From IMG/VR virus record IMGVR_UViG_3300013947_000002, positions 34,281 to 98,280 of that record: a stretch of 64,000 nucleotides of DNA; one strand, written 5' to 3'. Below the pieces are notes generated by a model. It did not search any database, was not told the DNA's origin, and was given only the letters and a program-made list of their open reading frames with translations. Positions 1 to 64,000 of this stretch are shown in pieces (within the stretch, counting starts at the first letter, position 1; each line of letters opens with the position of its first letter). Both the position numbers and the translations under genes were made by a program. The DNA is from a virus.

Positions 1-167
1 ATATCACTCATAGGCAACCGAGCCATATGCTTCATACGTTCGTATAACACACCTGTTGCTATACGCCTATCATCAAGGATAGGATTTTCGATACTATATT
101 GACGTAGCCCGCCACAGCCAACGTCATGCTCGTATTAGGCTCCACTGAATTGTGGATTCACGGCTCG

Positions 168-196
168 ATTATATTCAACCCTACTAGATGCGTCAA
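168..196 (-). promoter_or_regulatory. sigma-A-like promoter firing leftward out of the window
   Basis: Minus strand reads TTGACG (196-191), 17 nt spacer, TATAAT (173-168). A hairpin-rich leader follows. Confidence 0.4.
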
Positions 197-249
197 TCGC
201 CCCGCAAGCATGATTGACCAGCCGTAGCTATCACCTAGTAGAGAATGAA

Positions 250-1434
250 TCAAAGATAAAATGTTTTACGCCACTCTGCACCATCTTCTGAATATGTAGT
301 AAACATACAGGACGGTCTTGACGCTTTACGAATTTTCTTGGCAAATCCATCAACGCCACATACAGAACCAACTCGCCAGCACAGCTTATCGCCTAGCTCG
401 GTAATACCAGCGTTCTTCATTTCTTGCCGATGCAGATGCCCAACATAGCACTCGTCAACGTCGATATTATATAAGTTCTCAAAATATCGCATTGTCTCGG
501 CTACGTCGCCGCCATCACCATGATGAAGCATAATTGCATTATTTTTAATATACTTAATGGCACAATCTGTATAATCATCAACCGTAATGCCGTCTATTGA
601 CTTTAGTCGCTCTTGTAGATACCATACAATGATTTTACCTAGATTTTCTTCCTCAAACTGTGGTTTAGATGTAAGAATGCGGCAGGTATCATGATTACCC
701 CCGACCATTACAACGTTGACAGGGATTTCAAGCCGGTCATGCAATTCAACAAACCAATCAGCTAGATATTCAGACAACTTGATAACTGTATCAATAACCG
801 GCTCTCTCAGCTTAGTCAGGCTGGACGTGCGTAGAATATTCTCTACACAATCACCAAGCACAGCAACCGTAATATCATCAAGCCAAATGCAGTTATCATC
901 ATTGCACATCTTGTTAAGCAACCCATCAAGCCGCGCCCTCATAATGTTGAAATCGTATTTATTCACAATTTCATTATATGCGCCCTTAATCTCGTAAGTT
1001 GAACCAGCATGAAGGTCTGAAATACAAAGAAGTCCACTCATATTTGTTTGAGGCAATTTATTAAACTCACGAATAGTAAAAGGCTCAAGACATCTAATCG
1101 ACTCTGCAATCCTCTCCTGAATCATGTCAGCTCTTGCGTCTAACCGCTGATTCTGGACATGCTGAATGTTCTCGCTCTGTAATTTCTTGCGCTCTTTCTC
1201 CAACTCAGTCTTCGCTTCTCTGAGTTGGTCTAAAATCTCCGCATCTTTCTCATCTGTCTCGACATCATCTGCACCATTCAGCATATTGCGGACAAACACG
1301 GCGCATCTTCGCAGATATTCGCTTGACCAGACATCCCTATAATCTTCACCAAGACAACGAGCCGTCCATTCTTGCAAGTCAATCAACTTGCTATCTAGTA
1401 GCTCAGTCGCTTGTCGTATCTTCGTTAGATTCAT
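250..1434 (-). CDS. calcineurin-like metallophosphoesterase (Mre11/SbcD-type fold)
   Basis: Translation carries ISDLHAG (DxH), LGDCVEN (GD), GGNHD, LHHGDG and GHLHRQ motifs in the canonical order. Confidence 0.75.
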   Translation of the reverse strand: MNLTKIRQATELLDSKLIDLQEWTARCLGEDYRDVWSSEYLRRCAVFVRNMLNGADDVETDEKDAEILDQLREAKTELEKERKKLQSENIQHVQNQRLDARADMIQERIAESIRCLEPFTIREFNKLPQTNMSGLLCISDLHAGSTYEIKGAYNEIVNKYDFNIMRARLDGLLNKMCNDDNCIWLDDITVAVLGDCVENILRTSSLTKLREPVIDTVIKLSEYLADWFVELHDRLEIPVNVVMVGGNHDTCRILTSKPQFEEENLGKIIVWYLQERLKSIDGITVDDYTDCAIKYIKNNAIMLHHGDGGDVAETMRYFENLYNIDVDECYVGHLHRQEMKNAGITELGDKLCWRVGSVCGVDGFAKKIRKASRPSCMFTTYSEDGAEWRKTFYL

Positions 1435-1966
1435 TCAATTTCCGTTCCTTTTCCTTCTGTTTCCGTTCATATTCCTCTTTTTTCTTATTGATGACATTGA
1501 TAAAATCATCATAGTTCTGTTGCTTTGCCTTTTCCATGCGCTCTTGTGCTCTTTGCTCAAGCGTTTTTCTTGCTGTTCGTTCTGCCTCGGCCTGAGTCAG
1601 CAACTTTAGGTCATTTGGAGTCAACTTGCGCTCACGGACGCGCTTACGGTATTTCTTTGTAACACCGCGCCCATTGACATTGTTAAGAAAATCTTCGTTG
1701 ACTTTGTATAATATTTTAAACCAAGCCGGATTGATTTGCTCAATAAGCTCCCCTTGTTCATTTTTAGCCATCACCCTACGTTCAGGTAATTCCTCCAATG
1801 AGAATGTTCCTACTGCTGGCATTTGACACCTGCCATCAAAATGAAGAATGTGTATAATAGTATCAACAAATCCCATCCAGTATTTCTTGGCAGTCTGGGG
1901 CGATACATTGAGCAATCCACCTGCATAAGTATAAAATTCTTGATTCAGCTTGTTATGTTCGGCCAT
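1403..1966 (-). CDS. HU/IHF-fold DNA-binding protein with basic C-terminal tail
   Basis: MAEHNK start overlaps the upstream stop. The segment GTFSLEELPERRV..NEQGELIEQINPAWFKILYKV resembles the HU beta-arm. Confidence 0.5.
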   Translation of the reverse strand: MAEHNKLNQEFYTYAGGLLNVSPQTAKKYWMGFVDTIIHILHFDGRCQMPAVGTFSLEELPERRVMAKNEQGELIEQINPAWFKILYKVNEDFLNNVNGRGVTKKYRKRVRERKLTPNDLKLLTQAEAERTARKTLEQRAQERMEKAKQQNYDDFINVINKKKEEYERKQKEKERKLNESNEDTTSD

Positions 1967-2378
1967 CTTCTTCTTCCTTAGCAAACTTAGGATTGTCAGG
2001 ATAATTCTCTAGTACCCAAGCGTCCCATTCTTCCTTGGCCGGGCCTTTACCGTACAATGTGCCAGCCTTAACATAACTTGCCATATGTTTCTCGGCCTTG
2101 AACTCTAGCCGATAGTAGCCCTTCCTATCAGGGTAATACATACGCCGCTTCTGAAAGCCGTTCCAATATTCACCCGCTGGCTTGGGCGGATGGTCGCGGA
2201 ACGTAATCACGCCAATGTCAGGCAATGAATACTCGACACCGTGCTGTAGCGTCTCGCGGATGATGTCGTGATATGCCGTTAGCACAATTTCAATAATTTT
2301 TGTGTCAACGCCTGTGCGCCGAATCAGCTCTTTTTTCATATCGGCCTTGCCAAGCCGTGGATATTTATTCTTGTGCAA
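1953..2378 (-). CDS. HU/IHF-like DNA-binding protein (YonN-like position downstream of the RNAP)
   Basis: TTG start 7 nt after GGAAGGAG. KKELIRRTG...IIEIVL...HGVEYSLPDIGVITF is HU-like. Confidence 0.5.
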   Translation of the reverse strand: MHKNKYPRLGKADMKKELIRRTGVDTKIIEIVLTAYHDIIRETLQHGVEYSLPDIGVITFRDHPPKPAGEYWNGFQKRRMYYPDRKGYYRLEFKAEKHMASYVKAGTLYGKGPAKEEWDAWVLENYPDNPKFAKEEEDGRT

Positions 2379-2454
2379 TTATATTGCTCCTTCCCTATTA
2401 CTTTACCACTATATATTGTGGCTGACTCATTTTATCCATATATTTCCTACGATT

Positions 2455-3135
2455 TTAACATATCCCCCGTTCGGACAGGCGGGCTTCACGTGATGCAATG
2501 CGGCGCTGATTATCCGCTTTTTTGCCACACTCCTCAGAGCAATAATGCTGGCATACATCACGTGGTTTGAACCGCTTGCCGCAAATTGGGCAAATTGGAT
2601 TAAGTGTGGCTGCATTGACTTTCAGATTCTCTACAATCTGCTTGCCAAAACAAGCCCACAACATTTTTTTATTGCTTGCTTTCTTAACCGTATATAGATA
2701 CGCCACCAAGCTATTAACCACAACATCCAGTGGCTCTTTGCTGTAATCCACAATATCTTGTGCTATGCACCGATACTTGTACAAATCGTCCTCATTGATA
2801 TGCGGGTCATCGCCATAATCAAATCGGCGCTGATTCTTAATCCAGTAATTATACCGCTCAATGATTGGCGATTCTTCTCGCGTCGTATAATCAACTTGTT
2901 TGTTAATCAGCATTATCCAATCAAACTTCCCAATTTTGTTATTATAGTGGATTCGGGAAGTAGGAATTTTGGCCGATATACGATTCATCGTGGAATTGTT
3001 GGGAGGCTCTACTTGGGTATCCGGGTCTTTGTCTTTGGCGTATTGGAAGAAATTTGGCAATTTGGATTTAGTATATTTTTTTATAATATCTGAAATTTCT
3101 TTTGGCGGTTCCGATTTCCACAATGTCTTTGCGAA
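2455..3135 (-). CDS. YonO-like RNA polymerase, exon 2 (C-terminal part with Zn-ribbon)
   Basis: Frame is open from 3135 with no convincing RBS. Ends with CPICGK..CQHYCSEEC. It lies directly 3' of a group I intron end GGTATTAAAGG. Confidence 0.55.
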   Translation of the reverse strand, partial: FAKTLWKSEPPKEISDIIKKYTKSKLPNFFQYAKDKDPDTQVEPPNNSTMNRISAKIPTSRIHYNNKIGKFDWIMLINKQVDYTTREESPIIERYNYWIKNQRRFDYGDDPHINEDDLYKYRCIAQDIVDYSKEPLDVVVNSLVAYLYTVKKASNKKMLWACFGKQIVENLKVNAATLNPICPICGKRFKPRDVCQHYCSEECGKKADNQRRIASREARLSERGIC

Positions 3136-4146
3136 CCTTTAATACCGTCTCTTTCGAGATACTTTAACACCACTCTAAGCGGTCGGAGTAGACTATCTCT
3201 TCATCTCAATGAGATGGATGGCACTTCGCAAGTAGGAATTTCACCTACAAGCTACACTGAAAACAGTTAGTCGTTACAGCTTCAAATGTTTGATATTTTA
3301 ATTTTCTTGATAACCAAATATCCAATCCTTATGGGTTTTATTTCGTCCGTGTAACACTCTGTCAATACAGGAATAACTTAAATTGCGGTCTTTTGCAAAA
3401 TTTCTAATATTCACAAATTCTACATATTCGCCAGTTTTTAAGTTTCTTCCCCAACACGCCTTTTCGTGCGCCCTAGATGAATTGTCATGCAGGGTGAGCC
3501 ATCTACAATTTTCTGGACAATAATCACCATGTGGATTTATTCTGTCGATAGTCAAATCTTCTTGATAACCATTGGATAACGCCCAATCTCTGAATGTTTC
3601 ATAAGAATTTAACCACTCGTCACAAACCGTAATACCCTTTGCTCCATAATCCGCATAGCTACGAACGTTAGGATTATAGCAACGCGACTTCATATTTGAC
3701 CACGTCCTATAAAGTTTGCTTCGATTGCCAACTATCGCACCACCAGACTCTCCATGACGAGTTTTGTTCTGATGAACTCTCTCAAGTCTTAAACATCCAC
3801 AAGAACGAATTGGTTTATACTGCTGGACTAATTTGTATTTAACAACCTCGACAATGTTGCCGCAATCACACTTGCATACTACAAGTAATTTACCTTCTTT
3901 ATTTCTTTTGTCTGGTAATTCAACAACCGTCAATTTTTCAAATTTATCGCCTATCTTAATTTCATTTGATCTCACACCTAAACCTCCTTTCTTTTATGAT
4001 AACATCAAACATTCGCTTGCCACGGTATTGCCATGCGCTCATGCGTTTAGGGTTTTACCGTTAGCACGGCATATGCCGCACACCCTACATTTGTAGGTTC
4101 ACCATCATTCACATCATATGTCACCATATGAGTGGACTATCGTTTA
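3136..4146 (-). mobile_element. group I intron (about 1.0 kb) carrying a homing-endonuclease ORF
   Basis: Minus strand has P7-like TAACGACTA and GAGATAGTCTACTCC, GCTAACGG..AAACCCTAA (P4-P6-like) and GAACCTACAAATGTAGGGTGTG. All are homologous to the nrdJ and thyX-like introns. Boundaries are accurate to a few nt. Confidence 0.7.
3298..3975 (-). CDS. intron-encoded homing-endonuclease-like protein
   Basis: GTG start after AAGGAGG. Has a CKCDCG..CGC Zn-ribbon and YRTWSNMKSRCYNPN..YGAKGITVCDEW..DRINPHGDYCPENCRW. Paralogs lie at 35030 and 56359. Confidence 0.7.
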   Translation of the reverse strand: MRSNEIKIGDKFEKLTVVELPDKRNKEGKLLVVCKCDCGNIVEVVKYKLVQQYKPIRSCGCLRLERVHQNKTRHGESGGAIVGNRSKLYRTWSNMKSRCYNPNVRSYADYGAKGITVCDEWLNSYETFRDWALSNGYQEDLTIDRINPHGDYCPENCRWLTLHDNSSRAHEKACWGRNLKTGEYVEFVNIRNFAKDRNLSYSCIDRVLHGRNKTHKDWIFGYQEN

Positions 4147-6045
4147 ATCTATAACTTGATTATTCTTCATTGTCAACCAAGCGATAACCTTGATTTGTTC
4201 CTCCGTCATCTTACCGCCATTAGCGTTTTTTACCTTCGAAATTGCATTACTGATAGGGCCGATTGAGCCGCCTGTATATGCTGTACTTACACCTTCATAT
4301 AGCCTGTCTGCGTCGATAATACCACCACGAGCTTTTTTAAGGTCATATGACAGCGGAACAATCCCTTGCATATTGCGCTTTGCTACAGTTGTTAGCGTCT
4401 TATCCTTGACAACTAAAGAAATATCTCCGTCAAAATCTTGCTGCAAGATACGGCTAATCATGTCATGACAACTAAAATAAACACACTTTGTCCCACCCAA
4501 CCATTTATCAGTCAATTCATTTCGCTTGTTGACACGAACGGCGTGTTCTTGGTATAGGTGCGGACTTCTCAGACAATCAAGCTCGTCGCCATCCTTGAAT
4601 TGATTAGTATATACTTCACCATTCTCAAGTAATCCAGTTGGGAATTGTTCACCCTTGAATAACCACTCACAGAACGCCACAGGGTCAGGTGAGATGAACA
4701 AGTATTTGCCATTGATTCTCAATCTACCGCCTTTTGCTTGTTTGACAAGACTTTTTTTAGTTTGCTTTAATATTTCCCGATTGTAAACATCCTTGAATAA
4801 TTCTGGATAAATCGTCAACGCCTCTTGCATGGCTGTTTTTGTCTGATTATACTCAGTTGCCCCAAGCAATCTCATCGTTGTTTGATAGTCACGCCCAACA
4901 CTGTCAATTTCATCTACTGTCTTCGCGATAAGCCGCTCAATTTCATTGTCGGTCATATCGCTCAATGATTGTAGCATCTGATAATTGATTCGAGCCTTTG
5001 GGATATAATCCTCCTCGACTTTGCAGCAACCGAAGTGACAACCATAACTCTTAAAGTTCGACTTGTAGCAGAACCAGCTAGGGTAGAATTTGTACAGCTT
5101 AAACATTGATTTCGTTAGGATATACTGAATATCATCTTCAATGATTTTCCATTCCTTTCCATATATATCCGTAACAGACCAATCATCAGCGGAACAATAT
5201 TCTTTGAGCCATCCTCTAAAATCAAAGTAGGACACCAACCCCTTTATCCACGGGCCGCGCACGATTTGCGTCTTGAATCCGGGCTTACAACACATGCCCC
5301 ACCCGTCAGTTTCAGCTATAACCGTCTCTGATACTTTGCGCGTAATGCTATAATCTGTATAATCAATAAAGTCCGACTCGGCAGTTACCGGCATCTCAAA
5401 ATCATCCACCACTATACACCGGTCTATATCAAAATCGTCCATTCTGTCTGTTGCAGATGCCATAAGGCTCTTATAGCTCAACAGCTTGTTTTCATTCATA
5501 CCGCCCTGAGCGTTAATTGAATCGATGGTTAATCCGCACATGAGCGTCTGCTCAACTTCATTATAGTCTTTTTCCCTAACGGCCATAAACCGCTTTGTGC
5601 GTATCATGCCAGCGCCGCATGAGTAGAAAATGTAATGCTCGCCTTTGTAATTGAAACCATTGTGAATGATGCTATTAAGAATCTCAAAAAAGAACACGTT
5701 GACAATGATTATTTTGTCGCTACGCTCGAACGTCTTGATTCCTAGACTTCGAGTCAACTCAGAACAGAATAGATTGATGATTGTCTTGTCTTTTACTGCG
5801 TCTGGATTGAGTTCTCTAGTAATATTATCTTCGAGAGATTTTTTAAGCAATTTGACAAGTTCGTCTTTATGCTTTTTAATAACACGATTGATAGATGAGA
5901 CACGCCATTTGCGATTTTGCCCATCTTTTTCTCGCATACGCAATGTATATAATTTAACAAGACGATTATGAATGGCTTGTTCATCCGATGTATAGAAAGC
6001 ATCTGTATTGATGGAGGGGATGAAGCAAAACTCTGTTAATGGCAC
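4147..6045 (-). CDS. YonO-like single-subunit RNA polymerase (beta-prime-type DPBB), exon 1
   Basis: LRSPHLYQEH...ILQQDFDGDISLVV matches the RAPTLH...NADFDGD catalytic loop of multisubunit RNAPs. GTG start abuts the upstream stop. Confidence 0.65.
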
Positions 6046-6177
6046 TTAGTAAATCACCTCTAATTCATTTTCTGAACTTCCATATATCCAAAGCGCCCAA
6101 TCGCACTCAGTTGGCTCATATTCATCATCCCATACCTCTGGTTCAGTATCGTCGCGCCGATACCAGTTATAGCTCAT
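6046..6177 (-). CDS. small acidic hypothetical protein (43 aa)
   Basis: ATGA overlap with the Bro gene stop, and its own stop abuts the RNAP start. Confidence 0.35.
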   Translation of the reverse strand: MSYNWYRRDDTEPEVWDDEYEPTECDWALWIYGSSENELEVIY

Positions 6178-6833
6178 TTCGCTCCACAATTCTCCTTATC
6201 ACCTCTTTCCTGCGACTGAATAAACTTGCAAAATTCCTCCATTAGTCCATTGTCTGCAATCCACTCAATCTTTGTCTTATGTTCAGCAACCGCCTTAGTG
6301 TTGATATTATAACCAAGTTGCTTACTGAACCCAATATACATATCGCGCCAAGCATTGTCGGCGTTGTGCTTGTTCATATTATTAGCTCGGATGATATCTC
6401 GCATCAGCCTATAGCAATAAGCGCGGTCGAATTTGACTGGACACGTCTCTTTGAACACACCACTACTGTCAATGTATCGACCATACTTACGAATTGACGG
6501 TAAGACCTCATGTGTGACCCAGCGTCTGAATTTGCGCAACTCGGCTTCGCGCCTTGCAATGTCTTCTTTAGCTGCTCCACGAACCATCTTTGGCTTCATT
6601 ATGAACAACGCCTGATAAAGACCCGGTTCATTGACAGTCAACACCTTCTGCTTTCCGCCAAGGGTGTTCACAATGCGAATACCCTTTTCATCGTCATCGA
6701 GCCGATTTGCGATGTGGCTGACGTTCTTAACATACAAAATATCGCAAATATCCTTTAGTACAAACCAGACCTCACCATCAACTTCTGCGACTCTCACGCC
6801 TTGTGTAGTATATTCAAATTCCTTAAATTCCAT
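6174..6833 (-). CDS. Bro-N domain antirepressor-like protein
   Basis: N-terminus reads VRVAEVDGEVWFVLKDICDILYVKNVSHIANRLDDDEKG..GGKQKVLTVNEPGLYQALF, typical of Bro-N/Ant. Confidence 0.8.
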   Translation of the reverse strand: MEFKEFEYTTQGVRVAEVDGEVWFVLKDICDILYVKNVSHIANRLDDDEKGIRIVNTLGGKQKVLTVNEPGLYQALFIMKPKMVRGAAKEDIARREAELRKFRRWVTHEVLPSIRKYGRYIDSSGVFKETCPVKFDRAYCYRLMRDIIRANNMNKHNADNAWRDMYIGFSKQLGYNINTKAVAEHKTKIEWIADNGLMEEFCKFIQSQERGDKENCGAK

Positions 6834-7030
6834 ATTTTTATTAGCCTCCTTGAGCTTAATGCCATTATATCATAATATAACTTGATATTTGTCAAGTAAT
6901 AATTTCGGTCTAAAATTTATCCCCCTATAACCCCCTATAAGGTATAATTAAATACTAACGTATTTAATTATTTACTATATTATATCACAAATTTTTCTAT
7001 TTGTCAATAGCAAAAATAAAAAATTTTCTC

Positions 7031-7059
7031 TTGACATTGTATTGCTTCTATGATATATT
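7031..7059 (+). promoter_or_regulatory. sigma-A-like promoter overlapped by an inverted repeat
   Basis: TTGACA 7031-7036, 17 nt spacer, TATATT 7054-7059. The inverted repeat ATATTAC-N7-GTAATAT (7055-7075) overlaps the -10. Confidence 0.45.
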
Positions 7060-7179
7060 ACTAGTATAGTAATATATAAGTATTAACAGTATATACTGTA
7101 ATAATAATTATTTTTTATAGAAAAGGGGTTGTAGGGGGAAAACCGTCAAATTGTAAACGAATTGTAAATGAAATTGTTC

Positions 7180-7208
7180 TTGACAAGTTGCGCGACATAT
7201 GCTATAAT
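7180..7208 (+). promoter_or_regulatory. sigma-A-like promoter of the rightward early operon
   Basis: TTGACA 7180-7185, 17 nt spacer, TATAAT 7203-7208. Confidence 0.65.
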
Positions 7209-7229
7209 CTTGCCATGAGGTGAAAAACA

Positions 7230-7442
7230 ATGCCACGAACAAAGAAAATTAACCCGCGCGTCCAATATGGCGACACTAGCTGGATTGTCAATGATTGCGG
7301 CAATGGGCAATTCGAGCTGTATAATACCAGCACCAAACAAATTCCAGCAAAGAGTAATAATCCACTGGATTTTGATAAATATATTGACAAAATTTTTGGT
7401 AAGGAGGCGGCTAAGAATGTTCGAGATTTTCAAGCTGAATAA
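7230..7442 (+). CDS. hypothetical protein (70 aa)
   Basis: First ORF after the promoter, preceded by GAGGTG. Confidence 0.45.
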   Translation: MPRTKKINPRVQYGDTSWIVNDCGNGQFELYNTSTKQIPAKSNNPLDFDKYIDKIFGKEAAKNVRDFQAE

Positions 7443-8577
7443 GAAGAAGAAAGAGCTTGAAGGGCAGATTTCCAAATTAGAATCAACTATTGCAGAGCAA
7501 CAAGAGAATATTTCTTACACACAGCTCAACATCGATATGTTGCACAAAGAAGAAAAGAAAGCACAATCTGCCGCGCTTCAAGAACAGAACAACTTAGATA
7601 TTCTTGAAAACAAAATCCACGCTATCGAAGAAATGCAGGATTATAACATCCCATATTATCAGGATTCGCTTGATGAACTTGAACATCGCCGCTATGAACT
7701 ACAGAGCAAGATTGAATTGGCTGTGAATACTGGTCTGTATCGCATCGAACAAGGATATACGCTCAATGGCTCTGACAGGCGCGGCAAGGAAATGCAGGAC
7801 GTATATGGGCGAGGACTGGTTTGCAGTTGCAACGCTTATATTGACAGCAAAGAAAAATCGCTGACAACAGGCAATATTGCTAAAAGCAAAGAATTGATTA
7901 AGAATAAATTTAATTCTTATCAGTCCAAAGCCGGTAAGGTCGGCTTGGCGCTTAATGCTGAATATGTCAAGGCGCGACTTGATATGTTTGATGTCAATTT
8001 GGCCATCAAGGTTAAAAAGAAGGAAGAAGCAGCTAAGATTAGAGAAGAAAAGCGGCGGCTTAGAGAGCAAGAGCAATTGTTGGCTGATATTGCTAGAGAA
8101 CGCGCCAAGCTGATTGAAGAAAAGAAAGCAATGAATATTGCATTTAGCAAGGCATTGACAGATGATGAGCGCAATGAGATTAAGGCTCAGCTTGCTAGTA
8201 TTGATAAGCGACTTGATTCTATTGCATATCGTGAAGCACATAGTAAAGCTGGTTGGCTATATGTTATTAGCTCGCCCAGCTTGCCCGGATTGACCAAAAT
8301 CGGTTGCACGCGGAGATTGGTACCAATGGTGCGCGTGAAAGAATTATCAAGTTCCTCGCTCCCGTCACCATTTGTAGCTCATTGCTTTGTATTTAGTGAT
8401 GATTGCTTTGAGCTTGAATCGCAGATGCACAAATATTTTGACAAAGAGCGAGTCAATCCTGATAGAGAATTTTTCCGCATTGAGCCGAAAGAGGCCATTG
8501 AGGTGCTAAGAGAAATTTTTGACGTTGATGTCCATTTTGTAGATGAAGATTGTGAAGATAATGAGGAGGATAAATAA
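7417..8577 (+). CDS. coiled-coil (DUF4041-like) protein with C-terminal T5orf172/GIY-YIG-superfamily domain
   Basis: ATG follows AAGGAGG. Long K/E-rich coiled coil, then GWLYVISSPSLPGLTKIGCTRR...RVKELS...FELESQMHKYF...REFF. Confidence 0.65.
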   Translation: MFEIFKLNKKKKELEGQISKLESTIAEQQENISYTQLNIDMLHKEEKKAQSAALQEQNNLDILENKIHAIEEMQDYNIPYYQDSLDELEHRRYELQSKIELAVNTGLYRIEQGYTLNGSDRRGKEMQDVYGRGLVCSCNAYIDSKEKSLTTGNIAKSKELIKNKFNSYQSKAGKVGLALNAEYVKARLDMFDVNLAIKVKKKEEAAKIREEKRRLREQEQLLADIARERAKLIEEKKAMNIAFSKALTDDERNEIKAQLASIDKRLDSIAYREAHSKAGWLYVISSPSLPGLTKIGCTRRLVPMVRVKELSSSSLPSPFVAHCFVFSDDCFELESQMHKYFDKERVNPDREFFRIEPKEAIEVLREIFDVDVHFVDEDCEDNEEDK

Positions 8578-8578
8578 T

Positions 8579-9091
8579 ATGACAAGAAAAGAAAAGATTG
8601 ATATTCTTGAATGGTATTGTGACCATTGCGGCGATACTTGTGATGGATGCCCGTTTAATACTGTCGAGAACTATGGATGTGACTTTTCAGAAATGAATGA
8701 CACAAAACTAGACAAGTTGTGTAAACACCTGAATGACGCAGACCAAGCCGCTTATGAAAACGCTGTTAATGAGTATTGTCACACAGAACCAGATGATCTT
8801 GAACTCCATATCGACCCAAAGGCGGCTCGCCACTATGCTATCTGCCAAAAACTCAATGCGGTATATAAGGCTAAGAATCATGATTATGGGGATTCATTTG
8901 GTGATACGTTCAAAAAGCTCGGCATTATCAGCGCAGTGACTCGCCTGAGCGATAAAATGAACCGACTTATGTCACTTGCTGTGGCACACGATGCCCAGGT
9001 AAAAGATGAAAAGATTGAGGATACGCTACTTGACATGGCTAATTATGCAATTATGACGCTGATTGAATTGGGATATGAGGTAGATGAATAA
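8579..9091 (+). CDS. Cys-rich N-terminus plus DUF1599-like domain protein
   Basis: ATG is 8 nt after GAGGAGGA. Contains KNHDYGDSF...RLSDKMNRL...DEKIEDTLLDMANYA. Confidence 0.5.
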   Translation: MTRKEKIDILEWYCDHCGDTCDGCPFNTVENYGCDFSEMNDTKLDKLCKHLNDADQAAYENAVNEYCHTEPDDLELHIDPKAARHYAICQKLNAVYKAKNHDYGDSFGDTFKKLGIISAVTRLSDKMNRLMSLAVAHDAQVKDEKIEDTLLDMANYAIMTLIELGYEVDE

Positions 9092-9339
9092 TGGCTGATT
9101 GTATTGATCGTGATGCACTGATTGATAATTTGCAGAAATTCGCGTCAAACAGTTATGACGCTTATGTGAACAATATCATCATGGGTATGCCTAGAGCCAA
9201 TGTTAAAAAAATTGTAACGGCACATTGGTTTTTTGGTGACGATGGTGTGTTCATTTGTAGCAAATGTGGCAATGCAGAGTCTAGCAATGGTCGTTACTGT
9301 TCGTATTGTGGTGCTGAAATGAGCGAGGTTGCAGAATGA
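9091..9339 (+). CDS. hypothetical Zn-ribbon protein
   Basis: Start is coupled to the upstream stop. Contains CSKCGN...CSYCG. Confidence 0.5.
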   Translation: MADCIDRDALIDNLQKFASNSYDAYVNNIIMGMPRANVKKIVTAHWFFGDDGVFICSKCGNAESSNGRYCSYCGAEMSEVAE

Positions 9340-9509
9340 GTGTATATATCAAACTTGAGGATGCGGTTGAAGCATTTAAGAAAGCCGAAGCAGATGACAT
9401 TGAGAGGTTTGGTTATCATATCGTTGACTGCTTTCCATCGGACAGAGCCATTGAAATCATCTGTAAATGTCATAGGTATTTGAGTAAAGACTACGAGGTT
9501 ACAGAATGA
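9336..9509 (+). CDS. hypothetical protein (57 aa)
   Basis: ATGA overlaps at both ends. Not in the ORF track because it is under 60 aa. Confidence 0.4.
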   Translation: MSVYIKLEDAVEAFKKAEADDIERFGYHIVDCFPSDRAIEIICKCHRYLSKDYEVTE

Positions 9510-9688
9510 CTAATCGTGAATGGTTTGAGTTGAATTACTCGGAAGATAATAGGTTGGATTATATAAATAGTAAATGTCCACCCAGCACTGGTGGATATCC
9601 CAATTGTTCACATTTAATTGATGATGTAACCTGTGATATTTGTTGGGAACAATGGCTCAGAGAGGAATACAATGAACCAGAGAACTAG
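9506..9688 (+). CDS. hypothetical protein
   Basis: Translationally coupled ORF. Confidence 0.45.
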   Translation: MTNREWFELNYSEDNRLDYINSKCPPSTGGYPNCSHLIDDVTCDICWEQWLREEYNEPEN

Positions 9689-10088
9689 GCGCGGCATTGA
9701 ATCGGCGCGTCGAGCTAGCTATGAATCTGCTTTTCCTCGCTATCATCTTGGAGCGGCGTTGTATTATAAGGGTGTATTGCTTGCTACTGGTTGCAACAGT
9801 ACCAAAACAAGCCCATTGCAAAAGCGGCTCAATGCAGAGCGCGATTTCAACCCAGACCAGAGTGGCGTGGTCAATTCGCTCCATGCGGAAATTAGAGCAT
9901 TGAGCAAAGTAAAATATCTGGATATTGATTTTGATAAAACCACGCTTTATATTTACAGAGAATATGCAAATGGCAATAAAGCAATGGCGCGACCATGCCC
10001 AGCCTGTATGCGATATATTAAAGAGCTGGGTATTAAGAATATATGCTATAGTACGGCCGATGGAATTGCCGAAGAAAGGATTGATTGA
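9672..10088 (+). CDS. dCMP/cytidine deaminase-family zinc deaminase
   Basis: Contains the HAEIRAL (HAE) and PCPACMRYI (PCxxC) zinc-binding motifs. Confidence 0.8.
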   Translation: MNQRTRRGIESARRASYESAFPRYHLGAALYYKGVLLATGCNSTKTSPLQKRLNAERDFNPDQSGVVNSLHAEIRALSKVKYLDIDFDKTTLYIYREYANGNKAMARPCPACMRYIKELGIKNICYSTADGIAEERID

Positions 10089-10090
10089 TA

Positions 10091-10342
10091 ATGCAACCGA
10101 TTGACCTAGATTCTGAATATATCAAAGAAACCCTATATCGCACCGGCTTTAAGTCGAGAAAAGATATTGAGGATTGGTTGAATGCTGCGCCAGTTGTTGA
10201 TGCTGTACCGGTTGTTAGATGTAAGGATTGCATCTATTTTGGCGTGAATGATGAAAATGTACCATATTGCTTTAACAGGTTTGGACTTGATGACCTTGAG
10301 CTAAATGGATATTGTAATTATGGGAGGGTAAATAATGGCTGA
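10091..10342 (+). CDS. hypothetical protein with CKDCIYF motif
   Basis: Coupled ORF. Paralogous motif to the next gene. Confidence 0.5.
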   Translation: MQPIDLDSEYIKETLYRTGFKSRKDIEDWLNAAPVVDAVPVVRCKDCIYFGVNDENVPYCFNRFGLDDLELNGYCNYGRVNNG

Positions 10343-10649
10343 TTATATCCGGCGCGAGGATCTGATGGCCGCACGGGAACAAGCGATTCGTGTGTATGAA
10401 AATGCAAATATTTTCAATGCCGCCGCAATCCGAGAAGATTTAAGACCGCTTCTGGATGCTGTTGTCGACGTACCCGCTGCAAATATTACAGAGATTATCC
10501 ATTGTAAAGATTGTGCCTATTTTCATCCATATCCATTTGAGCCCGAGTATGGCAGTTGCAAATATCATCTTGACCCCGACTTACAATGGGAAGAAAAGAA
10601 AGAAACGGACTACTGTAGTGATGCAGAGAGGTTAGAAGATGAAGATTGA
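10335..10649 (+). CDS. hypothetical protein with CKDCAYF motif
   Basis: Coupled ORF. Shares ADxIxRxxL and CKDCxYF with its neighbours. Confidence 0.5.
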   Translation: MADYIRREDLMAAREQAIRVYENANIFNAAAIREDLRPLLDAVVDVPAANITEIIHCKDCAYFHPYPFEPEYGSCKYHLDPDLQWEEKKETDYCSDAERLEDED

Positions 10650-11139
10650 AAGAATCTGGGCAATGCCGAACAAATGGACTTTTAGTATTAAGCCAATTGC
10701 ACAGTTGCTTAGAGATGAAATTGGCGATGGTCTATGGGTCGACCCGTTTGCTGGCGAAATGTCTCCGGCTCAAATTACAAACGACCTGAACCCAGAACGG
10801 CCAACAACATACCATATGGACGCGCTTGATTTTCTAAAGATGTTTGACGGTAATTCCATAGACGGGATTCTATATGATCCGCCATATTCCCCAAGGCAGG
10901 TTAAGGAATGCTATGATGGTATTGGTGGCGAGTTGAAATGGGATGGCCGGACAAACTTTTGGAGCGATACAAAGAACGAATGTGCGCGTATTCTAAAGTT
11001 AAACGGTAAGATTATTTGTTTTGGTTGGAACAGCATGGGGCTTGGAAAAAATCGCGGCTTTGAGATGACAAGGATTTTGCTTGTACCTCATGGTGGGAGT
11101 CGTAATGATACAATCTGTACAGTTGAGGTTAAGTGTTAA
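10639..11139 (+). CDS. small DNA N6-adenine/N4-cytosine methyltransferase (DPPY)
   Basis: Contains VDPFAG (motif I-like) and ILYDPPYSPRQ (motif IV). Confidence 0.75.
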   Translation: MKIERIWAMPNKWTFSIKPIAQLLRDEIGDGLWVDPFAGEMSPAQITNDLNPERPTTYHMDALDFLKMFDGNSIDGILYDPPYSPRQVKECYDGIGGELKWDGRTNFWSDTKNECARILKLNGKIICFGWNSMGLGKNRGFEMTRILLVPHGGSRNDTICTVEVKC

Positions 11140-11249
11140 TGTGGACAAAATTCAAACGATGGCTAATTCGAAAGCTGGGCGGCTTTGCTGATGGATATAG
11201 GGTGCCTGATGAATGTAAGGAGAAGGTAAAGAAAGTGATTGAGAAATGA
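11139..11249 (+). CDS. small basic hypothetical protein (36 aa)
   Basis: ATG overlaps the methylase stop by 1 nt. Confidence 0.3.
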   Translation: MWTKFKRWLIRKLGGFADGYRVPDECKEKVKKVIEK

Positions 11250-11266
11250 AAGGAGAGTAAAGATAA

Positions 11267-11530
11267 ATGAAACGGATTGCAATTATCATCAGCATGATTT
11301 TTTGTGTATTGCTTGGTGCTTGTAGCGTCACTATGGTAAATGCAGAACAAAACAGACCGGTTAAAATTTGGGCTGAAAATAGCAATGGATCTTACGATGT
11401 TTGTATTGTCGTAGATGAAACTACTGGCGTGAATTATATTGTTGTTGGCGGAGATATGTATCAACGCCCAAGAGGAACTGCAATCACTCCTAGACTAAAC
11501 GAGGATGGTACGCTATATGTTAGTAAATGA
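11267..11530 (+). CDS. putative secreted lipoprotein
   Basis: Signal peptide MKRIAIIISMIFCVLLGAC with a lipobox (LLGAC). Preceded by AAAGGAGAG. Confidence 0.6.
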   Translation: MKRIAIIISMIFCVLLGACSVTMVNAEQNRPVKIWAENSNGSYDVCIVVDETTGVNYIVVGGDMYQRPRGTAITPRLNEDGTLYVSK

Positions 11531-11726
11531 TAAAATTATTACATCGGTATGTGATGGTTGCTTAAATTGGCACATCTGCAAATTTAGCGACGATGTGAAG
11601 CGCGCCGAGATTGAGTACAGAAAGATGCAGGAGGGCGCAAATTGGCCTGAATGTGTAGAAACGACGCTAGGATGTAAGCATAAGCAATGTGTAAGTAACC
11701 AGTGGTTGTATGACATCGGTAGATAG
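11505..11726 (+). CDS. hypothetical Cys-rich protein
   Basis: ORF in the same operon. Confidence 0.45.
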   Translation: MVRYMLVNDKIITSVCDGCLNWHICKFSDDVKRAEIEYRKMQEGANWPECVETTLGCKHKQCVSNQWLYDIGR

Positions 11727-11838
11727 CACAACGACAAAAGCTGAATATATGCCGTCTGATTATACAAAATACGTTAATTATGATGATGACGATATTCATG
11801 ATATTTTAGACGGATATAGTAAGGCTCGTTATAAATAA
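11710..11838 (+). CDS. small acidic hypothetical protein (42 aa)
   Basis: Last ORF before the terminator. Under 60 aa, so absent from the track. Confidence 0.3.
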   Translation: MTSVDSTTTKAEYMPSDYTKYVNYDDDDIHDILDGYSKARYK

Positions 11839-11841
11839 AAT

Positions 11842-11897
11842 AAAAAATCTGCCCCAAAACCCTATATATGTAGGGAATGAAATGGGGCAGATTTTTA
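11842..11897. terminator. bidirectional rho-independent terminator
   Basis: ATCTGCCCCA (11847-56) pairs with TGGGGCAGAT (11883-92). An A-run lies to the left and a T-run to the right, between convergent genes. Confidence 0.8.
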
Positions 11898-12938
11898 TTG
11901 CTTATTGCGCTCATTTTTAATCAGGTCTTTGAGTTTATCTGGTTGCGCAGGATTCATGTTAATATCAACGAACTCGCGCCGCTCTTTGCCAGTGATACAA
12001 CTGAGCTGACTGGTCTGAATAATCTTAACACAAGCCTCTTTATTGATTTTTTCAAAGCTAGGATAATGCTCATAGACATCTAAGAGCCGGTTGGCAATCC
12101 ATTCTTTAGTGGCTGGCTTAATGACATACACCTCTTTCACAAGGTCGTATTTGCCGCCAAACGCCTCTTTGGTCAGTTCGCCAAGTCGCGCCTCAAATTT
12201 ATTATATAGCTCTTGACTGACATATGGCTTATATACCTTGTTGTCAACAACTTTGCCCCAATTTGGTGGCATAATCTCAGAAACAGCCTTGGAATGAATG
12301 GCTAGGCACGTCTGATGGTCTACGCTGTCTTCAGGCACGTCATGGGTGGCCATATACTCCTCACCGTTTTTATTGGTTTTGAGTTTATAGAGCCGGTAAC
12401 CGCGATTTAGGTCGATGACGTAACGGTTCTTCATAGTCAGCAATTTGCGCCTAGTCCATTGAGCAAGGATATTGTATACTATACCATTGACTATGCCCAT
12501 GTATCCATAACGCTCTGAATCTGAGACGGCTTGACTGTAGGTATAATTAAAATTATCATTGACCTCTTGGAACATCCTGAGCAGATTGCTGGTCGAAGCA
12601 TAAATGGTGGCACAGTTAGTCTTGAGGAAGATCTGGTAAAGGGCGGCTTCAAATGCGGCCTGATACGAGTCTTTGTCTAGCTCATTGATAAGAGAATCAG
12701 CCTCTGGATAGACTTCTTGGACAATATAGCGGGTCGGATATGAATTAGGCACAATATCAAGTTGGCAATAGTTGCGAATTTTATCAAGTTGATAGGAGCG
12801 AGAATTTCCGTTTTTTGGTGGAATATCAACTGCAGCACATAACTCTGAATATTTTAATTCGCGCCCTTCTATACCGACTAGAGCGTCAATTAGTTTATTA
12901 TCTTCATTGGACGGCAGATATTTTGATTTGTTTGGCAT
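11895..12938 (-). CDS. hypothetical protein (347 aa), lone leftward gene
   Basis: ATG at 12938 follows GAAAGGAAA. No motif recognised. Confidence 0.55.
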   Translation of the reverse strand: MPNKSKYLPSNEDNKLIDALVGIEGRELKYSELCAAVDIPPKNGNSRSYQLDKIRNYCQLDIVPNSYPTRYIVQEVYPEADSLINELDKDSYQAAFEAALYQIFLKTNCATIYASTSNLLRMFQEVNDNFNYTYSQAVSDSERYGYMGIVNGIVYNILAQWTRRKLLTMKNRYVIDLNRGYRLYKLKTNKNGEEYMATHDVPEDSVDHQTCLAIHSKAVSEIMPPNWGKVVDNKVYKPYVSQELYNKFEARLGELTKEAFGGKYDLVKEVYVIKPATKEWIANRLLDVYEHYPSFEKINKEACVKIIQTSQLSCITGKERREFVDINMNPAQPDKLKDLIKNERNKQ

Positions 12939-13338
12939 ATTATTTCCTTTCTGTAACAATTTTGTAATGTTGGGACGTTCGTGGGTCTCCACTGGGACTT
13001 TGCGTGACGCTTTTATAGAAATACTATATTAGTATCAGCGAACGTCCCAGTCCGCCCCATTATCTAATTATACTATATTTTGATTGGCTATTTGTTAATA
13101 AATTGTAAATTATGTCATAGATTATTGGATTTACCGATTAAGTAAAATAGCAATCGTTATAAGGTGTGTGGTTTGATTTATTTTTTTTATCATGCTTTAC
13201 AGGGTATGTGATTTGTAGTGCTACATACCATTTTCATCCATTTTTACCAGTTTCATCCATATCCCAGCCCCCGTCCTGGAAAATGCTGGCATCTTGAAAA
13301 ACACCTGAAAATAGCACTTTGCAGGCGTATCGGCGAAG

Positions 13339-13367
13339 TTGTCCACTTTTCCACAGGTTTATCCACA
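13339..13367 (+). promoter_or_regulatory. cluster of three direct DnaA-box-like 9-mers
   Basis: TTGTCCACT (13339-47), TTTTCCACA (13347-55) and TTATCCACA (13359-67, a perfect match to the consensus). Confidence 0.55.
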
Positions 13368-14153
13368 AGTTGCCAAGTGGTAACTCAAAAATCCAGATTC
13401 TGGTATCAAAATCGATATCCAAAATTTTGATATATAACGCGTGTTATATTACACGGATCGCATTTTTAGTAAACACAATTCACCTATTTACTCCAAGTAA
13501 ATACCTATTACCATCATATAAATAATTATTATATCCACGTCAATAAACATTTACTTAAAATAAACATATACTATATCCTGCAATATAACCTAATATACCG
13601 CACTAGATGTTATACTATTGTAACTATTGTAATAAGTATATCATATCACTATTTTTATCAATACAATATATCGATAAAAAGTTAGTATAGTCAATATCGA
13701 TATAAATATACTGATTGATAACAAGAATCATTCTCATATGTATAATAATACAGTATATACATAGCATACTCATAGTCAATAGCGCACATTCTAACTTTTT
13801 TATAGTATAATGGCCGCCTTTACCTATAAAACAGTGAATATTGTAACTGTATAAAAACTGTATAACGGAATAAAAAGATCAGGCATATAAAAACACGCCT
13901 GCACATAAAAACGGCATCACAGGACTATTATAGCTTTTTGTCCAGTCCAGCTATCATATACTATATAAATAAGAGATAGCCGTTAGTCAATTTATACAAT
14001 TCAAACGCTTGTAATTTGTGCAAAATGTACTATTGACTTTTGCAGCGTTCTGGTATATCATATCGCAGCAGTGACGCGGGGAAGGCCGGCGAAATATCCG
14101 GCAAACCGCTAAAATAAACAAAACAATCACTTAAAAATTTTACAATATGCCGA

Positions 14154-14182
14154 TTGACAAAAAGAAATTTATCGGATATACT
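14154..14182 (+). promoter_or_regulatory. sigma-A-like promoter
   Basis: TTGACA 14154-59, 17 nt spacer, TATACT 14177-82. Confidence 0.6.
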
Positions 14183-14230
14183 CAAGGCACGATAAACAAC
14201 TACAACAAAACATTTTAGGAGGAACAAAAA

Positions 14231-14623
14231 ATGAAAATCACTGTAAAATCTTTTGAGCCGCAAGAAAACATGAACGCTTACATCAGGGACCAGGAAGCAA
14301 AGCATCTTTGCAAGGGATTCAAGGCTATAGCAATCGACGGGGAAAAACTGGTAGAACTGGTAGATTTGAGAATCGGTGCAACCGCATCAACTGCATATGC
14401 TTGCGTATGGTTCAAAGGCGCGGATAAGTGGGCATACGGTTCTGGCAAGGCTTCCGGCTATGGATACGATAAGGGGAGCGCCGCTGTTGAATCAGCCTTC
14501 CGTGCTGCTGGCATGGTAACTTCTGGTTTCGGCGGTACTGGATGCAATCGAGAGGCTGTGCAAGCTGCCGGGGAATATCTGTCAAACGAAAAGCCCGTGT
14601 TCGTCGTAGAATTTTACGGATAA
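14231..14623 (+). CDS. hypothetical protein (130 aa, Gly/Ala-rich C-terminal half)
   Basis: ATG is 8 nt after AGGAGG. No motif recognised. Confidence 0.6.
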   Translation: MKITVKSFEPQENMNAYIRDQEAKHLCKGFKAIAIDGEKLVELVDLRIGATASTAYACVWFKGADKWAYGSGKASGYGYDKGSAAVESAFRAAGMVTSGFGGTGCNREAVQAAGEYLSNEKPVFVVEFYG

Positions 14624-14710
14624 ACATTTCCGCGCGGTTTCTTAAGGGTTTCCGCTCAAAAAGCCCTATTCCATGAACAAAAATTTTATAAAAATTTGGA
14701 GGAATTTACA

Positions 14711-14992
14711 ATGAAGTTTTATCAAGTAAAGCACGAGGCCGACAACAAAAAACTTGACAAAAATTGGAATATTTTTGTCGGCGGCGAACTGTTTACCGAA
14801 AAAGAGATGGAAAAATATGGTAGACGGTGGGCAGATAGAAATAACTATGACCGGAATCGAGAAATGGCATACACAAAAAGACAACGTGAACTTTTTATGG
14901 AACATTTTATTGAACGAGAAATTCCAAAAAACAAGACTTTTTGGATGTTTGGTGCGCGTTTCCCGTTCAAAGAATATAAACTGGAGGCGTGA
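14711..14992 (+). CDS. hypothetical protein (93 aa)
   Basis: ATG is 8 nt after GGAGG. Confidence 0.55.
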   Translation: MKFYQVKHEADNKKLDKNWNIFVGGELFTEKEMEKYGRRWADRNNYDRNREMAYTKRQRELFMEHFIEREIPKNKTFWMFGARFPFKEYKLEA

Positions 14993-14994
14993 CC

Positions 14995-15111
14995 ATGAAA
15001 AGAAAAAAGTTAAACCCGGTTTACTGGGCATTTCAAATTTTGGGCGGCATGATTGCATTTACTAGCATTTTCTGGATTCCTGCGCTTGTCTGTAAAATTT
15101 TAGGAGGTTGA
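14995..15111 (+). CDS. small single-pass membrane peptide (38 aa)
   Basis: MKRKKLNPVYWAFQILGGMIAFTSIFWIPALVCKILGG. The ATG lies 2 nt after the upstream stop. Confidence 0.4.
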   Translation: MKRKKLNPVYWAFQILGGMIAFTSIFWIPALVCKILGG

Positions 15112-15115
15112 CGTA

Positions 15116-15328
15116 ATGAAAAGATTCGTTCTCGAATATGCACATTTTGAAAAATCACGTCCGCGTGAGTATATGCCGGAGTGCGGACGCATTTTACATA
15201 ATAAGGAATTGGACAAAATTGAATATTCATATATCCGTGGATATATCACGGAATCGGAAGCGGTAAAAATGATTTTGGAATCAGAAAGTAAAATCATTAA
15301 AGAATTACAGAAAGTAGGTTTAATGTGA
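15116..15328 (+). CDS. hypothetical protein (70 aa)
   Basis: ATG follows AGGAGG. Confidence 0.55.
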   Translation: MKRFVLEYAHFEKSRPREYMPECGRILHNKELDKIEYSYIRGYITESEAVKMILESESKIIKELQKVGLM

Positions 15329-15549
15329 TGCACACTGTAAAATATTGGGATAAAAAATTGCTTGCCTTGCAGAGTCTCGCGGACTCCGTAGGATATGATA
15401 TTGACAACGACGCGGACTATATAGCCGCTTGCGCTTGCCAACCTGCAACGTTTGCGGAGTTTTGTAGAATGAAATACCCGCGCCCGGAGATTTTACCACT
15501 TTTTTACAACGTGGTCGAGCGTGTTCAATCTGTTAAAAATTGTAAATAA
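15328..15549 (+). CDS. hypothetical protein (73 aa)
   Basis: Start overlaps the upstream stop (ATGTGATG). Confidence 0.5.
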   Translation: MHTVKYWDKKLLALQSLADSVGYDIDNDADYIAACACQPATFAEFCRMKYPRPEILPLFYNVVERVQSVKNCK

Positions 15550-15565
15550 TATGGAGGAAATTACC

Positions 15566-15970
15566 ATGGAAAGAACTACCAATTTTATGAACCGTATCCG
15601 TACCATTGCCAGAAAAAATCAGTTCCAGTATATGGTACTTGACAATTATGAAATCCCAGCCGTGCGCTTTACACCGTCCGACTACTGGGAAAAATCGGAA
15701 ATTGTAAGCAAACTGAGAAAAACTGGGAAATACCACGTCGAAGAATCCAGATATGACTATACTTGCTACAATGAGTTTTGCGGAACCGTGTTAGTATTTG
15801 ATGCACGGCAGTATGCCGACTGGCGAGCGTTTCAGGATCGGCGTTCTCTGCTTATCGATTCCTTTTTCCTTGCGAGGCGGCACGGCTCCGATGCCTATGG
15901 TAAAAAATGCCAAGAACACTATGCTCGGCGCAAGGGCATGATGCAGGAGTTTAACAGCATATACGCCTGA
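15566..15970 (+). CDS. hypothetical protein (134 aa)
   Basis: ATG is 7 nt after TGGAGGA. Confidence 0.55.
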   Translation: MERTTNFMNRIRTIARKNQFQYMVLDNYEIPAVRFTPSDYWEKSEIVSKLRKTGKYHVEESRYDYTCYNEFCGTVLVFDARQYADWRAFQDRRSLLIDSFFLARRHGSDAYGKKCQEHYARRKGMMQEFNSIYA

Positions 15971-16034
15971 GACGTCATACGCCGCCCGTAGCAAACCGAA
16001 CAAGGAAAACGATAAACTATAGCCAGACGCGCTG

Positions 16035-16136
16035 AAAAACCCGTGCGGAGGCGCTGAGGGCGTGAGACAAAAAAGGACGGCGAGAACATAAAACGGAATA
16101 CAGATATAAACCCTCAGCGCCTCCGCACGGGTTTTT
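16035..16136. terminator. 26-bp perfect inverted repeat acting as a bidirectional terminator-like hairpin
   Basis: AAAAACCCGTGCGGAGGCGCTGAGGG (16035-60) pairs with CCCTCAGCGCCTCCGCACGGGTTTTT (16111-36). Confidence 0.7.
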
Positions 16137-16257
16137 CTTTGCTCCCCTATGTTCCTATATCCCGGCATAGTTCGCACCGTGTAAAGCCGCCAGAGCCGTC
16201 ATAATGGCATTGTACAATATGCCTAAAATGGACGACCATTTTTTATGCAATTTTTTG

Positions 16258-16286
16258 TTGACATATGGCGCACGATCTGCTATAAT
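16258..16286 (+). promoter_or_regulatory. sigma-A-like promoter of an orphan small RNA
   Basis: TTGACA 16258-63, 17 nt spacer with TGC, TATAAT 16281-86. Confidence 0.65.
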
Positions 16287-16293
16287 CAAAGTG

Positions 16294-16526
16294 ACCTAGG
16301 GAAGCACCTATGAGGAGGGGGAGGTCGACCATGAGTTAAAGGCGTTTAACTGAATTACCAGCGGCTTCCAATCACCAGATTTTCCCAGCTATGCTTTAGC
16401 CAAGTGAAGCAATAAATCGAGGCGAAAAATCCTCACGCATATGACCTTACAATTTTTCACATTTTCCCCAGCAATATACAGTACATATACCTGCTCGGCG
16501 CGGCAAAAATCGAGCAGGGTTTTTTC
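16294..16526 (+). ncRNA. candidate ~230 nt small RNA bounded by a promoter and a terminator
   Basis: No ORF beyond ATG-AGT-TAA. Ends in the hairpin CCTGCTCG/CGAGCAGG (16490-16518) plus a T6 run. Confidence 0.5.
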
Positions 16527-16831
16527 GTGTACGCGTGTGTGGATTAGGCCAAGCGGATTTCCCCCAGTAATATATGCGTATATATGATTGCGGCGCGGCG
16601 CAGGGACGGCTCAGGACAGGCGTGGAGGCTCGAATCGACCGTGGGCATAATCTGCCTAGGGTGGATGTAAACATGGCTCAAATCGGCACGAGCTGGCTGT
16701 GGTGGCTATGATATAATCTTGACGTAATCTGCGCTTAAAACTCGCCTATCTCATATCGGCGCAAAAAGCAAAATCTTGTGTTATCCATTCAGAACTCGGA
16801 ATAAATGACAACAACACATTATTTTACGACG

Positions 16832-16910
16832 GAAAAATGTGTGAATGTATAAAAATCTCCTACGAAAAAGTGTCATATGTGTGTGAATATTCATATGAAA
16901 AATGTGATTA
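16832..16910 (+). repeat. three iteron-like direct repeats
   Basis: GAAAAATGTGTGAAT (16832), GAAAAAGTGTCAT+ATGTGTGTGAAT (16864) and GAAAAATGTGATT (16897), spaced about 32 nt apart. Confidence 0.5.
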
Positions 16911-17040
16911 GTGCAACTTTCATACTAATATAAATCGTGATATGTGCAAGAAAGTATGGTGATGTATATATGCGCATTGCCGATAAATACATATATCTAC
17001 GTCATGCGTATTGCTATCTGCATCATTTATGTGCATGATG

Positions 17041-17090
17041 ATGTAGATGTATATGCATATGAATATGTGAATGGATATGCAGATGGATAT
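17041..17090 (+). repeat. degenerate hexamer tandem repeat (ATGNNN x8)
   Basis: ATG occurs at 17041, 47, 53, 59, 65, 71, 77 and 83, an exact 6-nt phase. Confidence 0.6.
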
Positions 17091-17253
17091 ATAACGTGTG
17101 TTATATATAGGTGAATATTTATGTATGTACGAGCCGGAAATTTGAAATCCGTCTGCGAGATTGTATATATGAATGGAAAATCGAAACTCAAAATCGAGAT
17201 TGATATTTTGCTTACATACATACAAGCCCTAGAATTAAAATTGATTTTTCTAC

Positions 17254-17282
17254 TTGACAAATGAAATCAAATATGCTATATA
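17254..17282 (+). promoter_or_regulatory. sigma-A-like promoter
   Basis: TTGACA 17254-59, 17 nt spacer, TATATA 17277-82. Confidence 0.55.
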
Positions 17283-17323
17283 TATATATATACGAGCCAC
17301 AGATTTGGAGAGGAGAAACGAAA

Positions 17324-18091
17324 ATGAAAAATGAGATTCGATATATCATTGCAGGAATTGGATTGGCTGTAATTGGATTTACTGCTTGTGGCGCATTTGT
17401 CTATCAGCAAATCAATGAATATAATGCCATGATGGATGAACGAGCCGCAAAATCAAAGCCGGTATCCTATTCAATTAAATGTGTGCCGATTGATGTACAA
17501 GAGCCGGTTGGCGCAACTGAAATCGAATATCTGCCATCCGATGATGATGATATAGGTATAGTCGAGATGGAGACTGTAGTCACCGAGGTTGAGCCTGAGC
17601 CTGAGCAGCAGATTGAAGAATCAGAATCGGATTATGTCTATGTGCCGCCATTTCATTTGACAGAATACGAGACATGGTTTGTTGAATGTGTGGTAGCTGG
17701 TGAGGCTGCTGGTGAGCCGTATAAGGGTAAACTGGCCGTTGCTCAGTGCTATTTTGACGCAATGCTGAAGGACGGCTTGTCAGCCACAGAAGTAAAATCG
17801 GCATATGGATATAGTGGCTGGAATGAAAATCTGGATAAGCAAGACCCCAAAGCATATGATGAGGTTAAAAATGCTGTAGCCGATGTGTTCTATGGCGGCA
17901 AATTTGTAACTGATAAACCGATTTTATATTTCTATGCACCCGCATATGGTCGTAGTGATTGGCATGAAGCTCAGGAATATTGGAAAAGTATTGCTAACCA
18001 TAAGTTCTTTTACCTTGCTGAAGATGTAAATGCAGAATGGACAAATATCCTCTTGACAAATGTAAATGAATATGATATGATTGAGCCGTGA
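17324..18091 (+). CDS. membrane-anchored cell-wall hydrolase (SleB/CwlJ hydrolase_2-like)
   Basis: ATG follows GGAGAGGAG. N-terminal TM segment IIAGIGLAVIGFTACGAFV. VECVVAGEAAGEPYKGKLAVAQCYFDAM resembles the SleB motif. Confidence 0.55.
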   Translation: MKNEIRYIIAGIGLAVIGFTACGAFVYQQINEYNAMMDERAAKSKPVSYSIKCVPIDVQEPVGATEIEYLPSDDDDIGIVEMETVVTEVEPEPEQQIEESESDYVYVPPFHLTEYETWFVECVVAGEAAGEPYKGKLAVAQCYFDAMLKDGLSATEVKSAYGYSGWNENLDKQDPKAYDEVKNAVADVFYGGKFVTDKPILYFYAPAYGRSDWHEAQEYWKSIANHKFFYLAEDVNAEWTNILLTNVNEYDMIEP

Positions 18092-18106
18092 GAGGTGAAT
18101 TGAGAT

Positions 18107-18592
18107 ATGGATTTTGAGTATATGAAAAAATGTTTCCCAAATTATACCTATAATATGTGGTGCGGTAATGAGCCAAAGAATCACGCGCCGTGCGTTAATG
18201 GCGATGAATTTGACAATTATGAGGATATGTCAACGCCAAATCAGGGTTTCTGTCAGGCGTATCATGGCGAGTGCATCAATGGTGAATGGTCTTTTGAACC
18301 ATATAGAATTTTCGTATCTAATACGCGCCAATTCGATAATAATTATCATCTTGGTATCATGTATAATGTTGGCGATTTGGAATCGTATTGGCTCTATGAG
18401 AATTGGAATGGTAAATGCGAGCTTAAGACGACAACGAGTTGTAAGAAGTTACCTTATGTATCTGAATCCAAACTGCGCAGAATTTTGAATCCAAAGACAG
18501 AGCCTAAATCAATCGCATATACAATGTTTATCACTAAAGCAAGAGAGTTATTTGAGCTTGGAGATTGGAAAGGGGAATATAGAGATTTATGA
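18107..18592 (+). CDS. hypothetical protein
   Basis: ORF with GAGGTG upstream. No motif recognised. Confidence 0.5.
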   Translation: MDFEYMKKCFPNYTYNMWCGNEPKNHAPCVNGDEFDNYEDMSTPNQGFCQAYHGECINGEWSFEPYRIFVSNTRQFDNNYHLGIMYNVGDLESYWLYENWNGKCELKTTTSCKKLPYVSESKLRRILNPKTEPKSIAYTMFITKARELFELGDWKGEYRDL

Positions 18593-19026
18593 TTAAATTA
18601 AAAGAGCCATATGTCTATTATGATGACACAAACGATGTATTGTATATTTACGACGGAAAGACAGAGGTTGCGCAAATTGAACAGCCCCAATTTGATTTGA
18701 AATATGTCGCAGAATCACTTGGATGTGAGATAGAAAATTCGGCTGTTGTTAGTCAGAATCGAGAATTGGTCAAAATCGAACCATCTGGGATTTGTAGATT
18801 GTCTAAACCAGTTGCAGAAATTGACGGTCGTCATGTTTTGTGGTATAGGTTTGCTGGTGAAGAATATAAGGTCGTAGAGGCTTTTACGGATGAGAATGGC
18901 GAATTTGTAATGTTTGACGTTGGGAATGTGGATTCAAATATAGTTGAGACCGTGTATTTTGTGAATGTGAAAGCTGAATGCTATCTGCGCGATTGCTTAA
19001 TTGATGAGGGTGATAATGATGATTGA
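18589..19026 (+). CDS. hypothetical protein
   Basis: ATGA-coupled ORF. Confidence 0.5.
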   Translation: MIKLKEPYVYYDDTNDVLYIYDGKTEVAQIEQPQFDLKYVAESLGCEIENSAVVSQNRELVKIEPSGICRLSKPVAEIDGRHVLWYRFAGEEYKVVEAFTDENGEFVMFDVGNVDSNIVETVYFVNVKAECYLRDCLIDEGDNDD

Positions 19027-19399
19027 ATTTCTTGCTGATAATTATGAAGTCTGGAATGGGCATTTTATATTTCCGGATAAAGTGTATGAAAAATTACAAC
19101 GTGTTCAGGCTTATTGCGATGGGATTAAGCCGGTCGCATATTGTAGTGAGGCGATGGGCAAACTGATATTTGATATGAAATATGGAGATGAGCAAAAGAA
19201 ATGGCAAGGATTTACTATTAGAATGGATAAGCGTCTTCCATTCTCTTATATCATCATATATTGCAAAAGAAAAAGTTGGAGAACGAAGAATCTTATTGTG
19301 TGGGATGAGGTTGTCCAATTTGGTGATTGCTCAGACAGAGAAAAAGAAACTGTCTCGCGCATTCTTTTGAGGAACCTGAAAGAGGGTGTTTGCTTATGA
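19016..19399 (+). CDS. hypothetical protein
   Basis: ATG follows GAGGG and overlaps the upstream gene end. Confidence 0.5.
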   Translation: MMIEFLADNYEVWNGHFIFPDKVYEKLQRVQAYCDGIKPVAYCSEAMGKLIFDMKYGDEQKKWQGFTIRMDKRLPFSYIIIYCKRKSWRTKNLIVWDEVVQFGDCSDREKETVSRILLRNLKEGVCL

Positions 19400-19785
19400 G
19401 CATTGAATTTTCTATTTCATCTGGCATTCCCATTGCTATTTCTGGCGTAGGATATGTATACGATGAATACGACATTGAGATTGGTAGATTCTTAGTTGAT
19501 TCTACATCAAGAATGAATGCGCCTCAATATTTCTTTTTGCATACACATGGTAATATTGACATATGGGAATCTGCTAATTATTTCGAAGATTGTATCCCAG
19601 AGCCAGATATGTTAGAATGCTTTACAGACAAAATCAAGATTGTAATGGATGTTATTAGCGCGGTCAATGTTGATTGGGTGATTGATGGATTTGAACTCCT
19701 CAAAGAAGGAGCTAAAATTGGTGAATTGACGTTTTGGTATTCTAAATGTGAGAAAGGAATATATAGGATTGAATCTAATGGATGA
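19396..19785 (+). CDS. hypothetical protein
   Basis: Coupled ORF. Confidence 0.5.
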   Translation: MSIEFSISSGIPIAISGVGYVYDEYDIEIGRFLVDSTSRMNAPQYFFLHTHGNIDIWESANYFEDCIPEPDMLECFTDKIKIVMDVISAVNVDWVIDGFELLKEGAKIGELTFWYSKCEKGIYRIESNG

Positions 19786-20053
19786 TGGTGTTTATAAAAT
19801 CCAAAATCTTGACGATGTTGAAATCAAAAAGATTGATGACGTTGATGCAGGATATATATATCCACTTAAGCGCGGCGACATCATTGACGTGTTCAAACCC
19901 GCTATCAAATGTAAATTGAAGCCAGACCAAATCTGGTCTGAATATCCTATGCTCAAATGCATCTCGCGTATTTATGAACGGCATAAGTGGTGGCAATTTT
20001 GGAAATGGGGCAAGGTGATTGGATATCAAATGATGTATATTGGAAAGGATTAA
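19778..20053 (+). CDS. hypothetical protein
   Basis: Coupled ORF. Confidence 0.5.
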   Translation: MDDGVYKIQNLDDVEIKKIDDVDAGYIYPLKRGDIIDVFKPAIKCKLKPDQIWSEYPMLKCISRIYERHKWWQFWKWGKVIGYQMMYIGKD

Positions 20054-20070
20054 AAGGGAAAGAAATACAG

Positions 20071-20250
20071 ATGAAGATTGTAGTAGACGAAATGCCAGCC
20101 TATCCCTATGAATGTCGCAATTGTTGTCTTGAAGGCGACATGGAATTTCATAATTGGGTATGTCTGGTTGGTGAAGAAAAGCACGTCTGTAAAAATGTAA
20201 AGGATTGCCCGTATTTTATTGGATTGGATGAGGTATTGAAAAATGATTGA
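20071..20250 (+). CDS. hypothetical Cys-rich protein
   Basis: ATG follows AAAGGGAAAG. Confidence 0.45.
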   Translation: MKIVVDEMPAYPYECRNCCLEGDMEFHNWVCLVGEEKHVCKNVKDCPYFIGLDEVLKND

Positions 20251-20431
20251 TTTTCTGCTACGCGCATTGTGGATATTTATTATTACAATTTTAGTATGTC
20301 TTGGATTTTTTGTTATATATTTGGGTTGTTCTTGTGGAAGTTGGCTTGGATTATTTGCGATTCCAGCTTTGGCACTGATCATAGCCGGTATATTTGAAAT
20401 AAATGATTGGGGGTATTGGCATTGGCTATGA
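20243..20431 (+). CDS. two-TM small membrane protein
   Basis: Hydrophobic sequence LLRALWIFIITILVCLGFFVIYLG..LGLFAIPALALIIAGIF. Confidence 0.5.
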   Translation: MIDFLLRALWIFIITILVCLGFFVIYLGCSCGSWLGLFAIPALALIIAGIFEINDWGYWHWL

Positions 20432-20685
20432 CGGAGAATAAATTATTTGAATTACTAAAATCATACGACGAAGAATGCTGGACTATGGAACAAAAAGCAG
20501 ATGGTAATTATCACATTATGTATAAGAGGCGCATGATAAACAATGATGGCTCAGATGCTGGTTGGCTATACACCGATGTTCCAAATGTAAGATTAAACAA
20601 GAATAACAAATGGGTCATCGAGTTGCCACGAGAAGATAGAATTGGAAGTCGAGCCGAACGTAGGAGAAAGCGAAATGAACAATAG
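20428..20685 (+). CDS. hypothetical protein ending in a basic RAERRRKR tail
   Basis: ATGA-coupled ORF. Confidence 0.5.
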   Translation: MTENKLFELLKSYDEECWTMEQKADGNYHIMYKRRMINNDGSDAGWLYTDVPNVRLNKNNKWVIELPREDRIGSRAERRRKRNEQ

Positions 20686-20902
20686 ACTTTCTGAATATCT
20701 TGAATCGTGCGATGACGAAGGAATGATCACATAGACTGCGGGATTTGACGAATGGTGGCGTATATGGTGTGACAAGTTAAATTTACCATACGACACATCA
20801 TTTGAGGATTTCACGTTAGCATTACAGCATTATCTATGGCCAAATGGTGTTTTATATCCTCTAAATAGAGCCGAACGCCGCAAATCAAAAAGAAAGAAAT
20901 GA
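20675..20902 (+). pseudogene. paralog of the preceding gene, interrupted by one in-frame TAG
   Basis: ATG is 8 nt after AGGAG. TAG at 20732-34, then 55 sense codons (20735-20899) with no in-frame start before the TGA at 20900-02. Ends in the same RAERRKSKRKK tail. Confidence 0.45.
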
Positions 20903-20908
20903 CAACCT

Positions 20909-21484
20909 ATGTACGTCTTATATAATCAAAAATATTATCTTATGCAAAACGCAATCGGACAGTGGATTCCAGCCGATAATCTAGCTGAGGCGTTCAAATT
21001 CAAAGACCGTATCAAAGCCGAAAATGCGCTTGCCAATTTACCAAAAGCAACACGCAATCTTGGCTATCAGATCAAGCAAATCGATGAGCCATCTAAACCC
21101 GTCGATATCGACCAGTTTGAAAATGTCGAATTGGTAAATTACGATTCAGCATTGGCACAAATTGGGGCATTCTGTGATTTGCATGACCAGCTTGTAGCAA
21201 GGGCGGCATGGGTTGAATATAAGCTCAATGAGGTCGAAAACAAGATTCAGGATGTGCTACACGCCATTGAATTTAATAGCTATAATGCGCGAGATGGATA
21301 TAAGATGTATAAGCTGCTACATGATTTGCGGCTCGAACGGCGCAGATACAAAGACGAGCAGATTATAGCAGACGTTACAACTAAGGGATTTGCCGGGTCA
21401 AATTGGGAAACAACTAAGACCAGAGTGGACGATTTAAAGAATAGGAAATATCATGTAAGAAAAATGGAGGAGTTGTTTGAATGA
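20909..21484 (+). CDS. hypothetical protein
   Basis: 191-aa ORF. No motif recognised. Confidence 0.55.
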   Translation: MYVLYNQKYYLMQNAIGQWIPADNLAEAFKFKDRIKAENALANLPKATRNLGYQIKQIDEPSKPVDIDQFENVELVNYDSALAQIGAFCDLHDQLVARAAWVEYKLNEVENKIQDVLHAIEFNSYNARDGYKMYKLLHDLRLERRRYKDEQIIADVTTKGFAGSNWETTKTRVDDLKNRKYHVRKMEELFE

Positions 21485-21618
21485 CTGATATATTGTGGAA
21501 TATTATTTCTCTTGCCGGTACTATTGCACTTGCATTGGCAACCATTGGAACTTGTATTCTTTTAGCATGTGGTATAATTTGCATCATTCAGCAAGTCAAG
21601 GAGAAAATTAAGAAATGA
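21481..21618 (+). CDS. small membrane peptide (45 aa)
   Basis: ATGA overlaps at both ends. Contains ILWNIISLAGTIALALATIGTCILLACGIICII. Confidence 0.4.
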   Translation: MTDILWNIISLAGTIALALATIGTCILLACGIICIIQQVKEKIKK

Positions 21619-22040
21619 TCGAAACAACGATTTATAAATGCGAATACTGTGGAGCGGAGTTTGATGATGAATATGAGGCGAATTGCCATGAATGGGTGTG
21701 TTGGTATGTCGACGTGAAGAAACGTGACGGTGGCAGCCTTAGATTTTATAAGGAAGATGGCACAGAAATCAAATTTGATGACCCTGGTTTCGTATGGGCT
21801 GAATTTGACGATGTGATGGCATTTACAGTTGCTAATGATAGCGACGTAAAATTCGCTAAAGACTTCTTTGAATGGCATGGCTATAGCAATCCATTTCGAG
21901 CCATTGAGGACGATGAGCATCCGAACTATTATGGTCTATGGTGGTTCGACCCAGATCTGCATTATGGTGGATGGGTGCGCGTAGACGACCAGATTAAAAA
22001 ATGGGTAGATACTAAAAATAAATTTGTCAAAAGGGCTTGA
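21615..22040 (+). CDS. hypothetical protein
   Basis: Coupled ORF with an N-terminal CxxC..CxxxxC. Confidence 0.55.
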   Translation: MIETTIYKCEYCGAEFDDEYEANCHEWVCWYVDVKKRDGGSLRFYKEDGTEIKFDDPGFVWAEFDDVMAFTVANDSDVKFAKDFFEWHGYSNPFRAIEDDEHPNYYGLWWFDPDLHYGGWVRVDDQIKKWVDTKNKFVKRA

Positions 22041-22065
22041 CATATGCGATTCTATATGGTATAAT
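22037..22065 (+). promoter_or_regulatory. sigma-A-like extended -10 promoter
   Basis: TTGACA 22037-42, 17 nt spacer, TGG-TATAAT 22060-65. Confidence 0.65.
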
Positions 22066-22095
22066 CCAATTATCAAATGAACGGAGATAACGATT

Positions 22096-22251
22096 ATGCT
22101 TAATACTTATTTCAAAATTGGCGATTATATTTGCCGCGTTGACCGCTATGACCGAGAAACTGGTCTGTGGGGATATCGTTGTGACGATGTACCTGTGTTC
22201 AATGGCTGGGCTTGTGAAAAATTTATTGAGATGAATAAAATTTGTAGTTGA
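22096..22251 (+). CDS. hypothetical protein (51 aa)
   Basis: ATG follows ACGGAG. Its leader is nearly identical to the leader at 30024-30055. Confidence 0.4.
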   Translation: MLNTYFKIGDYICRVDRYDRETGLWGYRCDDVPVFNGWACEKFIEMNKICS

Positions 22252-22276
22252 CAAACAGCAAATCGTGTGGTATAAT
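22248..22276 (+). promoter_or_regulatory. sigma-A-like extended -10 promoter driving the tRNA-like gene
   Basis: TTGACA 22248-53, 17 nt spacer, TGG-TATAAT 22271-76. Confidence 0.65.
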
Positions 22277-22373
22277 TAAGAAGCAATGAGGGAATTGGGA
22301 AGCCTGATTTGCGGCATTGTGAACCTCCTGAAAATATAGTCCTGAGCATGACGGTAAAACTGCTCGACAATAT

Positions 22374-22451
22374 GGTAGGGACGCCAATGTGGTATCGGCA
22401 CCGCCCTTATAAGACGGAGATAGTTTGGTTCGAATCCAACCCCTATCACCA
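22374..22451 (+). tRNA. tRNA-like gene, anticodon UAU (Ile/AUA reader), CCA encoded
   Basis: Acceptor GGTAGGG/CCCTATC (one G-U), D-loop with GG, anticodon loop CTTATAA, T-arm TTGG-TTCGAAT-CCAA, then A-CCA. Deviations are A8, a C-A mismatch in the anticodon stem and one extra T in the T-stem. Confidence 0.55.
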
Positions 22452-22484
22452 CGAAAAAATATAGATAATTAATGAGGCGATAAC

Positions 22485-22748
22485 ATGAAATTGTTCAAAG
22501 TATGGGTAGACAAGGTTGACTATGACACCTATGATTCGTTTGTGTGTGTAGCAAATAGCGAAGAGGAAATTAGAAACAGTATCAGCGTAGATAGGTATAA
22601 CAGTCGTGTTATACATTTGGACGAGGGTGATGACAAGTATGAAACCTATGTCGCTTTTGAGGATTTTCAGGGCGAAATTCATATTGAAGAGGTAAATCTT
22701 GATGTAGATAAGCCATACATTGTATGCGCAAGCTATAATGCTGGTTGA
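22485..22748 (+). CDS. hypothetical protein
   Basis: ORF after GAGGCG. No motif recognised. Confidence 0.5.
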   Translation: MKLFKVWVDKVDYDTYDSFVCVANSEEEIRNSISVDRYNSRVIHLDEGDDKYETYVAFEDFQGEIHIEEVNLDVDKPYIVCASYNAG

Positions 22749-22757
22749 GGTGATAAT

Positions 22758-23096
22758 ATGAGACTATATTTCGACATCGATGACTCTTGGTATGAGGGCT
22801 ATGATAGTTATGATTTTAGAAAAGACATTGAGTCTGGAATTGTAGAATCGATCACTAATCGTCTATTGTCGGAAGACAAATACAGTTTCGCCGAAGAAGA
22901 GGCACGACAAATTGTTAAAGAAAACAAAACCGAGATTATTGATAAGGTAGTGCAGACAGTCAGTGCTACAATTCTCAAAAAACAAGAAATCAAATTGCTT
23001 GCGCCGTCTCTGTCTGAACTAAAAAATGCTGATGCTCAGGTTGTCAAATATTTTGAGGAAATGGTTGACAAGGCTATTGCTAAGAGGTTTAAGTAA
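22758..23096 (+). CDS. hypothetical protein
   Basis: ATG follows GAGGTG. Confidence 0.5.
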   Translation: MRLYFDIDDSWYEGYDSYDFRKDIESGIVESITNRLLSEDKYSFAEEEARQIVKENKTEIIDKVVQTVSATILKKQEIKLLAPSLSELKNADAQVVKYFEEMVDKAIAKRFK

Positions 23097-23097
23097 T

Positions 23098-23346
23098 ATG
23101 GAACAATCTCCGCTAAAAGCTATACGCGCCCACTGCATCGAATGTAGTTGTGGCTCAACCAGCGAAGTCAAAAATTGCGTCATCCGTGATTGTGAGCTGT
23201 GGCCGTTTCGCATGGGCAACAATCCATTCCGTACCCGCTCAATGACCGATGAACAGAAGCAAGCTGCGGCTGAACGGCTCAAATCCGCTCGTCTCGCTAA
23301 AAAATCTTCATTAAATAATGTAGAAAATTCTGAACAAGAAGATTAG
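23098..23346 (+). CDS. small Zn-finger protein
   Basis: Contains IRAHCIECSCGSTSEVKNCVIRDCELWPFRMG, a Cys4-type motif. The ATG lies 1 nt after the upstream stop. Confidence 0.55.
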   Translation: MEQSPLKAIRAHCIECSCGSTSEVKNCVIRDCELWPFRMGNNPFRTRSMTDEQKQAAAERLKSARLAKKSSLNNVENSEQED

Positions 23347-23398
23347 TAAGGTAAGTTGTAGTGTAAATAATAAAGGAAATTTTATTGATTATTAGTGT

Positions 23399-23500
23399 AT
23401 GAATCTTAACGATTGGATTTGTTTACTTGCTGGAATCGGCTATTCATTGTTTATGTTTGTGTGTGGTGCAGCATGGGCAAGCGACGTGTTGAAAAAATAA
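23399..23500 (+). CDS. small membrane peptide (33 aa)
   Basis: MNLNDWICLLAGIGYSLFMFVCGAAWASDVLKK. Confidence 0.3.
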   Translation: MNLNDWICLLAGIGYSLFMFVCGAAWASDVLKK

Positions 23501-23512
23501 TTAAAATACCTC

Positions 23513-23541
23513 TTGATAAATAAAATCAAATGTGGTATAAT
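23513..23541 (+). promoter_or_regulatory. sigma-A-like extended -10 promoter of the large ncRNA
   Basis: TTGATA 23513-18, 17 nt spacer, TGG-TATAAT 23536-41. Confidence 0.65.
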
Positions 23542-23547
23542 TGAGAA

Positions 23548-24555
23548 TGTAAAGATGATGGTGCTACGAAGCCCACAGAGGACACTATCCATGGAGTGCC
23601 GAGCTGGGGAATACAGGAGCAGTAGTAAATGGAGTGAGATGAACAGCCATCATTATATGCCATATGAGGTCTTGAATGCGAATGAGCCAATGGCTGAAAT
23701 TGCTCATCCAGATTTGGAGTAGTATTCAAGATATAACCTTAGCATTGCTCGTGCGAGAGGCAAGCCAAGCTAACTGCATATCCTACGTGGAATGTCTGTC
23801 TTGGATGGAAAAGAGCGAATTAGGGAACGTGCGTGAGATAAATGAGAGAAGCATAAAAGCGGGTCACAGTCGTGTGAAAGACCGTAATGCCAAGTAGGGC
23901 GCACCAGTCAATCTGTTCGGCATAATAAAGGGATTGGGGTTGACGATTATAGAATGGCACATCGGAAAGACGATGATAATATCCGACCGGATTTGAAGAT
24001 AACCGTCAAATCTATATCACGCCTGCACTGGGGTCTGCGCAGAGTTTGAGAAGCGGCAGATACAGACTAGAGAATTGGGGTCGCGCCCAATCGTGCCACG
24101 TTAGCATCCATGCAAAAACGTAACGTCGAAGGTGATATAAGGATGTTATGTAAACAGCATTCACGAGCCGATGCTAGAAGTAGCTATGAGGTAGGAAGTC
24201 GGCTTGAGATTGAATATGGAAGTGTAAGCTAACTGGATAAACCTCGCCAATTTGGTGAGATTGCAAGTTCGATTCTTGTCACTTCTATTCCCCCACATCC
24301 ATCACGCTTCTGTTTAGCATTGCAAGCGTACCACGATGGATGTATAGAAAAGTCTAAAATCCTAGCTTTGTAAGGCTGAACACAAGAATTGGTCACTTGT
24401 GAACGGTCTAGTTTATAAGTTATAATGCTAGTTGCCGAATAGTTGAAAGCTGACCACCTGACGCTATGAGGCAGCGCTCGCCACACTCCCGATTTTAAGA
24501 TGGTTGCGCAACTGTAAATTCAATTTAGCCTGAATTTGTAAGGAGTGTGGCAATT
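23548..24555 (+). ncRNA. candidate giant (~1 kb) structured non-coding RNA
   Basis: No SD-preceded ORF, and the GC content looks higher than the flanks by eye. Nested helices at 23555-61/23647-53, 23940-50/23999-24009, 24296-24309/24324-24342 and 24480-89/24542-51. Confidence 0.6.
24218..24287 (+). other. tRNA-like module embedded in the large RNA
   Basis: Acceptor GGAAGTG/CACTTCT, anticodon-like stem CTCGC/GTGAG with loop CAATTTG, and T-arm GCAAG-TTCGATT-CTTGT. The D-stem is degenerate and no CCA is encoded. Confidence 0.45.
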
Positions 24556-24637
24556 CTATCAGGTCAATATGCGCATGAACATAGCGACTTGTTTTAATAA
24601 AATTTTATTAGAAATCGAAAGGAATTTATCAGGAACA

Positions 24638-24913
24638 ATGACAAAGAAGGAACTAATCAAGTATGTTGCTGGCTCGACCGAGCATACCATTAAGGACACA
24701 GAAGAAATTGTTGATGAATTTATCGACTATGTCAAGAATGCGCTGATTGAGCATGAGGATGTAACCATCCACGGCTTCGGCACATTCAAGACCAAGCTAC
24801 GCGATGCTCGTACAGCTAGAAACCCCCAGACCGGTGAAACCATTGAAGTCCCTGCCAAGTATGCACTGGCATTTAAGCCGACAAGCACATTCAAGGCGGC
24901 TATCAATGAGTGA
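24638..24913 (+). CDS. HU-family DNA-binding protein (91 aa)
   Basis: MTKKELIKYVA...VTIHGFGTFKTKLRDARTARNPQTGETIEVPAKYALAFKPTSTFK is the canonical HU sequence pattern. Confidence 0.9.
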   Translation: MTKKELIKYVAGSTEHTIKDTEEIVDEFIDYVKNALIEHEDVTIHGFGTFKTKLRDARTARNPQTGETIEVPAKYALAFKPTSTFKAAINE

Positions 24914-24930
24914 ATAATCCTCCTGTTAAA

Positions 24931-24964
24931 AATCCCTATGGTCGAAAGATTGTAGGGATTTTTC
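24931..24964 (+). terminator. rho-independent terminator
   Basis: ATCCCTA (24932-38) pairs with TAGGGAT (24953-59), followed by a T-run. Confidence 0.75.
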
Positions 24965-24976
24965 TAAAAATAACCC

Positions 24977-25005
24977 TTGACAAATCGCCGCTGTGGTGCT
25001 ATACT
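24977..25005 (+). promoter_or_regulatory. sigma-A-like promoter of the recombinase gene
   Basis: TTGACA 24977-82, 17 nt spacer, TGC-TATACT 25000-05. Confidence 0.6.
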
Positions 25006-25034
25006 TAAACCATCAAATAAAGGAGCTGAATGAT

Positions 25035-25871
25035 ATGAACGAACTATTTATTATGTCGCTTAAAGCAAAGCATCGTAGTGAGGGTACCATTCGCGAATAT
25101 ACCAAGGCGATCGAGAACTGCTTGTCGTATGTCAAGAAGCCTGAAACCGACATCAAGCCGATTGACCTTGAGTTGTGGCAGTCCAGCATGAGCAATCTTA
25201 GCTCTGCATCCGTAGCACAGCGCACATCGGCTGTTCGCGAGTATTTCAAGTTCTTGTATCGCAATGAATTTATCAGTCGCAATCCTGCTGATATGCTTGA
25301 AGCGCCGAGTATCAAGAATCGTGAGCAGTCGGCTCTTGATGGAGAGCAGGTCAGAGCGATGATTAACGCCGCAACAAATCTGCGTAACAAGGCGATTATT
25401 ACGATGCTGGCTCAGACCGGTCTTCGCATCCATGAGCTTGCCAATATCACGCTTGAGCAGTATCAGAGCCGCAATGGTAATGTGTTGGTCATTCGTGGTA
25501 AGGGTGATAAGGATAGGCTGGTTGGCCTGGCTGATGAGACGATCAAGCTGATTGATAGCTATATTGCTAATGAGCGCAAAGACGGCTGCGAATACCTGTT
25601 CGTCGGCAATCGCGGCAATAAGATGGACGGCAAGAACACCAGTGCTATGCTCAAGGTGTGCGCTAAGAAGGCTGGTATTGAGAATTGGGAGGAGTTGCAT
25701 ATCAGCAATCATACGATGCGCCGCACGTTTGCTACGATGATGTCCGAAGCCGACGTACCTATTGAGATAATTAGTAAGGCAATGGGGCACTCAGGTTTGG
25801 CTATCACGTCCAGATACATCAAGCGCACCGAGCAGAGAGCGGTCAATGCTATGGCTGTTATGAGTTTTTAA
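25035..25871 (+). CDS. tyrosine recombinase/integrase (XerC/D-like)
   Basis: N-terminal SAM-like domain (EGTIREYTKAIENCL), then GLRIHELANI, HTMRRTFAT and GHSGLAITSRY (R..HxxR..H..Y). Confidence 0.9.
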   Translation: MNELFIMSLKAKHRSEGTIREYTKAIENCLSYVKKPETDIKPIDLELWQSSMSNLSSASVAQRTSAVREYFKFLYRNEFISRNPADMLEAPSIKNREQSALDGEQVRAMINAATNLRNKAIITMLAQTGLRIHELANITLEQYQSRNGNVLVIRGKGDKDRLVGLADETIKLIDSYIANERKDGCEYLFVGNRGNKMDGKNTSAMLKVCAKKAGIENWEELHISNHTMRRTFATMMSEADVPIEIISKAMGHSGLAITSRYIKRTEQRAVNAMAVMSF

Positions 25872-25889
25872 GTTGAGGAGGATACAACA

Positions 25890-26444
25890 ATGATTCCGTA
25901 TTCACTGTGGTTAGACGTACTGAAAGAATTTGAAGAAAGGATGAAGAAAGACATGAAATTTGAGTACAAATTTTACGAAAAGAATCTAGCGCCAAAGTGG
26001 CTAGAGGGCGATTATGATCTTCATATTGAGGGCAATCGCATGGTTATGACGAGCAAGGATGGCAAGCAGGTTGAGACGCACTGCCATCCAGATGACGATT
26101 GGCAGTTACAGGTTGGGCTTGATGAGCTGAAGGATAGAATGGATAAGGCGAAGAAGCCAAGGGAGATTAAGGTTGGAGATGTTGTTAAAGTAAAGTTCCC
26201 GCAGAAGTATGGTTCTACAGACTTGACAAGTTTCTTTGAAGAAAACAATATTCCTGTAGAGTGCATTATTCGTGTTGTTCAGGCTAATTCAAACCTTAAT
26301 ATGCCGTCCATTGATTACAAATACCGCGTTTTGGCTATTGGATGTTTGTCTGCAAAGAGCGGCAAAAAATTGGCTTTAATCAAAAGCAATGTAACCGCAT
26401 ACCTGTATGTAGTTGACTATGACAATCTGAGGTTAGTAGAATGA
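25890..26444 (+). CDS. hypothetical protein
   Basis: ATG follows GAGGAGGA. Confidence 0.55.
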   Translation: MIPYSLWLDVLKEFEERMKKDMKFEYKFYEKNLAPKWLEGDYDLHIEGNRMVMTSKDGKQVETHCHPDDDWQLQVGLDELKDRMDKAKKPREIKVGDVVKVKFPQKYGSTDLTSFFEENNIPVECIIRVVQANSNLNMPSIDYKYRVLAIGCLSAKSGKKLALIKSNVTAYLYVVDYDNLRLVE

Positions 26445-26737
26445 TCGAGATGCACAATGAGGTCGTGGAGGCCGTTGTAGAGCAGTACAAGGGCGCTGAT
26501 GAGGATATTGCGGCTGATTGCTTGGTATATTTATCTAGCCTAAAAGTCCTGCCATTAGCGTACACAGCGACCACGGCACTAGAATCAATGGGGCGATGCC
26601 CTACTTGCGGCTGTAAGCTAGAGTCATACACTCATAGGGTGTATCATAGCGAAGTTGATGAGCCGCCGTATTATGAGTCAGTCACAGAGGTATATTGCCC
26701 ATATTGCGACATCAGAGGAGGAGATTATGTCGGATAA
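26441..26737 (+). CDS. hypothetical Zn-ribbon protein
   Basis: ATGA-coupled. Contains CPTCGC...CPYCD. Confidence 0.5.
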   Translation: MIEMHNEVVEAVVEQYKGADEDIAADCLVYLSSLKVLPLAYTATTALESMGRCPTCGCKLESYTHRVYHSEVDEPPYYESVTEVYCPYCDIRGGDYVG

Positions 26738-26936
26738 TAAATTACATGACGTACTGAAAGCCGAACTTGAGCCTAAATTTCAGAGCTATTTCAATCAGGG
26801 CTTGATGACCGGCTGGGATGCTTGTATCTATGAGATTGACAAGCTGACGAACGGCCTGACTTCTGCCAAAGCAATCAAAGAGGTAATTAAGCGCAAGGTG
26901 GCTGAAGCCAATACAAGAGGAAAGAAGAATGGATGA
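26727..26936 (+). CDS. hypothetical protein
   Basis: ATG follows GAGGAGGAG. Confidence 0.5.
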   Translation: MSDNKLHDVLKAELEPKFQSYFNQGLMTGWDACIYEIDKLTNGLTSAKAIKEVIKRKVAEANTRGKKNG

Positions 26937-27008
26937 TGTATGGCGGCTGGGTGTGTTTATGCTTCTATGGCTCGGCTTAATGTTCTATGAAATCAAGAAA
27001 GGTGATGT

Positions 27009-27278
27009 ATGAAAGACAAAAATCATCTATTGCCACTGTGGATTGCTGGCGGCTCGATATTATTTGTATCAGCCGCTATGCCGCTTATTGACTCTATGGT
27101 TACATGGATTTCATCGGCTATTAATGCGCATATTAACCGTATGCAGATTGACTTAGAGCTTGACCAAAGAGAGGCACAGGCTGCTGCTGAGACGATTAAG
27201 CCAACACCTCAGATGACACAAGCCATTGGGTTTCATGTTGATTCTGAATCTGAATATGAGGATGATGATTATGAGTAA
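27009..27278 (+). CDS. membrane-anchored hypothetical protein
   Basis: N-terminal TM segment LLPLWIAGGSILFVSAAMPLI. Confidence 0.5.
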   Translation: MKDKNHLLPLWIAGGSILFVSAAMPLIDSMVTWISSAINAHINRMQIDLELDQREAQAAAETIKPTPQMTQAIGFHVDSESEYEDDDYE

Positions 27279-27468
27279 ACGCCCCTGCCACGTCTGGCAA
27301 ATCCCATGTATGCGTTGTGATTATCAATCTGATTGCGATAAGTACGTGAAAATTGATAATCGCATGGTTGCACAAAGAGAAAAAATGTGGAATGATGCCG
27401 ATTTGAATTGTATGGACTGCATCTTGAGGACGGTGCTGAAGATGAAGAAGGAGGGCAAGACGGCGTAA
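27271..27468 (+). CDS. hypothetical Cys-rich protein
   Basis: Coupled ORF. Confidence 0.45.
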   Translation: MSKRPCHVWQIPCMRCDYQSDCDKYVKIDNRMVAQREKMWNDADLNCMDCILRTVLKMKKEGKTA

Positions 27469-27791
27469 TGGAATGGATTGAAAAAATTGTATGGCATGAG
27501 GTTGTGAGTAGACCGCCTACTGAACAAGAAAATGAATGGGCGGCTGAATGTGGACTTGCCGAATCAGAATATCCACCATACGTCTTTGACTGTGAAATGC
27601 CAGATGATAACCGTGATATTCTAGTATTGGGAAAAAGTGGCGATGTGTGGCAGGACACCTGCATGGCTGACGATGGATACGCTGGCTACAATTCGCTATA
27701 TCTGGATAATCATGGCGATTGGGATGATGTTGTAGCATGGGCTTATATGCCCACTGGCAAGAGAGATATGGAGGCGGCTGATGCCAGCTAA
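27468..27791 (+). CDS. hypothetical acidic protein
   Basis: Coupled ORF. Confidence 0.5.
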   Translation: MEWIEKIVWHEVVSRPPTEQENEWAAECGLAESEYPPYVFDCEMPDDNRDILVLGKSGDVWQDTCMADDGYAGYNSLYLDNHGDWDDVVAWAYMPTGKRDMEAADAS

Positions 27792-27809
27792 ATCATCTGA
27801 AAATAATTC

Positions 27810-27838
27810 TTGACATCTAGTTGATTCTGTGGTATAAT
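27810..27838 (+). promoter_or_regulatory. promoter of free-standing homing-endonuclease cassette A
   Basis: TTGACA 27810-15, 17 nt spacer, TGG-TATAAT 27833-38. Confidence 0.65.
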
Positions 27839-27844
27839 ATAATA

Positions 27845-27948
27845 GAGGTGAGAAGTGGGTGCGCACCTACGATCTTTAAGGGAAGGTTGCTTGTCTCAAT
27901 CTTCCCTACTCTAATAAATTAAATTCTTAGACAAGGAGAATATTAAAT
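27845..27948 (+). promoter_or_regulatory. conserved three-hairpin 5' leader (copy A)
   Basis: AATAGAGGT..., hairpins GTGGGTGC/GCACCTAC, AGGGAAG/CTTCCCT and ATTCT/AGAAT. The last hairpin covers the SD. Homologous to 34927-35029. Confidence 0.55.
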
Positions 27949-28575
27949 ATTAAGAAATTTGGTAAAGAACATCCTAATTTTAAGGGGAATGAGTGGCGTA
28001 TCGATGGTAATGTTGCAATCGGTATAGATGCTAGAGGGAATGAATTTTTGATTGATATCGCAGACATGGACGCTGTGAGTTATCATAGATGGAGTGGGCG
28101 AGATAAATCATCAAGACGTGCTTTGGGTGGCATTTATTTTACTGCTAGAATGTCGCGTACAGCACCTACTGGCAACAAAATTAAAATGTTGCAGAATTTT
28201 ATATGGGAGATACATAATGGTGAAATTCCTGATGGATATATGGTTGATCATATAAATATGAAGCCCTATGATAACCGCTATTCTAATTTGCGCCTAGCCA
28301 ATAAGAGTGTCAACGCTTTTAATGCACAGCGCATAAACAAAGTAAGCAATTGTGGTATTGTAGGCGTTATGAAGGTCAAAGATAATACTAAATATAAAGC
28401 TGGTCAATACCGCGCGTATATTTCATACGGTGGTAAACGACATGAATTAGGATATTATAAAAATATAGAAGACGCAATTATCGAACGGCTCAAAGCAGAG
28501 CTTGAGCATTTTGGAGAAATTTGTCCAAATAATAGAGAGTTATATAAAGAGTATGAGGATAGAGTGAATGGTTAA
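27949..28575 (+). CDS. HNH endonuclease with AP2-like DNA-binding domain (free-standing)
   Basis: DHINMKPYDNRYSNLRLANKSVNAFN (HNH), and GVMKVKDN..YRAYISYGGKRHELGYYKNIEDA (AP2-like). The frame is open from 27931. The likely start is ATT, 10 nt after AAGGAG. The first canonical start is the TTG at 28048. Confidence 0.7.
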   Translation: MKKFGKEHPNFKGNEWRIDGNVAIGIDARGNEFLIDIADMDAVSYHRWSGRDKSSRRALGGIYFTARMSRTAPTGNKIKMLQNFIWEIHNGEIPDGYMVDHINMKPYDNRYSNLRLANKSVNAFNAQRINKVSNCGIVGVMKVKDNTKYKAGQYRAYISYGGKRHELGYYKNIEDAIIERLKAELEHFGEICPNNRELYKEYEDRVNG

Positions 28576-29974
28576 TAAAGGCGCATCTAGGCCATATCTA
28601 AAATGCATCGGCGCATCGGCTGTTGGTGTTACTCAATCATGCTATATGGTTCGTTTTCAAAAATACTGTATTATGTTAGATTGCGGCATTTACCAAGAGA
28701 GCGACATCCTTACTAATTACAGACAGAATCAAGCGTTGCTTAAAAAGATTAAGCCAAGAGAGGTGGATTGGCTTATTTTACATGAGGCTCATGCCGATCA
28801 CACATGTCTTGTTCCGGCTCTATATGCTAAAGGATGTCAAGCTCATATCATATGCCCAAAAGGAACTACGGCTTATCTTAAGGTGTTATGGGAAGATTCT
28901 TGTAAAATAATGACGCAGGATTGTCAAAAGATTACAAACAAGCACGGGATTAAAGCTGCGCCATTATATACACCGGATGATATTGCGACAGCTCTTAGTA
29001 GATGTATCGAAGTCGAGGCATTGACAAAATACAACTTAACACCTAATATTGTACTAACATATTATCCAGCCAATCACATTATCAATTCGTGCCAATTATC
29101 ACTTGTAATGACGCAAGGCTATCAACGTAAAGTGTTAAATTTTACTGGTGATATTGGAGGAAAAACGTCGCAGTTTTATCTTGAGTCAAGAGTTGATTTG
29201 CCGTTCTGCGACGTGCTGCTTGGTGAAAACACATATAATGCCATTGGGCGCAACAACAAGCCGTATGATAGGCAGAAAGATTTAGATAAGATTGAAGCCG
29301 TTCTTAATCAGTCTAAACGAACACTGTTCCCTGTATTTGCATTAGGTCGATGCCAAAGTATATTAACTATACTATACCAGTTGTGGAAAGATAACAAGAT
29401 TCCGCACGATGTTCAAGTATATGTAGATTCGCCTATGGCCCAAAAGATATGTGCTTTATATCCAGAAGACGATGTGCTGTGGAATGAAGTATATCATTGG
29501 GATAAATTGCAGTTTGTGCCTGACCACGCAACTACATTATTACTTCAAAATACAAAACCAACTCATCCTATGGTGGTTTGCTCGTCTGCGGGTATGCTAT
29601 CGGGCGGTAAGAGTATATCATGGGCTAAGGCGTTACTGCCAGACCCAAATGCCCATATTATGTTCTGCGGTTATAGCTCTGAAAATACGCTTGCTTCAAA
29701 GATTAGATTTGGTGAGAGAAAGATTAGTATTGAAGGTGACGTGGTTGAGAACAATGCTAATATCACGGAGCTTGTGTCATTCTCGTCTCATGCCTCGCGC
29801 GATGAATTGATTAATTATTACGCAAATACGTTGCGTTTCAACAAGCTCTGCCTGGTACATGGCAATTATGACAATAAAGTCGAATTTGCCCATACTCTAC
29901 AAGATGCGCTTGTTAAACAGGGTAAATCAAATAGGGTTGTAGTGACCCAACAAGACCAGAGAATTTTTATCTGA
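28568..29974 (+). CDS. metallo-beta-lactamase fold beta-CASP-type nuclease
   Basis: LILHEAHADH (HxHxDH) and the later FSSHASRDEL motif. 468 aa. Confidence 0.7.
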   Translation: MVNKGASRPYLKCIGASAVGVTQSCYMVRFQKYCIMLDCGIYQESDILTNYRQNQALLKKIKPREVDWLILHEAHADHTCLVPALYAKGCQAHIICPKGTTAYLKVLWEDSCKIMTQDCQKITNKHGIKAAPLYTPDDIATALSRCIEVEALTKYNLTPNIVLTYYPANHIINSCQLSLVMTQGYQRKVLNFTGDIGGKTSQFYLESRVDLPFCDVLLGENTYNAIGRNNKPYDRQKDLDKIEAVLNQSKRTLFPVFALGRCQSILTILYQLWKDNKIPHDVQVYVDSPMAQKICALYPEDDVLWNEVYHWDKLQFVPDHATTLLLQNTKPTHPMVVCSSAGMLSGGKSISWAKALLPDPNAHIMFCGYSSENTLASKIRFGERKISIEGDVVENNANITELVSFSSHASRDELINYYANTLRFNKLCLVHGNYDNKVEFAHTLQDALVKQGKSNRVVVTQQDQRIFI

Positions 29975-29994
29975 AAAAATTAAATAAAACCCTA

Positions 29995-30023
29995 TTGACA
30001 ACCGCTCTAATCTATGATATAAT
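29995..30023 (+). promoter_or_regulatory. sigma-A-like promoter
   Basis: TTGACA 29995-30000, 17 nt spacer, TGA-TATAAT 30018-23. Confidence 0.65.
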
Positions 30024-30118
30024 CCAAGTATCAAATGAAAGGAGCGGTTGTTATTATGACCACTGAAAAACTGTATGACGCAATCAAGACATGACGCGAT
30101 TCTTGTAATGCTGAGGGT

Positions 30119-30703
30119 ATGACCAGTACGGCGTTTGAGATGAATAAGGTGATGGAGCAACTCGAATCCGATATGCTCCTTGCTGAAGCGAAGAAATCCG
30201 GCACTAAGCCGATTGTCACAGCGGCGAATCGGATTATCAAGAATGCACAGACTATGCCGAGAGAAATGTTGTGGGGTATGTTCACCAATCAGAACGAGGA
30301 CGGCTCGACCTTATATTGTGTATGCGATGGTTATGTGGCTGTGCGGTTTAAGGAAAAGCCGCTCCTGCCTGAGATTGATAGTAAATATCATGGGCAAGAA
30401 ATGCAACTTGAGCAGATTATTAAAAAGGGCGATGGAGCTAGAGAAATTGGCCTGCCTGATATTGGCGAACTCAAGGTATATGTCAAAACGCATAAAATCA
30501 AGAAAACAAAAACAACTGAGGCTGGATTTGAGCCGTATCTGCTCAATGAAGAAATTGGCTTGTGGGTCAATCCTCAGTATTTGCTGAACGGCATGGAGTG
30601 CTTGCCTGATTGCAAGGCATATGCTACTAATGCGATTAGCGGCGTATATATGGAGTCTAAAAATGGCGATGGGCTGGTATTGCCGGTGAGAAAGAATAAA
30701 TAA
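30119..30703 (+). CDS. hypothetical protein whose C-terminus faintly resembles a sliding-clamp end
   Basis: The ORF in the track starts at 30119. An SD-preceded ATG at 30056 is in the same frame but separated by TGA at 30092-94. Confidence 0.5.
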   Translation: MTSTAFEMNKVMEQLESDMLLAEAKKSGTKPIVTAANRIIKNAQTMPREMLWGMFTNQNEDGSTLYCVCDGYVAVRFKEKPLLPEIDSKYHGQEMQLEQIIKKGDGAREIGLPDIGELKVYVKTHKIKKTKTTEAGFEPYLLNEEIGLWVNPQYLLNGMECLPDCKAYATNAISGVYMESKNGDGLVLPVRKNK

Positions 30704-30717
30704 GGAGGATTGAAAAT

Positions 30718-31038
30718 ATGGAATACAATATTGGGGATATTATCAAGCTCAAGAATGATGCTGGTGTATTTAAGGTTGAAATTAAGAGAAAAATGGAAAC
30801 AAATCAAGCCATTCAAGGATATGACGATGATTGCAGGTTTGATGGCGAGATGCGGCTCGAGGTGCATCATAGGGATTATGGTGAATATATCATCACTATG
30901 ACGAGCCGTGAAGAATCTAACGACACTGGTAGAATTATTGTATGCTGGCTTAATACTTGTAACGACGAGGTTGAATATTATCTTGGGCAGATTATTCAGT
31001 ACGAAGAAAAAGAAGACGTGTTCGAGCTGATGAAGTGA
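30718..31038 (+). CDS. hypothetical protein
   Basis: ATG follows AAGGAGGA. Confidence 0.55.
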   Translation: MEYNIGDIIKLKNDAGVFKVEIKRKMETNQAIQGYDDDCRFDGEMRLEVHHRDYGEYIITMTSREESNDTGRIIVCWLNTCNDEVEYYLGQIIQYEEKEDVFELMK

Positions 31039-34000
31039 TGAGTAAGAATTATACGATTCTTCACCTTCATTCCATGCTGTCTAACGGTGTAACTAATATT
31101 GATTCAGTCACACGGTACGACCAATATATAAATCGTGCCGCAGAGCTTGGCATGAAGGCTATTGCGTTCAGTGAACATGGGTCTGTTTTTCAGTGGGTTA
31201 GGAAAAAATTGTACGCCGAAGAAATGGGCTTAAAATTTATTGCAGCTGAAGAATTTTATCTAACTCAAACCCTATCAGAAAAAATTCGCGACAACTATCA
31301 CTGTCTGCTTATCGCCAAGAATTATGATGGCGTACTAGAGCTAAACAAGTTATCAACTAAATCATTCAATCGTGATGATAATTCATTCTACTATGTTCCG
31401 CGAATCACGATTGATGATGTGAAAAATACAAGCGACAATATTATCGTAAGCACGGCTTGCTTGGGCGGCGTTCTTAATAAAGCGCCAGATGATGTCAGAT
31501 GGGATTTTTATCATTGGTTATGTGAGCATAAAGATCGCTGTTTCCTTGAGATTCAGCCCCATCTTGACCCGGCTCAAAAGAGCTACAATAACACGCTATG
31601 GGCGCTATCCAAACAGAGCGGATTGCGGTTGTTAATGTGTACTGACACCCATGCGCTCAATTCTACCCATGTAGATGGGCGGCGCATTTTGCAGAAAGCC
31701 AAGAATATTCACTTTGATGGCGAAGACCGGTTTCACCTTGAGATGATGAACTACGATGAACTAGTTCAGCTATGCCGTATGCAAGATGTGCTTCCCATGG
31801 ATGTGTATCTGGACGCTATCGAGATGACCAATACTGTGGCTGATATGGTTGAGCCGTTCGAGCTTGATTATAGCTATAAATATCCTCATCTATGGGGCGA
31901 TGATAGCGAGGCTGTGCTTAGAGCTAAGATAGCAGATGGCATTAAATGGCGCGGCGTTGATAAACTATCTAATTATCAAGAATACCTAGACCGCATTGAA
32001 TATGAAATGAAGGCGTACATTCATAACGGCGCCATTGACTTTATGCTGCTCATGGAAGATATTGTTACTTGGTGTAGAACGCAAGATATTCAGATTGGAT
32101 ATGGGCGCGGCTCTTGCACCGGCAGTTTGATTGCTTACCTGCTTGGCATTACTGAGATGGATAGCATTAAGCATAAGCTTAATTTCGATCGCTTCATGAA
32201 TGTCGAGCGCGTATCATTGTCTGATATCGACTCGGATATACCGCCTAACAGAATTGATGAAGTAAAGAATTATGTATTTAACAAGCATGGGTTGTATTGT
32301 GCCGATATTGTTACATTTAATACCATTGCTCTAAAGGGTGCTATTCGGGATGTTGGTAGGGCACTTGAAATGTCGCTTGATGAGGTGGGCGATATTTGCA
32401 ATAAGGTTGAACAAGACGAGGCCGGATGCCGCGCCAAATACCCAGAGCTATTTAAGTATGTAGATATTGTTAATGGTTGTGTTGTATCGGTTGGCAACCA
32501 TCCATCAGGAATGATTGTTGCGCCGCATAGCATTGATGACTGCATGGGGTTATTTACTACAACAACCGATACCGTGCCAATCAGCCAAATCAATATGAAA
32601 GAGGTTGACTTGCAGAATTATGTAAAGCTCGACTTGTTAAAGCTGATTACGATACAGATTATCAATGAGACGTGTAAGATGTGTGGAATTGAGCGCTTAA
32701 CACCTGATAATATTGATGTTGCAGACAACGCCGTGTGGCGTTCTATCAGAGATGATACGACAGCAATATTTCAGTGGGAATCAGGCAGCGCAAGGCAGTA
32801 TATAGCCAAGTTGCTATCAGATACAACCATTGCCAAGTTGCGCAAGGTTCAGCCAGATATCGACTATATCACATTGCTGTCTATGGGCAATGGTGCGATT
32901 CGTCCTGCTGGTGCATCATACCGCGATGAGCTTGCCAATGGCGATGTTCGCACATATGACAATGAGGCTATTAACCATTTCATGTCTGATACGTTCGGCT
33001 TTCTTATCTTCCAATGCCAGATTATCGGATTTTTGCATAAATACTGCGGTTATACTATGGGCGAGGCCGATGTGGTGCGCCGCCATTTCGCCAAGAAGAC
33101 GGGTACAGATAAGGATATACCGCAAATTAAGGCTGGATTCGCTAAGACAATGGCTGAGCAATACGGCATGAGCCAAGAGCAATCTGATAAAACCATAGCG
33201 GATTTTATTCAGGTCATTGAGGATGCCAGCAATTACTTGTTCTCTCTCAACCATAGTCAGCCATATAGCTATGAGGGCTATGCAGAGGGATGGCTTAGAT
33301 ATTATTATCCGTTTCAGTTCTTGACAGTGTGCCTAAATGTCAATCAGGGCGACAATTCTGAGACATCGGCTCTGACCGCCTATGCTCATAAGATGGGCAT
33401 TAAAATCAAGTCGCCGCGATTCCGTCATTCTCGCTCGGATTATTTTTGCGATACTGCTGAAAATGTAATCTATAAGGGGCTTGGCTCAATTAAGTATATG
33501 AGCGCAGATGTGGCTGAAGCTCTGTATGGTATGCGCGATATGCAGTTTAAGAATTTTATTGATGTGCTGTTTGCCATCCAGCAGCTTGAATCAAAGCCTG
33601 ATTCGCGCCAACTTGATATTCTAGTCAAGATCGGCTATTTTGACGAATTTGGCCCACCCAAAGCGCTATTGATTGGCATTGAGATTTTTAATAAATTTTC
33701 AAAATGCAAGACAATTAAACTTGACAAATGGCGCGAAATAGGGTATAATGTAGATATGCTTGCGCCCTATGCCGGTAAGATGACGGATAAGACGGCGAGC
33801 CAGCTTGATAATCGTGGTATTGTACTGGCCATCCTACGTTCAATGGAAATGCCAAAAACAACGATTATTGATAGGCTAAAATGGCAATCTGAGCTACTTG
33901 GCTATGTTGATACTTGTGACCCTAAATCGCCCATTACAGATTGGCTTGTGCTTGATGTTAAGACAACTGGTTATGGCACGGTATATTGCCGCCTGTATAA

Positions 34001-34190
34001 TATCAGCATTGGCATTGAGCGTGAAATGCGGGCGAATCGGCAATTTTGGGCTAAGAACAAATTAGAGCGTGGAGACGCAATTAGAGCTGTGACGCAAGAG
34101 AAAAATAAGATGAAAAAGGATGAAAATGGTGAATGGGTGAGAACTAGTGAGGTTTACACCGAATTGAAATGCTGGTCTAGGATTGATTAA
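31035..34190 (+). CDS. DNA polymerase III alpha-type (DnaE/YorL-like) replicative polymerase
   Basis: PHP motifs LHLHSMLSNG and FSEHGSV, plus the palm segment GYGRGSCTGSLIAYLLGIT. 1051 aa. Confidence 0.85.
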   Translation: MMSKNYTILHLHSMLSNGVTNIDSVTRYDQYINRAAELGMKAIAFSEHGSVFQWVRKKLYAEEMGLKFIAAEEFYLTQTLSEKIRDNYHCLLIAKNYDGVLELNKLSTKSFNRDDNSFYYVPRITIDDVKNTSDNIIVSTACLGGVLNKAPDDVRWDFYHWLCEHKDRCFLEIQPHLDPAQKSYNNTLWALSKQSGLRLLMCTDTHALNSTHVDGRRILQKAKNIHFDGEDRFHLEMMNYDELVQLCRMQDVLPMDVYLDAIEMTNTVADMVEPFELDYSYKYPHLWGDDSEAVLRAKIADGIKWRGVDKLSNYQEYLDRIEYEMKAYIHNGAIDFMLLMEDIVTWCRTQDIQIGYGRGSCTGSLIAYLLGITEMDSIKHKLNFDRFMNVERVSLSDIDSDIPPNRIDEVKNYVFNKHGLYCADIVTFNTIALKGAIRDVGRALEMSLDEVGDICNKVEQDEAGCRAKYPELFKYVDIVNGCVVSVGNHPSGMIVAPHSIDDCMGLFTTTTDTVPISQINMKEVDLQNYVKLDLLKLITIQIINETCKMCGIERLTPDNIDVADNAVWRSIRDDTTAIFQWESGSARQYIAKLLSDTTIAKLRKVQPDIDYITLLSMGNGAIRPAGASYRDELANGDVRTYDNEAINHFMSDTFGFLIFQCQIIGFLHKYCGYTMGEADVVRRHFAKKTGTDKDIPQIKAGFAKTMAEQYGMSQEQSDKTIADFIQVIEDASNYLFSLNHSQPYSYEGYAEGWLRYYYPFQFLTVCLNVNQGDNSETSALTAYAHKMGIKIKSPRFRHSRSDYFCDTAENVIYKGLGSIKYMSADVAEALYGMRDMQFKNFIDVLFAIQQLESKPDSRQLDILVKIGYFDEFGPPKALLIGIEIFNKFSKCKTIKLDKWREIGYNVDMLAPYAGKMTDKTASQLDNRGIVLAILRSMEMPKTTIIDRLKWQSELLGYVDTCDPKSPITDWLVLDVKTTGYGTVYCRLYNISIGIEREMRANRQFWAKNKLERGDAIRAVTQEKNKMKKDENGEWVRTSEVYTELKCWSRID
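33721..33749 (+). promoter_or_regulatory. consensus promoter internal to the polymerase gene
   Basis: TTGACA 33721-26, 17 nt spacer, TATAAT 33744-49. Confidence 0.35.
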
Positions 34191-34218
34191 ATTTAAGGAG
34201 GATTAAGTAAGTAAAAGT

Positions 34219-34878
34219 ATGGGTATCAGTGTGATGATTTTGGGCGATAGTGGCAGTGGCAAATCTGCCTCTATGCGCAACTTTAGTGGTAACGATGTGG
34301 CGATTCTAAATGTTGCATCCAAGCCGCTCCCATTCCGCAACAAGAATGGGCTAAAGATGGCCAATAAAGCCACATATGAAATGATTAAGGGTGCTGTATC
34401 AAGCAATCGCGCACCGAGCTACGTTATTGATGACGCACAGTACCTTATGGCGTTTGAGAGCTTTGCTAAAGCCAATGAAACAGGATACGGCAAGTTCACC
34501 GTAATGGCTAAGAATTATGAAGAAATGCTGCGTTATGTGCAGGAGGAAACTAGCCCAGATACAATCGTGTATGTTATGCAACATATCGAAACGGATGAAA
34601 ATGGCAAGGTTAAGGCTAAGACGCTAGGCAAGATGCTAGATCAGCAGCTTACAGTAGAGGGGCTATTTACCATTGTCTTGCTTTGCGAGGCAGACGAAAC
34701 CGGGCATCACTTTATCACTCAGTCCGATGGTACAAATCCGGCCAAGTCGCCTATGGGTATGTTTGATTCCGTAAAGATTGATAATGACCTAAAGATGGTT
34801 GATGATGCCATTAGAGACTATTATGGGTTGAAAAAGCCAAAAAATACAAGTAAGTCTACTACGGCAAAAGCCGAGTAA
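34219..34878 (+). CDS. P-loop ATPase (AAA_24/Sak4-like recombination ATPase)
   Basis: Walker A ILGDSGSGKSAS, Walker B-like YVIDDAQ. About 220 aa. Confidence 0.6.
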   Translation: MGISVMILGDSGSGKSASMRNFSGNDVAILNVASKPLPFRNKNGLKMANKATYEMIKGAVSSNRAPSYVIDDAQYLMAFESFAKANETGYGKFTVMAKNYEEMLRYVQEETSPDTIVYVMQHIETDENGKVKAKTLGKMLDQQLTVEGLFTIVLLCEADETGHHFITQSDGTNPAKSPMGMFDSVKIDNDLKMVDDAIRDYYGLKKPKNTSKSTTAKAE

Positions 34879-34897
34879 AATATAATTGAAATAATAC

Positions 34898-34926
34898 TTG
34901 ACAAATAGCAAGTATTGTGGTATAAT
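34898..34926 (+). promoter_or_regulatory. promoter of free-standing homing-endonuclease cassette B
   Basis: TTGACA 34898-903, 17 nt spacer, TGG-TATAAT 34921-26. Confidence 0.65.
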
Positions 34927-35029
34927 AAAATAGAGGTCAAAGCTTGGTTGCAAACTAGCTTAGTTTAAGAGGGTTGCCTATATCAACCCTCTACTCTAAA
35001 TTAAATCTTATATAGGGAGATTGATAAGT
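34927..35029 (+). promoter_or_regulatory. conserved three-hairpin 5' leader (copy B)
   Basis: AATAGAGGT..., hairpins AAGCT/AGCTT, AGAGGGTTG/CAACCCTCT and AATCT/AGATT. The stems covary with copy A. Confidence 0.55.
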
Positions 35030-35725
35030 ATGGGTAAAATCGGGTAACATTCATCTAATTTCATTGATATGACTGGATGGAAAATGTGGGAGCATGGAAT
35101 CTCTGACAGCAGGTTAATTATAATTAAACAAGCACCAATCAAGAAAAGAAAAAAGGCTTATTGGATATGTAAATGTTCTTGTGGGAATCCGTCATATTTT
35201 ATTGTAGAGGGAACGTGTATAAGGTCTGGAAATACATTATCATGTGGGTGTGTGAAAAAAGATAGACATCCGCAGTCACATGGCTAATCAAAAAGTAAAC
35301 TATATGCAGTTTGGGTTGCAATGAAAAAGCGGTGCGAAAACGCAAACAGCCATGATTACGTTAGATATGGGGGACGTGGGATATGCGTATGTGATGAATG
35401 GAAAACATATGAACCATTCTATAATTGGGCAATGAATAATGGATATTTAGAAGGCCTAGAGTTAGACAGGGTGGATAATGATGGCAATTATTGCCCGGAA
35501 AATTGTCGATGGACAACACATCGAGAACAATGTAGAAATAGAAGTACAAATATTTGGATAGAGTATAATGGCAAGAAACTATCTCCAAGAGAATGGAGTA
35601 AAATAACGGGCATTCCAGACGCAACTATTAGAGCAAGGCTACAATGCGGGTGGACGTCTGAAGAAGCTATTTTAGTACCATACAAAATGAAAAGGAAGGC
35701 GTATTATAATGAGAAAAATCAGTAA
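35030..35725 (+). pseudogene. homing-endonuclease paralog broken by two in-frame TAA codons
   Basis: ATG at 35030 follows GGGAGA. TAA at 35045-47 and 35285-87. Otherwise a continuous frame with CKCSCG..CGC and YAVWVAMKKRCEN..YGGRGICVCDEW..DRVDNDGNYCPENCRW. Confidence 0.65.
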
Positions 35726-36329
35726 TTGGGATTCTATTGTTGAAAGCACATCGTTTAAGCGTCTAGCACCGGGAGGCTATATTGTCAAGATTCTCAATGT
35801 TGAGGACAACCCCAATAAGGAGTATCTAAAAATTTCGTTTGACATTGTAGAAGGAGATGAAAAGGGCTACTTCAAGAAGCAGTATGATAATGATAAGCGT
35901 GAGACGCGCAAGTGGCCCAACGCTGGCTCGTTCATCAGATCGTATAAGGATAGTGCTGCTTCGATGTTTAAGGGATTCGTTGGAGCCGTTGAACGCTCAA
36001 ACAAGGGATATGTGTGGAATTTTGAAGAAAAGACACTAGTTGGTAAGCTGGTGGGGCTTATCATCGCAGATGAGCAGTATCAAAATCAGAAGGGCCAGAT
36101 TCGTGAGCGTAACTATGTAGCTGCTGTTCGGTCTGTTGATATTATCAAGAAGGGTGAATTTGACGTGCCTCCTCTAAAGGAGTTAGATGGCTCTAAAGTC
36201 CAGCAGACAACCGCCAAGCCTGCACCCATTGCAGACCCGTTTGCGAATGATGCTTCCACCGCAACTGAGCCAGCTCCTGATTATGATAATCCGTGGGGTG
36301 GCGATGATGAATCTAATCCATTTCTATAA
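35709..36329 (+). CDS. DUF669-like protein (ssDNA-binding-type partner of AAA_24 ATPases)
   Basis: GGYIVKILNVEDNPNKEYLKISFDIVEGDEKGYF pattern with an acidic C-terminal tail. Confidence 0.45.
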   Translation: MRKISNWDSIVESTSFKRLAPGGYIVKILNVEDNPNKEYLKISFDIVEGDEKGYFKKQYDNDKRETRKWPNAGSFIRSYKDSAASMFKGFVGAVERSNKGYVWNFEEKTLVGKLVGLIIADEQYQNQKGQIRERNYVAAVRSVDIIKKGEFDVPPLKELDGSKVQQTTAKPAPIADPFANDASTATEPAPDYDNPWGGDDESNPFL

Positions 36330-36338
36330 AAATATCAA

Positions 36339-36367
36339 AGCCGGGGCTTGACAACTCCGGCTTTTTA
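36339..36367 (+). terminator. terminator hairpin whose loop contains the next promoter's -35
   Basis: AGCCGG (36339-44) pairs with CCGGCT (36357-62), followed by T5. Confidence 0.6.
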
Positions 36368-36376
36368 TTGTATAAT
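36348..36376 (+). promoter_or_regulatory. sigma-A-like promoter
   Basis: TTGACA 36348-53, 17 nt spacer, TG-TATAAT 36371-76. Confidence 0.6.
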
Positions 36377-36396
36377 AGCCGCGAGGTGATAAATAT

Positions 36397-36828
36397 ATGA
36401 ATACAGATGTGATGTTCTCTAGCGCGACAGATAATTGGTCAACACCACAAGATTTCTTTGATAAGTTGAATGACGAGTTCCATTTCACTCTTGATGTATG
36501 TGCAGATGACAAAAATCACAAATGCGAACACTACTATACCAAAGAAACAAACGGGTTAATTAGACCTTGGATTGGTACAGTATGGTGTAATCCTCCATAT
36601 GGGCACACCATTGGCGAATGGGTGAGACGAGCATACTTGTCATCGCGCGTTGGCTCAACCACAGTGGTAATGTTACTACCAGCTAGAACAGATACTAGAT
36701 GGTTCCATGATTACATCTACAATAAACCAAATGTGGAAATCCGCTTCATCAAAGGGCGGCTCAAATTTGGCGATAGTAAAAATTCAGCGCCATTCCCATC
36801 TATGGCGGTAATCTTTAGACCAAGGTAA
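36397..36828 (+). CDS. phage N6-adenine DNA methyltransferase (Dam family, NPPY)
   Basis: Contains STPQDFFDKLNDEFHFTLDVCA and WCNPPYG. Confidence 0.8.
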   Translation: MNTDVMFSSATDNWSTPQDFFDKLNDEFHFTLDVCADDKNHKCEHYYTKETNGLIRPWIGTVWCNPPYGHTIGEWVRRAYLSSRVGSTTVVMLLPARTDTRWFHDYIYNKPNVEIRFIKGRLKFGDSKNSAPFPSMAVIFRPR

Positions 36829-36846
36829 AAATCGAGGTGATGATGC

Positions 36847-37479
36847 TTGAATAGATTTCTATGTGTAGGTCAGCTATCAGAGCTACGAATTGACCTATAT
36901 CAAACCCATATGAAAGCCAGATTCAGCATCATCACCAACAACCAGTGCCTCACCATGAGCCAAACGATAAGCCGCAAATGGAATGAGGTGCAGATAAAGC
37001 AATGGCTTGATATGATGCCCTATATCCATCCGCGCATAGATAGCTATGTATATGTCAAAAATAAACATTATTATACAATGAAAAAATCTGATATGCCTAC
37101 TAGGCTATTGGTATCTGGCAATATCAATGAATGGAAAAAATCATTGTATTTTAATGTACAATATTGTCGCATAGCTGATGATAGTGCAGCTGATGGCATG
37201 AGCATAGAGATGGATGGGCAATGGGTCGATTCTGGCCGATTCTTGAATATATGCGGAGATTCGCCTAGGGTGTTTAGCATCCAGCGCCCAGACGGCTGTG
37301 ATGACCGCATATGCCGATTACGGCTCAATTATGATGCAGGATATAGCATAGAGCAAAATCGGGTCATAACGCATGAGAGCGGCCTTAGTATAGTTGATTG
37401 TAAGAGGACAGATGTGGCTATGAGCCAAGAAGAAATTGATAAATGGATGCTAGAATATGAGATAATTTCAGGAGGTTGA
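36847..37479 (+). CDS. hypothetical protein
   Basis: TTG start 7 nt after GAGGTG. Confidence 0.45.
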   Translation: MNRFLCVGQLSELRIDLYQTHMKARFSIITNNQCLTMSQTISRKWNEVQIKQWLDMMPYIHPRIDSYVYVKNKHYYTMKKSDMPTRLLVSGNINEWKKSLYFNVQYCRIADDSAADGMSIEMDGQWVDSGRFLNICGDSPRVFSIQRPDGCDDRICRLRLNYDAGYSIEQNRVITHESGLSIVDCKRTDVAMSQEEIDKWMLEYEIISGG

Positions 37480-37480
37480 A

Positions 37481-38143
37481 ATGAATAATAAACGATTGCT
37501 TGTTTGTTGTGAAGAATCTCAGCGCGTGTGTACGGCCTTTCGTGAACGTGGTTGGGAGGCGTATAGCTGTGACATTGAGCCATATTCTGGTGGTCATCCA
37601 GAATGGCATATCCAGCAGGATGTATTACCGCTAATCAATGGCGATTGTGAATTTGATACAGTTGATGGTGTGCATCATGTCATCGATGGCGAATGGGATT
37701 TGTTGATTTGTCATCCTCCTTGCACTTACCTTAGTAATGCCGGTGCGCGTCATCTATGGAAAGAGCACATTTTAAATCAAGAGCGGTATGCAAAAGGACT
37801 TGAAGCCAAAGAATTTTTCATGAAATTCATCAATGCTAAATGCGAACATATTGTTGTTGAAAATCCAACACCGTCTAAAGTATATAATTTGCCACCTTAT
37901 CAGCAGACAATTCAACCATATGAATATGGACATCCATTCAAGAAAACAACTAGATTATGGGAGAAGGGCGTTCCACAACTTATCCCTACTAATATTGTAG
38001 AGCAAAGAGAGTCAACTAAAATTGCTGGAAACTGGTATAACAAAGGTGGTAAAGAACGCCAAAAGAACCGTAGCAAGACGTTTGAAGGAATAGCTAAAGC
38101 CATGGCTGAACAGTGGGGAGAATATATCGAAAATTTATCTTGA
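37481..38143 (+). CDS. C5-cytosine-methyltransferase-like protein (short form)
   Basis: ICHPPCTYLS (PC motif) and VVENP (ENV-like). No clear FxGxG. Confidence 0.5.
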   Translation: MNNKRLLVCCEESQRVCTAFRERGWEAYSCDIEPYSGGHPEWHIQQDVLPLINGDCEFDTVDGVHHVIDGEWDLLICHPPCTYLSNAGARHLWKEHILNQERYAKGLEAKEFFMKFINAKCEHIVVENPTPSKVYNLPPYQQTIQPYEYGHPFKKTTRLWEKGVPQLIPTNIVEQRESTKIAGNWYNKGGKERQKNRSKTFEGIAKAMAEQWGEYIENLS

Positions 38144-38168
38144 CAAATCAAACAATATATGCTATACT
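38140..38168 (+). promoter_or_regulatory. sigma-A-like promoter
   Basis: TTGACA 38140-45, 17 nt spacer, TGC-TATACT 38163-68. Confidence 0.6.
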
Positions 38169-38198
38169 TGGATTATCAAAGAGATGGAGGTAAGGATT

Positions 38199-38345
38199 AT
38201 GGTTTGGAGAGTATGGTTCTATAAAGACTGGATTGAGGATGCGATGTATGTGGCAGCAGATTCATTTGATGAAGCAATTGCATTGGCTCGTCAGTTTGAC
38301 AATAGATATAGCGTGGCTCAGCCTGTAGGCAAAGCTAATGCCTAA
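38199..38345 (+). CDS. small hypothetical protein (48 aa)
   Basis: ATG follows GGAGGTAAGGA. Confidence 0.4.
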   Translation: MVWRVWFYKDWIEDAMYVAADSFDEAIALARQFDNRYSVAQPVGKANA

Positions 38346-38820
38346 GCCACCTACCATTAAATGCCGTCAATGCGGCAAACAGCAGCTCAAATCTGATGCA
38401 ATCCAATTACCTAATAAATTCTGGTTCTGTTGTCAAGATTGCGCCGATAAGTGGTTGGCTGGACGTAAAAAGCAAGACAAGCCAAAAGAGGATTATAGCC
38501 CGCTGCGCAAATTGACCGATTATGTACAGACATATGCACCTGATACCAAATGGGTCAAATTCGTACAGACGGTCAAGAAGATGCAGAGCGATTATGGGTT
38601 GACACCTCAATCTATACAATACTCTTTGTGGTATATGCGCGAACATCTGCGGCTTGGCTTTGATGGGTCTGGTTTACCACTAGTGCCATATTATGCTGAA
38701 GCAGCTAAAAAATACTACAACTGGCGCAAAAAGATGCAACAGGTTGTTGCTGATTGGCAACTTGAGGACAAGAATGTTGAGATTGTTAGGCAAGAGAAAG
38801 AGGAGGATGTGTTTGAATGA
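38338..38820 (+). CDS. hypothetical Zn-ribbon protein
   Basis: Contains CRQCGK...CCQDC. Confidence 0.5.
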   Translation: MPKPPTIKCRQCGKQQLKSDAIQLPNKFWFCCQDCADKWLAGRKKQDKPKEDYSPLRKLTDYVQTYAPDTKWVKFVQTVKKMQSDYGLTPQSIQYSLWYMREHLRLGFDGSGLPLVPYYAEAAKKYYNWRKKMQQVVADWQLEDKNVEIVRQEKEEDVFE

Positions 38821-39077
38821 AGCATAAAATGATTGGTTGTTCAGAAGAGTGTTTGAGGCTTGCTTGTTGCGATTTTTGCATCTACGTCATTTATAACACA
38901 ATCTACGATGAAGTAGGTAGTATTGTGGGTATCGAGCCGATTGGTTGTAGTTTACATGATGATGAGCGCCATCAAGATATCGCTGAAAGCTGTGGATATT
39001 GTTCCGATTTCCATTGCTTTAGAGCGGATGAAGATAATATGGTCGTAGAGGAGATTGATGATGATGAACTGGCGTAG
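38817..39077 (+). CDS. hypothetical Cys-rich protein
   Basis: ATGA-coupled ORF. Confidence 0.5.
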   Translation: MKHKMIGCSEECLRLACCDFCIYVIYNTIYDEVGSIVGIEPIGCSLHDDERHQDIAESCGYCSDFHCFRADEDNMVVEEIDDDELA

Positions 39078-39288
39078 TATGAGAATTAAGCCATCTGCGT
39101 ATGAGTGGGTGCTTGTATCGTTCGCTGGTGAAAACAGAGAAAGGTTGCCAGATACTTGTATTGTTGGGGCGCTCTGGGAAACTGATGAAAGCGATTTAGC
39201 ATGGTATGACGGCAATAGATTTTATACAATTCACGACACAGACTATTGGGCTTATATTGAGTTGCCGATTGAATTTCCGGAGGACTGA
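39055..39288 (+). CDS. hypothetical protein
   Basis: Overlapping coupled ORF. Confidence 0.5.
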   Translation: MMMMNWRSMRIKPSAYEWVLVSFAGENRERLPDTCIVGALWETDESDLAWYDGNRFYTIHDTDYWAYIELPIEFPED

Positions 39289-39291
39289 TTA

Positions 39292-40767
39292 TTGATATAT
39301 GATGCAAATTCAGCACGTCTTTTATTAGGTTGTTTGCTAATCAAGCCCTCGCTTGCCATCTCCGATAAATACCCCCTGTCTAAAGCCGATTTTGAGCCAA
39401 CGCCGTTCCATCTCCGTCTTTGGCAAGCGTGTGTAGCTCTTGCTCGTCGTGGAGCTGAGTCCATATCGAGCCTAGACATCTATATGCTATGTAAGAACAA
39501 TAAGCAAGTAGAGGGTATATTCAAGGCAAATCAACTTGACGATTTTATTGATACGGTCAAGCAACTTGCCAATGTCGGCAACTTTGACGTATATTACGCA
39601 AATGTGCGCCGGTGCACGTTGATTAGAGCGTATAAGGCGGCTGGGTACAATGTAGACAAATTTGAGCAAGATGACCAAGCATCCATTGAAGATATTGTAC
39701 AGTGGTTTGACGCACAACAGATAGCTATTAAAAAGACGTTCTATAAAGATAAGGATATTGACGAACTAAAGGCTGGTGATGGCTTTGAGGCGGTCAAAGA
39801 GGGCTTCAAATCAGAGCCGCTATTTGGCGCTACTACATTCAGCGAATATCTGAACACAGCGGCTAGAGGCTGGATTCCGGGACAGTTGTCAATCTATTCA
39901 GTCGGCTCAGGTATAGGTAAGTCAACTATCGGCTTGGCTAATCTTGTGCAAGTATGCTGTCCTAGAATCTATGATATAGACAAAGAGCAATATGTAGACA
40001 ACCCATGCTATCAACATAAGGCCGGTCTGTATCTCCAATTTGAGATGGCTGGTGATACTGAAGTCACGCCTAAAATCGTGGCTACAATTAGCGGCGTACC
40101 ATGCTTTAGCATTTTGAATGGCCGCTATGAAGAGGGCGAAGAAGAACGGGTAGACGAAGCGATTAAGATTCTGCATGAATCTAATCTGTATATCGTCACT
40201 ATGCCTAATTATACGGTTGACCTGATTGAATCATATGTCAAGGATTATGTGGTAAACCGAGGGGTCGGCTATTTGTGCTACGATTATATAGTCGAGTCAG
40301 CCTCAGTATCGAGCGATATTGCCAAAAAGAACGGTGTGGCTACACGGTCAGATCAGGTCTTATCAGGTATTGCAAGCAAGCTCAAGGATTTAGCCGTTGA
40401 ATATAATATTGCCGTCCTTACATTTACTCAAGTTAATGCCAATGCTATGACGCAAGAAATTATGGATAGTGGTGTTGCGGCTGGTTCTAGGGCGATTCAG
40501 AACAAGGCTGATATTGCTGGTGTTATTATGCCACTGCGCCATAAAGAACAGGACATAGCCGACATGGTGGCTGAAAAATATCCCGATAGAGTCAAGCCGA
40601 ATCGTGTATTATCTGTCTACAAAATGCGGTTCTCATCGGTTGAACAAGGCATCAAGATTTATTTTTATCTCGATTTGAATACAGGTAGAACTAAGGATTG
40701 TTTTATAACAACAAAATTTGACCAGCTATATTCGCTCAGTAAGACAAGGTTGGTGTATGCTAAATAA
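39292..40767 (+). CDS. DnaB-like replicative helicase
   Basis: TTG start 7 nt after GGAGGA. N-terminal ANSARLLLGCLLIKPSL, Walker A VGSGIGKST, RecA-like C-terminal domain. Confidence 0.8.
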   Translation: MIYDANSARLLLGCLLIKPSLAISDKYPLSKADFEPTPFHLRLWQACVALARRGAESISSLDIYMLCKNNKQVEGIFKANQLDDFIDTVKQLANVGNFDVYYANVRRCTLIRAYKAAGYNVDKFEQDDQASIEDIVQWFDAQQIAIKKTFYKDKDIDELKAGDGFEAVKEGFKSEPLFGATTFSEYLNTAARGWIPGQLSIYSVGSGIGKSTIGLANLVQVCCPRIYDIDKEQYVDNPCYQHKAGLYLQFEMAGDTEVTPKIVATISGVPCFSILNGRYEEGEEERVDEAIKILHESNLYIVTMPNYTVDLIESYVKDYVVNRGVGYLCYDYIVESASVSSDIAKKNGVATRSDQVLSGIASKLKDLAVEYNIAVLTFTQVNANAMTQEIMDSGVAAGSRAIQNKADIAGVIMPLRHKEQDIADMVAEKYPDRVKPNRVLSVYKMRFSSVEQGIKIYFYLDLNTGRTKDCFITTKFDQLYSLSKTRLVYAK

Positions 40768-41039
40768 TGAAAGATATAATTGATGAACTGGTAGATTATA
40801 TTGAAAATTGTACTTATGTTGATGTGTTGCAGACATTGAACAACGAGGAGAATATTCTACGGAAATATGGCAGTGCTTGGTCTGACAAGGTAGATAAAAT
40901 TGTTCGTGACTCCATTACAAATAACCATGATGCTTTATATACAAGCGTACTTAATGAGTGTTGTATTATATTTGGCCTTAGCAAGAAAGAACGTGATGAA
41001 ATTGTGTCGAAGCTAAAGAATGAAGGATACGCTAAATGA
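40767..41039 (+). CDS. hypothetical protein
   Basis: Coupled ORF. Confidence 0.5.
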   Translation: MKDIIDELVDYIENCTYVDVLQTLNNEENILRKYGSAWSDKVDKIVRDSITNNHDALYTSVLNECCIIFGLSKKERDEIVSKLKNEGYAK

Positions 41040-41233
41040 TTGATAGAGTAAAAGAACTATACCTATGTGCTCAAGATATTGCTGCAAATGCTGATAAGTT
41101 ATTAGCAGATGTTCCATATTATCAAGATTGTGATGTTGTTATTGGTTTGCATAATGATGAATCGCCGTTCGTCAAGGTGGTACAGAGATATGTGCCAGAG
41201 GAAATTGTGCTGTGGTATAAGGAGAATAGCTAA
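41036..41233 (+). CDS. hypothetical protein
   Basis: Coupled ORF. Confidence 0.5.
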   Translation: MIDRVKELYLCAQDIAANADKLLADVPYYQDCDVVIGLHNDESPFVKVVQRYVPEEIVLWYKENS

Positions 41234-41406
41234 TGTTGTGGATTCTTTATTGTGTAGGATTATTCTTGTCATTCTTTGGCATTTTTGTTGGTGGTAATAA
41301 TTATAAACGAACACATAAATATAGCGACTTATTTGTATGTTGCACTGGTTGCGGCTTGTTGGCGTTTACTTTGATGCTTGGAGCTGTGTTGATTTTTGTT
41401 GTATGA
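41233..41406 (+). CDS. two-TM small membrane protein (57 aa)
   Basis: MLWILYCVGLFLSFFGIFVGG...GLLAFTLMLGAVLIFVV. Confidence 0.4.
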   Translation: MLWILYCVGLFLSFFGIFVGGNNYKRTHKYSDLFVCCTGCGLLAFTLMLGAVLIFVV

Positions 41407-41449
41407 TTGATATTCCCAATCTCAAATCTTAACCAATCGAGGAATTACT

Positions 41450-41776
41450 ATGATTCATATAAAAGTAAATGAGGAGCGCGAACAGGTGAATGTCCCGTAT
41501 GCGCCTCCTCACTCATATGTTAAAAGCACAGAAACAATCTTGTCGTTCGATACTAAAGATGATTATGACAATTTTGTGGTAGAATCCCATGATAATGCAG
41601 ATGGCTCTAAATATCTAAAGCTCGGTATCAATCTATATAAAGAGCCGGTTCGCTTGTGCCCTGCAATCACACACTATCTCAATGTTCAAACGTCTGATAA
41701 TAAATCAGATGAGGAGCTAATTCTTATTGGTACACAATATATTGAATTTGAAAAGATATATTTGAATCATGATTGA
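41450..41776 (+). CDS. hypothetical protein
   Basis: ATG follows CGAGGA. Confidence 0.5.
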   Translation: MIHIKVNEEREQVNVPYAPPHSYVKSTETILSFDTKDDYDNFVVESHDNADGSKYLKLGINLYKEPVRLCPAITHYLNVQTSDNKSDEELILIGTQYIEFEKIYLNHD

Positions 41777-42818
41777 TATTGCCTCTCTCAAATCCCAATT
41801 AACCGAAGACCGCATTATTGAGTTGCTTGATGCTCTAGGTGCTCCGTTGATGAAAGCGGATAGTAACAACCTTGTATTCCCGTCTATCTGCCACCAGAGC
41901 GACCCATTAGCCCATTCCGCTAAGCTCTGGCTATACCTCGACTCCATGCAATACAAGTGCTGGAGTTGTGGCTTTTCAGGTGATACCATATCTCTAGTTC
42001 AGCACGTCAAACATCTTGACTTCAATCAAGCGATTACCTATATTTGCTCAACTCTAAATCTGCAAGTCGGTCAAATAGAGCAAAATGAGCAACTTGATAA
42101 TTGGTCTGAATTGCGCCGATTCTTACCAGATGCTGAGCCAGAGCCAGATAAGTTGGTTACATATGACCCAGCCGTCTTATCCCTATTTGACCACTTATAC
42201 CCGCAAGATTGGCTAGATTATGGGATAACGAAAGATATACTTGATAAATTCGGCGTAGGTTGGTATGCACGGCAAGCGTGTATTTCCATACCTGTAGTGT
42301 TTAATGGGCAACTGGTAGGTGTAAGGGGGAGATATACAAAAGAACAGGATGTAGCTAAAGGCAAGTATAGACCGATATGTACGCTTGATGGACAGGTGTT
42401 TAAATTCCCAAGCGGTGCTTGCTTTTATGGCTATGACCAGAATAGAGCAGCTATTGAAAAGTCGCGCCAAGTAGTGTTATTTGAATCAGAAAAAAGTGTG
42501 CTAAAGTCGCCCCAATATGGCATAGATAATGCTCTAGCCGTTTTTGGCTCTAATATTAGTAAGCGACATATTCAGCTATTGCTTGAGTTGGGTGTAAATG
42601 AGGTGGCGCTTGGCTTCGACTCGGATTACCATATAGTGGGCGATGATGAATTTAGATTCTTTGCGACTAAGATGAAGAAGCTGGCGGCTAAGTTGCGTAG
42701 TTATTTTAACGTCTCGATTATATATAACAATCAAGGCTATGATATGTATAAATGCAATATGATGGATATATCATATGAGCAAGCAATGAAGTTATGGGAA
42801 AGTAGGGTGAAAATTTAA
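41769..42818 (+). CDS. DnaG-like primase (CHC2 zinc finger plus Toprim)
   Basis: Contains CHQSD...YKCWSCGFSGDTISLV, VVLFESEKSVLK and LGFDSDY. Confidence 0.75.
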   Translation: MIDIASLKSQLTEDRIIELLDALGAPLMKADSNNLVFPSICHQSDPLAHSAKLWLYLDSMQYKCWSCGFSGDTISLVQHVKHLDFNQAITYICSTLNLQVGQIEQNEQLDNWSELRRFLPDAEPEPDKLVTYDPAVLSLFDHLYPQDWLDYGITKDILDKFGVGWYARQACISIPVVFNGQLVGVRGRYTKEQDVAKGKYRPICTLDGQVFKFPSGACFYGYDQNRAAIEKSRQVVLFESEKSVLKSPQYGIDNALAVFGSNISKRHIQLLLELGVNEVALGFDSDYHIVGDDEFRFFATKMKKLAAKLRSYFNVSIIYNNQGYDMYKCNMMDISYEQAMKLWESRVKI

Positions 42819-42826
42819 TATAGCTC

Positions 42827-42855
42827 TTGACAATCAACCTCCTTTGTGGTATAAT
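42827..42855 (+). promoter_or_regulatory. sigma-A-like promoter whose spacer is complementary to the downstream RBS
   Basis: TTGACA 42827-32, TGG-TATAAT 42850-55. ATCAACCTCCTT (42833-44) is the reverse complement of AAGGAGGTTGAT (42871-82). Confidence 0.6.
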
Positions 42856-42889
42856 CGCTATATCAACAATAAGGAGGTTGATTTTATTT

Positions 42890-43777
42890 ATGAGAGTATT
42901 ATCGTTATTTGATGGGATTGCCTGTGGACGGTTGGCATTAGAAAGAGCTGGTATTAGAATCGATTCATATGATGCTTGGGAGATTGAAAAGAACGCAATT
43001 AAAGTCGCGGCGACCAATTATCCAGACATTATAGAACACGGCGATGTAACAAAACAGGATTTTACAAAATATAAAGACAAGGTGGATTTGCTTATTGGAG
43101 GTTCGCCTTGTCAAGGATTCAGCTTTTCAGGTAGAATGCTGAATTTTAATGACCCTCGTAGCAAACTCTTTTTTGAATTTGTCAGAGCCATTGAAGAATG
43201 CAAGCCCAAATACTTTTTACTTGAAAACGTTGTGATGAAACAGGAATGGCGAAACATCATTTCATCATATCTTGGAGTTGAGCCAATTGAAATAAATTCA
43301 GCACTTGTATCAGCTCAAAATCGACGCAGATTGTATTGGACTAATATACCGAATGTAAATCAACCAAGAGATAAAAACATCAAACTAATTGACATTCTTG
43401 ATGATAAATCAATGCTTAATCCGGCCGCTATTCGTGGTCGTACAATTGTTGGGTATAATAAGAATACTGTTCAATGTCTTGAGGTTAGGTCTAAATACAC
43501 TGACAAATCAAATTGTTTGACAACCGTTGATAAGGACAATGTATTAACATCATTGTCACATGGTAGATATATTGACGTATTTAACAATACTTATCCGTGG
43601 CGATACTATACCACTGCGGAAATGTGTAGGTTACAAACATTGACAGATGATTATCTTAATATGATACCTGATAGCGCAGCGAGAAAAGCGCTTGGGAATG
43701 GATGGGCAGTGGATGTAATCACACATATCTTCAGTTATTTACCAGATAAATATAAGATTGGAGGGGAGAAAGATTAA
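42890..43777 (+). CDS. DNA cytosine-5 methyltransferase
   Basis: Contains LSLFDGIACG (I), GGSPCQGFS (IV), LLENV (VI), QNRRR (VIII) and GNGW (X). Confidence 0.9.
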   Translation: MRVLSLFDGIACGRLALERAGIRIDSYDAWEIEKNAIKVAATNYPDIIEHGDVTKQDFTKYKDKVDLLIGGSPCQGFSFSGRMLNFNDPRSKLFFEFVRAIEECKPKYFLLENVVMKQEWRNIISSYLGVEPIEINSALVSAQNRRRLYWTNIPNVNQPRDKNIKLIDILDDKSMLNPAAIRGRTIVGYNKNTVQCLEVRSKYTDKSNCLTTVDKDNVLTSLSHGRYIDVFNNTYPWRYYTTAEMCRLQTLTDDYLNMIPDSAARKALGNGWAVDVITHIFSYLPDKYKIGGEKD

Positions 43778-44495
43778 AATTCATCCACTACTAGATTCCC
43801 TTAATGAAGCCACATTTTTACGAGCATATTTACGTGTCTGTGGTATAGATGATGTTGATGCTTATCTGCATCCAGATAAGATTGAATATCAAAGCCCAGA
43901 TATGTATAAGAATATGGATGTGGCTGTACTGCTACTTAAACAACATCTTACAAAAATGAGTAGAATCGCAGTTTTGTGCGACGAGGACGACGATGGCCTG
44001 TGTTCATGCGTTATCATTGCAGATATGCTTAAGCGGCTCAATGCTGAATATCGTATCTTCTTCCATACGGTTGCAAAGGCGCACGGTATTAGAGCCGACT
44101 CATCTGATAAGGTGCTGGATGATATTCTTGAATATGCGCCATCTCTACTTATCATCCCAGACGCAAGCGCAGATAGAGAATCATGCCAGACGCTCAGAGA
44201 GCATGACTGTGACGTGCTTATCCTAGACCATCATCTATATGATTTTTCAAATAATCCATACGCAGTTATTGTGAATTGTCTGCAACAGAGCGATACTAAT
44301 CAATCAGCAAGTGGCGCATTGATAGCAAGCAAATTCGCCAATACCGTTCTGGGCAACGATAAAGACGAATATGCCGACCTTGTAGCCATGTCGCTTATTG
44401 GTGATGTTATGGATTTACGCGACCTAGAGAATAGAGCCTATATCAATCAATGGCAAAGAGATTATGAGAAGGCGGTGAGCAAGCCGAATGAATGA
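43758..44495 (+). CDS. RecJ/YorK-like DHH phosphoesterase, N-terminal ORF
   Basis: Contains VLCDEDDDG (DxD), IIPDAS and LILDHH (DHH). Confidence 0.7.
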   Translation: MEGRKIKIHPLLDSLNEATFLRAYLRVCGIDDVDAYLHPDKIEYQSPDMYKNMDVAVLLLKQHLTKMSRIAVLCDEDDDGLCSCVIIADMLKRLNAEYRIFFHTVAKAHGIRADSSDKVLDDILEYAPSLLIIPDASADRESCQTLREHDCDVLILDHHLYDFSNNPYAVIVNCLQQSDTNQSASGALIASKFANTVLGNDKDEYADLVAMSLIGDVMDLRDLENRAYINQWQRDYEKAVSKPNE

Positions 44496-45423
44496 ATTTT
44501 TGACCTATATGGTAGAGAAGTTGGGCAAAGGTAGGCCGCCCTCTCCAACAAACGTGTCTTGGAACGTTGTGCCCAAGATTAACGCCGTTTTCCGAAATGG
44601 TACACAAGATGATAGGGCTGTGCTGATTGACGGCTTTATGGGCAACGTAGAGCCTGAGACGGCTATTAAGGTTGCTACTCGTTGCCATAGTAAACAAACG
44701 CGAGAGGTCAAAGCGCTGTTCGATTCGGCTATTAACAATCTCAACATTTATAAAAATTGCGTCGTAGCAATGATTAATAATAAACACAAAGAATATACTG
44801 GTCTATTGGCTAATAAGCTAATGTCCAAATATAATAAGACTGCATTTGTGTTTAGAAAATTAGACCCATGCACTCTATCAGGTAGTTATCGCTCGCCTGT
44901 TGATATTATTGATTTACTCAATGATAGCGGCTTAATCAAAGCGCAGGGTCACGGTTGTGCCGCTGGTTGCTTCTTGAAGGTGTCAAATGCCAAGCGATTC
45001 GTCAAGTGGTTTGACGAACAACAGATTGATATGGCTGGCGTTGTTGAGGTTGCGGCAAGTATTGAACCAAGTCAAATTACACACGCGCTATGTCAAATTT
45101 GTGTGGACAATGAAGGCTTGTTCGGACAGGGGTGCCCCAAGCCACTATTCCATTGTACTTTAACAACTCCACAGATTTATGTATATCGTAATCGCTCAAC
45201 TACTGTCAAGCTGATTCAGGACGGCATTGAGTTCATTAAATTCTTTGTTAACAATGAAGAAGTAAGTCAGTTTGAGGCGGCACAGGGCAAATCCATAGAG
45301 GTTGTGGTATCTCTTGGATTGAATGAATATAATGGGCAAATTAAGCCGCAAGCAATAATCGAGCGATATGAAATTGTAGATAAGAAAAACGATGAATTTG
45401 ATTGGGAAAGGATTTTTCAATGA
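44488..45423 (+). CDS. RecJ-like exonuclease, C-terminal (DHHA1-like) ORF
   Basis: Starts 8 nt before the upstream stop in the +1 frame. Contains AQGHGCAAG (GHxxAAG-like). Confidence 0.6.
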   Translation: MNEFLTYMVEKLGKGRPPSPTNVSWNVVPKINAVFRNGTQDDRAVLIDGFMGNVEPETAIKVATRCHSKQTREVKALFDSAINNLNIYKNCVVAMINNKHKEYTGLLANKLMSKYNKTAFVFRKLDPCTLSGSYRSPVDIIDLLNDSGLIKAQGHGCAAGCFLKVSNAKRFVKWFDEQQIDMAGVVEVAASIEPSQITHALCQICVDNEGLFGQGCPKPLFHCTLTTPQIYVYRNRSTTVKLIQDGIEFIKFFVNNEEVSQFEAAQGKSIEVVVSLGLNEYNGQIKPQAIIERYEIVDKKNDEFDWERIFQ

Positions 45424-46493
45424 TTTACCTAGAATATGCAGCAACTAATTCATTCACCAAGTATCCGTCTAGCAGGTACGGCCCGTTCTTGAACCCTAAT
45501 GCCAATTATGCTTACAGAGAGCAGAAGTTGCTTGATGAATGCAGAGATAGGGTAAAGGCGACTATTGGTGCAAAGAGTGGCAAAGTTATATTTGGTGGTA
45601 CAAGTAGCCAGTTGATTGAAAATTTGATGAATCGTGCCAAGCGGAACACGGTAATCTGTTCAAAATACGAGCATGACAGTTTTTGGAGATACGGCTTTGA
45701 TTCTATTGGAAATATCGATGAGTTACCAAATATTATTTCTGATACACCAGAAAGCTACGGAAAAATGCTTGTCATGTGGCAGGGTGTGAATAATATCACA
45801 GGTCAGATTTTTCCCATTGAGCAAATCGGCAATATGTGCCACAGCTATAATGCGTTCTTCATCTGCGACATGACGGCCATGATTGGAAAGGTGGCGATTC
45901 CTGACAATATTGACCAGTGGTGCGATATTGCTGTGTGGAGCGGCCATAAGCTAGCCACCGAGGGCGGCATTGGTTGTATGTGGCTATCTGACAGGTTTAA
46001 TGAATGGCTGGGCGGCTTCAAGCTACGTGGTACGCCTAATCTGGCTGGGGCTTGTGCTATTGCAGATGCTACAGAGGATGCTTGTCAGAACGTAGATGCA
46101 CATGAAGAATATTGCTATGAGCTATATCGCTATTTGCTTGCCGAGCTATCAGCTAATGGTATTTATGGCGGCGTTGTCAACTCAGCTATGAAACCAGACA
46201 AATCCGATGCTACAGAAAGAGCGCCTAGTACGTATGCTATCAATGCTATCATGCTTGACAATATCAATGCCGATAGTCTACAACAGTATCTAGCGTCGCA
46301 GTCTATTTATATTGGGATTGGTGGCTCTGCCTGTTCGAGCCTACATGATTTTAGAGTGCTTAATGCTTGCGGCTTGACAAATAATGAGGCAAGCAGAGTT
46401 ATTAGAGTATCGTTTGATTATGATACGGATAAGCAAGATATTGACGATTTGGTGTATAATATTAAACAATATAAGGAGAAGTTTGTAGGATGA
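45420..46493 (+). CDS. class V aminotransferase-fold cysteine desulfurase (NifS/IscS/DndA-like)
   Basis: IYLEYAATN N-terminus, PLP-lysine context WSGHKL..GGIG, and active-site loop GGSACSS. Confidence 0.75.
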   Translation: MIYLEYAATNSFTKYPSSRYGPFLNPNANYAYREQKLLDECRDRVKATIGAKSGKVIFGGTSSQLIENLMNRAKRNTVICSKYEHDSFWRYGFDSIGNIDELPNIISDTPESYGKMLVMWQGVNNITGQIFPIEQIGNMCHSYNAFFICDMTAMIGKVAIPDNIDQWCDIAVWSGHKLATEGGIGCMWLSDRFNEWLGGFKLRGTPNLAGACAIADATEDACQNVDAHEEYCYELYRYLLAELSANGIYGGVVNSAMKPDKSDATERAPSTYAINAIMLDNINADSLQQYLASQSIYIGIGGSACSSLHDFRVLNACGLTNNEASRVIRVSFDYDTDKQDIDDLVYNIKQYKEKFVG

Positions 46494-47554
46494 ACCATAC
46501 AAAGGAAGATTTGAAAGAGCTACAATCTAAATCTCTTGAAGAAAAAGTACAGATTAGCTTGGCCCGTATTATTGAATGGCATGAACATTGGGATGGTAAG
46601 GTGTATATCTCTAATTCTGGCGGCGTTGACTCTACTGTCCTCAGTCACCTAGTCCATTCCATATATCCCGATGTACCAGATGTGTATTGTGATACTGGGC
46701 TTGAATATCCTGAATTACGCGATTTTATTATGAGTAAGCCAAATGTGGTTGTTCTAAAGCCTAAAATGAATTTTGTTGAAGTAATTAAAAAGTATGGTTA
46801 TCCAATTATTTCAAAAGAGGTTGCATCTGTTATATCTCAAGCACGAAAAGGCAATAATTGGGGGTTGCATAAAATAAATGGGAAGAAAACAAATGGGCAA
46901 GACGATGCCTATGGAAAAGCTATGATGAAGTGGAAGTTTCTACTTGATGCCGATTTTAATGTTGATAATTATTGTTGTAAGGAAATGAAGAAAAAACTTG
47001 CGTATAAATATGAGAAAGAAAGTGGGTTAAAAGCGTTTGTCGGTACGATGACAGATGAGTCATTATTAAGAAAAACGGAATGGCTAAAACATGGCTGCAA
47101 TGCCTTTGATGGTAATCGTCCAATTTCGACTCCGCTATCATTTTGGACTAAATCCGACGTACTGCATTATATTGTCAAATATAACATCCCATATGTCAAA
47201 GAAATCTATGGTGACATCATAGAAAAAGATGGTGTATATACCACAACCAAACAAAAGCGCACAGGTTGCATTTTCTGTGGCTTTGGTTGCCATCTTGAAA
47301 AAGAGCCAAACAAATTCCAAATATTAGCTAATATCAATCCTCATCTCTACGACTACTGTATGCGTGGCGGCAAATACAACGAATCTGGCATGTGGATTCC
47401 TGACAAGGGACTTGGTATGGCTAAAGTGTTAGATTATATCAATGTCAAATGGTGGAACGATGGCGATGAAGCCAAGCGAGACGACTATAGAGCAAAATAT
47501 AAGGAGAAAGAAAAAATTGAGCAGAGCAGAACGCAACCGCCGCAAGAAGATTGA
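46490..47554 (+). CDS. PAPS-reductase-family PP-loop ATPase (DndC/SspD-like)
   Basis: PP-loop SNSGGVDST, plus the Cys clusters NYCCKEMKKK and RTGCIFCGFGC. Confidence 0.7.
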   Translation: MNHTKEDLKELQSKSLEEKVQISLARIIEWHEHWDGKVYISNSGGVDSTVLSHLVHSIYPDVPDVYCDTGLEYPELRDFIMSKPNVVVLKPKMNFVEVIKKYGYPIISKEVASVISQARKGNNWGLHKINGKKTNGQDDAYGKAMMKWKFLLDADFNVDNYCCKEMKKKLAYKYEKESGLKAFVGTMTDESLLRKTEWLKHGCNAFDGNRPISTPLSFWTKSDVLHYIVKYNIPYVKEIYGDIIEKDGVYTTTKQKRTGCIFCGFGCHLEKEPNKFQILANINPHLYDYCMRGGKYNESGMWIPDKGLGMAKVLDYINVKWWNDGDEAKRDDYRAKYKEKEKIEQSRTQPPQED

Positions 47555-47699
47555 GCGACCACTAAAATATGCGCCTATTCATTGTCCGGATTGCGGACTA
47601 GTCGTAGATGAAAAATATATTGTTGATATTAACTCGACTTGTCCTATTTGTGGTAAAGAGCTATTTGGCGCACTAAAAGAAATGATGAAAAATAATTAA
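47517..47699 (+). CDS. small Zn-ribbon protein
   Basis: Putative TTG start after AAGGAG. Contains CPDCG...CPICG. Confidence 0.4.
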   Translation: MSRAERNRRKKIERPLKYAPIHCPDCGLVVDEKYIVDINSTCPICGKELFGALKEMMKNN

Positions 47700-47707
47700 A
47701 TAACCTA

Positions 47708-47736
47708 TTGACAACCTCCTGTTCATGTGATATGCT
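47708..47736 (+). promoter_or_regulatory. sigma-A-like promoter whose spacer is complementary to the downstream RBS
   Basis: TTGACA 47708-13, TGA-TATGCT 47731-36. CAACCTCCTGTTCA (47712-25) is the reverse complement of TGAACAGGAGGTTG (47749-62). Confidence 0.55.
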
Positions 47737-47769
47737 TATGGTACAAATTGAACAGGAGGTTGTTTAATT

Positions 47770-48018
47770 ATGAAATTTTATATCCATCGCACATTGAATT
47801 GTGAAACCGCAGATCAACTTAGACGTATTTACCCGATCCTCAGCTATTATGTTATGCACGATGAAAAGATTGGTTGGCTTGGAAACATGGGTGCTTGTAT
47901 TGAAATCAATTCTTTTAAGAAGCTGATTGAATTGAACAAGACAACAAACCACCCCATTATCATTGATGTAAACGATGAAATTCCGACCATTGAAATCTAT
48001 GACGATTGGAGGGAGTAA
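47770..48018 (+). CDS. hypothetical protein
   Basis: ATG follows AGGAGG. Confidence 0.55.
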   Translation: MKFYIHRTLNCETADQLRRIYPILSYYVMHDEKIGWLGNMGACIEINSFKKLIELNKTTNHPIIIDVNDEIPTIEIYDDWRE

Positions 48019-48022
48019 TTAA

Positions 48023-48286
48023 ATGCAAGATATACTTACCTACACAGCATGGCTCGATGTGGCATGCGACATCTGTAATAGCTTGTTGAAAGCAACTGTA
48101 ACTATTGTAGATAATGAATTTAAGGTTGTGGCGAGTAAATATAGATGGGTTACATTTATCAGTACAGAGCGAATCCACTATGTATATAATAAAGGATGGG
48201 AACCAGCTTGGGGTGCAACCGAACTCATGAAGATGATTATTGACGATTGGGATATGTTGCTGGTTGATGCAGTACATGGGCGGTAA
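48023..48286 (+). CDS. hypothetical protein
   Basis: ATG follows GGAGGGAG. Confidence 0.5.
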   Translation: MQDILTYTAWLDVACDICNSLLKATVTIVDNEFKVVASKYRWVTFISTERIHYVYNKGWEPAWGATELMKMIIDDWDMLLVDAVHGR

Positions 48287-48385
48287 GAGCCGCATTTCTA
48301 AACAAATTTCGGAGGTATTGAATAATGCGTTATATGGGCGGAAAGAGCCGAATCAGCAAGCAGATCGCGAATGTGCTGAACGGCG
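48267..48385 (+). repeat. tandem duplication (58-nt offset) of the methylase N-terminal coding segment
   Basis: MQYMGGKSRISKQISEVLNNA (from 48267) versus MRYMGGKSRISKQIANVLNGA (from 48325, one frame over). The two copies differ mostly at synonymous positions. Confidence 0.7.
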
Positions 48386-49065
48386 CAATGAGAGAGAGAG
48401 AGAGAGAGAGAGCATTCGTAAGCCTGTTCTGTGGCTCATGCGCCATTGAGTCAAAGGTACAAGCAGACGTTAAAATCCTCAATGACAAGCACTCCTATCT
48501 CATTGCTATGTGGCAAGCGTTACAGAATGGCTGGATGCCACCTGATGTAGTGACCAAGGAAGAATATTATCACGTTAAAGCCAATATGGACGAAGACCCT
48601 GCTTTGACCGGATTTGTCGGCTTTGGTTGCTCATTCGGCGGCAAATGGTGGGGTGGCTATGCTAAAGATAAACGTGGCGATGATTACTGCGGTCAGGCAA
48701 AGCGCAGCTTGATGCGCAACTATGTGGGTAAAGCCAAGTCTACTTTACAAAAAGATTTATCTGGTCTACAGATCGCTACATTCACTTGTCTTGATTATAA
48801 AGATGTAGAAATCCCAGATGGCGCGGTTGTATATTGTGATCCACCTTATGCAAACACAACGGGTTATACATTAGGCAAATTTGATACAGATGAATTTTGG
48901 GATTATATGCGCCAGCTATCTAAGCGATGTGATGTATATATCAGTGAGGAATCCGCGCCTGATGATTTTGAATGTGTCTGGAGCAAAGAGAAAGTAAGGA
49001 CGCTTGAAAAGAGCGACAATGTGAGTCGCGTCAAAGTAGAAAAATTATTTAAGTGTAAAGGTTAA
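48325..49065 (+). CDS. D12-class (Dam-type) N6-adenine DNA methyltransferase
   Basis: Contains MRYMGGKSRI and YCDPPYANTTGY. Confidence 0.85.
   Translation: MRYMGGKSRISKQIANVLNGAMRERERERAFVSLFCGSCAIESKVQADVKILNDKHSYLIAMWQALQNGWMPPDVVTKEEYYHVKANMDEDPALTGFVGFGCSFGGKWWGGYAKDKRGDDYCGQAKRSLMRNYVGKAKSTLQKDLSGLQIATFTCLDYKDVEIPDGAVVYCDPPYANTTGYTLGKFDTDEFWDYMRQLSKRCDVYISEESAPDDFECVWSKEKVRTLEKSDNVSRVKVEKLFKCKG
48391..48412 (+). repeat. (AG)11 dinucleotide microsatellite inside the methylase ORF
   Basis: 22 nt of uninterrupted AG, translated as RERERER. Confidence 0.95.
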
Positions 49066-49071
49066 AATATT

Positions 49072-51240
49072 ATGCCAAAAGCAAAACTACTCCCACAGCG
49101 ATTCTTATACCGTGACACCAAGACCGATTTTGCCATCCTGTCATGTAAGCTGGTTAATCCTGTTGCCGGTATAGAGACGCACCCTGTATATCACAACCTA
49201 ACATTGAAAGGTGCGAATATAGCCAACTTTGAGCTGAATCGCCGCATTGACTGTATCATCGAGCCAATCATTGATGAGAAGCATCCATACAGCTATAAAT
49301 TTATCAGCTTTGGCTCGTTTGAGGCAAAAGGCGGCAAATTCAAGTTGACAGAGAAACAGGAGTTACAGGCTCTACGCAGCTTGATGACGAATAGACAGGC
49401 TGAATCATGCCATGCCGCCTACCCTCACTTTGTCAGTATGGTGCTAAATGGCGAACAAGAACAAATCGACCCAAGCAAAATCAAGTATGTGAAGAACGTG
49501 CTGTTAAACCGTTATATCGCCAAAATCAAGTCAATCAATAACCGCATCGCATTTATGGAAGAAGCGGCTAAATGGTCTATTGAATCCGATGAGAACCTGA
49601 ATAAGATTGCGGCGCGATACGGCAATATTGACGAGTTCAAAGAGGACATTGAACAGAACCCATACAACGTGCTTATGGACGTGTTGGATTGGGGCTGGAC
49701 AAGGGCTGATAAGGCGGTAATGAAATATGCGCCATCTCTTGCTTGTTCATTAAATAGAGCCGAAGCCGCCTGTATCTATCTACTCAAGCGAAATGAGGAT
49801 GATGGCAACACGCGAATCGGCGCATCTGAGCTATTTGACCAGTTTGTGTCTCTATGCCCCGAATCGGTTAGTTATATCTATGAGGCAGTCACTACATCGT
49901 CTAAAATTTACTATGAGCCAGAGCGCAAGTATGTAAGCCGCAAATCGACCTATATGGCGGAATGCCATGTAGCTGAGGTCGTGAAGAAAAAAATAGCCAA
50001 TCCACATTATTATCCTATGAATTGGCAGAAGTTTACAAGCGTAGACGGATTAGATCTGACAGATGAACAATCACAGATTCTTGAGATGGCTTGTAAACAG
50101 GACGTAATGATGTTGACGGGGAGTGCCGGTTCTGGTAAGAGTCAGACACTCAAGGCCATTATTGAGATGCTTGAAGCTAACAACTATGGCTATACACTGC
50201 TAGCTCCAACAGGAATCGCCGCAAAGAGGATGCGTGAGGCAACAAGTCGTGAAGCCAGCACCATTCATATGTTCTTGCTGAGTGAAGCGATGGCGGGCGA
50301 TTATGTGTTGATTGACGAATCTGGCATGGTTGCAGTTGACCTGCTATCCGCTCTATTCAATAAGCTCAATGACAATACCAAACTCATCTTTATTGCAGAC
50401 CCATCTCAACTTGCTTCTATCTCATGTGGCAATGTTGTGCGCGATCTGCTTGATGGCGGCATCGTGCCTGTATGTAACTTAACCAAGGTGTTCAGATACA
50501 ACACGTCTGGTATCATAACCATTGCTACTGATGTACGAAATGGTGATAGTAGCCATCTGACAGATACTTTCACGGATTATAAGTTTGTTGAAATTGATAC
50601 ATTACCAATCAAGCAAATTGAGCGAGAATATGCGGCGCTGTTGGCTAGTGGCTATGGGCAGGATGATATATTGATTCTGTCGCCATTCAATAAGGGGCAA
50701 TGCGGCTCATTGGTTATCAACAATTATATCCAAGATAAATTTAACCCAAATCCACCTACAGATGTTGGCTGGACGATGAATGGTGTAGAAGTCAAGTTCC
50801 GTGTTGGTGATAAGGTCATCAATAAAAAGAATGAATATCGTATGCCGCTTGCCGATAGAGATGATACGGCGTTTGTAGCTAATGGCGACATGGGGCGCAT
50901 CGTGGATATTGAGCCTGATGATAAAATGCCACAGATGGTCGTGCATTTTGATTGCGGTGATTGCCTGGTTGATAAGGCGCATATCAGTAGAATGTTGCTA
51001 GGATATTGTATCAGCACACATAGCAGCCAGGGCTGTCAAGCAAAGGCGGTGATTGTGGTGGTAGATAGAAGCCATATGCGGCTTATTTCGCGTAACCTGC
51101 TATACACTGGGGTGTCAAGGGCGCAAGAGCGGCTAGTAGTAATTGGCGATATGGAGGCGATTGAGGCAGGACTAAATGTGCAGGAAGAAAAATGTAGGAA
51201 TACGTGGTTGAGAGAGGTGTTAAAGGATGGCGTTGATTAA
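49072..51240 (+). CDS. RecD-like superfamily 1 helicase
   Basis: Walker A LTGSAGSGKSQT, Walker B VLIDESGMV, motif VI-like ISTHSSQGCQA, and LLYTGVSRAQERLVVIG. Confidence 0.8.
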   Translation: MPKAKLLPQRFLYRDTKTDFAILSCKLVNPVAGIETHPVYHNLTLKGANIANFELNRRIDCIIEPIIDEKHPYSYKFISFGSFEAKGGKFKLTEKQELQALRSLMTNRQAESCHAAYPHFVSMVLNGEQEQIDPSKIKYVKNVLLNRYIAKIKSINNRIAFMEEAAKWSIESDENLNKIAARYGNIDEFKEDIEQNPYNVLMDVLDWGWTRADKAVMKYAPSLACSLNRAEAACIYLLKRNEDDGNTRIGASELFDQFVSLCPESVSYIYEAVTTSSKIYYEPERKYVSRKSTYMAECHVAEVVKKKIANPHYYPMNWQKFTSVDGLDLTDEQSQILEMACKQDVMMLTGSAGSGKSQTLKAIIEMLEANNYGYTLLAPTGIAAKRMREATSREASTIHMFLLSEAMAGDYVLIDESGMVAVDLLSALFNKLNDNTKLIFIADPSQLASISCGNVVRDLLDGGIVPVCNLTKVFRYNTSGIITIATDVRNGDSSHLTDTFTDYKFVEIDTLPIKQIEREYAALLASGYGQDDILILSPFNKGQCGSLVINNYIQDKFNPNPPTDVGWTMNGVEVKFRVGDKVINKKNEYRMPLADRDDTAFVANGDMGRIVDIEPDDKMPQMVVHFDCGDCLVDKAHISRMLLGYCISTHSSQGCQAKAVIVVVDRSHMRLISRNLLYTGVSRAQERLVVIGDMEAIEAGLNVQEEKCRNTWLREVLKDGVD

Positions 51241-51627
51241 ATGAATTATGAATTTCATGTAGGGGATTATGTTAAGACAAGAGCTGGATATATCGGGTAT
51301 ATTGATAATGTCTCCGACTTGGGAGATGGGAACATTGTAGTTCGTGTACGTTGCGAAGATGAAGACCTTGTGCCCTTTAAAGTTAATGACTTAAATGTCA
51401 CAAATAATTTTCTTCGTATCGGCGCATATGATTTCACTAAGAAAGAAAAGAAGAAGATTGAACATCTTGAAAAAGACTTGCCAGTAGAGGGACGAATTAA
51501 AGATAAAACGGTTGAATTTAAGCAATACTTTAGCGATGGAGAGTACGTTAAGTTTGTTTATAATGGCAAGATGATTGATAAAATCAATGAGCTTGTTGAT
51601 GCTGTGAATAAATTGATGGAGAAATAA
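51241..51627 (+). CDS. hypothetical protein
   Basis: The start abuts the upstream stop. Confidence 0.5.
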   Translation: MNYEFHVGDYVKTRAGYIGYIDNVSDLGDGNIVVRVRCEDEDLVPFKVNDLNVTNNFLRIGAYDFTKKEKKKIEHLEKDLPVEGRIKDKTVEFKQYFSDGEYVKFVYNGKMIDKINELVDAVNKLMEK

Positions 51628-51629
51628 AA

Positions 51630-51848
51630 ATGACAAGAACAACGTGTGATATTTGTGGCAAACTAATTACTGATAATAGAGAGAGATGGCTCGTGTCAAT
51701 TCAATCTGCAGTTGGCGTTAACGTCCTTAAATATGGGCAAAAAAATTGTGAGCTGACCATTTGTGATGTTTGCCAAGATTGTGCCGATTCAATTTATAAT
51801 TATGTTCAAACACTAAAAACCACTCTTGACAAATCGATCGAGGTGTGA
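51630..51848 (+). CDS. hypothetical Zn-ribbon protein
   Basis: Contains CDICGK...CDVCQDC. Confidence 0.5.
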   Translation: MTRTTCDICGKLITDNRERWLVSIQSAVGVNVLKYGQKNCELTICDVCQDCADSIYNYVQTLKTTLDKSIEV

Positions 51849-51870
51849 TAATATAGATGACAAGGAGGTA

Positions 51871-52050
51871 ATGCGATTGACAAAACAGCAACTAATCAAC
51901 AATTTGTCGAAAATGCGTACAATGGCTGAAGATACGGCACACGTCCGTATCCATATTGGCAACCAGCTCCATGACATTGACAAAATTGATACAGTAATTG
52001 ACATGGATACAAATAAACCAAATATTGTTATTCATGTTAAAGATAAATAA
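51871..52050 (+). CDS. hypothetical protein
   Basis: Follows AAGGAGG. The start is either the ATG at 51871 or the TTG at 51877. Confidence 0.45.
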   Translation: MRLTKQQLINNLSKMRTMAEDTAHVRIHIGNQLHDIDKIDTVIDMDTNKPNIVIHVKDK

Positions 52051-52067
52051 AAGGAGGATGATGATTA

Positions 52068-52385
52068 TTGTTTGTAAATGAGGTATATGAGTCTATCTGG
52101 AAAGACCGATACCAAAAGGATGGTGAGTCATATGATGAGCAACTATGGCGCGTAGCTGAATTTATTGCTAGAGCAGAAGATGATAAGCCATATATGTGGG
52201 CTGATAAGTTTTACTCAATTATGAAAGAAGGTTATTTCTTTCCTGCTGGTCGTACCATGAGCAATGCTGGCGTTGGTGAAAAACTAACCCTCAATAATTG
52301 CTTTGTCGCGCCTATTATTGGCAATAGTATGGAGCAGATTTTTGATGCGGTTAAGCTAGGCGCTATGACACATAAGGCTGGAGGT
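52068..52385 (+). CDS. nrdJ: class II (B12-dependent) ribonucleotide reductase, exon 1
   Basis: Contains IWKDRYQKDGE..., FFPAGRTMSNAG and LNNCFV. Ends ...THKAGG at the T paired in P1. Confidence 0.8.
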
Positions 52386-53250
52386 AAACACAATTCTGCC
52401 TCCCTGTGCAGTAATGCACAGTAAAAAATTCTGTGAACCTATAAATATAGGGTGTGGTTTTGACGTTTAGTAGTTATAGGAAATGATAATTAACAAAACC
52501 GCTAACGGGGAAACCTAAGTCAATACGATATGGCAATCCCGTGGAAAGTTGCTTGGTTTAAGAGAAAAAATAAATAAGAGAGGAGGATTCAATGTGAATC
52601 ATGTAGAAATTTCAGATTATCCGGGTTATGAAATTTTTGAAGATGGTCGCGTGTTTTCAAAATATACAAACAAGTTTCTAACATCAAAGATTGATAGATA
52701 CGGATATAGCGTATATCATTTAAGACGTGGTAAAAATGAATTTCCAACAGCGCATAGATTGGTTGCGTTGGCATTTATTCCCAATCCGAATGGTTTTCAA
52801 TCTGTAAACCATAAAGATGGAAATAAACAGAATAATAATAAAGACAATCTTGAGTGGTGTTCTGAATCATATAATAGTTGGCATAAATGCAACATCCTTA
52901 ATGAGAAACCAATCAGATATGGAGATAAACAAGTTGTGGCTAAAAATACAATAACTAACGAAGAGATATTGTTTAATTCAGAATCTGATGCTGCGATATT
53001 CTTTAATGTATCACAAACAACTATCAGTCGAAAAATTTTGACCAAACATATTACACCTAAAAGATGTAAGACACAAAATTGGCTGTTTGAATTTAAGTAA
53101 CTCAAAAACTCTTAAACCAAGTAAAATCTCTAACGACTATCCATAATGGAGTACAGCATAAGCGAAATTCTTATGTTGGAAGTGCAGAACCCCAACAAAT
53201 AGTTGGGTGAAGATATAGTCTAAACTATTATGAAAATAATAGAATCAATG
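52386..53250 (+). mobile_element. group I intron 1 of nrdJ (865 nt) with HNH ORF
   Basis: P1 pairs exon GGAGGT with IGS GCCTCC (52398-403), with U-G at the splice site. P7-like TAACGACTA and GATATAGTCTA. The terminal G is at 53250. Splicing restores KAGG|GIGYAFS. Confidence 0.8.
52594..53100 (+). CDS. intron-encoded HNH homing endonuclease (NUMOD4-like N-terminus)
   Basis: GTG start 7 nt after AGGAGG. Contains ISDYPGYEIFEDGRVFS and VNHKDGNKQNNNKDNLEW. Confidence 0.75.
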   Translation: MNHVEISDYPGYEIFEDGRVFSKYTNKFLTSKIDRYGYSVYHLRRGKNEFPTAHRLVALAFIPNPNGFQSVNHKDGNKQNNNKDNLEWCSESYNSWHKCNILNEKPIRYGDKQVVAKNTITNEEILFNSESDAAIFFNVSQTTISRKILTKHITPKRCKTQNWLFEFK

Positions 53251-53752
53251 GGAATTGGATATGCGTTCAGTAATCTAGCCCCCAATGGCTATAAGACGCG
53301 CAATGACGCTATTGCATCTGGCCCAGTTAGTTTTATGGATGTATTTAATGCTCAGACAGCTACGGTGCAGCAAGGTAGCAGGCGCGGCGCAAACATGGGT
53401 ATGCTCAGTGTGTATCATCCTGACATCCTTGAATTTATACGCGCCAAGTCTGCAACTGAAGGACGGCTTAATCATTTTAATCTATCCGTAGTTGTAGATG
53501 ATGCTTTTATGCAGTTAGTCATTGCCGATGGTCAAGTTCAGTTGCATTGGCCTATTTATGATGAAAAGGGCAATAAGTTACCACCAGCCAAGTGGGATAA
53601 GCAGTTTACCAAGCTAGTGCCAGCTCGTGATATTTGGAATGAAATCATGAAGATGGCATATGATAATGGTGAGCCGGGCGTATTCTATGAGGATAATGCT
53701 AATAACCGCAATCCTGCATGGTATGTAGAAAGAATTGTATGCAGCAATCCGT
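53251..53752 (+). CDS. nrdJ: class II ribonucleotide reductase, exon 2
   Basis: Contains GIGYAFSNL..SGPVSFMDVF..RRGANMGMLSVYHPDILEFI...CSNP. Ends on the first nt of the Cys codon. Confidence 0.8.
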
Positions 53753-53922
53753 TAGCCGTATAAACGTGCGGATGTAAAATCTCCTCTGATTGACTTGGAC
53801 GCTGAATACACAGCTACAAGGGGCAAGGGTAATGCTAGCCTGAACGACTAAGCGAGGAGACCCCAAGGGGATGCGATAGTCTAGCGCACGATGTGAAATG
53901 TATTTGATACACATTGTGTGAG
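53753..53922 (+). mobile_element. ORF-less mini group I intron 2 of nrdJ (170 nt)
   Basis: P1 pairs ATCCGT (53747-52) with GCGGAT (53768-73). P3 CTCCTC/GAGGAG, P7 ACGACTA/TAGTCT, P8 CCCCAAGGGG, terminal G at 53922. Splicing gives SNP-C-A-E (NxCxE). Confidence 0.75.
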
Positions 53923-55463
53923 GCGCTGAATATCTAGCAGGTACAATCAATTCAATCGGCCCGTCGCAGTATGGCGGTGCTTGTAACCTCGGCTCATTGT
54001 TCCTTCATAATTTTGTTCGTAATCCATTTACTAAACAGGCACATCTTGATACTGAAGCCCTACGCGATACAATTTCTATTGCTGTCCGTATGCTTGATGA
54101 TATTATTGATGTCAATAAATTCCCCGACAAGATTTATGAGAATTATCAGAGGGGTATGCGCACCATTGGTATTGGTATTACAGGTCTAGCTGATATGCTT
54201 GCTATGCTAGGCATGAAGTATGACAGTCAAAAAGCAAGAGATTATGTTGAATCTCTAATGCAAATGATTACAAATGCTGAATATTATGCCTCTGTGCAAC
54301 TTGCTAAAGAAAAGGGTTGTTTTCCTCTGTGTGAGCCCGACAAGCATATTGACGGCGCATATGTCAAGGACGTCCTAGAAAAAGACGTACTCGATGAAAT
54401 GGCCGAGTACGGTATTCGCAATGCCAAGATTCAAGCCGTTGCCCCATGTGGCACAATCTCTATAGTATTCGGGAACAACTGCTCTAGCGGCATTGAGCCG
54501 ATTTTCTCTCTGAGTTATGACCGCAAGGCAAAGATTGGCGGTCAGGATGATAAGGATGTCAAAATCGTCAAGATGATGGACTACGCTTATTATCTATATC
54601 ATAAGCTGAAAGATGAAGGCAAGCTCCTAGATTTTGATGAACATGATATTTTCCCAACCGCTCTCAATATGTCTGTTGATGACCATGTAGCTATGCTTGC
54701 CATTATTAGCAAATACACCGACATGAGCGTTAGCAAGACAATCAACGTTCCTACTGAAGCATCGTTTAATGAAGTCAAGGACATTTATATGCAATGCTGG
54801 GAAAAAGGCATTAAGGGTTGCACCATCTTTAGACCTAATGCTATTCGTCAGGGCATTTTGCTGACTGATAATAAGCAAGGCGAAGAAAAATCTGAATCGA
54901 TGGAACCACCAACTCTCCCTCGCGGTTCAATCATCGAGCCAAGCAATGACCTGATTGGCAAAAAGCGCAAGATTCAGACAGGATGTGGCAGCTTACACGT
55001 CATCGGCTTCTTTGACCCCATTGATGGCAGTCTACAAGAGGTATATTTCAACAAAGGCTCGACAGGCGGATGCCAGAATTTCATGGTTGGTCTGAGTCGC
55101 GCAATCAGCCTACTATGCCGTGCCGGTGTAGATATTATGACCATCAAAGACCAGCTTGATTCAACAGGTGTATGCCCCTCTTATGCTACGCGCAGAGCAA
55201 CCAACCATGATACCAGTAAGGGGTCTTGTTGCCCCATGGCTATTGGCAATGCTCTAGTTGATATGTATAATGAGATGCAAGCAGAGCTAGATGATAAAGA
55301 GGATGACGATAAGCCGGTAAAGAAAGTACCGATTAAATCCGAGATTGGCAAAGTAAACGTATTAAATACGAACAATGGTGTATGCCCTGAATGTGGCGAA
55401 CCGCTTGTGTTTGAGGGCGGTTGCTGCACCTGTAAGTCATGTGGATATACAAAGTGCGAATAA
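53923..55463 (+). CDS. nrdJ: class II ribonucleotide reductase, exon 3
   Basis: Starts (C)AEYLAG...YGGACNLGSLFL. C-terminal CPECGEPLVFEGGCCTCKSCG Zn-ribbon. Confidence 0.8.
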
Positions 55464-55481
55464 ATAAGGAGGATTAACCAA

Positions 55482-55706
55482 ATGACAGAACCCCGTATCA
55501 ATTTCTATAAGAATCGACTAGGTGATGAGGACTGGATTTGCTCATGTGATGAACTTGACCTCATGTCCGAACCAAACAAAGGTGACCTACTATGGTTGCC
55601 CCTAGATGGTGATGACGAAGGCCGCGAGATGTATGTAGTCATGCAGAAATATATCTCAGGTGATGAAATTGCCTATTTCTGCAAGCCATATAATTGGGAG
55701 GATTGA
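55482..55706 (+). CDS. hypothetical protein
   Basis: ATG follows AAGGAGGA. Confidence 0.5.
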   Translation: MTEPRINFYKNRLGDEDWICSCDELDLMSEPNKGDLLWLPLDGDDEGREMYVVMQKYISGDEIAYFCKPYNWED

Positions 55707-55707
55707 G

Positions 55708-55950
55708 ATGAAGTACCTACTAAGATTTTTTATCAACTATGCAAATTGTTGCAAAACAAAACATCAATATGAATACACTTATGCCGCCCGTATGCTAGTG
55801 CCACGCATTGGTGAGCACGTCTGGCTACCAACAGAAGATGGGCTAGGTGCTAGATATCTAGTTCGCAATGTTGAATACGACCTATATAACAGTAGAGATA
55901 TTAATATATATGTCGTAAAAGATGATGAAGCAGATGAGGAGGATTACTAA
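55708..55950 (+). CDS. hypothetical protein
   Basis: ATG follows GGGAGGA. Confidence 0.5.
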   Translation: MKYLLRFFINYANCCKTKHQYEYTYAARMLVPRIGEHVWLPTEDGLGARYLVRNVEYDLYNSRDINIYVVKDDEADEEDY

Positions 55951-56160
55951 TTGCCAGATTATTTTGTTGAGTTGAAGAAACATCCAACAGATGACGATTG
56001 GGCATGGTGTAAATATTGCACGTTGAACACAGTGGGGAAGAGCGCAACAGCTCTTCCCTCCGATGAATGGAAACGCAAGCTAATCGCATCTGAGCATAGT
56101 CCACTTAGAGAGTTATGGTTTGGCGTTCATATGGTCATCCCATATTGGGTGTCAGTGCAT
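55951..56160 (+). CDS. ThyX-like (flavin-dependent thymidylate synthase family) protein, exon 1
   Basis: TTG start. Contains ...ASEHSPLRELWFGVHMVIPYWVSVH and ends at T56160. Confidence 0.5.
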
Positions 56161-57181
56161 TAACATAAAAGTGCCCTTACATAGTAATATGTATTGAAAA
56201 CTCCGTTAACTTGTAATTGCAAGGTGTGAAGTTAACTTTTTAAGGTCGGCAAGGAAATATGCCGTTTATAACTTTGCTAACAGGGGAAATCTAAGGTTGA
56301 CACTATGACAACCCTGTGCTATAATTAAAATGTCCAGAGAAAGAAGGAGGTGAGAATTTTGAAGAAAATTAACATAGTTAACAATATTTATTCTTCCAAT
56401 CATTACGGTGATTTTATTGTAGAGAAAGAGCTAAATTCGCAAGGAACAAGCACATATTATCAAGTCCGCTTTTTGAAAACTGGTACAGTATGCAAGGCTG
56501 AAAAACATAACATTAAAAAAGGTTCCGTAGCCGATTGCTATGCTAAAACAATTTATGGTGTTGCTTGTCGAGGGCAAGCATCTTCCAGACATCCTACTTT
56601 AAACAAAGTAGCTTTTAAGCGTTGGACGGCTATGGTGTCCCGTTGTTATAATCAAAATGATATTGGTTATAAATCTTATGGTGGTAAAGGTTATACCGTA
56701 TCTGATAGTTGGCTTTGTTTTGAAAATTATATACGAGACATTGTTGATATTGAAGGTTTTAATGAAGAAAAATATCTCAAAGGCATCATTCAATTGGATA
56801 AAGATATTAAAGCCCCCGGTAACAAAGAATATTCTGCCGACAAGTGCATATTTCTAAATGCTTCTATTAATAAGAGAAATCAACCTTCAAAGCAAAGAGA
56901 TTTTTATGCTATTTCACCACAAGGACAACAATTCATATATAATAACGCTAATGCCTGTGCCAAAGAAAACAACCTAACCGCAAGAACTATCTTAAAATGT
57001 TTGAAAGGTCAATTCTCACAACACAAAGGCTGGACATTCAAATATGTAGTCTAACGACTATCTCGAAAGAGAGTAGAGCAATTATGAAATGAATTGCTCG
57101 AAAAGCGGAGAACCCATATCTTTATGGGTTGTGATATAGTCTACTCCCCTAATAAATATCGGGAAACCGAGGGTATAAAGG
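56161..57181 (+). mobile_element. group I intron (1021 nt) with homing-endonuclease ORF
   Basis: IGS GTGC (56171-74) pairs with exon GCAT. GCTAACAGGGGAAATCTAAGG, CTAACGACTA and GATATAGTCTACTCC. The 3' end GGGTATAAAGG is homologous to the RNAP intron. Confidence 0.75.
56359..57054 (+). CDS. intron-encoded homing-endonuclease-like protein
   Basis: TTG start 8 nt after AGGAGG. FKRWTAMVSRCYNQND..YGGKGYTVSDSW. Paralog of the 3298 and 35030 genes. Confidence 0.65.
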   Translation: MKKINIVNNIYSSNHYGDFIVEKELNSQGTSTYYQVRFLKTGTVCKAEKHNIKKGSVADCYAKTIYGVACRGQASSRHPTLNKVAFKRWTAMVSRCYNQNDIGYKSYGGKGYTVSDSWLCFENYIRDIVDIEGFNEEKYLKGIIQLDKDIKAPGNKEYSADKCIFLNASINKRNQPSKQRDFYAISPQGQQFIYNNANACAKENNLTARTILKCLKGQFSQHKGWTFKYVV

Positions 57182-57517
57182 TTTGTACGTCATCATATCG
57201 GTTGTAACCACTATGTCCAATCTCAGAGAAATGATAGACAAGATAAATACGACCGTAACAAAGCGCCGCAAGATGAGCTAGTCAGTCATGTTATGTCGAT
57301 TAACGCCCAAGAGCTTGTATTTATGTCCCATAAGCGCCTGTGCAATCAAGCATCTCCTGAAACACATAAGGTAATGCAACAGATTGTTGATGAGGTGATT
57401 AAAACTAATCCTGAATTTAAGGATTATCTAGTGCCGTTATGTGAATATAGAGGCGGTTTATGCACCGAGTTCCATCCATGTGGATATAATAAAAAATTTA
57501 AGGAGAAGCAAGAATGA
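57182..57517 (+). CDS. ThyX-like protein, exon 2
   Basis: Starts FVRHHIGCNHYVQSQRND (a divergent RHR..S..SxR motif) and continues NAQELVFMSHKRLCNQASPETHKVM. Confidence 0.5.
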   Translation, partial: FVRHHIGCNHYVQSQRNDRQDKYDRNKAPQDELVSHVMSINAQELVFMSHKRLCNQASPETHKVMQQIVDEVIKTNPEFKDYLVPLCEYRGGLCTEFHPCGYNKKFKEKQE

Positions 57518-57837
57518 CTAAAATTTTTATCTCTCAGCCAATGAATGGCAAGACAAATGAAGAAATCCTTAAAGCGAGAGAAGATATTACTACTAGATTA
57601 TCAGCGCAATTTGCTAGATGCAACACATATATTGAGATTATTGATTCGTTCTTCAAAGATGCCTCACACGATGCCAAGCCTCTATGGTATCTAGGCGAAT
57701 CAATTAAGTTAATGAGTGAAGCAGACATTGTGTTCTTCTGTGACGGTTGGCAAGCCGCTAGAGGTTGTCAGATTGAGCATGATTGCGCTCTTGAATATGG
57801 CATTGATACTATGTATGAGGAGGATTTAATTTGTTGA
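57514..57837 (+). CDS. DUF4406 / nucleoside 2-deoxyribosyltransferase-like protein
   Basis: Contains IFISQPMNGKT...ADIVFFCDGWQAARGCQIEHDCALEYG. Confidence 0.55.
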   Translation: MTKIFISQPMNGKTNEEILKAREDITTRLSAQFARCNTYIEIIDSFFKDASHDAKPLWYLGESIKLMSEADIVFFCDGWQAARGCQIEHDCALEYGIDTMYEEDLIC

Positions 57838-58328
57838 AGATTAAAGCAAAGCGCATAACCGATACTGCCAAGTTACCTACTTATGGTAGCGAACGCGCGG
57901 CTTGTATGGATTTATATGCGGATTTAAGTGACCATTGCATCACGCTTAATCCGGATGTAGAAGTGCGCAATATTAGTGGCAATGAAAACGGCCCGATTCA
58001 GCGTGTGGGTATTGCGCCCCATAGCACCATCAAAATTCCTACAGGTTGGGCATTTCAGCCACCTGAAGGATATATGCTACAGATTCTACAGCGCTCCGGT
58101 CTAGCAAGCAAAGGGCTAATCCCGATTGGTGGGGTAGTAGATAATGATTATGTTGGCGAGGTTACAATCATTCTTCTTAATACAACTGACGATTATATCT
58201 TCGTACAGAACGGCGACCGTATTGCCCAAATGGCTCTACGCAAGTATTATCAAGCTGACTTCGAGCTAGTTGATGAGCTAGATGAAACAGAGCGTGGGGA
58301 CGGTGGGTTTGGCTCTACTGGCACATGA
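57831..58328 (+). CDS. dut: dUTP diphosphatase
   Basis: Contains GGVVDNDYVGEV, DRIAQM and ERGDGGFGSTG. Confidence 0.85.
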   Translation: MLKIKAKRITDTAKLPTYGSERAACMDLYADLSDHCITLNPDVEVRNISGNENGPIQRVGIAPHSTIKIPTGWAFQPPEGYMLQILQRSGLASKGLIPIGGVVDNDYVGEVTIILLNTTDDYIFVQNGDRIAQMALRKYYQADFELVDELDETERGDGGFGSTGT

Positions 58329-58555
58329 TTCTACCGCGACTATGTATCAATGGTAGCAGATACCGTGTAGAGCTGTATTATCCTGAAGACCCAGATAATC
58401 CCATTGCCACCATGTCTGGCTCGGCTCGTTCATCATGTGACCTATTTGCCAATATGCTATATATGGTGCTAGAGAATTATGATGACGGCTATGACGTAGG
58501 CTACAATGACGCAATAGATGATATGGAAGGAGGCGAATTTGATGTGGAAGTTTAG
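58325..58555 (+). CDS. hypothetical protein
   Basis: ATGA-coupled ORF. Confidence 0.5.
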   Translation: MILPRLCINGSRYRVELYYPEDPDNPIATMSGSARSSCDLFANMLYMVLENYDDGYDVGYNDAIDDMEGGEFDVEV

Positions 58556-58832
58556 ACCAATCGGACTCTACTACGAGCTATTAGTCGATGACGACAGTAT
58601 CTATCTATGCCGTAAACGAGACACGATTATTCAAGCCGTGATTGAGGATTTATGCGATAGACATAATCGAGCAATGGCGGCATATGAAAACCTAGATACT
58701 GATATTGTCAGTTGTGATGAGGCGTATCTGAATGGACTAGAAGATGGCAAGGAATATGGTTATACAAACGGCTACGATGATGGATATAAACGTGGCGTTG
58801 CAGATGCTCTAGGCAAAGATACTATAGAATAA
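58542..58832 (+). CDS. hypothetical protein
   Basis: ATG is 8 nt after GGAGG. Confidence 0.5.
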   Translation: MWKFRPIGLYYELLVDDDSIYLCRKRDTIIQAVIEDLCDRHNRAMAAYENLDTDIVSCDEAYLNGLEDGKEYGYTNGYDDGYKRGVADALGKDTIE

Positions 58833-58886
58833 AAAAATGGGGAACATGATTACAGATATTTATTCTGCCATGTTCCCCATAAATTT
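58831..58886. terminator. terminator between convergent blocks
   Basis: ATGGGGAACATG (58837-48) pairs with CATGTTCCCCAT (58869-80). The A6 run on the left gives a T-run for the minus-strand transcript. Confidence 0.75.
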
Positions 58887-58889
58887 ATA

Positions 58890-59420
58890 TTAGTCGCCAG
58901 CAACCGCTTTCATCACAATCTTAAATGTTTGGTCACCAGTATTCTTGACTTGTTTAGCTTCAGTAGTATATCCTGTTTTAGTGGCCGTGACAGTGTATGT
59001 ATCGCCAATGCCACTTAGCAGAAATTGCTTGGCATTGTCGCTAACAGGGTCGACCTCTTCGCCATCAGCATCGGTGACAGTAATGATAGCATCCTTTGGT
59101 GTTACATCAACAGTCAATACAAAACCGTCCTGTAGCTCAACAGTGCCCTTTACAACCTTGAAAAAACGTCCATCAAGACCAACACCACAATTGCCCCTAC
59201 CGACAACAGGCGTACCAACTTCCTCGCCTTCGCTATTGTGTAGAGTAATAAGCTTAGCGCCGCCAACCGCAGCCACGGCAAATAGTGCTCCATCCCAGAG
59301 CTGACCGCAAGTAGAAACTGCCTTAGATTTATCAACAGTTGTTGCATCAACATCGCAAATCACCCCGTTAATTAGTTTGAGCGTTGAACCGAGCTTGATG
59401 CCCCCACAAAAATTAGCCAT
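58890..59420 (-). CDS. tail-associated protein with C-terminal Ig-like beta-sandwich
   Basis: TVDVTPKDAIITVTDADGEEV...YTVTATKTGYTTEAKQV pattern. Confidence 0.45.
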   Translation of the reverse strand: MANFCGGIKLGSTLKLINGVICDVDATTVDKSKAVSTCGQLWDGALFAVAAVGGAKLITLHNSEGEEVGTPVVGRGNCGVGLDGRFFKVVKGTVELQDGFVLTVDVTPKDAIITVTDADGEEVDPVSDNAKQFLLSGIGDTYTVTATKTGYTTEAKQVKNTGDQTFKIVMKAVAGD

Positions 59421-59440
59421 GTTCTATCCTCCATCCTCTA

Positions 59441-60166
59441 TTATGTTTTAGATACCCATGCAAGAGCGCCGTCAACAACACCTAGCACCTTTCCATTATC
59501 ATCAGCAGTAAAGGCTGGAACGGCGATAGCGGTAGAGGCTAGAGCACCCACGTCAGATGCTGTCAATGTAATATCAGCCGATAGAGCCTTGCCGTTCACC
59601 TTGCGTGTGGTTGGAACCTTGCCATCAAGAGCGGTTTTGGTTGCCGTAGAGACAGGTTTGTTTGCATCGGATGTATTGTCTACATTGCCAAGTCCAACGT
59701 CGCCCTTTACAAGTGTCACATTTGCGGAAAGTGCATGACCTGCCACCGTTCTTGTAGTAGGTACAGCGCCAACATCGCTTGCAGACAGGGCGATAGCACC
59801 AGTCTTCGTATTAACAGACTGCACGGGCGCTCCGCTTGTTGTGATAAACTTGGAATCATTGGTTAATTCGCTAACCTTAGTAGGAACGGCGCTTGTTTTC
59901 GCATAACCGGTGAGCGCAGAATTTGTAATAAATCCGTTGTCGTTCTGTAGTTCACTTGTCTTGGTTGGGATAACGGTTGTATCATCGAGCGCTCCAATAT
60001 CGGATGCGCTTAGTACGACTTCGCCAGTTTTACCATTGACAGAGGTCACATCTCCACCACTACCAGACTTAGTGTTAAGCACGGGTCTACCTAATTCATC
60101 CTTAGTATATTCAAACTGATCTGCATTAAGTAAGCATCCACCATCATTTGCTCTAATTGTTGCCAT
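59441..60166 (-). CDS. tail fibre protein with internal repeats
   Basis: Repeats VNGKTGEVVLSASDIGAL, VNTKTGAIALSASDVGAV and VNGKALSADITLTASDVGAL. Confidence 0.65.
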   Translation of the reverse strand: MATIRANDGGCLLNADQFEYTKDELGRPVLNTKSGSGGDVTSVNGKTGEVVLSASDIGALDDTTVIPTKTSELQNDNGFITNSALTGYAKTSAVPTKVSELTNDSKFITTSGAPVQSVNTKTGAIALSASDVGAVPTTRTVAGHALSANVTLVKGDVGLGNVDNTSDANKPVSTATKTALDGKVPTTRKVNGKALSADITLTASDVGALASTAIAVPAFTADDNGKVLGVVDGALAWVSKT

Positions 60167-60195
60167 ATATAATCATTCCTTTCATTATTTATGTA

Positions 60196-61365
60196 TTAAA
60201 TAGCCGAACCAGCACCTAAAGCAACAATGTATACGTCTAGGTCTGTTGTCGCAGAAGTATTGTTAATATAGATACTATTATCCACAGCGCCCTTTGCCAA
60301 TGTCCATTCCTTCAGCTCACTCACATTGGCAATATTAACAGTAGAGCCACATACATATGCGATAGCAAGACCGCTATGCACAGCATCACAAGCCGTTAGC
60401 ATATATACGCCATTTGGCAACGTAGTAATAGCGCCCGTGTTCTTGCCCTGCCGCACCATCTTCTTTGTTGCTGTCTCATCTTTTACCTCTTGTGTAAGGT
60501 AAGCTAAATTAACAGCATGATTGGGAGCTGTGGGCGTGCCGACGTTGATTGGGCGATATGTAGACTGACTATCAGGTGCTAATACAGCCGCTTCGTTATT
60601 AGTGGTGCTTGTAATGCGAACGCCATTAGTGCCAGCAGTATGGACGACATTGCCAATATATAATGGATATTGGTCAGCAGTCGATATTTCCTGAACATCG
60701 GTAATGCTATTAGCCGCCATGCTGAGATTGCCGTCCATTGTACCGCCTGTCAGCTGTAAATACTCAGCCGCTTGGTCAACATCTGACCATTCATCATTAA
60801 CTGGGTCAGCAGTATGGAAATAATTGACAGCCCGAGTATGGACTAATTGCCCATTCGTAGTAACCTGTGTATATCCAAATGTAAAGCCAGCATCACCACT
60901 CTCTGCAATTTGAGCGTTCATCAATGGTAGCCGCACATCACCATTTCCAATAGATACAGCGATATTTTCTTTGGCATCAAATGCGGTCTTAATTTCGACC
61001 CATGTCTTATTGGCGGTATATGTGCCATCTTGATGGTCAGTCAGGATGACAATGAAATCCTCAGATGCCAATGCTTGCCAATGAGTAACTGAGCCGTCAT
61101 TAGCTAGAAAATGACCCGCTGTCTCAGATGTGATAGGTGGCAAGCCCGTATCAACCGCAGTGGTATCATCGGGTTGCTCTACCCATTCAGCAGATGCACC
61201 ATTGTAGATATACCGCTTAGCTGTATCAATCTCATAGAATTTATCGGCATTGACTGCATCGATTGCCGACTTATCATCTGTGCTCAAGCCGCAATATTCA
61301 GCGTATCTTGGCGCGTCATAATAGGATGGTCTAGTTAACGTAATCACACCTTGCCCTCCATCCAT
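60196..61365 (-). CDS. tail fibre/baseplate-associated structural protein
   Basis: 389-aa ORF in the fibre cluster. N-terminal ITLTRPSYYDAPR motif is shared with the upstream small ORF. Confidence 0.5.
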   Translation of the reverse strand: MDGGQGVITLTRPSYYDAPRYAEYCGLSTDDKSAIDAVNADKFYEIDTAKRYIYNGASAEWVEQPDDTTAVDTGLPPITSETAGHFLANDGSVTHWQALASEDFIVILTDHQDGTYTANKTWVEIKTAFDAKENIAVSIGNGDVRLPLMNAQIAESGDAGFTFGYTQVTTNGQLVHTRAVNYFHTADPVNDEWSDVDQAAEYLQLTGGTMDGNLSMAANSITDVQEISTADQYPLYIGNVVHTAGTNGVRITSTTNNEAAVLAPDSQSTYRPINVGTPTAPNHAVNLAYLTQEVKDETATKKMVRQGKNTGAITTLPNGVYMLTACDAVHSGLAIAYVCGSTVNIANVSELKEWTLAKGAVDNSIYINNTSATTDLDVYIVALGAGSAI

Positions 61366-61523
61366 TGATTATTTTCAGCGTCATAGCGATATGTGCGCCC
61401 TGTATCTAGCTCGTGATATGTCGCACCATTCTCTATATTGCTTGGCTTAGTATCAATAGAGCGCCCGGTAAATTCAGGCGCTCTTGGTGTAGTATAATAT
61501 GCTGGACGATATAATGTTATCAT
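61344..61523 (-). CDS. small structural-module protein (59 aa)
   Basis: MITLYRPAYYTTPRAPEF... Just under the track cutoff. Confidence 0.4.
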   Translation of the reverse strand: MITLYRPAYYTTPRAPEFTGRSIDTKPSNIENGATYHELDTGRTYRYDAENNQWMEGKV

Positions 61524-61538
61524 GGTATCATCCTTTCT

Positions 61539-62861
61539 TTAATTTTTTGCTTTAATATAGGTATACAACCCACTTGCAATAGATATCGATGGTAAATTAG
61601 CACTAACTGCAATATTGCTTTCATAGACAGTAGTATCAACCATCGCGTAATACTTGTCCTTACCGACCAAGATTGGCACTGTTGAAATAATGGGGTTGGA
61701 TTGTTTGTATAAATTATTACTTTTGTCAACATAATAACCAGAGCTAGTAACTAGATAATCTTCCGTGACTGTTATAGTGTGACCTCTATCTCTACTCGCC
61801 TTATACGTATCCTCTATAATTTTAGACCAGTTGCCACTTAATGATGCACTACGAAGAAGCGTAAAAGTTTCTTCCGATTGGGAACTACCTGAAGCATACA
61901 TAGCTATATAATAATACCCGTTAAAATATTTCAAATCTGTCATAGTGCCGATTCTTGTTTCCGCAGAAGACGTATAACTCGTAATAGAGTTTTGAGCATC
62001 TACAACATCTATACTAAATGTGGCCGTGGTTGAGCTTGAGGTTGTTGAGCGACCACCACTGAAAATTGCAACCCCCTCGGGAAGTGCTGACAATTTTCCT
62101 ATATCTGAGACGTGAAGTATGACTGGCGTTTGTCCGAAATCGTCATAGATGAACAAGCTCTCACTGTCATCACTCAAATTTGGGTCTCTTGTAGATAAAT
62201 AATATTTGCCGTTCCAATATGTTGCACCATAAATTCTGCGACTACATCCATTTATTGTTGCAAAATTCGAAATTTGTACATCCTCACCAGAATAATACCG
62301 GTAGTCATACGTGTAAGTGGAGGCACCCGTTTGGTTATATGTAACTATAAAAGTATTACCCACGCACCATACGTCAATCGATTTGGACATAGAGAATAAA
62401 CTACGCCAAAATAATAAGTCTGCACTATAATAACAATGATAAAAGTTGCCGTCTTTTTTATCAGATGCTCCCACAAATGCATCCCCAGATGTTGTAATTT
62501 TATTAACAACGTTACTGAGTGTTGTCAAAGTGGCTCCTTTGTTAATCCAATTAAACGGTTTATCTCCAAGAATTTCAACCAATACTGGATAATCAGCTTG
62601 TGTTATTTGTTGACCATTACACAATAACCACTTATCACCAAGATTAGTTCTTGTTGTAGTTAATGTATCACCAATCTGATAAGTTCCACCATCTTTGGTA
62701 ATAGATTGTAAAGCATCGTCTAATGTTGAACCTGATGGTAAATTAGTTGATGCTTGAGCAGTTGAATCGAGCAATACTTGACCGCTATTTGTTTCTGGAT
62801 ATAAAGTATCGAAATCTGTACCATTATACTCTTTTATTGTAAATAAAGAAATTTCTCCCAT
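61539..62861 (-). CDS. receptor-binding tail fibre with phage tail-collar motif
   Basis: GDKWLLCNGQQITQADYPVLVEILG (tail-collar-like). Confidence 0.6.
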   Translation of the reverse strand: MGEISLFTIKEYNGTDFDTLYPETNSGQVLLDSTAQASTNLPSGSTLDDALQSITKDGGTYQIGDTLTTTRTNLGDKWLLCNGQQITQADYPVLVEILGDKPFNWINKGATLTTLSNVVNKITTSGDAFVGASDKKDGNFYHCYYSADLLFWRSLFSMSKSIDVWCVGNTFIVTYNQTGASTYTYDYRYYSGEDVQISNFATINGCSRRIYGATYWNGKYYLSTRDPNLSDDSESLFIYDDFGQTPVILHVSDIGKLSALPEGVAIFSGGRSTTSSSTTATFSIDVVDAQNSITSYTSSAETRIGTMTDLKYFNGYYYIAMYASGSSQSEETFTLLRSASLSGNWSKIIEDTYKASRDRGHTITVTEDYLVTSSGYYVDKSNNLYKQSNPIISTVPILVGKDKYYAMVDTTVYESNIAVSANLPSISIASGLYTYIKAKN

Positions 62862-62864
62862 ATC

Positions 62865-63152
62865 TTATCCCTTCAATTGAAAATATACTTCGCCATTTAA
62901 CATCCCAACAGGCGGTTGAGTAACAACCTGAATTTTATTCTGCTTGAAGGTTGGGTCAGATATAGACTGCACCTCTACGATACGATCAGTCACATAATTA
63001 AACAACGCCGCAATTACCGTCTTGTCAGTTAGTTGGTCATTTTGCAGGATAGCCAGTGCCGCCTCATATTGACCATCGGTCATGTATTGCTTAAATTGTG
63101 TATTCAAGTCTACGTCAGACAAGTGCATATCTTGATATTTCATAGTCATCAT
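62865..63152 (-). CDS. hypothetical structural-module protein
   Basis: ATGA overlap with the upstream stop. Confidence 0.45.
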   Translation of the reverse strand: MMTMKYQDMHLSDVDLNTQFKQYMTDGQYEAALAILQNDQLTDKTVIAALFNYVTDRIVEVQSISDPTFKQNKIQVVTQPPVGMLNGEVYFQLKG

Positions 63153-63475
63153 ATCTTTACCACCCCTGTCACGTGAAACCAAAAATCCGTAGCTTCTTGA
63201 TATTGAGGCTGAGTCTCAGACACAACATAGGCTGGGCTATATCTATCAGCAAAATATTGTTCCGTTGCTGTCAAGCCATCCAACACATCATTCATCAATC
63301 CAGCCGAGATAATTTTTCGTTGACCGCTTGGGATCTCAGATAATATCTGTTGCGCCACATCATAACTGCCAGCCTCCATAGCCTCTTGGTATTGCTTGAC
63401 AAGCTCGGCATCATCAGCTGTAATATCAAGCATCGTTGGGAATGTATCTACACTGTTAGGAAAGTTAGTTGCCAT
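63149..63475 (-). CDS. hypothetical tail-module protein
   Basis: N-terminus reads MATNFPNSVDTFP, typical of fibre-associated proteins. Confidence 0.45.
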   Translation of the reverse strand: MATNFPNSVDTFPTMLDITADDAELVKQYQEAMEAGSYDVAQQILSEIPSGQRKIISAGLMNDVLDGLTATEQYFADRYSPAYVVSETQPQYQEATDFWFHVTGVVKI

Positions 63476-63495
63476 TTAATCGCCCCTTTCCATAT

Positions 63496-63762
63496 TTAAC
63501 TATATTCATTTATGTCTTCGTTCTTTTTAGCAAAGATGCGCTTAAACGCTAGGGAAATCAGCTCAAAACCAAATGCGCCAGCCGCATAAATTAACACGTC
63601 GCTAAGGTCGCATCCAATCGTCTCACCCCAGCGTATGACCGCATACGTTTTTAAGCAAGCCGCCCATAGCATAACAATGGTCAAGAGCCGAAGACAATAT
63701 ATTACAATTGTCCTCGACATCTCACCCTTAGCCCATCTTCGCTTATTTTTAAGCTTAATCAT
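63496..63762 (-). CDS. two-TM membrane protein (holin candidate)
   Basis: IVIYCLRLLTIVMLWAACL and VLIYAAGAFGFELISLAF, with a charged C-terminus. Confidence 0.4.
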   Translation of the reverse strand: MIKLKNKRRWAKGEMSRTIVIYCLRLLTIVMLWAACLKTYAVIRWGETIGCDLSDVLIYAAGAFGFELISLAFKRIFAKKNEDINEYS

Positions 63763-63768
63763 GGGTTA

Positions 63769-63969
63769 TCATCCCTTATTTGCCAGTTTGTCCATCAGGT
63801 CTTTGTTGTATTTATATGTATCTAACCAAGCAACCGTAGCATCAGTAAATCCAAAGCGGGACTTTACTTTTGCTTTATTTGCCTCGTGCTTGCTGTCAAC
63901 CTCTGTCTTCTCTGCTTTAGCGCCATCGTTAAGCACCATTACAGTATGGCGGCTTTCATTGACTAGCAC
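63769..63969 (-). CDS. hypothetical protein
   Basis: GTG-started ORF. A stop lies just upstream in frame. Confidence 0.35.
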   Translation of the reverse strand: MLVNESRHTVMVLNDGAKAEKTEVDSKHEANKAKVKSRFGFTDATVAWLDTYKYNKDLMDKLANKG

Positions 63970-64000
63970 GTCGCCACGTCTTAGATAATCAGACGATGTC

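Follow-up and report, generated by a model that had tools for sequence, protein, structure and literature searches.

Positions 2455-6045 (minus strand) of the DNA analyzed here, a 64,000-nt stretch of a gut phage genome from IMG/VR (hereafter the window), very probably hold a single gene for a YonO-type RNA polymerase, in which a mobile group I intron of the IA type follows codon 633. The main elements are as follows (slashes in sequences and coordinates mark junctions).

4147-6045, minus: predicted exon 1 of the YonO-type RNA polymerase gene, 633 codons, GTG start after GAGGTG; within it, RSP motif at residues 493-495 and catalytic DFDGD at residues 537-541
3136-4146, minus: putative group I intron, 1,011 nt; first bases TAA, an in-frame stop; last base G
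3298-3975, minus: putative homing endonuclease ORF, 225 aa, GTG start, AGGAGG at 3983-3988
2455-3135, minus: predicted exon 2 of the YonO-type RNA polymerase gene, 226 codons plus TAA, starting with FAKTLWKSEPP

Two Predicted Exons of One Polymerase Gene

Sequence comparison indicates that 4147-6045 and 2455-3135 belong, as exons 1 and 2, to a single polymerase gene of the YonO type. A tblastn search with intact SPbeta YonO aligned residues 8-625 up to window position 4147 and residues 626-839 from position 3135; this break at residue 625/626 is exactly where an in-frame splice had been proposed by a previous examination of the DNA (the sequence-only reading). The other gene features proposed there were recovered as well, including a 633-codon ORF with its stop at 4144-4146 (found at 4144-6045, minus strand), the catalytic loop within it (RSPHLY at residue 493, DFDGD at 537) and an open 226-codon frame at 2455-3135 on the same strand. 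The 5' end of exon 2 has neither a start codon nor a ribosome-binding site, and its C-terminal end contains a Cys4 zinc-ribbon-like motif (CPICG at residue 815).

Joining the exons at 4147/3135 yields a protein of 859 amino acids, close to the size of YonO (839), as had been anticipated. In PHROG 8308, exon 1 covers positions 7-644 and exon 2 positions 645-844 (1e-200). Uninterrupted homologs of 859-862 amino acids (91-93% identity) align with 99-100% of the conceptually spliced protein, and their sequence across the junction is NNQ(V or I)ID/FAKTLWKSEPP. With the intron removed, the junction is in frame and conserved. Five further database proteins stop precisely at ...NNQVID.

Purifying selection acts on exon 2. 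In six intron-bearing lineages, its frame is open over 215-229 codons beyond the 3' splice site. Its dN/dS is 0.09 in comparison with L012, an independent IMG/VR contig, and pN is 0.19-0.27 in comparison with the remaining lineages, for which synonymous sites are saturated.

Family and Predicted Fold of the Polymerase

The conceptually spliced protein matches SPBc2 yonO in a single alignment (40.5% identity, residues 3-856, E = 5e-174), and the match to YonO and to uninterrupted homologs runs end to end across the junction, in agreement with the continuous polymerase that had been suggested. Residues R493, P495, D537, D539, G540, and D541 are invariant among 48 homologs. The DxDGD aspartate triad and the R-x-P motif are common to all two-barrel polymerases (PMC2919709, PMC5467207). 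The role of the catalytic aspartates in YonO has been demonstrated with a 3D>3N mutant, and DNA-dependent RNA synthesis and late phage gene transcription are known only for SPbeta YonO.

An AlphaFold model of the spliced protein (pLDDT 82.6, pTM 0.79) places the junction inside one continuous predicted helix (residues 615-637), with invariant residues on both sides. When this model was compared with PDB structures using Foldseek, the top 20 matches were all RDR2 or QDE-1 (E = 2e-18 to 6e-12, 680-990 aligned columns), which is consistent with the continuous two-barrel fold expected of a spliced product. A PDB sequence search with the same protein returned no solved YonO or relative, and Pfam PF05183 is present in many homologs. 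Sequence and model together point to a YonO-type single-chain two-barrel RNA polymerase of the RdRP/QDE-1 class.

Intron Boundaries and Ribozyme Core

The predicted intron ends with ...GGTATTAAAGG, whose final G is at 3136. The sequence-only reading had likened this end to that of a thyX-like intron elsewhere in the window, and the corresponding string GGGTATAAAGG was indeed located at 57171-57181 (plus strand) after the same GAAA-capped hairpin. A ribonucleotide reductase gene within the window is also interrupted by introns. All core strings that had been named, TAACGACTA, GAGATAGTCTACTCC, and GCTAACGG..AAACCCTAA, are present. The predicted helices, all on the minus strand, are listed below.

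4135-4149: P1, exon GAU (4149-4147) and intron UA (4146-4145) with guide UAGUC (4139-4135)
3976-4134: ribozyme 5' half, P2 to P6a 5' strand
4131-4114: P2
4106-4102: outer P3 strand, GAUGG
4097-4084 and 4079-4066: two extra hairpins between outer and inner P3
4067-4064: inner P3, GUGC
4061-4020: P4/P5a/P4'
4015-4004: P6 and P6a 5' strand
3136-3294: ribozyme 3' half, P6a 3' strand to terminal G (3136)
3294-3283: P6a 3' strand
3272-3268: P7 5' strand, GACUA
3267-3256: P7.1
3252-3228: P7.2
3224-3217: P3 3' strand, GUGCCAUC
3216-3202: P8
about 3201-3190: J8/7 and P7 3' strand, GAAGAGAUAGUC
3183-3169: P9
3159-3148: P9.1

Seven distinct variants of the intron, whose cores are 58-84% identical between lineages, were used to evaluate this fold. 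Of the cells in the proposed helices, 95.6% are paired, as compared with 30-48% when partners are slid, and changes on both sides occur in 41 of 81 pairs (slid controls, 4-8; shuffles, 0/500). P3, P4, P6, P7, and P8 are all paired, and both-sided changes were observed in P3, P6, P7, and P8, such as GAUGG/CCAUC to GUCAG/CUGAC in P3 and GACUA/UAGUC to GACCA/UGGUC in P7. Cells left unpaired in helices 5, 6, and 10 are attributable to cut loops and to MAFFT, which misaligns the P4-P5 region of one intron clade against that of the other, and not to real mismatches. P1 is short, with just three exon base pairs, and places the splice-site U in a U.G wobble; its five pairs are invariant in all seven variants. 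A search for P10 pairing of the guide region with the 3' exon gave only 2-4 pairs, in a register that is not constant across variants. Both-sided changes also affect all four pairs of P7.1 and five of seven pairs of P7.2; the position of these two helices between P7 and the P3 3' strand suggests an IA-like subgroup, with IA1 and IA2 taken together.

P3 is described here in two parts. Covariation is seen in the outer part. In the inner part (GUGC with GYGC) all changes are one-sided, and pairing is lost in one variant (L011). The P3 of the Rfam model itself (UGCUA with GUGCC) was considered and rejected, as it contains non-canonical pairs. Because the two hairpins between the parts of P3 are foreign to the textbook core, helix naming in this region is provisional.

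At gathering thresholds, an Rfam search of the whole window returned a tRNA and nothing else; the intron was matched only in permissive, short-range searches. The expectation that cmscan would recover it with Intron_gpI (RF00028) was borne out in part: the window copy stayed below the gathering score of 50 (15.5 bits, E = 0.52), whereas an ORF-less relative (L009) reached 32 bits (E = 1.2e-6), and the fold is backed by covariation. The SPR copy scored 19.7 bits. The R (GUAACGACUA) and S (GAAGAGAUAGUC) core elements align to the Intron_gpI consensus, and the model lacks counterparts for the 709-nt ORF-bearing loop (intron positions 144-852) and the extra hairpins.

Putative Endonuclease Encoded in the Intron

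A homing endonuclease ORF had been placed between the exons and was found at 3298-3975, entirely within the terminal loop of P6a, which is closed by a 12-bp stem. PHROG families annotated as HNH endonuclease match this ORF at 1e-57 to 1e-19. No HNH model of Pfam matches the protein, and its Pfam match to an I-HmuI NUMOD-like family (21.6 bits) is below the cut-off of 27. A sequence search of PDB gave no match, and I-HmuI was found by fold comparison alone: with an AlphaFold model of pLDDT 90.7, the only significant PDB match was I-HmuI (1U3E, E = 4.6e-5, 115 columns). The predicted fold is I-HmuI-like. The motif reads DR..N, in which an invariant arginine (R145) replaces the usual first HNH histidine, so that catalytic competence of the enzyme is not certain.

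Distribution of the Intron

The gene is uninterrupted in 12 of 14 related IMG/VR contigs, whose DNA reads ...ATTGAT/TTTGCG... (in one of them, L024, AACAATCAAATTATTGAT/TTTGCGAAAACGTTG); the other two have an intron at the same site. In L009 the intron at this site is an ORF-less 290-nt version. The independent contig L012 has the same architecture as the window, with intron DNA 99.8% identical, and this architecture was also detected in ENA and Logan contigs from several samples. Divergent copies are present in at least five further lineages. The distribution is patchy, and both ORF-less and ORF-bearing versions exist. Contigs with an identical endonuclease are labeled with coverage of 577x and 2322x, which indicates an abundant genome type in metagenomes. 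No relative turned up when 185,579 reference bacterial genomes were scanned for prophage copies.

When the window is compared with its relatives, exon divergence shows no step at the intron site. For SPbeta against SPR or Goe14, the loss of identity is gradual, starting about 100-250 nt downstream. These comparisons give no clean signature of co-conversion.

Two relatives (L145 and L146) have an insertion at the catalytic D/xDGD triad, with an HNH_3 endonuclease. The endonuclease types observed at YonO-type genes are I-HmuI-like (window), GIY-YIG (SPbeta-like phages, same site), and HNH_3 (DxDGD site).

Proposed Mechanism and Alternative Explanations

In the proposed mechanism, the pre-mRNA would fold into the P3-P9 core, and an exogenous guanosine at P7 would attack the phosphate that follows the U in the U.G pair of P1 (4147/4146). 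The terminal G of the intron (3136) would then replace this guanosine, and ligation of the exons would produce the 859-aa polymerase. Translation of unspliced RNA would end at the TAA that opens the intron, giving a truncated 633-aa product. Translation of the endonuclease would use a ribosome-binding site of its own within the P6a loop, and the enzyme presumably nicks or cuts intron-less alleles of the gene in co-infecting relatives; repair of these alleles would copy the intron in (homing). Both the splicing of the intron and the activity and target of the endonuclease are what we infer from these features. By extrapolation from the biology of SPbeta YonO, late transcription may depend on ribozyme activity, as the sequence-only reading had proposed.

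A different explanation, which we consider very improbable, is a gene split without splicing, in which a free-standing endonuclease was inserted and parts of 633 and roughly 222 amino acids are translated separately and assemble, as described for the fragmented nrdA of phage Aeh1 (PMC3045599). ORF finding offers a TTG at 3123 as a start for the 222-aa product, gene callers in GenBank and metagenomes list the two parts as separate genes, and purifying selection on exon 2 would be predicted here too. However, this TTG is already four codons into the conserved FAKTLWK motif, the closest stretch rich in purines is 12 nt upstream, and the junction falls in the middle of a modeled helix with invariant residues on either side. 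A plain insertion would also not keep the conserved ribozyme fold with compensatory changes that flanks the endonuclease ORF, and the ORF-less 290-nt version occupies the same site.

It is similarly improbable that the intron has decayed, such that the ribozyme no longer splices and the polymerase is a pseudogene or is made only as the truncated 633-aa protein. The sub-threshold Rfam score and the short P1 and P10 are in line with decay, but core helices in which 95.6% of cells pair have been held by compensatory change among cores only 58-84% identical, exon 2 is intact in six intron-bearing lineages, where purifying selection acts on it, and the genome type is abundant in metagenomes. An assembly artifact, or a chance juxtaposition of unrelated ORFs, is effectively refuted by L012 and the ENA and Logan contigs, together with the divergent copies in other lineages, and is the least credible explanation. 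One polymerase gene interrupted by a mobile group I intron is the reading we favor.

Neighboring Genes

Three genes follow downstream on the minus strand.

1953-2378, minus: HU-family DNA-binding protein gene, directly downstream
1403-1984, minus: 193-aa ORF, weakly HU/YonN-like
250-1434, minus: metallophosphoesterase or exonuclease gene, at the yonJ position of SPbeta-like phages

The sequence-only reading had noted two HU-like genes mirroring the yonO-yonN arrangement. This holds in part: the HU-family gene is located where SPbeta has yonN, and its product passes the Pfam Bac_DNA_binding cut-off (24 bits vs. 22.4). Only this one qualifies by Pfam; the 193-aa ORF has no Pfam match and a weak pairwise match to YonN (E = 6e-4).

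Implications

Three called genes would be replaced in annotation by one RNA polymerase gene and a mobile intron with an endonuclease. The same correction would apply to the deposited genomes of phi3T, SPR, Goe11/14, and BUCT083, where yonO appears as a pair of genes or as hypothetical proteins. As phi3T (intron-containing) and SPbeta (intron-less) are genetically tractable and share the host B. subtilis, they provide an easy experimental system for asking whether the intron delays or gates late transcription, whether homing is driven by its endonuclease, and whether it causes interference between co-infecting phages of the kind demonstrated for PhiPA3.

A broader and rather doubtful idea is that the YonO-type gene is a recurrent battleground of introns, with at least two independent sites (the ID/FAKT helix and D/xDGD) and three endonuclease types, where a competitor's polymerase is disabled and splicing serves as a timer or checkpoint. 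If so, it would extend from Bacillus SPbeta-like phages to gut phages; the endonuclease could disable the late-transcription polymerase of a co-infecting competitor, as demonstrated for PhiPA3 gp210, and the need to splice before full-length polymerase is made could time the switch to late transcription. Apart from this, it is one more phage group I intron at a conserved site of an essential gene.

Comparison with Known Systems

The closest counterparts are insertions in yonO of SPbeta-like phages, present in phi3T, SPR, vB_BsuS-Goe11/Goe14, BUCT083, and SPbetaL3-L7 and absent from SPbeta/SPBc2, Goe12/13, and SPbetaL1/2/8. The insertion point is identical to that in the window (YonO 625/626, ...ID/FAKT...), and the copies share the 5' GAT/TAA...ATAGTC and 3' ...GGTAT.AAAG/ features. 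The ribozyme cores are homologous (58% identity), with helices preserved by compensatory changes. The host proteins share only about 40% identity. Copies of the SPbeta type lack an ORF (400 nt) or contain a 300-aa GIY-YIG endonuclease in a loop of the P4-P5 region, whereas the window copy has an I-HmuI-like HNH-type ORF in P6a. In GenBank the interrupted genes are annotated as yonO_1/yonO_2 or hypothetical proteins. In the literature searched, including that on homing endonucleases and phi3T, we found no paper naming the yonO insertion as an intron; two SPbeta reviews name the bnrdE/F introns only, and the text of a 2025 group I intron database paper mentions neither phage nor RNA polymerase. 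By megablast, unannotated stretches of phiNIT1, SIOphi, SBSphiJ, Moonbeam, and other large Bacillus phages are 87% identical to the 3' core of the window intron over 60-66 nt.

A phage group I intron with an endonuclease in an RNA polymerase gene is an already known type of element, with a precedent in PhiPA3. There, an intron encoding the I-HmuI-related HNH endonuclease gp210 interrupts the virion RNA polymerase subunit gene gp211/209, and nicking, homing-site specificity, and competitive benefit have been demonstrated (Birkholz et al. 2024, PMC11620839). In both cases, the insertion falls at a highly conserved position of a phage gene for a two-barrel RNA polymerase. The PhiPA3 polymerase is a multisubunit beta'-like enzyme of a jumbo Pseudomonas phage, and the insertion borders the catalytic aspartates; that of the window is a predicted single-chain YonO/RdRP-like enzyme, with the site about 90 residues after DFDGD.

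The SPO1 DNA polymerase intron, in a different host gene, encodes I-HmuI (1U3E), the sole significant fold match of the window endonuclease; I-HmuI nicks one strand. T4 td, the classic phage intron of the IA type, has an endonuclease ORF in the P6a loop, P7.1/P7.2, and an in-frame stop near the 5' splice site that gives a truncated protein from unspliced RNA. The window intron resembles it in all three respects and differs in host gene (thymidylate synthase in td) and endonuclease family (GIY-YIG I-TevI). SPbeta bnrdE and bnrdF, essential genes of nucleotide metabolism, also contain group I introns according to a later source (Lazarevic et al. 1998, cited in PMC8270828). They belong to the same phage lineage as the yonO copies, and the ribonucleotide reductase gene of the window likewise has introns, although genes and sites differ.

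Two Open Frames Make Up One YonO-Type Polymerase Gene

The interrupted polymerase gene lies on the minus strand of the window and comprises the following features.

4144-6045, minus strand: ORF of 633 codons (exon 1), from ORF finding, stop codon included
2455-3135, minus strand: open frame of 226 codons (exon 2), in the same orientation about 1 kb downstream of the 633-codon ORF
3298-3975, minus strand: endonuclease ORF of 225 aa, with AGGAGG upstream at 3983-3988

A previous reading based on the sequence alone had proposed that splicing at 4147/3135 joins the two frames into a protein of about 859 aa, and the position of this join was supported by three comparisons. In a tblastn search of the window with intact SPbeta YonO (839 aa), residues 8-625 ended at 4147 and residues 626-839 started at 3135. 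On PHROG 8308 (847 positions), the first ORF covers positions 7-644 and the second 645-844, leaving neither gap nor overlap. Finally, a collection of 5.8 billion proteins contained uninterrupted homologs of 859-862 aa which are 91-93% identical to the joined protein at 99-100% coverage and read ...WLTMKNNQ[V/I]ID|FAKTLWKSEPPKE... across the junction. The joined 859-aa protein also matched SPBc2 YonO end to end in a single piece (residues 3-856, 40.5% identity, E = 5e-174). The gene is uninterrupted in 12 of 14 related IMG/VR viral contigs of ~90 kb each, with the DNA sequence ...ATTATTGAT|TTTGCGAAA....

The stop codon of the 633-codon ORF is a TAA made by the first three intron bases. The intron 3' end reads ...GGTATTAAAGG and exon 2 opens directly after it with TTCGCAAAG..., giving a predicted ligated junction of ...CAAGTTATAGAT|TTCGCAAAGACA...; the allele of an intron-less relative (L024) reads ...AACAATCAAATTATTGATTTTGCGAAAACG... 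around the insertion site. Because the homolog and allele comparisons agree, the boundaries 4147|4146 and 3136|3135 are fixed by more than the reading frame, and a one-base shift would either break the U/G splice-site rule or alter the encoded Asp. All strings quoted in the sequence-only reading were found where it had placed them.

The catalytic loop recognized there (RSPHLY and DFDGD) is indeed present in the 633-codon ORF, at residues 493 and 537. Residues R493, P495, D537, D539, G540, and D541 are invariant in a 48-sequence alignment and match positions reported not to vary among any two-barrel RNA polymerases (PMC2919709); the aspartate triad of YonO has been shown to be catalytic (PMC5467207). 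The joined protein was modeled with AlphaFold2 from the same alignment (mean pLDDT 82.6, pTM 0.79), and the 20 significant PDB matches of the model are all single-chain two-barrel polymerases, namely maize and Arabidopsis RDR2 and Neurospora and Thielavia QDE-1 (E = 2e-18 to 6e-12, 680-990 aligned columns). Multisubunit beta' chains matched the model only at E > 1, and a sequence search with the spliced protein found no solved YonO structure in PDB. Structure prediction across the junction was in line with a single fold: junction 633|634 falls within one predicted continuous helix (residues 615-637) and is flanked by invariant residues (N628, N629, I632, and D633 on one side, K636 and T637 on the other). 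Our guess is that this helix is the bridge-helix equivalent. Based on sequence and model, the predicted gene product is a YonO-type single-chain two-barrel polymerase.

A Group I Intron Separates the Exons

The intervening 1,011 nt had been read as a group I intron, an assignment supported by a covarying core, a U.G pair in P1, and variants at the same site. ORF-bearing introns of 1,007-1,011 nt occupy this site in five lineages (loci L005-7, L010/11, L012, and L020), and one lineage (L008/L009) has a 290-nt ORF-less intron (3000-3289 in L009). Taken by itself, the support from the Rfam Intron_gpI model is weak. The ORF-less copy scored 32 bits (E = 1.2e-6), and its R (GUAACGACUA) and S (GAAGAGAUAGUC) elements aligned to the Rfam consensus; the window copy, searched within 1.5 kb, gave 15.5 bits (E = 0.52), and no Intron_gpI match in the window reached the Rfam gathering score.

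Covariation was analyzed in seven distinct variants, including two Bacillus-phage copies, after removal of ORF-bearing loops before alignment. The structure scored comprised P1, P2, a two-part P3, two extra hairpins, P4, P5a, P6, P6a, P7, P7.1, P7.2, P8, P9, and P9.1. Standard pairs were observed in 95.6% of cells versus 30-48% when 3' partners were slid by 1-3 columns, and double-sided changes in 41 of 81 pairs versus 4-8 in the slid controls, a value reached by none of 500 shuffles. Covariation extends to both pseudoknot helices: the window clade has GAUGG/CCAUC in P3 and GACUA/UAGUC in P7, where the Bacillus clade has GUCAG/CUGAC and GACCA/UGGUC, respectively. P1, in which exon GAU plus intron UA pairs with UAGUC and the splice-site U forms a U.G wobble, is invariant among the seven.

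With P7.1 and P7.2 both present, the intron falls into subgroup IA. At least 119 IMG/VR viral contigs (among them loci L026-L105) contain the P7.2 motif GGTGAAATTCCTN6GAAGNGC, and several large Bacillus phages have unannotated stretches that share 87% identity with the intron 3' core over 60-66 nt; given these counts and matches, the window intron is one member of a family that is widespread in phages. The motif matches point to a very widespread IA-type family that is poorly detected by Intron_gpI.

The Intron Encodes a Putative I-HmuI-Like Endonuclease

The homing-endonuclease ORF noticed between the two exons is present and lies wholly within the loop closed by the 12-bp P6a stem (CGAAUGUUUGAU / AUCAAACAUUUG). 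Its 225-aa product matched PHROG families annotated as HNH endonuclease (1e-57), had a sub-threshold Pfam match to the NUMOD-like domain of I-HmuI, and has more than 4,000 relatives in the protein collection. None of the Pfam HNH models matched it, and an invariant Arg (R145) occupies the expected position of the first His in its motif. The only significant PDB match of its AlphaFold model (pLDDT 90.7) was I-HmuI (1U3E, E = 4.6e-5). In view of the PHROG, Pfam, and predicted fold evidence, the protein is named an I-HmuI-like putative endonuclease.

Is the Polymerase Spliced and Expressed?

A disrupted pseudogene, or an enzyme made of two separately translated polypeptides, could also be considered. 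The evidence bearing on this is indirect. Exon 2 lacks a start codon at its 5' beginning, yet in each of the six intron-bearing lineages no stop codon interrupts the 215-229 codons that follow the 3' splice site. It is under purifying selection, with dN/dS of 0.09 against L012, an independent contig with a near-identical intron (against the other intron-bearing lineages, synonymous sites are saturated and pN is 0.19-0.27). The ribozyme helices have been kept by compensatory change, and contigs with an identical endonuclease are labeled with coverages of 577x and 2322x. Thus, a pseudogene and a two-polypeptide enzyme both fit these data less well than a spliced, expressed polymerase.

Considering SPbeta biology, dependence of late transcription on the ribozyme, as previously suggested, is a reasonable inference by analogy. 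The intron may nevertheless be phenotypically near-neutral, as with other phage introns.

Genomic Neighborhood

Synteny with SPbeta is partial and includes a small ORF upstream of the polymerase gene. Downstream of it are:

1953-2378: HU-family gene (Pfam 24 bits, cut-off 22.4)
193-aa ORF: weakly HU-like
Metallophosphoesterase gene: in the position of yonJ

Of the two HU-like genes previously reported here, the one at 1953-2378 held up, and the 193-aa ORF is only weakly HU-like.

The window contains two gene blocks (7267-58328, plus strand; 250-6833, minus strand) encoding DNA polymerase III alpha, DnaB-like and RecD-like helicases, ribonucleotide reductase, dUTPase, a Bro-N anti-repressor-like protein, HU, and a YonJ-like phosphoesterase. 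Such a gene set resembles that of an SPbeta-like phage that is distant and smaller (about 90-96 kb). Its relatives come from human gut metagenomes (e.g., Hadza samples), and no prophage copy was found in 185,579 reference bacterial genomes. Samples containing this genome include ENA ERZ26858129 and ERZ26858487 and SRA SRR29834368. Two tRNA genes were detected on the plus strand, at 22374-22448 (36.9 bits, permissive search only) and 24218-24287 (30.9 bits, at the gathering threshold). Three RNAs that Rfam detects near yonO in SPbeta-like phages, namely SR6 antitoxin, skipping-rope, and DUF3800-VIII (Rfam RNAs lie at 1571-1674, 7324-7433, and 8630-8695 in Goe14, L001), were not found in the window.

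Other introns were also noticed. On the plus strand, the ribonucleotide reductase large-subunit gene (52440-55460) is in at least three pieces (53230-53760, 53997-55460, and one upstream). An intron that includes an HNH_3 ORF (52549-53100; Intron_gpI 34.8 bits at 53133-53242) lies in one gap, and the other gap, at 53764-53996, looks like an ORF-less group I intron of ~233 nt (GAACGACTAAG ... GCGATAGTCTAG). A further group I intron at about 56200-57182 (plus strand), in a gene called "thyX-like" by the sequence-only reading, contains a 234-aa I-HmuI-like ORF (56350-57054) that is 28% identical to the yonO-intron endonuclease over 145 aligned aa; the SPR yonO intron has almost the same 3' end as this one (...TCGGGAAACCGAGGGTATAAAGG|TT). 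The YonO-like polymerase genes of two relatives (L145, 4001-7580; L146, 3681-7260) have a second intron site, with a 212-aa HNH_3 ORF and group-I-like core motifs in the gap. Since exon 1 ends ...RILQFD| and exon 2 resumes |CDGDKTLV, this insertion lies within the catalytic DxDGD triad, reminiscent of the site of the PhiPA3 intron that encodes gp210.

Comparison with Known Systems

Group I introns at conserved sites of essential phage genes have long been known. In SPbeta, they are carried by the ribonucleotide reductase genes (PMC8270828). In PhiPA3, a phage RNA polymerase gene has been shown experimentally to carry a group I intron whose HNH endonuclease is related to I-HmuI; this enzyme nicks the polymerase gene of the competitor PhiKZ and confers a competitive advantage (PMC11620839). 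The comparisons presented here support the window element as a putative mobile IA-type group I intron with an I-HmuI-like endonuclease in a YonO-type polymerase gene.

In the SPbeta-like phages phi3T, SPR, Goe11, Goe14, BUCT083, and SPbetaL3-L7, yonO is interrupted at the same codon (625|626) as the window gene, whereas yonO of SPbeta itself is uninterrupted. These insertions are homologous ribozymes whose core is 58% identical to that of the window, with helices preserved by covariation (Intron_gpI E = 0.0094 for SPR). Some of them are ORF-less (400 nt), and the others encode a GIY-YIG endonuclease of 300 aa, placed in another loop than the window ORF. Between SPbeta and the intron-bearing SPR and Goe14 alleles (L001-L004), the 1,875 nt upstream of the site are 97-100% identical, and downstream identity declines gradually from ~98%, reaching 58% at the 3' end. 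The pattern suggests that the 3' end is mosaic and may have been gained along with the intron, although the break does not coincide exactly with the junction. GenBank labels the interrupted genes yonO_1 / hypothetical / yonO_2 or hypothetical proteins, and our literature search found no published description of an intron in yonO. Introns in YonO-type polymerase genes are thus visible in databases but apparently not described in print. The phi3T/SPbeta pair offers a convenient test system for both intron-gated late transcription and endonuclease-mediated phage competition.

Follow-up and report, generated by a model that had tools for sequence, protein, structure and literature searches.

To our knowledge, phages have yielded only a few large structured RNAs, all of them without an assigned function. 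GOLLD and ROOL have, reportedly, recently been shown to form cages made of RNA only. ROOL, whose function is unknown, occurs in phages and prophages of Firmicutes and of gut or rumen communities, often near tRNA islands. GOLLD is phage-encoded and lies near tRNA islands, and tRNAs are sometimes found in the linker between its 5′ and 3′ regions (PMC12286853).

A tRNA or tRNA-like fold can mark the RNase P or RNase Z cut next to another RNA, as in mammalian MALAT1-mascRNA and 3′ETS-leuZ of E. coli. RNAC and RNAD, small stable RNAs of the tRNA gene cluster of phage T4, are transcribed together with its tRNAs and rely on tRNA-processing enzymes for their maturation. Both are phage ncRNAs of unknown function (PMC9697503). 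In plant mitochondrial t-elements, a tRNA-like fold marks the processing cut bounding the neighbouring RNA (PMC1920247).

The locus presented here lies at positions 23513-24637 of a 64,000-nt window, the whole stretch of DNA that was analysed, which spans positions 34,281-98,280 of the virus record IMGVR_UViG_3300013947_000002 (Table 1; all coordinates are those of the window). It probably represents a new family of modular leader RNAs in phages, which would share a transcript with a tRNA or tRNA-like element and probably be freed by RNase P. Its likeness to GOLLD is that of a large phage ncRNA adjoining tRNAs, with a tRNA sometimes between 5′ and 3′ regions and variable domain composition (PMC12286853): a tRNA-like element occupies 24218-24287, and real tRNAs fill the same slot in relatives. 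The GOLLD 3′ region is universally conserved and its 5′ region less so, whereas here the part 5′ of the tRNA is better conserved, with modules M4, M6, and M7 91-94% identical across relatives and M8, on the 3′ side, at 83% identity and lacking in 8 of 43 islands. The RNA also differs from GOLLD in not matching its Rfam model, in having two halves that are not seen to form one fold, and in a smallest natural version of only ~135 nt plus the tRNA. The cassette is GOLLD-like in context and is not a member of GOLLD.

The cassette shares with ROOL the setting outlined above, but it has no match to the Rfam model and supports only one multistem domain (M6) and simple hairpins. T4 RNAC and RNAD, of ~120-140 nt, come from a Gram-negative host and have no sequence relationship to the present RNA, which exceeds them in size, is modular, and is located 5′ of its tRNA. 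As in the t-elements, MALAT1-mascRNA, and 3′ETS-leuZ, a tRNA or tRNA-like fold is predicted to define the end of the neighbouring RNA. There is, however, no homology to these systems, and most relatives carry a normal decoding tRNA, so that a signal role would be shared with decoding.

Comparison with Known RNA Families

The sequence-only reading had offered either membership in the GOLLD/ROOL size class or a new family. A cmscan search against Rfam 15, run on the whole window at gathering score and on 22000-24800 (2.8 kb) at E ≤ 10, identifies tRNA only. GOLLD, ROOL, OLE, raiA, tmRNA, RNase P, and introns are absent from the 2.8 kb even at E ≤ 10, as are matches to HEARO, T-box, Y RNA-like, and group I/II intron models, and the three non-tRNA matches at this threshold (snoR72, Plastid-ycf2, and Xist_exon1) are weak and implausible. 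ARAGORN calls no tmRNA. Among 22 related loci, Rfam at gathering score returns only tRNA, plus RAGATH-33 in two, and neither GOLLD nor ROOL. The RNA is absent from Rfam and is therefore new rather than GOLLD or ROOL, a judgement made against Rfam 15, with the list of a 10,006-candidate phage RNA survey (PMC10690425) outside the comparison.

RAGATH-33 (RF03102) fills the same promoter-to-tRNA leader in two relatives, at 3728-3840 of L005 and 3530-3642 of L018 (139.9 bits). It does not occur in the window and is unrelated to M2-M9. Rfam thus already covers one or more of the optional domains found in cassettes of this type.

Genomic Context

The locus begins with the near-consensus, extended -10 promoter that the sequence-only reading had described, and this block is kept in 41 of 43 related islands with 80-98% identity. 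Transcription would start at approximately 23547-23549. There are no terminator-like sites in 21500-25500. The HU leader is placed outside the cassette because relatives that lack the RNA carry it too. The tyrosine recombinase has its own near-consensus promoter at 24977-25005. Placement upstream of these two genes, which had been remarked on as unusual, is a conserved position, but both genes are also found in the RNA-less relatives.

A tRNA-like gene with its own promoter had also been proposed upstream, and it is borne out as a tRNA at 22374-22448 (36.9 bits) whose promoter occupies 22248-22276. The promoter-leader-tRNA design of the cassette recurs at this tRNA-Ile cassette.

Table 1. Features of the cassette and its neighbours, in window coordinates.
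Feature	Coordinates	Strand	Description
Second cassette, same design	22248..22448	+	12/12 promoter, conserved ~90-nt leader, tRNA-Ile(UAU)
Promoter, sigma-70/SigA-type, extended -10	23513..23541	+	TTGATA-17-TGgTATAAT, 11/12 matches plus TG
M2, optional 5′ hairpin domain	23554..23656	+	Closed by AUGAUGG/CCAUCAU (23555-61/23647-53)
M3, rare variable segment	23660..23820	+	Closest relatives only; no fold assigned
M4a, conserved stem	23829-34/23899-904 within 23821..23906	+	GUGCGU/GCGCAC; alignment A1 and consensus fold
M4b, hairpin	23907..23944	+	GUCAAUCUGUUC...GGGAUUGGGGUUGAC, invariant loop
M5, optional small hairpin	23945..23975	+	CAUCG-GAAAGA-CGAUG; alignment A1 columns 150-175
M6, optional multi-helix domain	23976..24149	+	Closed by 23976-84/24141-49 and 24014-20/24132-38
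M6 inner hairpins	23989-24013, 24022-32, 24035-59, 24075-90, 24099-24125	+	
M7, nearly invariant terminal hairpin	24150..24217	+	24164-72/24198-206, inner 24173-76/24181-84
tRNA-like element	24218..24287	+	Rfam tRNA, 30.9 bits
Perfect hairpin	24296..24342	+	CAUCCAUCACGCUU.../...AAGCGU..GAUGGAUG; without U-tract; closest relatives only
M8, conserved 3′ module	24347..24477	+	Hairpin CACAAG...CUUGUG; stem GUUGCC-GA-AUAGU...GCUAU-GA-GGCAGC
M9, long hairpin	24478..24556	+	GCCACACUCC/GGAGUGUGGC (24480-89/24542-51); consensus fold, 20 homologues
HU leader with ribosome-binding site	24557..24637	+	Conserved, ~80 nt
HU-family DNA-binding protein	24638..24913	+	Pfam Bac_DNA_binding, E 1e-31
Tyrosine recombinase/integrase	25035..25871	+	Pfam Phage_integrase, E 1e-33

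Coding Potential, Composition, and Folding Energy

The stretch of ~1 kb is non-coding, as first read: all ORFs in 23548-24560 are 85 aa or shorter. In the RNA, the substitution pattern across relatives lacks a 3-nt period (p 0.7-0.99), whereas the same test on coding controls gives p 7e-10 for HU and p 4e-38 for the integrase. Indels are mostly not multiples of three (24/209 in the core). On the periodicity and indel tests, a protein-coding reading was rejected. In predicted pairs, 238 G.U cells stand against 6 A.C cells, and on this asymmetry, structure at the DNA level or on the minus strand was rejected.

The region had been described as richer in GC than the DNA around it, which holds only modestly (RNA 0.449, entire window 0.408, flanks 0.391 and 0.442). 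The helix density noted by eye exceeds chance thermodynamically in the 3′ part only, where the MFE z-score of the M8-M9 stretch (24288-24560) is -2.7. The corresponding values are -0.12 for 23548-23820 and -0.67 for the core, which is not better than shuffles. Since folding energy is unexceptional in the 5′ part and the core, the evidence for structure is comparative rather than energetic.

Covariation and Conservation

Statistically supported covariation is present in a core of 400 nt (23821-24217). The core fold, built from 27 sequences, contains 70 pairs that are 99.4% canonical, and all 10 doubly variable pairs are compensatory vs 2.5% of background column pairs (Fisher p 1e-16). In alignment A1, 13 pairs carry double changes, compared with 3.8 ± 1.6 in shuffles (0/500 reach 13) and 1-3 pairs in slid controls. 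Most of the covariation sits in M6, where pair 24079:24086 occurs as GC, AU, UG, and CG, pair 24038:24056 as CG, GC, AU, and UG, and pair 24103:24121 as AU and GC. M7 has compensatory variants in L026 (CCGA/UCGG to UCAG/CUGG) and L004. Covariation is thus demonstrated for the core, chiefly M6 and M7, and not for the whole kilobase; it is weaker for M2 and M8-M9, and it derives largely from one divergent sub-lineage (L003, L024, L055, and L076) with scattered single variants.

The region is under purifying selection. Against the identities of M4, M6, M7, and M8 given above, neighbouring third codon positions (HU, integrase, and an upstream 82-aa gene) are 56-63% identical. The consensus folds support no pseudoknots and consist of one multistem domain (M6) and hairpins only.

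Domain Architecture

The M2 consensus fold comes from 13 distinct homologues, and 3 of its 6 doubly variable pairs are compensatory vs 4 of 523 background pairs (p 3e-5). M2 is found in about one-third of islands. Within the M4a stem are an asymmetric internal loop, almost invariant, and a distal hairpin that varies in length. The helices of M4a show G-U changes only and zero double changes, so the support for M4a consists of conservation and hairpin-length variation. M4b has 12 pairs that are 99% paired, also with zero double changes, and is missing from L047, which keeps M4a. M5 is deleted or replaced in many relatives, and M6 is missing in L004, L021, L047, and L061.

M7 is present in 40 of 43 islands with a mean identity of 94%. 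Its conserved bulge, UAUGAGGUAGGAAG, is rich in purines, and an A/U-rich linker that ends in AUAU follows. The GGAAGUCGGCUU segment of M7 resembles the CR-I and CR-V motifs of RNase P. In RNase P, CR-I and CR-V are far apart and pair with each other. In M7, the motifs are adjacent inside a local covarying hairpin and no RNase P model matches; M7 was rejected as an RNase P RNA. On the 3′ side, M8 is found in 35 of 43 islands (mean identity 83%) with weak covariation (2/7 doubly variable pairs, p 0.013), and M9 in ~19 of 43.

Four helices had been traced by hand in the sequence-only reading. Those closing M2 and forming M9 are supported by the consensus folds of relatives. The helix at 24296-24342 is a perfect hairpin but is seen in only a few close relatives. 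The helix 23940-50/23999-24009 survives in part: its UUGAC/GUCAA pairing is conserved, but most relatives have mismatches at the remaining six pairs, and 23907-11 competes for pairing with UUGAC.

The tRNA-like Element and Its Junction with M7

The embedded tRNA-like module recognized earlier scores above the Rfam cut-off of 29 bits. Its acceptor and T arms are intact, its D stem is weakened, and its anticodon arm is replaced, leaving no canonical 7-nt loop with U33. The Rfam alignment gives a 3-nt loop and two D-stem mismatches; the loop can alternatively be read as 7 nt, CAAUUUG, without U33. The element therefore reaches the score of a tRNA but lacks the combination of a 7-nt loop with U33, purine 37, and a paired D stem, and ARAGORN calls no tRNA in it. 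Its homologues have normal anticodon loops. In alignment A2, the acceptor stem of the element is kept through a compensatory replacement between C-G and U-A. The degenerate element could be a decaying gene.

In relatives, the slot is filled by tRNA-Leu(CAA/UAA), tRNA-Phe(GAA), or Ile/Val-like tRNAs. The 3′ end of M7 abuts the +1 position of the tRNA in 33 of 40 islands, whichever tRNA comes next, and the same M7 precedes at least three different tRNA-Leu(CAA) bodies as well as tRNA-Phe and Ile/Val-like tRNAs. The linker between them is 8-11 nt long and A/U-rich. ARAGORN places the tRNA start right after a U in 28 calls, and the other five fit a 1-nt shift of the called start. At the sequence level, these features are those expected at the 3′ end of an RNA derived from a tRNA precursor: M7 and its linker abut tRNA +1 behind one conserved promoter with no terminator.

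Distribution and Modularity

The same cassette is carried by ~55 related contigs, which belong without exception to a single clade of ~90-kb phages of the human gut whose hosts are probably Firmicutes. It is likely to be an accessory ncRNA of this clade. The intergenic island ranges from 235 to 2313 nt among 43 distinct relatives, across which M2, M4, M6, M8, and M9 are present or absent independently. The core occurs without M8 in L004, L021, L026, L015, and L047, and M4 and M8 occur without M6 and M7 in L020. The smallest natural version, in L047, consists of the promoter, M4a, M7, and tRNA-Leu, with the ~135-nt leader mentioned above. Where present, the cassette is always immediately upstream of HU; it is wholly missing in L012, L013, and L014, which keep HU and the conserved 80-nt leader. 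The L022 island contains an HNH endonuclease ORF.

There is no match among 50,697 records of cultured phages, and when IMG/VR, JGI/ENA metagenomes, and GTDB genomes are scanned with exact and degenerate motifs, the same clade and chance hits are all that emerge. Phages with DnaE 49-80% identical lack the RNA. The depth of comparison is limited because the RNA is found in one phage clade only. The domain mosaicism led to consideration of an integron-like cassette array using the adjacent recombinase, which was set aside: no shared repeat was seen at domain boundaries in the minimal islands, and homing endonucleases and ordinary recombination are simpler explanations.

Proposed Mechanism and Alternatives

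As a modular leader RNA, the cassette would be transcribed from a strong host-type promoter as a + strand string of autonomous folded domains (M2, M3, M4a, M4b, M5, M6, and M7). This string would run directly into a tRNA-shaped element and then into a second structured stretch, M8-M9, toward HU. Host RNase P would cleave just 5′ of the tRNA or tRNA-like element, freeing a leader of ~670 nt (~23548-24217), whose 3′ end may be shielded by the invariant M7 hairpin; M8-M9 would be split off by processing of the tRNA 3′ end. Once free, the leader may act in trans by binding a protein or the ribosome, with its nearly invariant unpaired elements, the internal loop of M4a and the purine-rich bulge of M7, as candidate contact sites. 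The tRNA of the window, having lost its decoding features, would serve mainly as a processing signal.

The 5′ part, the tethered tRNA-like element, and M8-M9 might instead stay joined and fold or oligomerise as one particle, as the GOLLD-like architecture (PMC12286853), the co-occurrence of M8 with the core in most islands (35/43), and the lack of a terminator between the parts would allow. Such a giant RNA is unlikely given that the GOLLD and ROOL models find no match at E ≤ 10 on 2.8 kb, that domains vary independently (core without M8; M4 and M8 without M6 and M7), and that the 5′ region is better conserved than the 3′, the reverse of GOLLD. Between the core and M8-M9, the strongest duplex does not outdo shuffles (10/30), no long-range helix joins the parts 5′ and 3′ of the tRNA, and RNase P is expected to cleave a tRNA that has a normal leader. 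The single giant ornate RNA of ~1 kb proposed in the sequence-only reading is unsupported on the same grounds: its domains are separable and come and go independently, down to the L047 leader, no long-range helix crosses the tRNA, and the mid-transcript tRNA is an expected RNase P substrate. The broader proposal of that reading, a promoter-driven, non-coding, structured phage RNA associated with tRNAs, is borne out. It is quite improbable that the RNA is a long cis-acting 5′ leader controlling HU and the recombinase, for example as a lysis-lysogeny switch. The constant position directly upstream of HU, the missing terminator between RNA and HU, and an M8-M9 fold significantly better than shuffles would suit such a leader, but the three cassette-less relatives keep HU with the same leader, the recombinase has its own promoter, and a mid-transcript tRNA would break the link between the HU mRNA and the 670 nt at the 5′ end. 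M7, the most conserved element, is moreover tied to the tRNA junction and not to HU.

Non-functional debris, in which homing endonucleases have scrambled a decaying tRNA island and the hairpins are accidental, would account for the hypervariable island, the HNH endonuclease ORF in L022, the degenerate tRNA of the window, and the unexceptional folding energy of the core. It is made very improbable by modules that are 83-94% identical beside third codon positions at 56-63%, by the strong enrichment of compensatory changes, and by the conserved promoter. Cryptic genes for small proteins, or an element that acts as DNA (for instance, an origin or a recombination site made of hairpins), are barely credible: short ORFs exist and the region lies beside HU and the recombinase, but there is no codon periodicity, indels are mostly not multiples of three, and the conserved promoter points into the region. 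The excess of G.U over A.C is likewise expected of + strand RNA and not of duplex or minus-strand DNA hairpins.

The modular leader RNA released from a tRNA precursor remains the favored reading. A bolder version of it, which is unlikely, is an undescribed class of large modular phage RNA in which the tRNA-shaped element is kept only as an RNase P signal, making it a bacterial-virus counterpart of MALAT1-mascRNA. Such an RNA might use its invariant loops to sequester a host factor, the ribosome for example, or to form an RNA assembly with tethered tRNAs in the style of GOLLD/ROOL.

Significance

The main limits of this analysis are the narrow known distribution of the cassette and a transcript that is predicted from sequence. 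The cassette adds a family unrelated to GOLLD and ROOL from abundant human-gut phages, and all three share a genomic signature of a strong promoter, tRNA neighbours, and variable domains. Its relatives provide a natural dissection that runs from a minimal leader of 135 nt to more than 1 kb, with the tRNA partner freely swapped. These natural variants make the cassette a tractable system for the roles of tRNA-linked phage RNAs and for tRNA-like folds as bacterial signals that form the ends of other RNAs.

Promoter, composition and selection

The cassette, a promoter followed by blocks M2-M9 with a tRNA slot, lies ahead of the HU gene. A promoter scan recovers TTGATA-17-TGgTATAAT at 23513-23541 as one of four near-perfect plus-strand promoters within 4 kb. 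Near-consensus plus-strand promoters of 21500-25500 lie at 22037, 22248, 23513 and 24977. No intrinsic-terminator-like sites were found in this early region, against 2.9 expected, and processing, instead of termination, may generate its RNA 3' ends. The longest ORF between the 23513-23541 promoter and the HU start (24638) is at most 85 aa, and GC content is 0.449 in the RNA and 0.408 in the window. The promoter and the lack of long ORFs proposed in the sequence-only reading hold, and its higher GC content holds modestly. Its description of the RNA as helix-dense stands in part: single-sequence folding energy beats shuffles only in 24288-24560 (z -2.7), and not in 23548-23820 (z -0.12) or the core, 23821-24217 (z -0.67).

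The RNA region is non-coding and under selection. The conserved coding frame that the earlier reading had named as counter-evidence was not found: 3-nt periodicity is absent from the variable sites of every RNA block (p 0.7-0.99), and only 24/209 core gaps are multiples of three. Periodicity is detected in the controls, namely HU (p 7e-10), the recombinase (4e-38) and the coding neighbor upstream, an 82-aa gene (9e-4). Identity to the window averages 94% for M7, 93% for M6, 91% for M4, 83% for M8 and 91% for M9; in the flanking genes it is 56-63% at third codon positions and 85-96% at first and second positions.

Mosaic architecture

Across 43 distinct relatives, the interval between the 82-aa gene and HU ranges from 235 to 2313 nt and is a mosaic of blocks. 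The smallest cassette (L047) consists of promoter, M4a, M7 and tRNA-Leu, and some relatives carry extras: a ~290-nt insert, a diverged second partial core copy, RAGATH-33 or an HNH endonuclease gene.

Features of the cassette and of its upstream counterpart, in window positions
Feature	Position	Strand	Description
Second cassette of same design	22248-22448	+	12/12 promoter, ~90-nt conserved leader, tRNA-Ile(UAU)
M1			Promoter block; kept in 41/43 islands
M2	23554-23656
M3	23660-23820
M4a + M4b	23821-23944		M4 kept in 33/43 islands
M5	23945-23975
M6	23976-24149		Kept in 35/43 islands
M7	24150-24217		Kept in 40/43 islands
tRNA slot	Between M7 and hairpin		tRNA-like element 24218-24287 in window
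Hairpin	24296-24342
M8	24347-24477		Kept in 35/43 islands
M9	24478-24556		Kept in ~19/43 islands

The insert parts M6 from M7 in L002, L009, L010, L015, L058, L063, L085, L088, L089 and others. L019 (4095-4212) and L022 (3292-3409) carry the second copy, which covers the M4b/M6 junction region (nhmmer 35-37 bits). RAGATH-33 (RF03102, 139.9 bits) occurs within the promoter-to-tRNA leader as an optional domain (L005 3728-3840, L018 3530-3642). At the cassette site of L012, L013 and L014 (intergenic 235-241 nt) is a short ORF with a strong ribosome-binding site (MKVVVGNRGSGVTT...) that extends into the conserved HU leader. Just ahead of the RNA promoter, a 33-aa hydrophobic ORF (MNLNDWICLLAGIGYSLFMFVCGAAWASDVLKK, 23399-23500) is found in some relatives only, and L020 and L021 have other small hydrophobic ORFs there.

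Structure and covariation

The core consensus fold has 70 pairs, 99.4% canonical across 27 distinct sequences. All 10 pairs with both columns variable (minor allele >=2) are compensatory, against 2.5% of the remaining variable-column pairs in the same alignment, and hence of the same phylogeny (Fisher p 1e-16). In A1, a 13-sequence core alignment, 13 pairs are changed on both sides versus 3.8 +/- 1.6 in column shuffles (0/500 reach 13), and sliding partners by 1-3 columns gives 1-3 doubly changed pairs. The double changes are located in M6 and M7: pair 24079:24086 is seen as GC/AU/UG/CG and 24038:24056 as CG/GC/AU/UG, and M7 varies from CCGA/UCGG to UCAG/CUGG (L026) and from GCUA/UAGC to GCUG/CAGC (L004). 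M4a and M4b are so highly conserved that they show G-U changes only. Covariation, on which the sequence-only reading had staked its claim, is thus strong in the core and weaker in M2 (3/6, p 3e-5) and M8-M9 (3/7, p 1e-3). The statistics are sound, but the depth is modest because one divergent sub-lineage supplies much of the covariation. The core holds 238 G.U cells versus 6 A.C cells, which identifies the plus strand and speaks against a hairpin element at the DNA level.

The invariant unpaired stretches, the M4a internal loop and the M7 bulge UAUGAGGUAGGAAG, are the likeliest candidates for functional contact sites. The 9-mer GCUAUGAGG is common to M7 (24183-24191) and M8 (24463-24471), and GCAAUGAGG, one mismatch away, sits where the tRNA-Ile leader is predicted to begin (22283-22291). 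With one mismatch allowed, the 9-mer has 28 matches in the window versus 12 +/- 3.6 expected; its recurrence may reflect a common binding site or chance.

The tRNA junction and the second cassette

An ARAGORN tRNA lies <=2 nt from the M7 end in 33/40 M7-bearing islands. An A/U-rich linker of 8-11 nt with terminal AUAU separates the M7 helix from tRNA +1. The tRNA body varies among islands and includes at least three distinct tRNA-Leu(CAA) sequences, tRNA-Leu(UAA), tRNA-Phe(GAA) and an Ile/Val-like family; most junction tRNAs encode CCA. The window, L084 and L074 have an Ile/Val-like member with a replaced anticodon arm and weakened D stem, and its acceptor stem is kept through a compensatory C-G to U-A change. 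Acceptor and T arms are the features recognized by RNase P, RNase Z and the CCA-adding enzyme; the element thus keeps these arms without decoding features. Closely related copies of one tRNA family, found after M7 or farther along the island, carry UAU (L006/L007, tat), UAC (L016, tac), UGU (L010, tgt) or AAU (L058, aat) anticodons, an unusual variability for tRNAs that are otherwise conserved.

The upstream tRNA-like gene with its own promoter, also proposed earlier, is tRNA-Ile(UAU) at 22374-22448, behind the promoter at 22248. ARAGORN misses it; relatives' versions are 89-95 nt. Its leader is conserved across relatives, with block 22315-22359 93-100% identical in several, and is retained where the downstream tRNA is different or absent. 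In the window it includes ACCUCCU (22323-22329), the same sequence as the anti-Shine-Dalgarno core. A conserved promoter, conserved leader and exchangeable tRNA, found again 1.2 kb upstream, suggest that this phage clade uses the design generally.

Relation to known RNAs and interpretation

At gathering score, Rfam 15 gives one match, a weak tRNA at 24218-24287 (30.9 bits), which agrees with the tRNA-like module read from the sequence; ARAGORN reports no tRNA anywhere in the window. At E<=10 over 2.8 kb, the only further credible match is the upstream tRNA, and GOLLD, ROOL, OLE, raiA, HEARO, tmRNA, RNase P and introns give none. The structured non-coding RNA of the cassette is genuine, conserved and new to Rfam, and it is best placed as a variant within the phage tRNA-island RNA kind; of the earlier "GOLLD/ROOL or new", membership is excluded and novelty stands.

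In its predicted way of working, the cassette is closer to T4 RNAC and RNAD, whose function is not yet known (PMC9697503), than to GOLLD and ROOL. MALAT1-mascRNA and 3'ETS-leuZ are RNAs with ends set by tRNA-like signals. The cassette, through its predicted processing, also resembles these and plant t-elements (PMC1920247). RAGATH-33 corresponds to just one optional domain in relatives.

The cassette is probably a promoter-driven precursor in which separable folded domains precede a tRNA or tRNA-like element. Established tRNA biology predicts an RNase P cut at 24217/24218, which would free a ~670-nt leader with the invariant M7 hairpin as its 3' end. M8-M9 would then become either a piece of their own or the 5' end of a transcript that reads through into HU.

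That the cassette makes one giant, GOLLD-like RNA is unlikely. GOLLD and ROOL are likewise phage-encoded near tRNA islands (PMC12286853; PMC5737381), and the GOLLD linker sometimes holds tRNAs (PMC12286853). However, the cassette matches neither covariance model, its conserved half differs from that of GOLLD, and its fold does not qualify as ROOL. The ~1 kb giant RNA suggested earlier is not borne out, as separable blocks are present or absent between relatives. A cis-acting leader of HU is somewhat less probable again; in L012, L013 and L014 the cassette is wholly absent and the HU leader is still there. Debris is highly improbable beside the conservation and covariation, and a coding or DNA-level element is hardly credible beside the absent periodicity and the G.U excess. 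The precursor of separable domains is the reading we prefer.

Phage context and distribution

The window is a section of a large phage genome encoding a DnaE-type polymerase, beta-CASP nuclease, HNH endonucleases, HU and tyrosine recombinase. The closest cultured DnaE belongs to a Clostridioides phage (48% amino-acid identity), and Bacillus siphophages come next (41%), in agreement with the Firmicutes-style extended -10 promoters. In a comparison with L112-L130, DnaE (31035-34190) is 27-35% identical in many same-clade phages, whose recombinases share 86-91% identity with that of the window, and 74-98% identical in others; the replication module appears to be swapped inside the clade. HNH homing-endonuclease genes lie directly upstream of the beta-CASP nuclease gene (28048-28575) and within the RNA island of L022 (4013-4570, HNH_3 plus NUMOD1), and are possible drivers of island mosaicism.

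Anchoring on the recombinase in IMG/VR yielded 26 close relatives (contigs ~48-101 kb), and a motif scan of metagenomes ~30 more, largely labeled human gut. Cultured phages hold nothing similar to the cassette, the scan of GTDB genomes gave chance matches only, and no new family members came from further motif scans or from phages whose DnaE is 49-80% identical. The known distribution thus appears limited to a single phage clade. The phages carrying the cassette are abundant gut phages, and the cassette is an attractive system because nature has already dissected it.

Follow-up and report, generated by a model that had tools for sequence, protein, structure and literature searches.

Does the cysteine desulfurase encoded next to a PP-loop ATP-pyrophosphatase in this gut-phage DNA supply sulfur for a nucleic acid, or do the two genes serve sulfur metabolism? 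The window, by which we mean the whole stretch of 64,000 nucleotides analyzed (positions 34,281 to 98,280 of IMG/VR record IMGVR_UViG_3300013947_000002), was described in an earlier note as carrying a possible thio-modification pair with the two-enzyme chemistry of DndA/DndC and SspA/SspD. The answer matters beyond this phage, as viromes usually label this PP-loop enzyme family a sulfur-metabolism gene. We give an even chance to the reading that the pair is a sulfur relay serving an accessory sulfurtransferase of nucleic acids, which would probably act on DNA and not in sulfate assimilation. The features of the locus are listed in Table 1.

Table 1. Positions in the window of the desulfurase and PP-loop genes, their predicted functional residues, and neighboring genes.
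Feature	Position (nt)	Strand	Basis or remark
C5 cytosine DNA methyltransferase	42827..43777	+	Pfam DNA_methylase 5.7e-39; context, same operon-like block
RecJ-like DHH/DHHA1/RecJ_OB, split into two ORFs	43758-45423		Domain search
Cysteine desulfurase, 357 aa	45420..46493	+	Class-V PLP aminotransferase fold, NifS/IscS/SspA-like
PLP-Lys177 in SGHKL, desulfurase aa 174-178	45939-45953	+	Alignment to IscS structures
Persulfide Cys305 in GGSACSS, desulfurase aa 301-307	46320-46340	+	Alignment to IscS structures
PP-loop ATP-pyrophosphatase, 354 aa	46490..47554	+	PAPS/APS-reductase fold; predicted [4Fe-4S] sulfurtransferase
PP-loop motif SGGVDS, aa 43-48	46616..46633	+	ATP alpha-beta pyrophosphatase signature; family conservation
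Hypervariable helical insert, aa ~108-160, ~50 residues	46811..46969	+	Column entropy; no APS-reductase counterpart
Cys162-Cys163 dyad in YCCKEMKK, aa 161-168	46973..46978	+	Predicted [4Fe-4S] ligands; 100% conserved
Cys203, further conserved cysteine	47096-47098	+	100% conserved
Cys260-x-x-Cys263 in GCIFCGFGC, aa 259-267	47267..47278	+	Predicted [4Fe-4S] ligands; 100% conserved
Cys290, further conserved cysteine	47357-47359	+	96% conserved
Small basic four-Cys Zn-ribbon ORF (CPDCG...CPICG)	47442..47699	+	Overlaps 3' end of PP-loop gene
D12-class N6-adenine (Dam-type) DNA methyltransferase	48325..49065	+	Pfam MethyltransfD12 4.5e-17; context
RecD2-type helicase	49072-51240		Neighbor of the pair

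The desulfurase and PP-loop genes overlap in an ATGA (GGATGAACC), in keeping with the translational coupling proposed in the earlier note, and the C-terminal RecJ ORF overlaps the desulfurase start in the same way. Domain searches recovered the surroundings as they had been described: a RecJ-like exonuclease upstream, and a Dam methylase and a RecD-like helicase downstream. The helicase matched RecD-type models only and occurs in relatives without the PP-loop gene as well. Models for DndB, DndD, DndE, SspB, SspC, and SspE gave no match to any of 10 neighboring proteins, which agrees with the statement that DndD/E- or SspB/C-like partners are not visible here.

A conserved flank absent from the earlier note is the basic Zn-ribbon ORF. 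Its start is uncertain (ATG 47442 gives 85 aa, TTG 47517 gives 60 aa), and its Pfam Zn-ribbon matches are weak. The ORF is kept 3' of the module in loci L004, L006, L015/L174, L172, and L180; a related ribbon lies 3' of desulfurase and PP-loop gene in L176, and L177 and L190 have one 3' of a desulfurase only. It may encode a nucleic-acid-binding partner.

That the upstream gene encodes a NifS/IscS-type enzyme, as proposed from its N-terminus (MIYLEYAATN) and its SGHKL and GGSACSS motifs, was confirmed by matches to Pfam Aminotran_5 (E 1.6e-25) and to the PADLOC models for SspA (1.5e-29) and DndA (3.5e-28). Its PHROG match, phrog_12787 (1.9e-31), is a phage family of its own. Aligned with the IscS structures 4r5f and 1p3w, the protein matched at His85 (PLP-stacking), Asp150, Lys177, Cys305, and Arg329 (substrate); GGSAC305SS pairs with the IscS loop SGSAC328TS, and R329 with the arginine of IRFS. 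All 8 phage homologues compared, at just 34-36% identity, have these same five residues. Given this full catalytic residue set, the desulfurase is predicted to be catalytically competent. Orthology to IscS, NifS, SufS, or DndA was rejected: the best NCBIfam score was 98 bits against cut-offs of 300-640, and the DndA model scored 52.8 bits against a cut-off of 480.

The PP-loop protein matches Pfam PAPS_reduct (6.3e-13). The comparison with phage PAPS-reductase families suggested in the earlier note identified it as a member of the large phage family phrog_424 (2.2e-40, aa 8-300), called 'PAPS reductase/cysH', which comprises at least 1215 clusters at 50% identity. In a Foldseek search with the AF2 model (pLDDT 87), the closest solved folds were the CysH/APS reductases 6vpu, 2goy, and 1sur (E 4e-8), and hhalign matched the protein to the APS reductases 2goy and 7lhr with a probability of 99% (E 2e-17). 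The solved structures nearest to it are those of reductases and not of sulfurtransferases, which counts against the sulfur-relay reading.

Of the motifs noted earlier (SGGVDS, CC, and GCIFCGFGC), only the last cysteine of the third did not hold up. Among 267 family members, S43, G44, G45, D47, and S48 of SGGxDS are at least 95% conserved, C162, C163, C203, C260, and C263 are 100% conserved, and C290 is 96% conserved, whereas C267 reaches only 59%. At the position of SGGVDS the aligned E. coli CysH reads SSSFGIQA, without a PP-loop motif; a true PP-loop in this place indicates that the phage enzyme would carry out ATP-dependent adenylation, not PAPS reduction. Cys162-Cys163 pairs with the CC of the P. 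aeruginosa and M. tuberculosis APS reductases, and in hhalign Cys260-x-x-Cys263 pairs with their GCxPCT; the invariant CC and CxxC thus match the cluster ligands of APS reductase; for DndC, Fe-S cluster cysteines and a Cys dyad have been described (PMC10853773). Around C290 the family reads DYC(M/I)xGG and lacks the catalytic ECG(L/I)H motif present in 7lhr, 2goy, 7rge, and 2oq2. A conserved C-terminal extension is also present.

One region stands apart. The insert has a mean column entropy of 2.5-3.1 bits and contains indels, compared to 0.3-2.0 bits elsewhere in the family, and it stays unaligned against APS reductase in hhalign. The tandem PP-loop paralogs of locus L007 are 21-31% identical in the insert versus 57-62% elsewhere. 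The paralogs differ mainly there, as expected of a specificity element; the insert is a candidate determinant of substrate or sequence specificity.

Across 28 family members, the best HMM values were 9e-21 for BrxP, 2e-11 for SspD, and 3e-5 for DndC, so that by HMM these phosphorothioation enzymes appear as the nearest sulfur-inserting relatives. The window protein itself matched BrxP (2.3e-6) and SspD (8.9e-5) in PADLOC, with mainly the N-terminal PP-loop covered, and had no DndC match in the PADLOC or NCBIfam curated models. It was rejected as an ortholog of DndC, SspD, or BrxP, there being no full-length family-model match. The likeness to DndA/DndC and SspA/SspD claimed in the earlier note stands as a relationship to the nearest sulfur inserters, but not as orthology, and the closest solved folds belong to APS/PAPS reductases.

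The commonest neighbors of PP-loop family members are DNA methyltransferases; packaging genes also occur among them. Methyltransferase ORF density is ~2.4-fold higher within 2.5 kb of family members than at 2.5-4.9 kb. Independent N-terminal fusions join family members to two HTH_3 domains, HTH_17, a multi-CxxC ribbon, or a homing-endonuclease-type domain. The clustering with methyltransferases and the DNA-binding fusions point to DNA as the target.

Desulfurase and PP-loop gene recur together in several arrangements. The desulfurase comes first in the window and in L004, L006, L010, L014, L172, L176, L180, L184, L192, and L204; the order is reversed in L009, L194, and L200, and in L007/L008 three tandem PP-loop paralogs precede the desulfurase. 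Of the 11 cases with the two genes no more than 5 kb apart, 10 show direct neighbors and one a gap of 0.9 kb. Desulfurases of different pairing lineages are only 28-38% identical. The pairing is facultative in both directions, however, and not an obligate unit: a desulfurase lies within 5 kb at only 5/160 PP-loop homologue loci, and the PP-loop gene is present at only 11 of ~31 phage-type desulfurase loci. At ~20/31 of the desulfurase loci no PP-loop gene occurs within 5 kb and the catalytic Lys and Cys are still kept, which argues for an independent role of the desulfurase there. Between the near-identical phages L176 and L177, the PP-loop gene is cleanly present or absent as a cassette, and in L173 a homing-endonuclease-like gene takes its place. 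The PP-loop gene behaves as an accessory, exchangeable cassette, and the desulfurase as a stabler gene of the replication module. Because homing-endonuclease-like genes fill the slot 3' of the desulfurase in L173, L178, L187, and L196, part of the adjacency could stem from an insertion hot spot. In-frame stops in the PP-loop gene of some relatives count against the sulfur-relay reading.

We base the sulfur-relay reading on the conserved catalytic residues, SGGxDS, and six cysteines, on desulfurase adjacency in distinct lineages and arrangements, on BrxP, SspD, and DndC as nearest sulfur inserters by HMM, and on the alignment of CC...CxxC with the [4Fe-4S] ligands of APS reductase; the scan of the window, which found no tRNA genes with ARAGORN and no sulfate-assimilation genes among the ORFs scanned, adds to it. 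The desulfurase, its catalytic residues being intact, would take the sulfur of L-cysteine onto Cys305 as a persulfide and pass it to the neighboring PP-loop enzyme; it would probably also supply sulfide for a [4Fe-4S] cluster held by Cys162/163 and Cys260/263. The PP-loop enzyme would adenylate a substrate oxygen with ATP, and cluster-bound or persulfide sulfur would then displace AMP. DndC/SspD and the [4Fe-4S] enzymes TtuA, TtcA, and LarE are known to follow this adenylate-then-sulfur scheme. A nucleic acid is the most probable substrate, and the best candidate, given the methyltransferase neighbors and DNA-binding fusions, is replicated DNA of the phage itself, with a phosphorothioate or a thiobase as the putative product. 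The hypervariable insert may confer target specificity, and the basic Zn-ribbon protein may assist. The PP-loop gene would then be an anti-restriction DNA-modification cassette, like the methyltransferases around it.

A bolder proposal, which we put forward only tentatively and think rather doubtful, is that the phage 'PAPS reductase/cysH' family as a whole acts as a sequence-specific DNA sulfurtransferase, self-sufficient without partners of the DndD/E or SspB/C type. If so, the insert would read the target, and a cysteine desulfurase of the phage or the host would provide the sulfur. Like methyltransferases, PP-loop genes would be swapped or stacked by phages to evade restriction, as in the three tandem paralogs; the desulfurase, PP-loop enzyme, and Zn ribbon of the window would make up a minimal DNA thio-modification system of two or three genes, and many viromic sulfur 'auxiliary metabolic genes' would really be epigenetic anti-defense genes.

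Could the target be RNA instead? Here a desulfurase-fed, TtcA/TtuA-like enzyme would thiolate host tRNA or other RNA (s2C, s4U, or s2U type), tuning translation. The chemistry would be the same as in known tRNA thiolases, and TtuA and LarE are among the weaker Foldseek matches (E 1e-4 to 1e-3). The best NCBIfam matches are archaeal PUA-associated PAPS-reductase-like proteins, a hint that some relatives may act on RNA; a homologue from a Sulfolobus virus carries the annotation of a PUA-PAPS reductase fusion, and the PUA domain is usually RNA-binding. We nevertheless consider an RNA target improbable. The TtcA and ThiI comparison proposed in the earlier note failed: no NCBIfam or Pfam model for TtcA, TtuA, ThiI, or MnmA matched at E <= 0.01, and the TilS PP-loop matched marginally (2.7e-3). 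ARAGORN found no tRNA genes in the window, the family's neighbors and fusions are of the DNA-related kinds described above, and tandem paralogs with divergent inserts suit a multitude of DNA sequence targets better than a small number of tRNA sites. In the prevailing view of virome papers, phage PAPS reductase belongs to sulfur metabolism (PMC13369170; bioRxiv 10.64898/2026.02.18.706556); the window would then encode a real CysH/APS reductase making sulfite, and a desulfurase that separately boosts host Fe-S assembly or cysteine catabolism. The closest solved folds, the shared CC...CxxC, and the many relatives that keep the desulfurase without the PP-loop gene agree with this; but the canonical SGGxDS, DYC(M/I)xGG in place of ECGLH, and the hypervariable insert do not, and it leaves the methyltransferase clustering and DNA-binding fusions unexplained. 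Orthology to CysH was rejected, as ECGLH is missing and the curated models scored far below their cut-offs (TIGR00434 27.3 bits versus 165, NF002537 31.2 versus 154, TIGR02057 23.8 versus 254). No other sulfate-assimilation gene was found among the window ORFs scanned, and the Bifidobacterium preprint (bioRxiv 10.64898/2026.02.18.706556) itself describes hosts without the downstream pathway genes. We regard a purely metabolic role as very unlikely.

The two proteins might be linked through a cofactor only, the desulfurase building Fe-S clusters, that of the PP-loop enzyme included, or meeting another phage need. The PP-loop enzyme would in that case adenylate DNA or a nucleotide for a reaction without sulfur, such as the amidation or amination known from TilS, QueC, or GMP synthase. 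Many non-sulfur ligations are known for PP-loop enzymes, and weak QueC and TilS motif matches exist. The desulfurase is a stable 'core' gene next to which the PP-loop gene comes and goes, most family members lack a dedicated desulfurase, and DndA is reported, in work cited in PMC10853773, to assemble the cluster of DndC. Against this, the closest functionally known adenylating relatives (BrxP, SspD, DndC) are all sulfur inserters, and the conserved C203 and C290, beyond the cluster ligands, fit a persulfide relay. There is no amidotransferase or amine-donor gene adjoining the pair and no 7-deazaguanine pathway gene among the ORFs scanned; we judge this possibility to be low. Lower still is our estimate that the adjacency is accidental, with the PP-loop gene one of several functionally uncoupled mobile cargo genes in a variable slot 3' of the desulfurase. 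The L176/L177 cassette and the homing-endonuclease-like genes in this slot are as expected for mobile cargo, whereas the recurrence with such divergent desulfurases, the opposite gene order, the triplicated PP-loop gene, the ATGA junction, and the match to the established partnerships DndA-DndC, SspA-SspD, and IscS-TtcA are not.

Compared with known systems, the best structural and profile match of the PP-loop protein is assimilatory APS reductase (CysH of P. aeruginosa and M. tuberculosis; 2goy, 7lhr). Both have CC...CxxC, the [4Fe-4S] ligands in the reductase; APS/PAPS reductases have the C-terminal ECGLH cysteine and lack SGGxDS, whereas the phage protein shows the reverse and carries the extra ~50-residue insert and C-terminal domain. 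TtuA, TtcA, NcsA, TtuI, and LarE adenylate with ATP and then transfer cluster-bound sulfide, and a cysteine desulfurase is the sulfur source for such [4Fe-4S] PP-loop insertases (PMC9283937, PMC9825150, PMC10067955). Within the PP-loop superfamily they form another clade; their TM-scores reach only ~0.3, and their substrates are tRNA or a cofactor precursor. Orthology of the phage protein to a TtcA/TtuA-type tRNA thiolase was rejected on these TM-scores and the lack of a family-model match.

In DndA/DndC, SspA/SspD, and the desulfurase/BrxP of BREX type 4, a NifS-like desulfurase likewise adjoins a PP-loop pyrophosphatase of the PAPS-reductase fold, and the CC dyad and CxxC of the phage protein, in which the cluster is predicted, may correspond to the Fe-S cysteines and Cys dyad of these enzymes. 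The phage pair lacks the DndD/SspC ATPase, the DndE/SspB recognition subunit, DndB, and BrxC/Z/L. Unlike Dnd, Ssp, and BREX, it has the hypervariable insert and conserved C-terminal extension, is phage-encoded, and lies in a replication/methylase block without a partner restriction module. Known phosphorothioation requires a P-loop NTPase and a DNA-recognition subunit (PMC12914056, PMC12707154), and isolates with a PAPS-reductase gene but without dndD had no PT dinucleotides (one of PMC12914056/PMC12707154); both observations count against the sulfur-relay reading. A dedicated desulfurase is often missing in Dnd systems too (PMC10853773, PMC12914056), where host IscS presumably substitutes. 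The solitary phage 'PAPS reductases' of phrog_424, for example in Clostridium phages phiCP34O and Clo-PEP-1, Ruminococcus phage NatCom_29429, and Enterobacter phage Tyrion, belong to the same family as the window protein (37-51% identity); they adjoin terminase or portal genes, whereas the window gene lies in a replication module, where a phage desulfurase gene and a Zn-ribbon ORF are coupled to it.

Both reading frames of the pair singled out in the earlier note are real, every motif quoted for them is present, and their translational coupling is borne out by an ATGA overlap; the C-terminal RecJ ORF overlaps the start of the desulfurase gene in the same way. The assignment of the first gene to the NifS/IscS type was confirmed by matches to Pfam Aminotran_5 (1.6e-25) and to the PADLOC models for SspA (1.5e-29) and DndA (3.5e-28), and its catalytic positions are filled. 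In an alignment to IscS structures these are His85, Asp150, Lys177 (SGHK), the persulfide Cys305, and Arg329, all of which are invariant in eight phage homologues at only 34-36% identity. One departure from IscS is the DATQ motif, which reads DMTA (Gln to Ala). The desulfurase also matches phrog_12787, a family of unknown function (1.9e-31). Because every score against the curated NCBIfam subfamily models falls far under the cut-off, the protein is a divergent phage-specific branch, and not an ortholog of IscS, NifS, SufS or DndA.

Coordinates of the features discussed, in the window unless a locus is named (L numbers denote loci with homologues)
Feature	Position	Strand	Remark
DUF1599, dCMP deaminase, dUTPase genes	8543-10088; 57831-58328	+	nucleotide genes
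SleB-type cell-wall hydrolase (Hydrolase_2) match	17261-18091	+	weak, under Pfam cut-off
tRNA-like element	24218-24287	+	Rfam 30.9 bits, gathering score 29
Tyrosine integrase	24993-25871
PolIII-alpha, beta-CASP nuclease, Sak4, integrase	upstream of 39-58 kb block
DnaB	39-58 kb block	+	replication gene
DnaG-type primase	39-58 kb block	+	replication gene
C5 methylase	39-58 kb block	+
Dam-type methylase	39-58 kb block	+
RecD2 helicase	39-58 kb block	+
RecJ-like exonuclease, DHH ORF	43758-44495	+	overlaps next ORF, ATGAATGA
RecJ-like exonuclease, DHHA1/RecJ_OB ORF	44488-45423	+
Desulfurase	45420-46493	+	357 aa
PP-loop gene	46490-47554	+	354 aa
Small Zn-ribbon ORF	47442-47699	+	39-58 kb block
Ribonucleotide reductase large subunit, three pieces	52068-52424; 53230-53763; 53997-55463	+	39-58 kb block; interrupted by HNH genes
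HNH endonuclease gene	52549-53100		between first two pieces
Second HNH gene	56350-57054		downstream
C5 DNA methyltransferase with intein	L010, 9228-11108		just 3' of pair
Three tandem PP-loop paralogs, then one desulfurase	L007/L008, 5903-10299
1,028-bp segment (PP-loop gene)	L176, 6089-7116
PP-loop slot with homing-endonuclease-like gene	L173, 6212-6850
136-147-aa Zn-ribbon protein	L181, L182, L185, L188, L189, L191, L193, L195, ~6000-6700		often 3' of lone desulfurase

The second gene had been read as a PP-loop ATPase of the PAPS-reductase type, which matches to Pfam PAPS_reduct (6.3e-13) and phrog_424 (2.2e-40) uphold. More than 7,000 family proteins were scored in a 90%-identity database, and 1,215 cluster representatives were found at E ≤ 1e-30 among 1.84 billion. 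By Foldseek, an AlphaFold2 model (pLDDT 87) is closest to CysH and APS reductases (E 4e-8), followed by CysD, FAD synthase, TtuA, and LarE. Profile-profile comparison with the APS reductases 2goy and 7lhr (probability 99%, E 2e-17) aligns Cys162-Cys163 and Cys260-x-x-Cys263 to the CC...CxxC that ligates the [4Fe-4S] cluster of these reductases. However, the protein has a canonical PP-loop, SGGxDS, conserved to 95% or more in 267 family members, where E. coli CysH has SSSFGIQA; ECGLH, with which the reductases catalyse, is missing, and two extra near-invariant cysteines, C203 and C290, are present instead; and residues ~108-160 form an insert that APS reductase lacks. No other segment of the family varies nearly as much as this insert (entropy 2.5-3.1 bits, with indels). 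Membership in the DUF3440/IbrA type was rejected because Pfam shows nothing beyond PAPS_reduct. In-frame stops occur in the PP-loop genes of L015/L174 (TAA for Gln), L098 (TAA for Tyr), and L027 (TGA); these may stem from pseudogenisation, assembly errors or recoding of the stop codons.

The pairing of the two genes recurs. In two contigs chosen by their desulfurase (L004 and L006, 84% and 70% identity), RecJ, desulfurase, PP-loop gene, Zn-ribbon ORF, methylase, and RecD2 follow one another in this order, and contigs chosen by PP-loop homologues at 52-61% identity have an adjoining desulfurase in three cases out of three. At L010 the desulfurase is followed by the PP-loop gene and three methylase genes, at L009 the PP-loop gene comes before the desulfurase, and at L007/L008 a tandem array of paralogs precedes the desulfurase; between these lineages the desulfurases share only 28-38% identity. 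The methyltransferase next to the L010 pair has an intein (Hint_2/Intein_splicing), and two more methylase genes come after it. A single-sequence desulfurase query of IMG/VR returned nothing, and homologues were recovered with an alignment as query. The reverse survey of that database with the desulfurase profile found 11 loci with both genes, adjacent in ten and 0.9 kb apart in the other. That the pair recurs in different lineages, gene orders, and copy numbers, and that its junction is an ATGA overlap, speaks for a functional link between the desulfurase and PP-loop genes.

The pairing is, nevertheless, not obligate. We surveyed PP-loop homologues at 160 loci (80 from IMG/VR and 80 from GTDB genomes, mostly Clostridia prophages); only five have a desulfurase within 5 kb, among them three of the window PP-loop protein's four closest relatives (L012, L014, and L015). 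The homologues in GenBank phages are solitary, beside terminase or portal genes. Conversely, about 20 of about 31 phage-type desulfurase loci in IMG/VR have no PP-loop gene within 5 kb on either side, and they keep the catalytic Lys and Cys. The loci L176 and L177 align collinearly, with 84-92% nucleotide identity, save for one clean segment of 1,028 bp, which is the PP-loop gene, exactly from the desulfurase stop codon to the Zn-ribbon start. The same slot in L173, a locus syntenic with the window, is occupied by a gene for a 212-aa homing-endonuclease-like protein. From this pattern of presence and absence we conclude that the desulfurase, often with a Zn-ribbon ORF, is the stable gene of the replication module, and the PP-loop gene an accessory cassette open to exchange. 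The desulfurase must therefore have a second role besides its putative partnership with the PP-loop protein. In desulfurase-only phages, the gene directly 3' of the desulfurase, itself followed by the primase gene, often encodes a four-Cys Zn ribbon at the N-terminus and an unknown domain at the C-terminus; its product may be an alternative partner. The facultative pairing parallels the Dnd systems, which often lack DndA and rely on IscS in its place (PMC10853773, PMC12914056).

Chemistry like that of DndA/DndC and SspA/SspD, as proposed in the earlier note, is supported in part: kinship to known enzymes holds, whereas orthology does not. Among 28 family members searched with defence-system models, BrxP matched 27 (best 9e-21), SspD 25 (best 2e-11), and DndC 16 (best 3e-5). 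These matches place the phrog_424-type family in one clade with the phosphorothioation enzymes, as the ortholog of none. The PDB yielded no structure of DndC, SspD or BrxP, whether queried by sequence (with the protein, with the family profile, and with a C-terminal fragment) or by Foldseek, and tblastn of plasmids returned generic 'PAPS reductase family' genes only and no DndC. The DndD/E and SspB/C partners are indeed missing, as had been remarked: the scan of ~60 window ORFs gave no DndB/D/E or SspB/C/E gene. RecD2 as a surrogate DndD ATPase was rejected because it also occurs in relatives without the PP-loop gene. All known phosphorothioation (PT) systems require an NTPase and a DNA-recognition subunit (PMC12914056, PMC12707154), and isolates with a PAPS-reductase gene and without dndD had no PT dinucleotides (PMC12914056). 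Both points count against phosphorothioation specifically; the product may be a thiobase, or else PT from an enzyme that is self-sufficient.

The target might also be RNA instead of DNA. The best NCBIfam matches of the PP-loop protein are archaeal PAPS-reductase-like proteins, and a homologue in a Sulfolobus virus is fused to a PUA domain. However, the tRNA-thiolase models of NCBIfam do not match the protein, and ARAGORN detects no tRNA genes in the window. Neighbourhoods and fusions indirectly favour DNA. The genes found most often beside the 160 PP-loop homologues encode DNA methyltransferases of the N4/N6, C5, and D12 types (31-44 loci), ahead of HNH, small terminase, and portal genes, and methyltransferase ORFs per flank fall from 0.13 at 0-1.25 kb to 0.105 at 1.25-2.5 kb and ~0.05 at 2.5-4.9 kb. 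N-terminal fusions join family members to DNA-binding modules: two Cro/C1-type HTH domains (family protein P0385), an HTH_17 domain (P0262), a multi-CxxC ribbon (P0291), and a domain common to homing-endonuclease-like ORFs (P0329; BLASTP 1e-15). In L007, the three paralogs in tandem are 57-62% identical overall versus only 21-31% in the insert, the pattern that would be expected of a specificity element. A QueC/7-deazaguanine role was rejected because its sole support was a 29-residue motif match and pathway genes were not found; the ~60 window ORFs scanned include no sulfate-assimilation or deazaguanine genes.

The window lies in a tailed-phage genome of ~90-100 kb, and the pair in a block of replication and nucleotide-metabolism genes (39-58 kb) all on the plus strand. 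Its relatives are metagenomic contigs of 85-103 kb, several labelled gut or faecal; a nucleotide search with a 5-kb region against 50,697 GenBank phages gave no match. The weak SleB match, SPbeta YorF/YorH domains carried by neighbouring loci, and closest genome matches in Oscillospiraceae and Lachnospiraceae point to a Clostridia (Bacillota) host. RecJ is split in L004 as in the window, forms one ORF of 538-547 aa in L006 and L177, and has its halves separated by an HNH-like gene in L173. No Rfam intron reaches the gathering score in the ribonucleotide reductase region (52068-57054); in relatives the gene is uninterrupted or a LAGLIDADG is present. DUF1599 ('nucleotide modification associated domain 1'), dCMP deaminase, and dUTPase hint at manipulation of the nucleotide pool or base modification apart from the sulfur module. 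The tRNA-like element beside the tyrosine integrase, where ARAGORN calls no tRNA, could be a tRNA-derived attachment site.

In the mechanism that we propose, Cys305 of the desulfurase would take sulfur from cysteine as a persulfide and pass it, perhaps by way of C203 or C290, to the PP-loop enzyme, where it would either go into the cluster or serve as the atom to be transferred. The PP-loop enzyme would adenylate a substrate oxygen using ATP, and sulfur would then displace AMP. This scheme is known for [4Fe-4S] PP-loop insertases (PMC9283937, PMC9825150, PMC10067955) and has been proposed for DndC (PMC10853773). We infer these steps from gene identity, motifs, fold, and genomic pattern. The pair reads as a putative minimal sulfur-relay module, carried by a phage and based on the phrog_424 family; we put at about even the chance that it is a nucleic-acid sulfurtransferase fed by the desulfurase, DNA being the target that we favour.

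Phage 'PAPS reductase' is among the auxiliary metabolic genes most often reported from gut and environmental viromes, and has been linked without functional test to host sulfur metabolism, bee health, and human longevity (PMC13369170; bioRxiv 10.64898/2026.02.18.706556). The searchable literature takes it for a metabolic gene of the cysH type, with no experiments to back this, and we found there no description of a phage desulfurase/PP-loop module. From the coupling to a dedicated cysteine desulfurase, the intact PP-loop, the APS-reductase-type Fe-S ligands, the hypervariable insert, the methyltransferase neighbourhoods, and the DNA-binding fusions, we argue that the family would adenylate its substrate and insert sulfur, probably into DNA. 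If so, a widespread annotation would be corrected, a very common virome label reframed, and partner-independent sulfur modification added to the anti-restriction repertoire of phages. Since natural phage pairs of the L176/L177 type differ in the cassette, the question is directly testable. The phage module would resemble DndA/DndC and SspA/SspD in its working, but without orthology to them, a partner ATPase or a recognition subunit.
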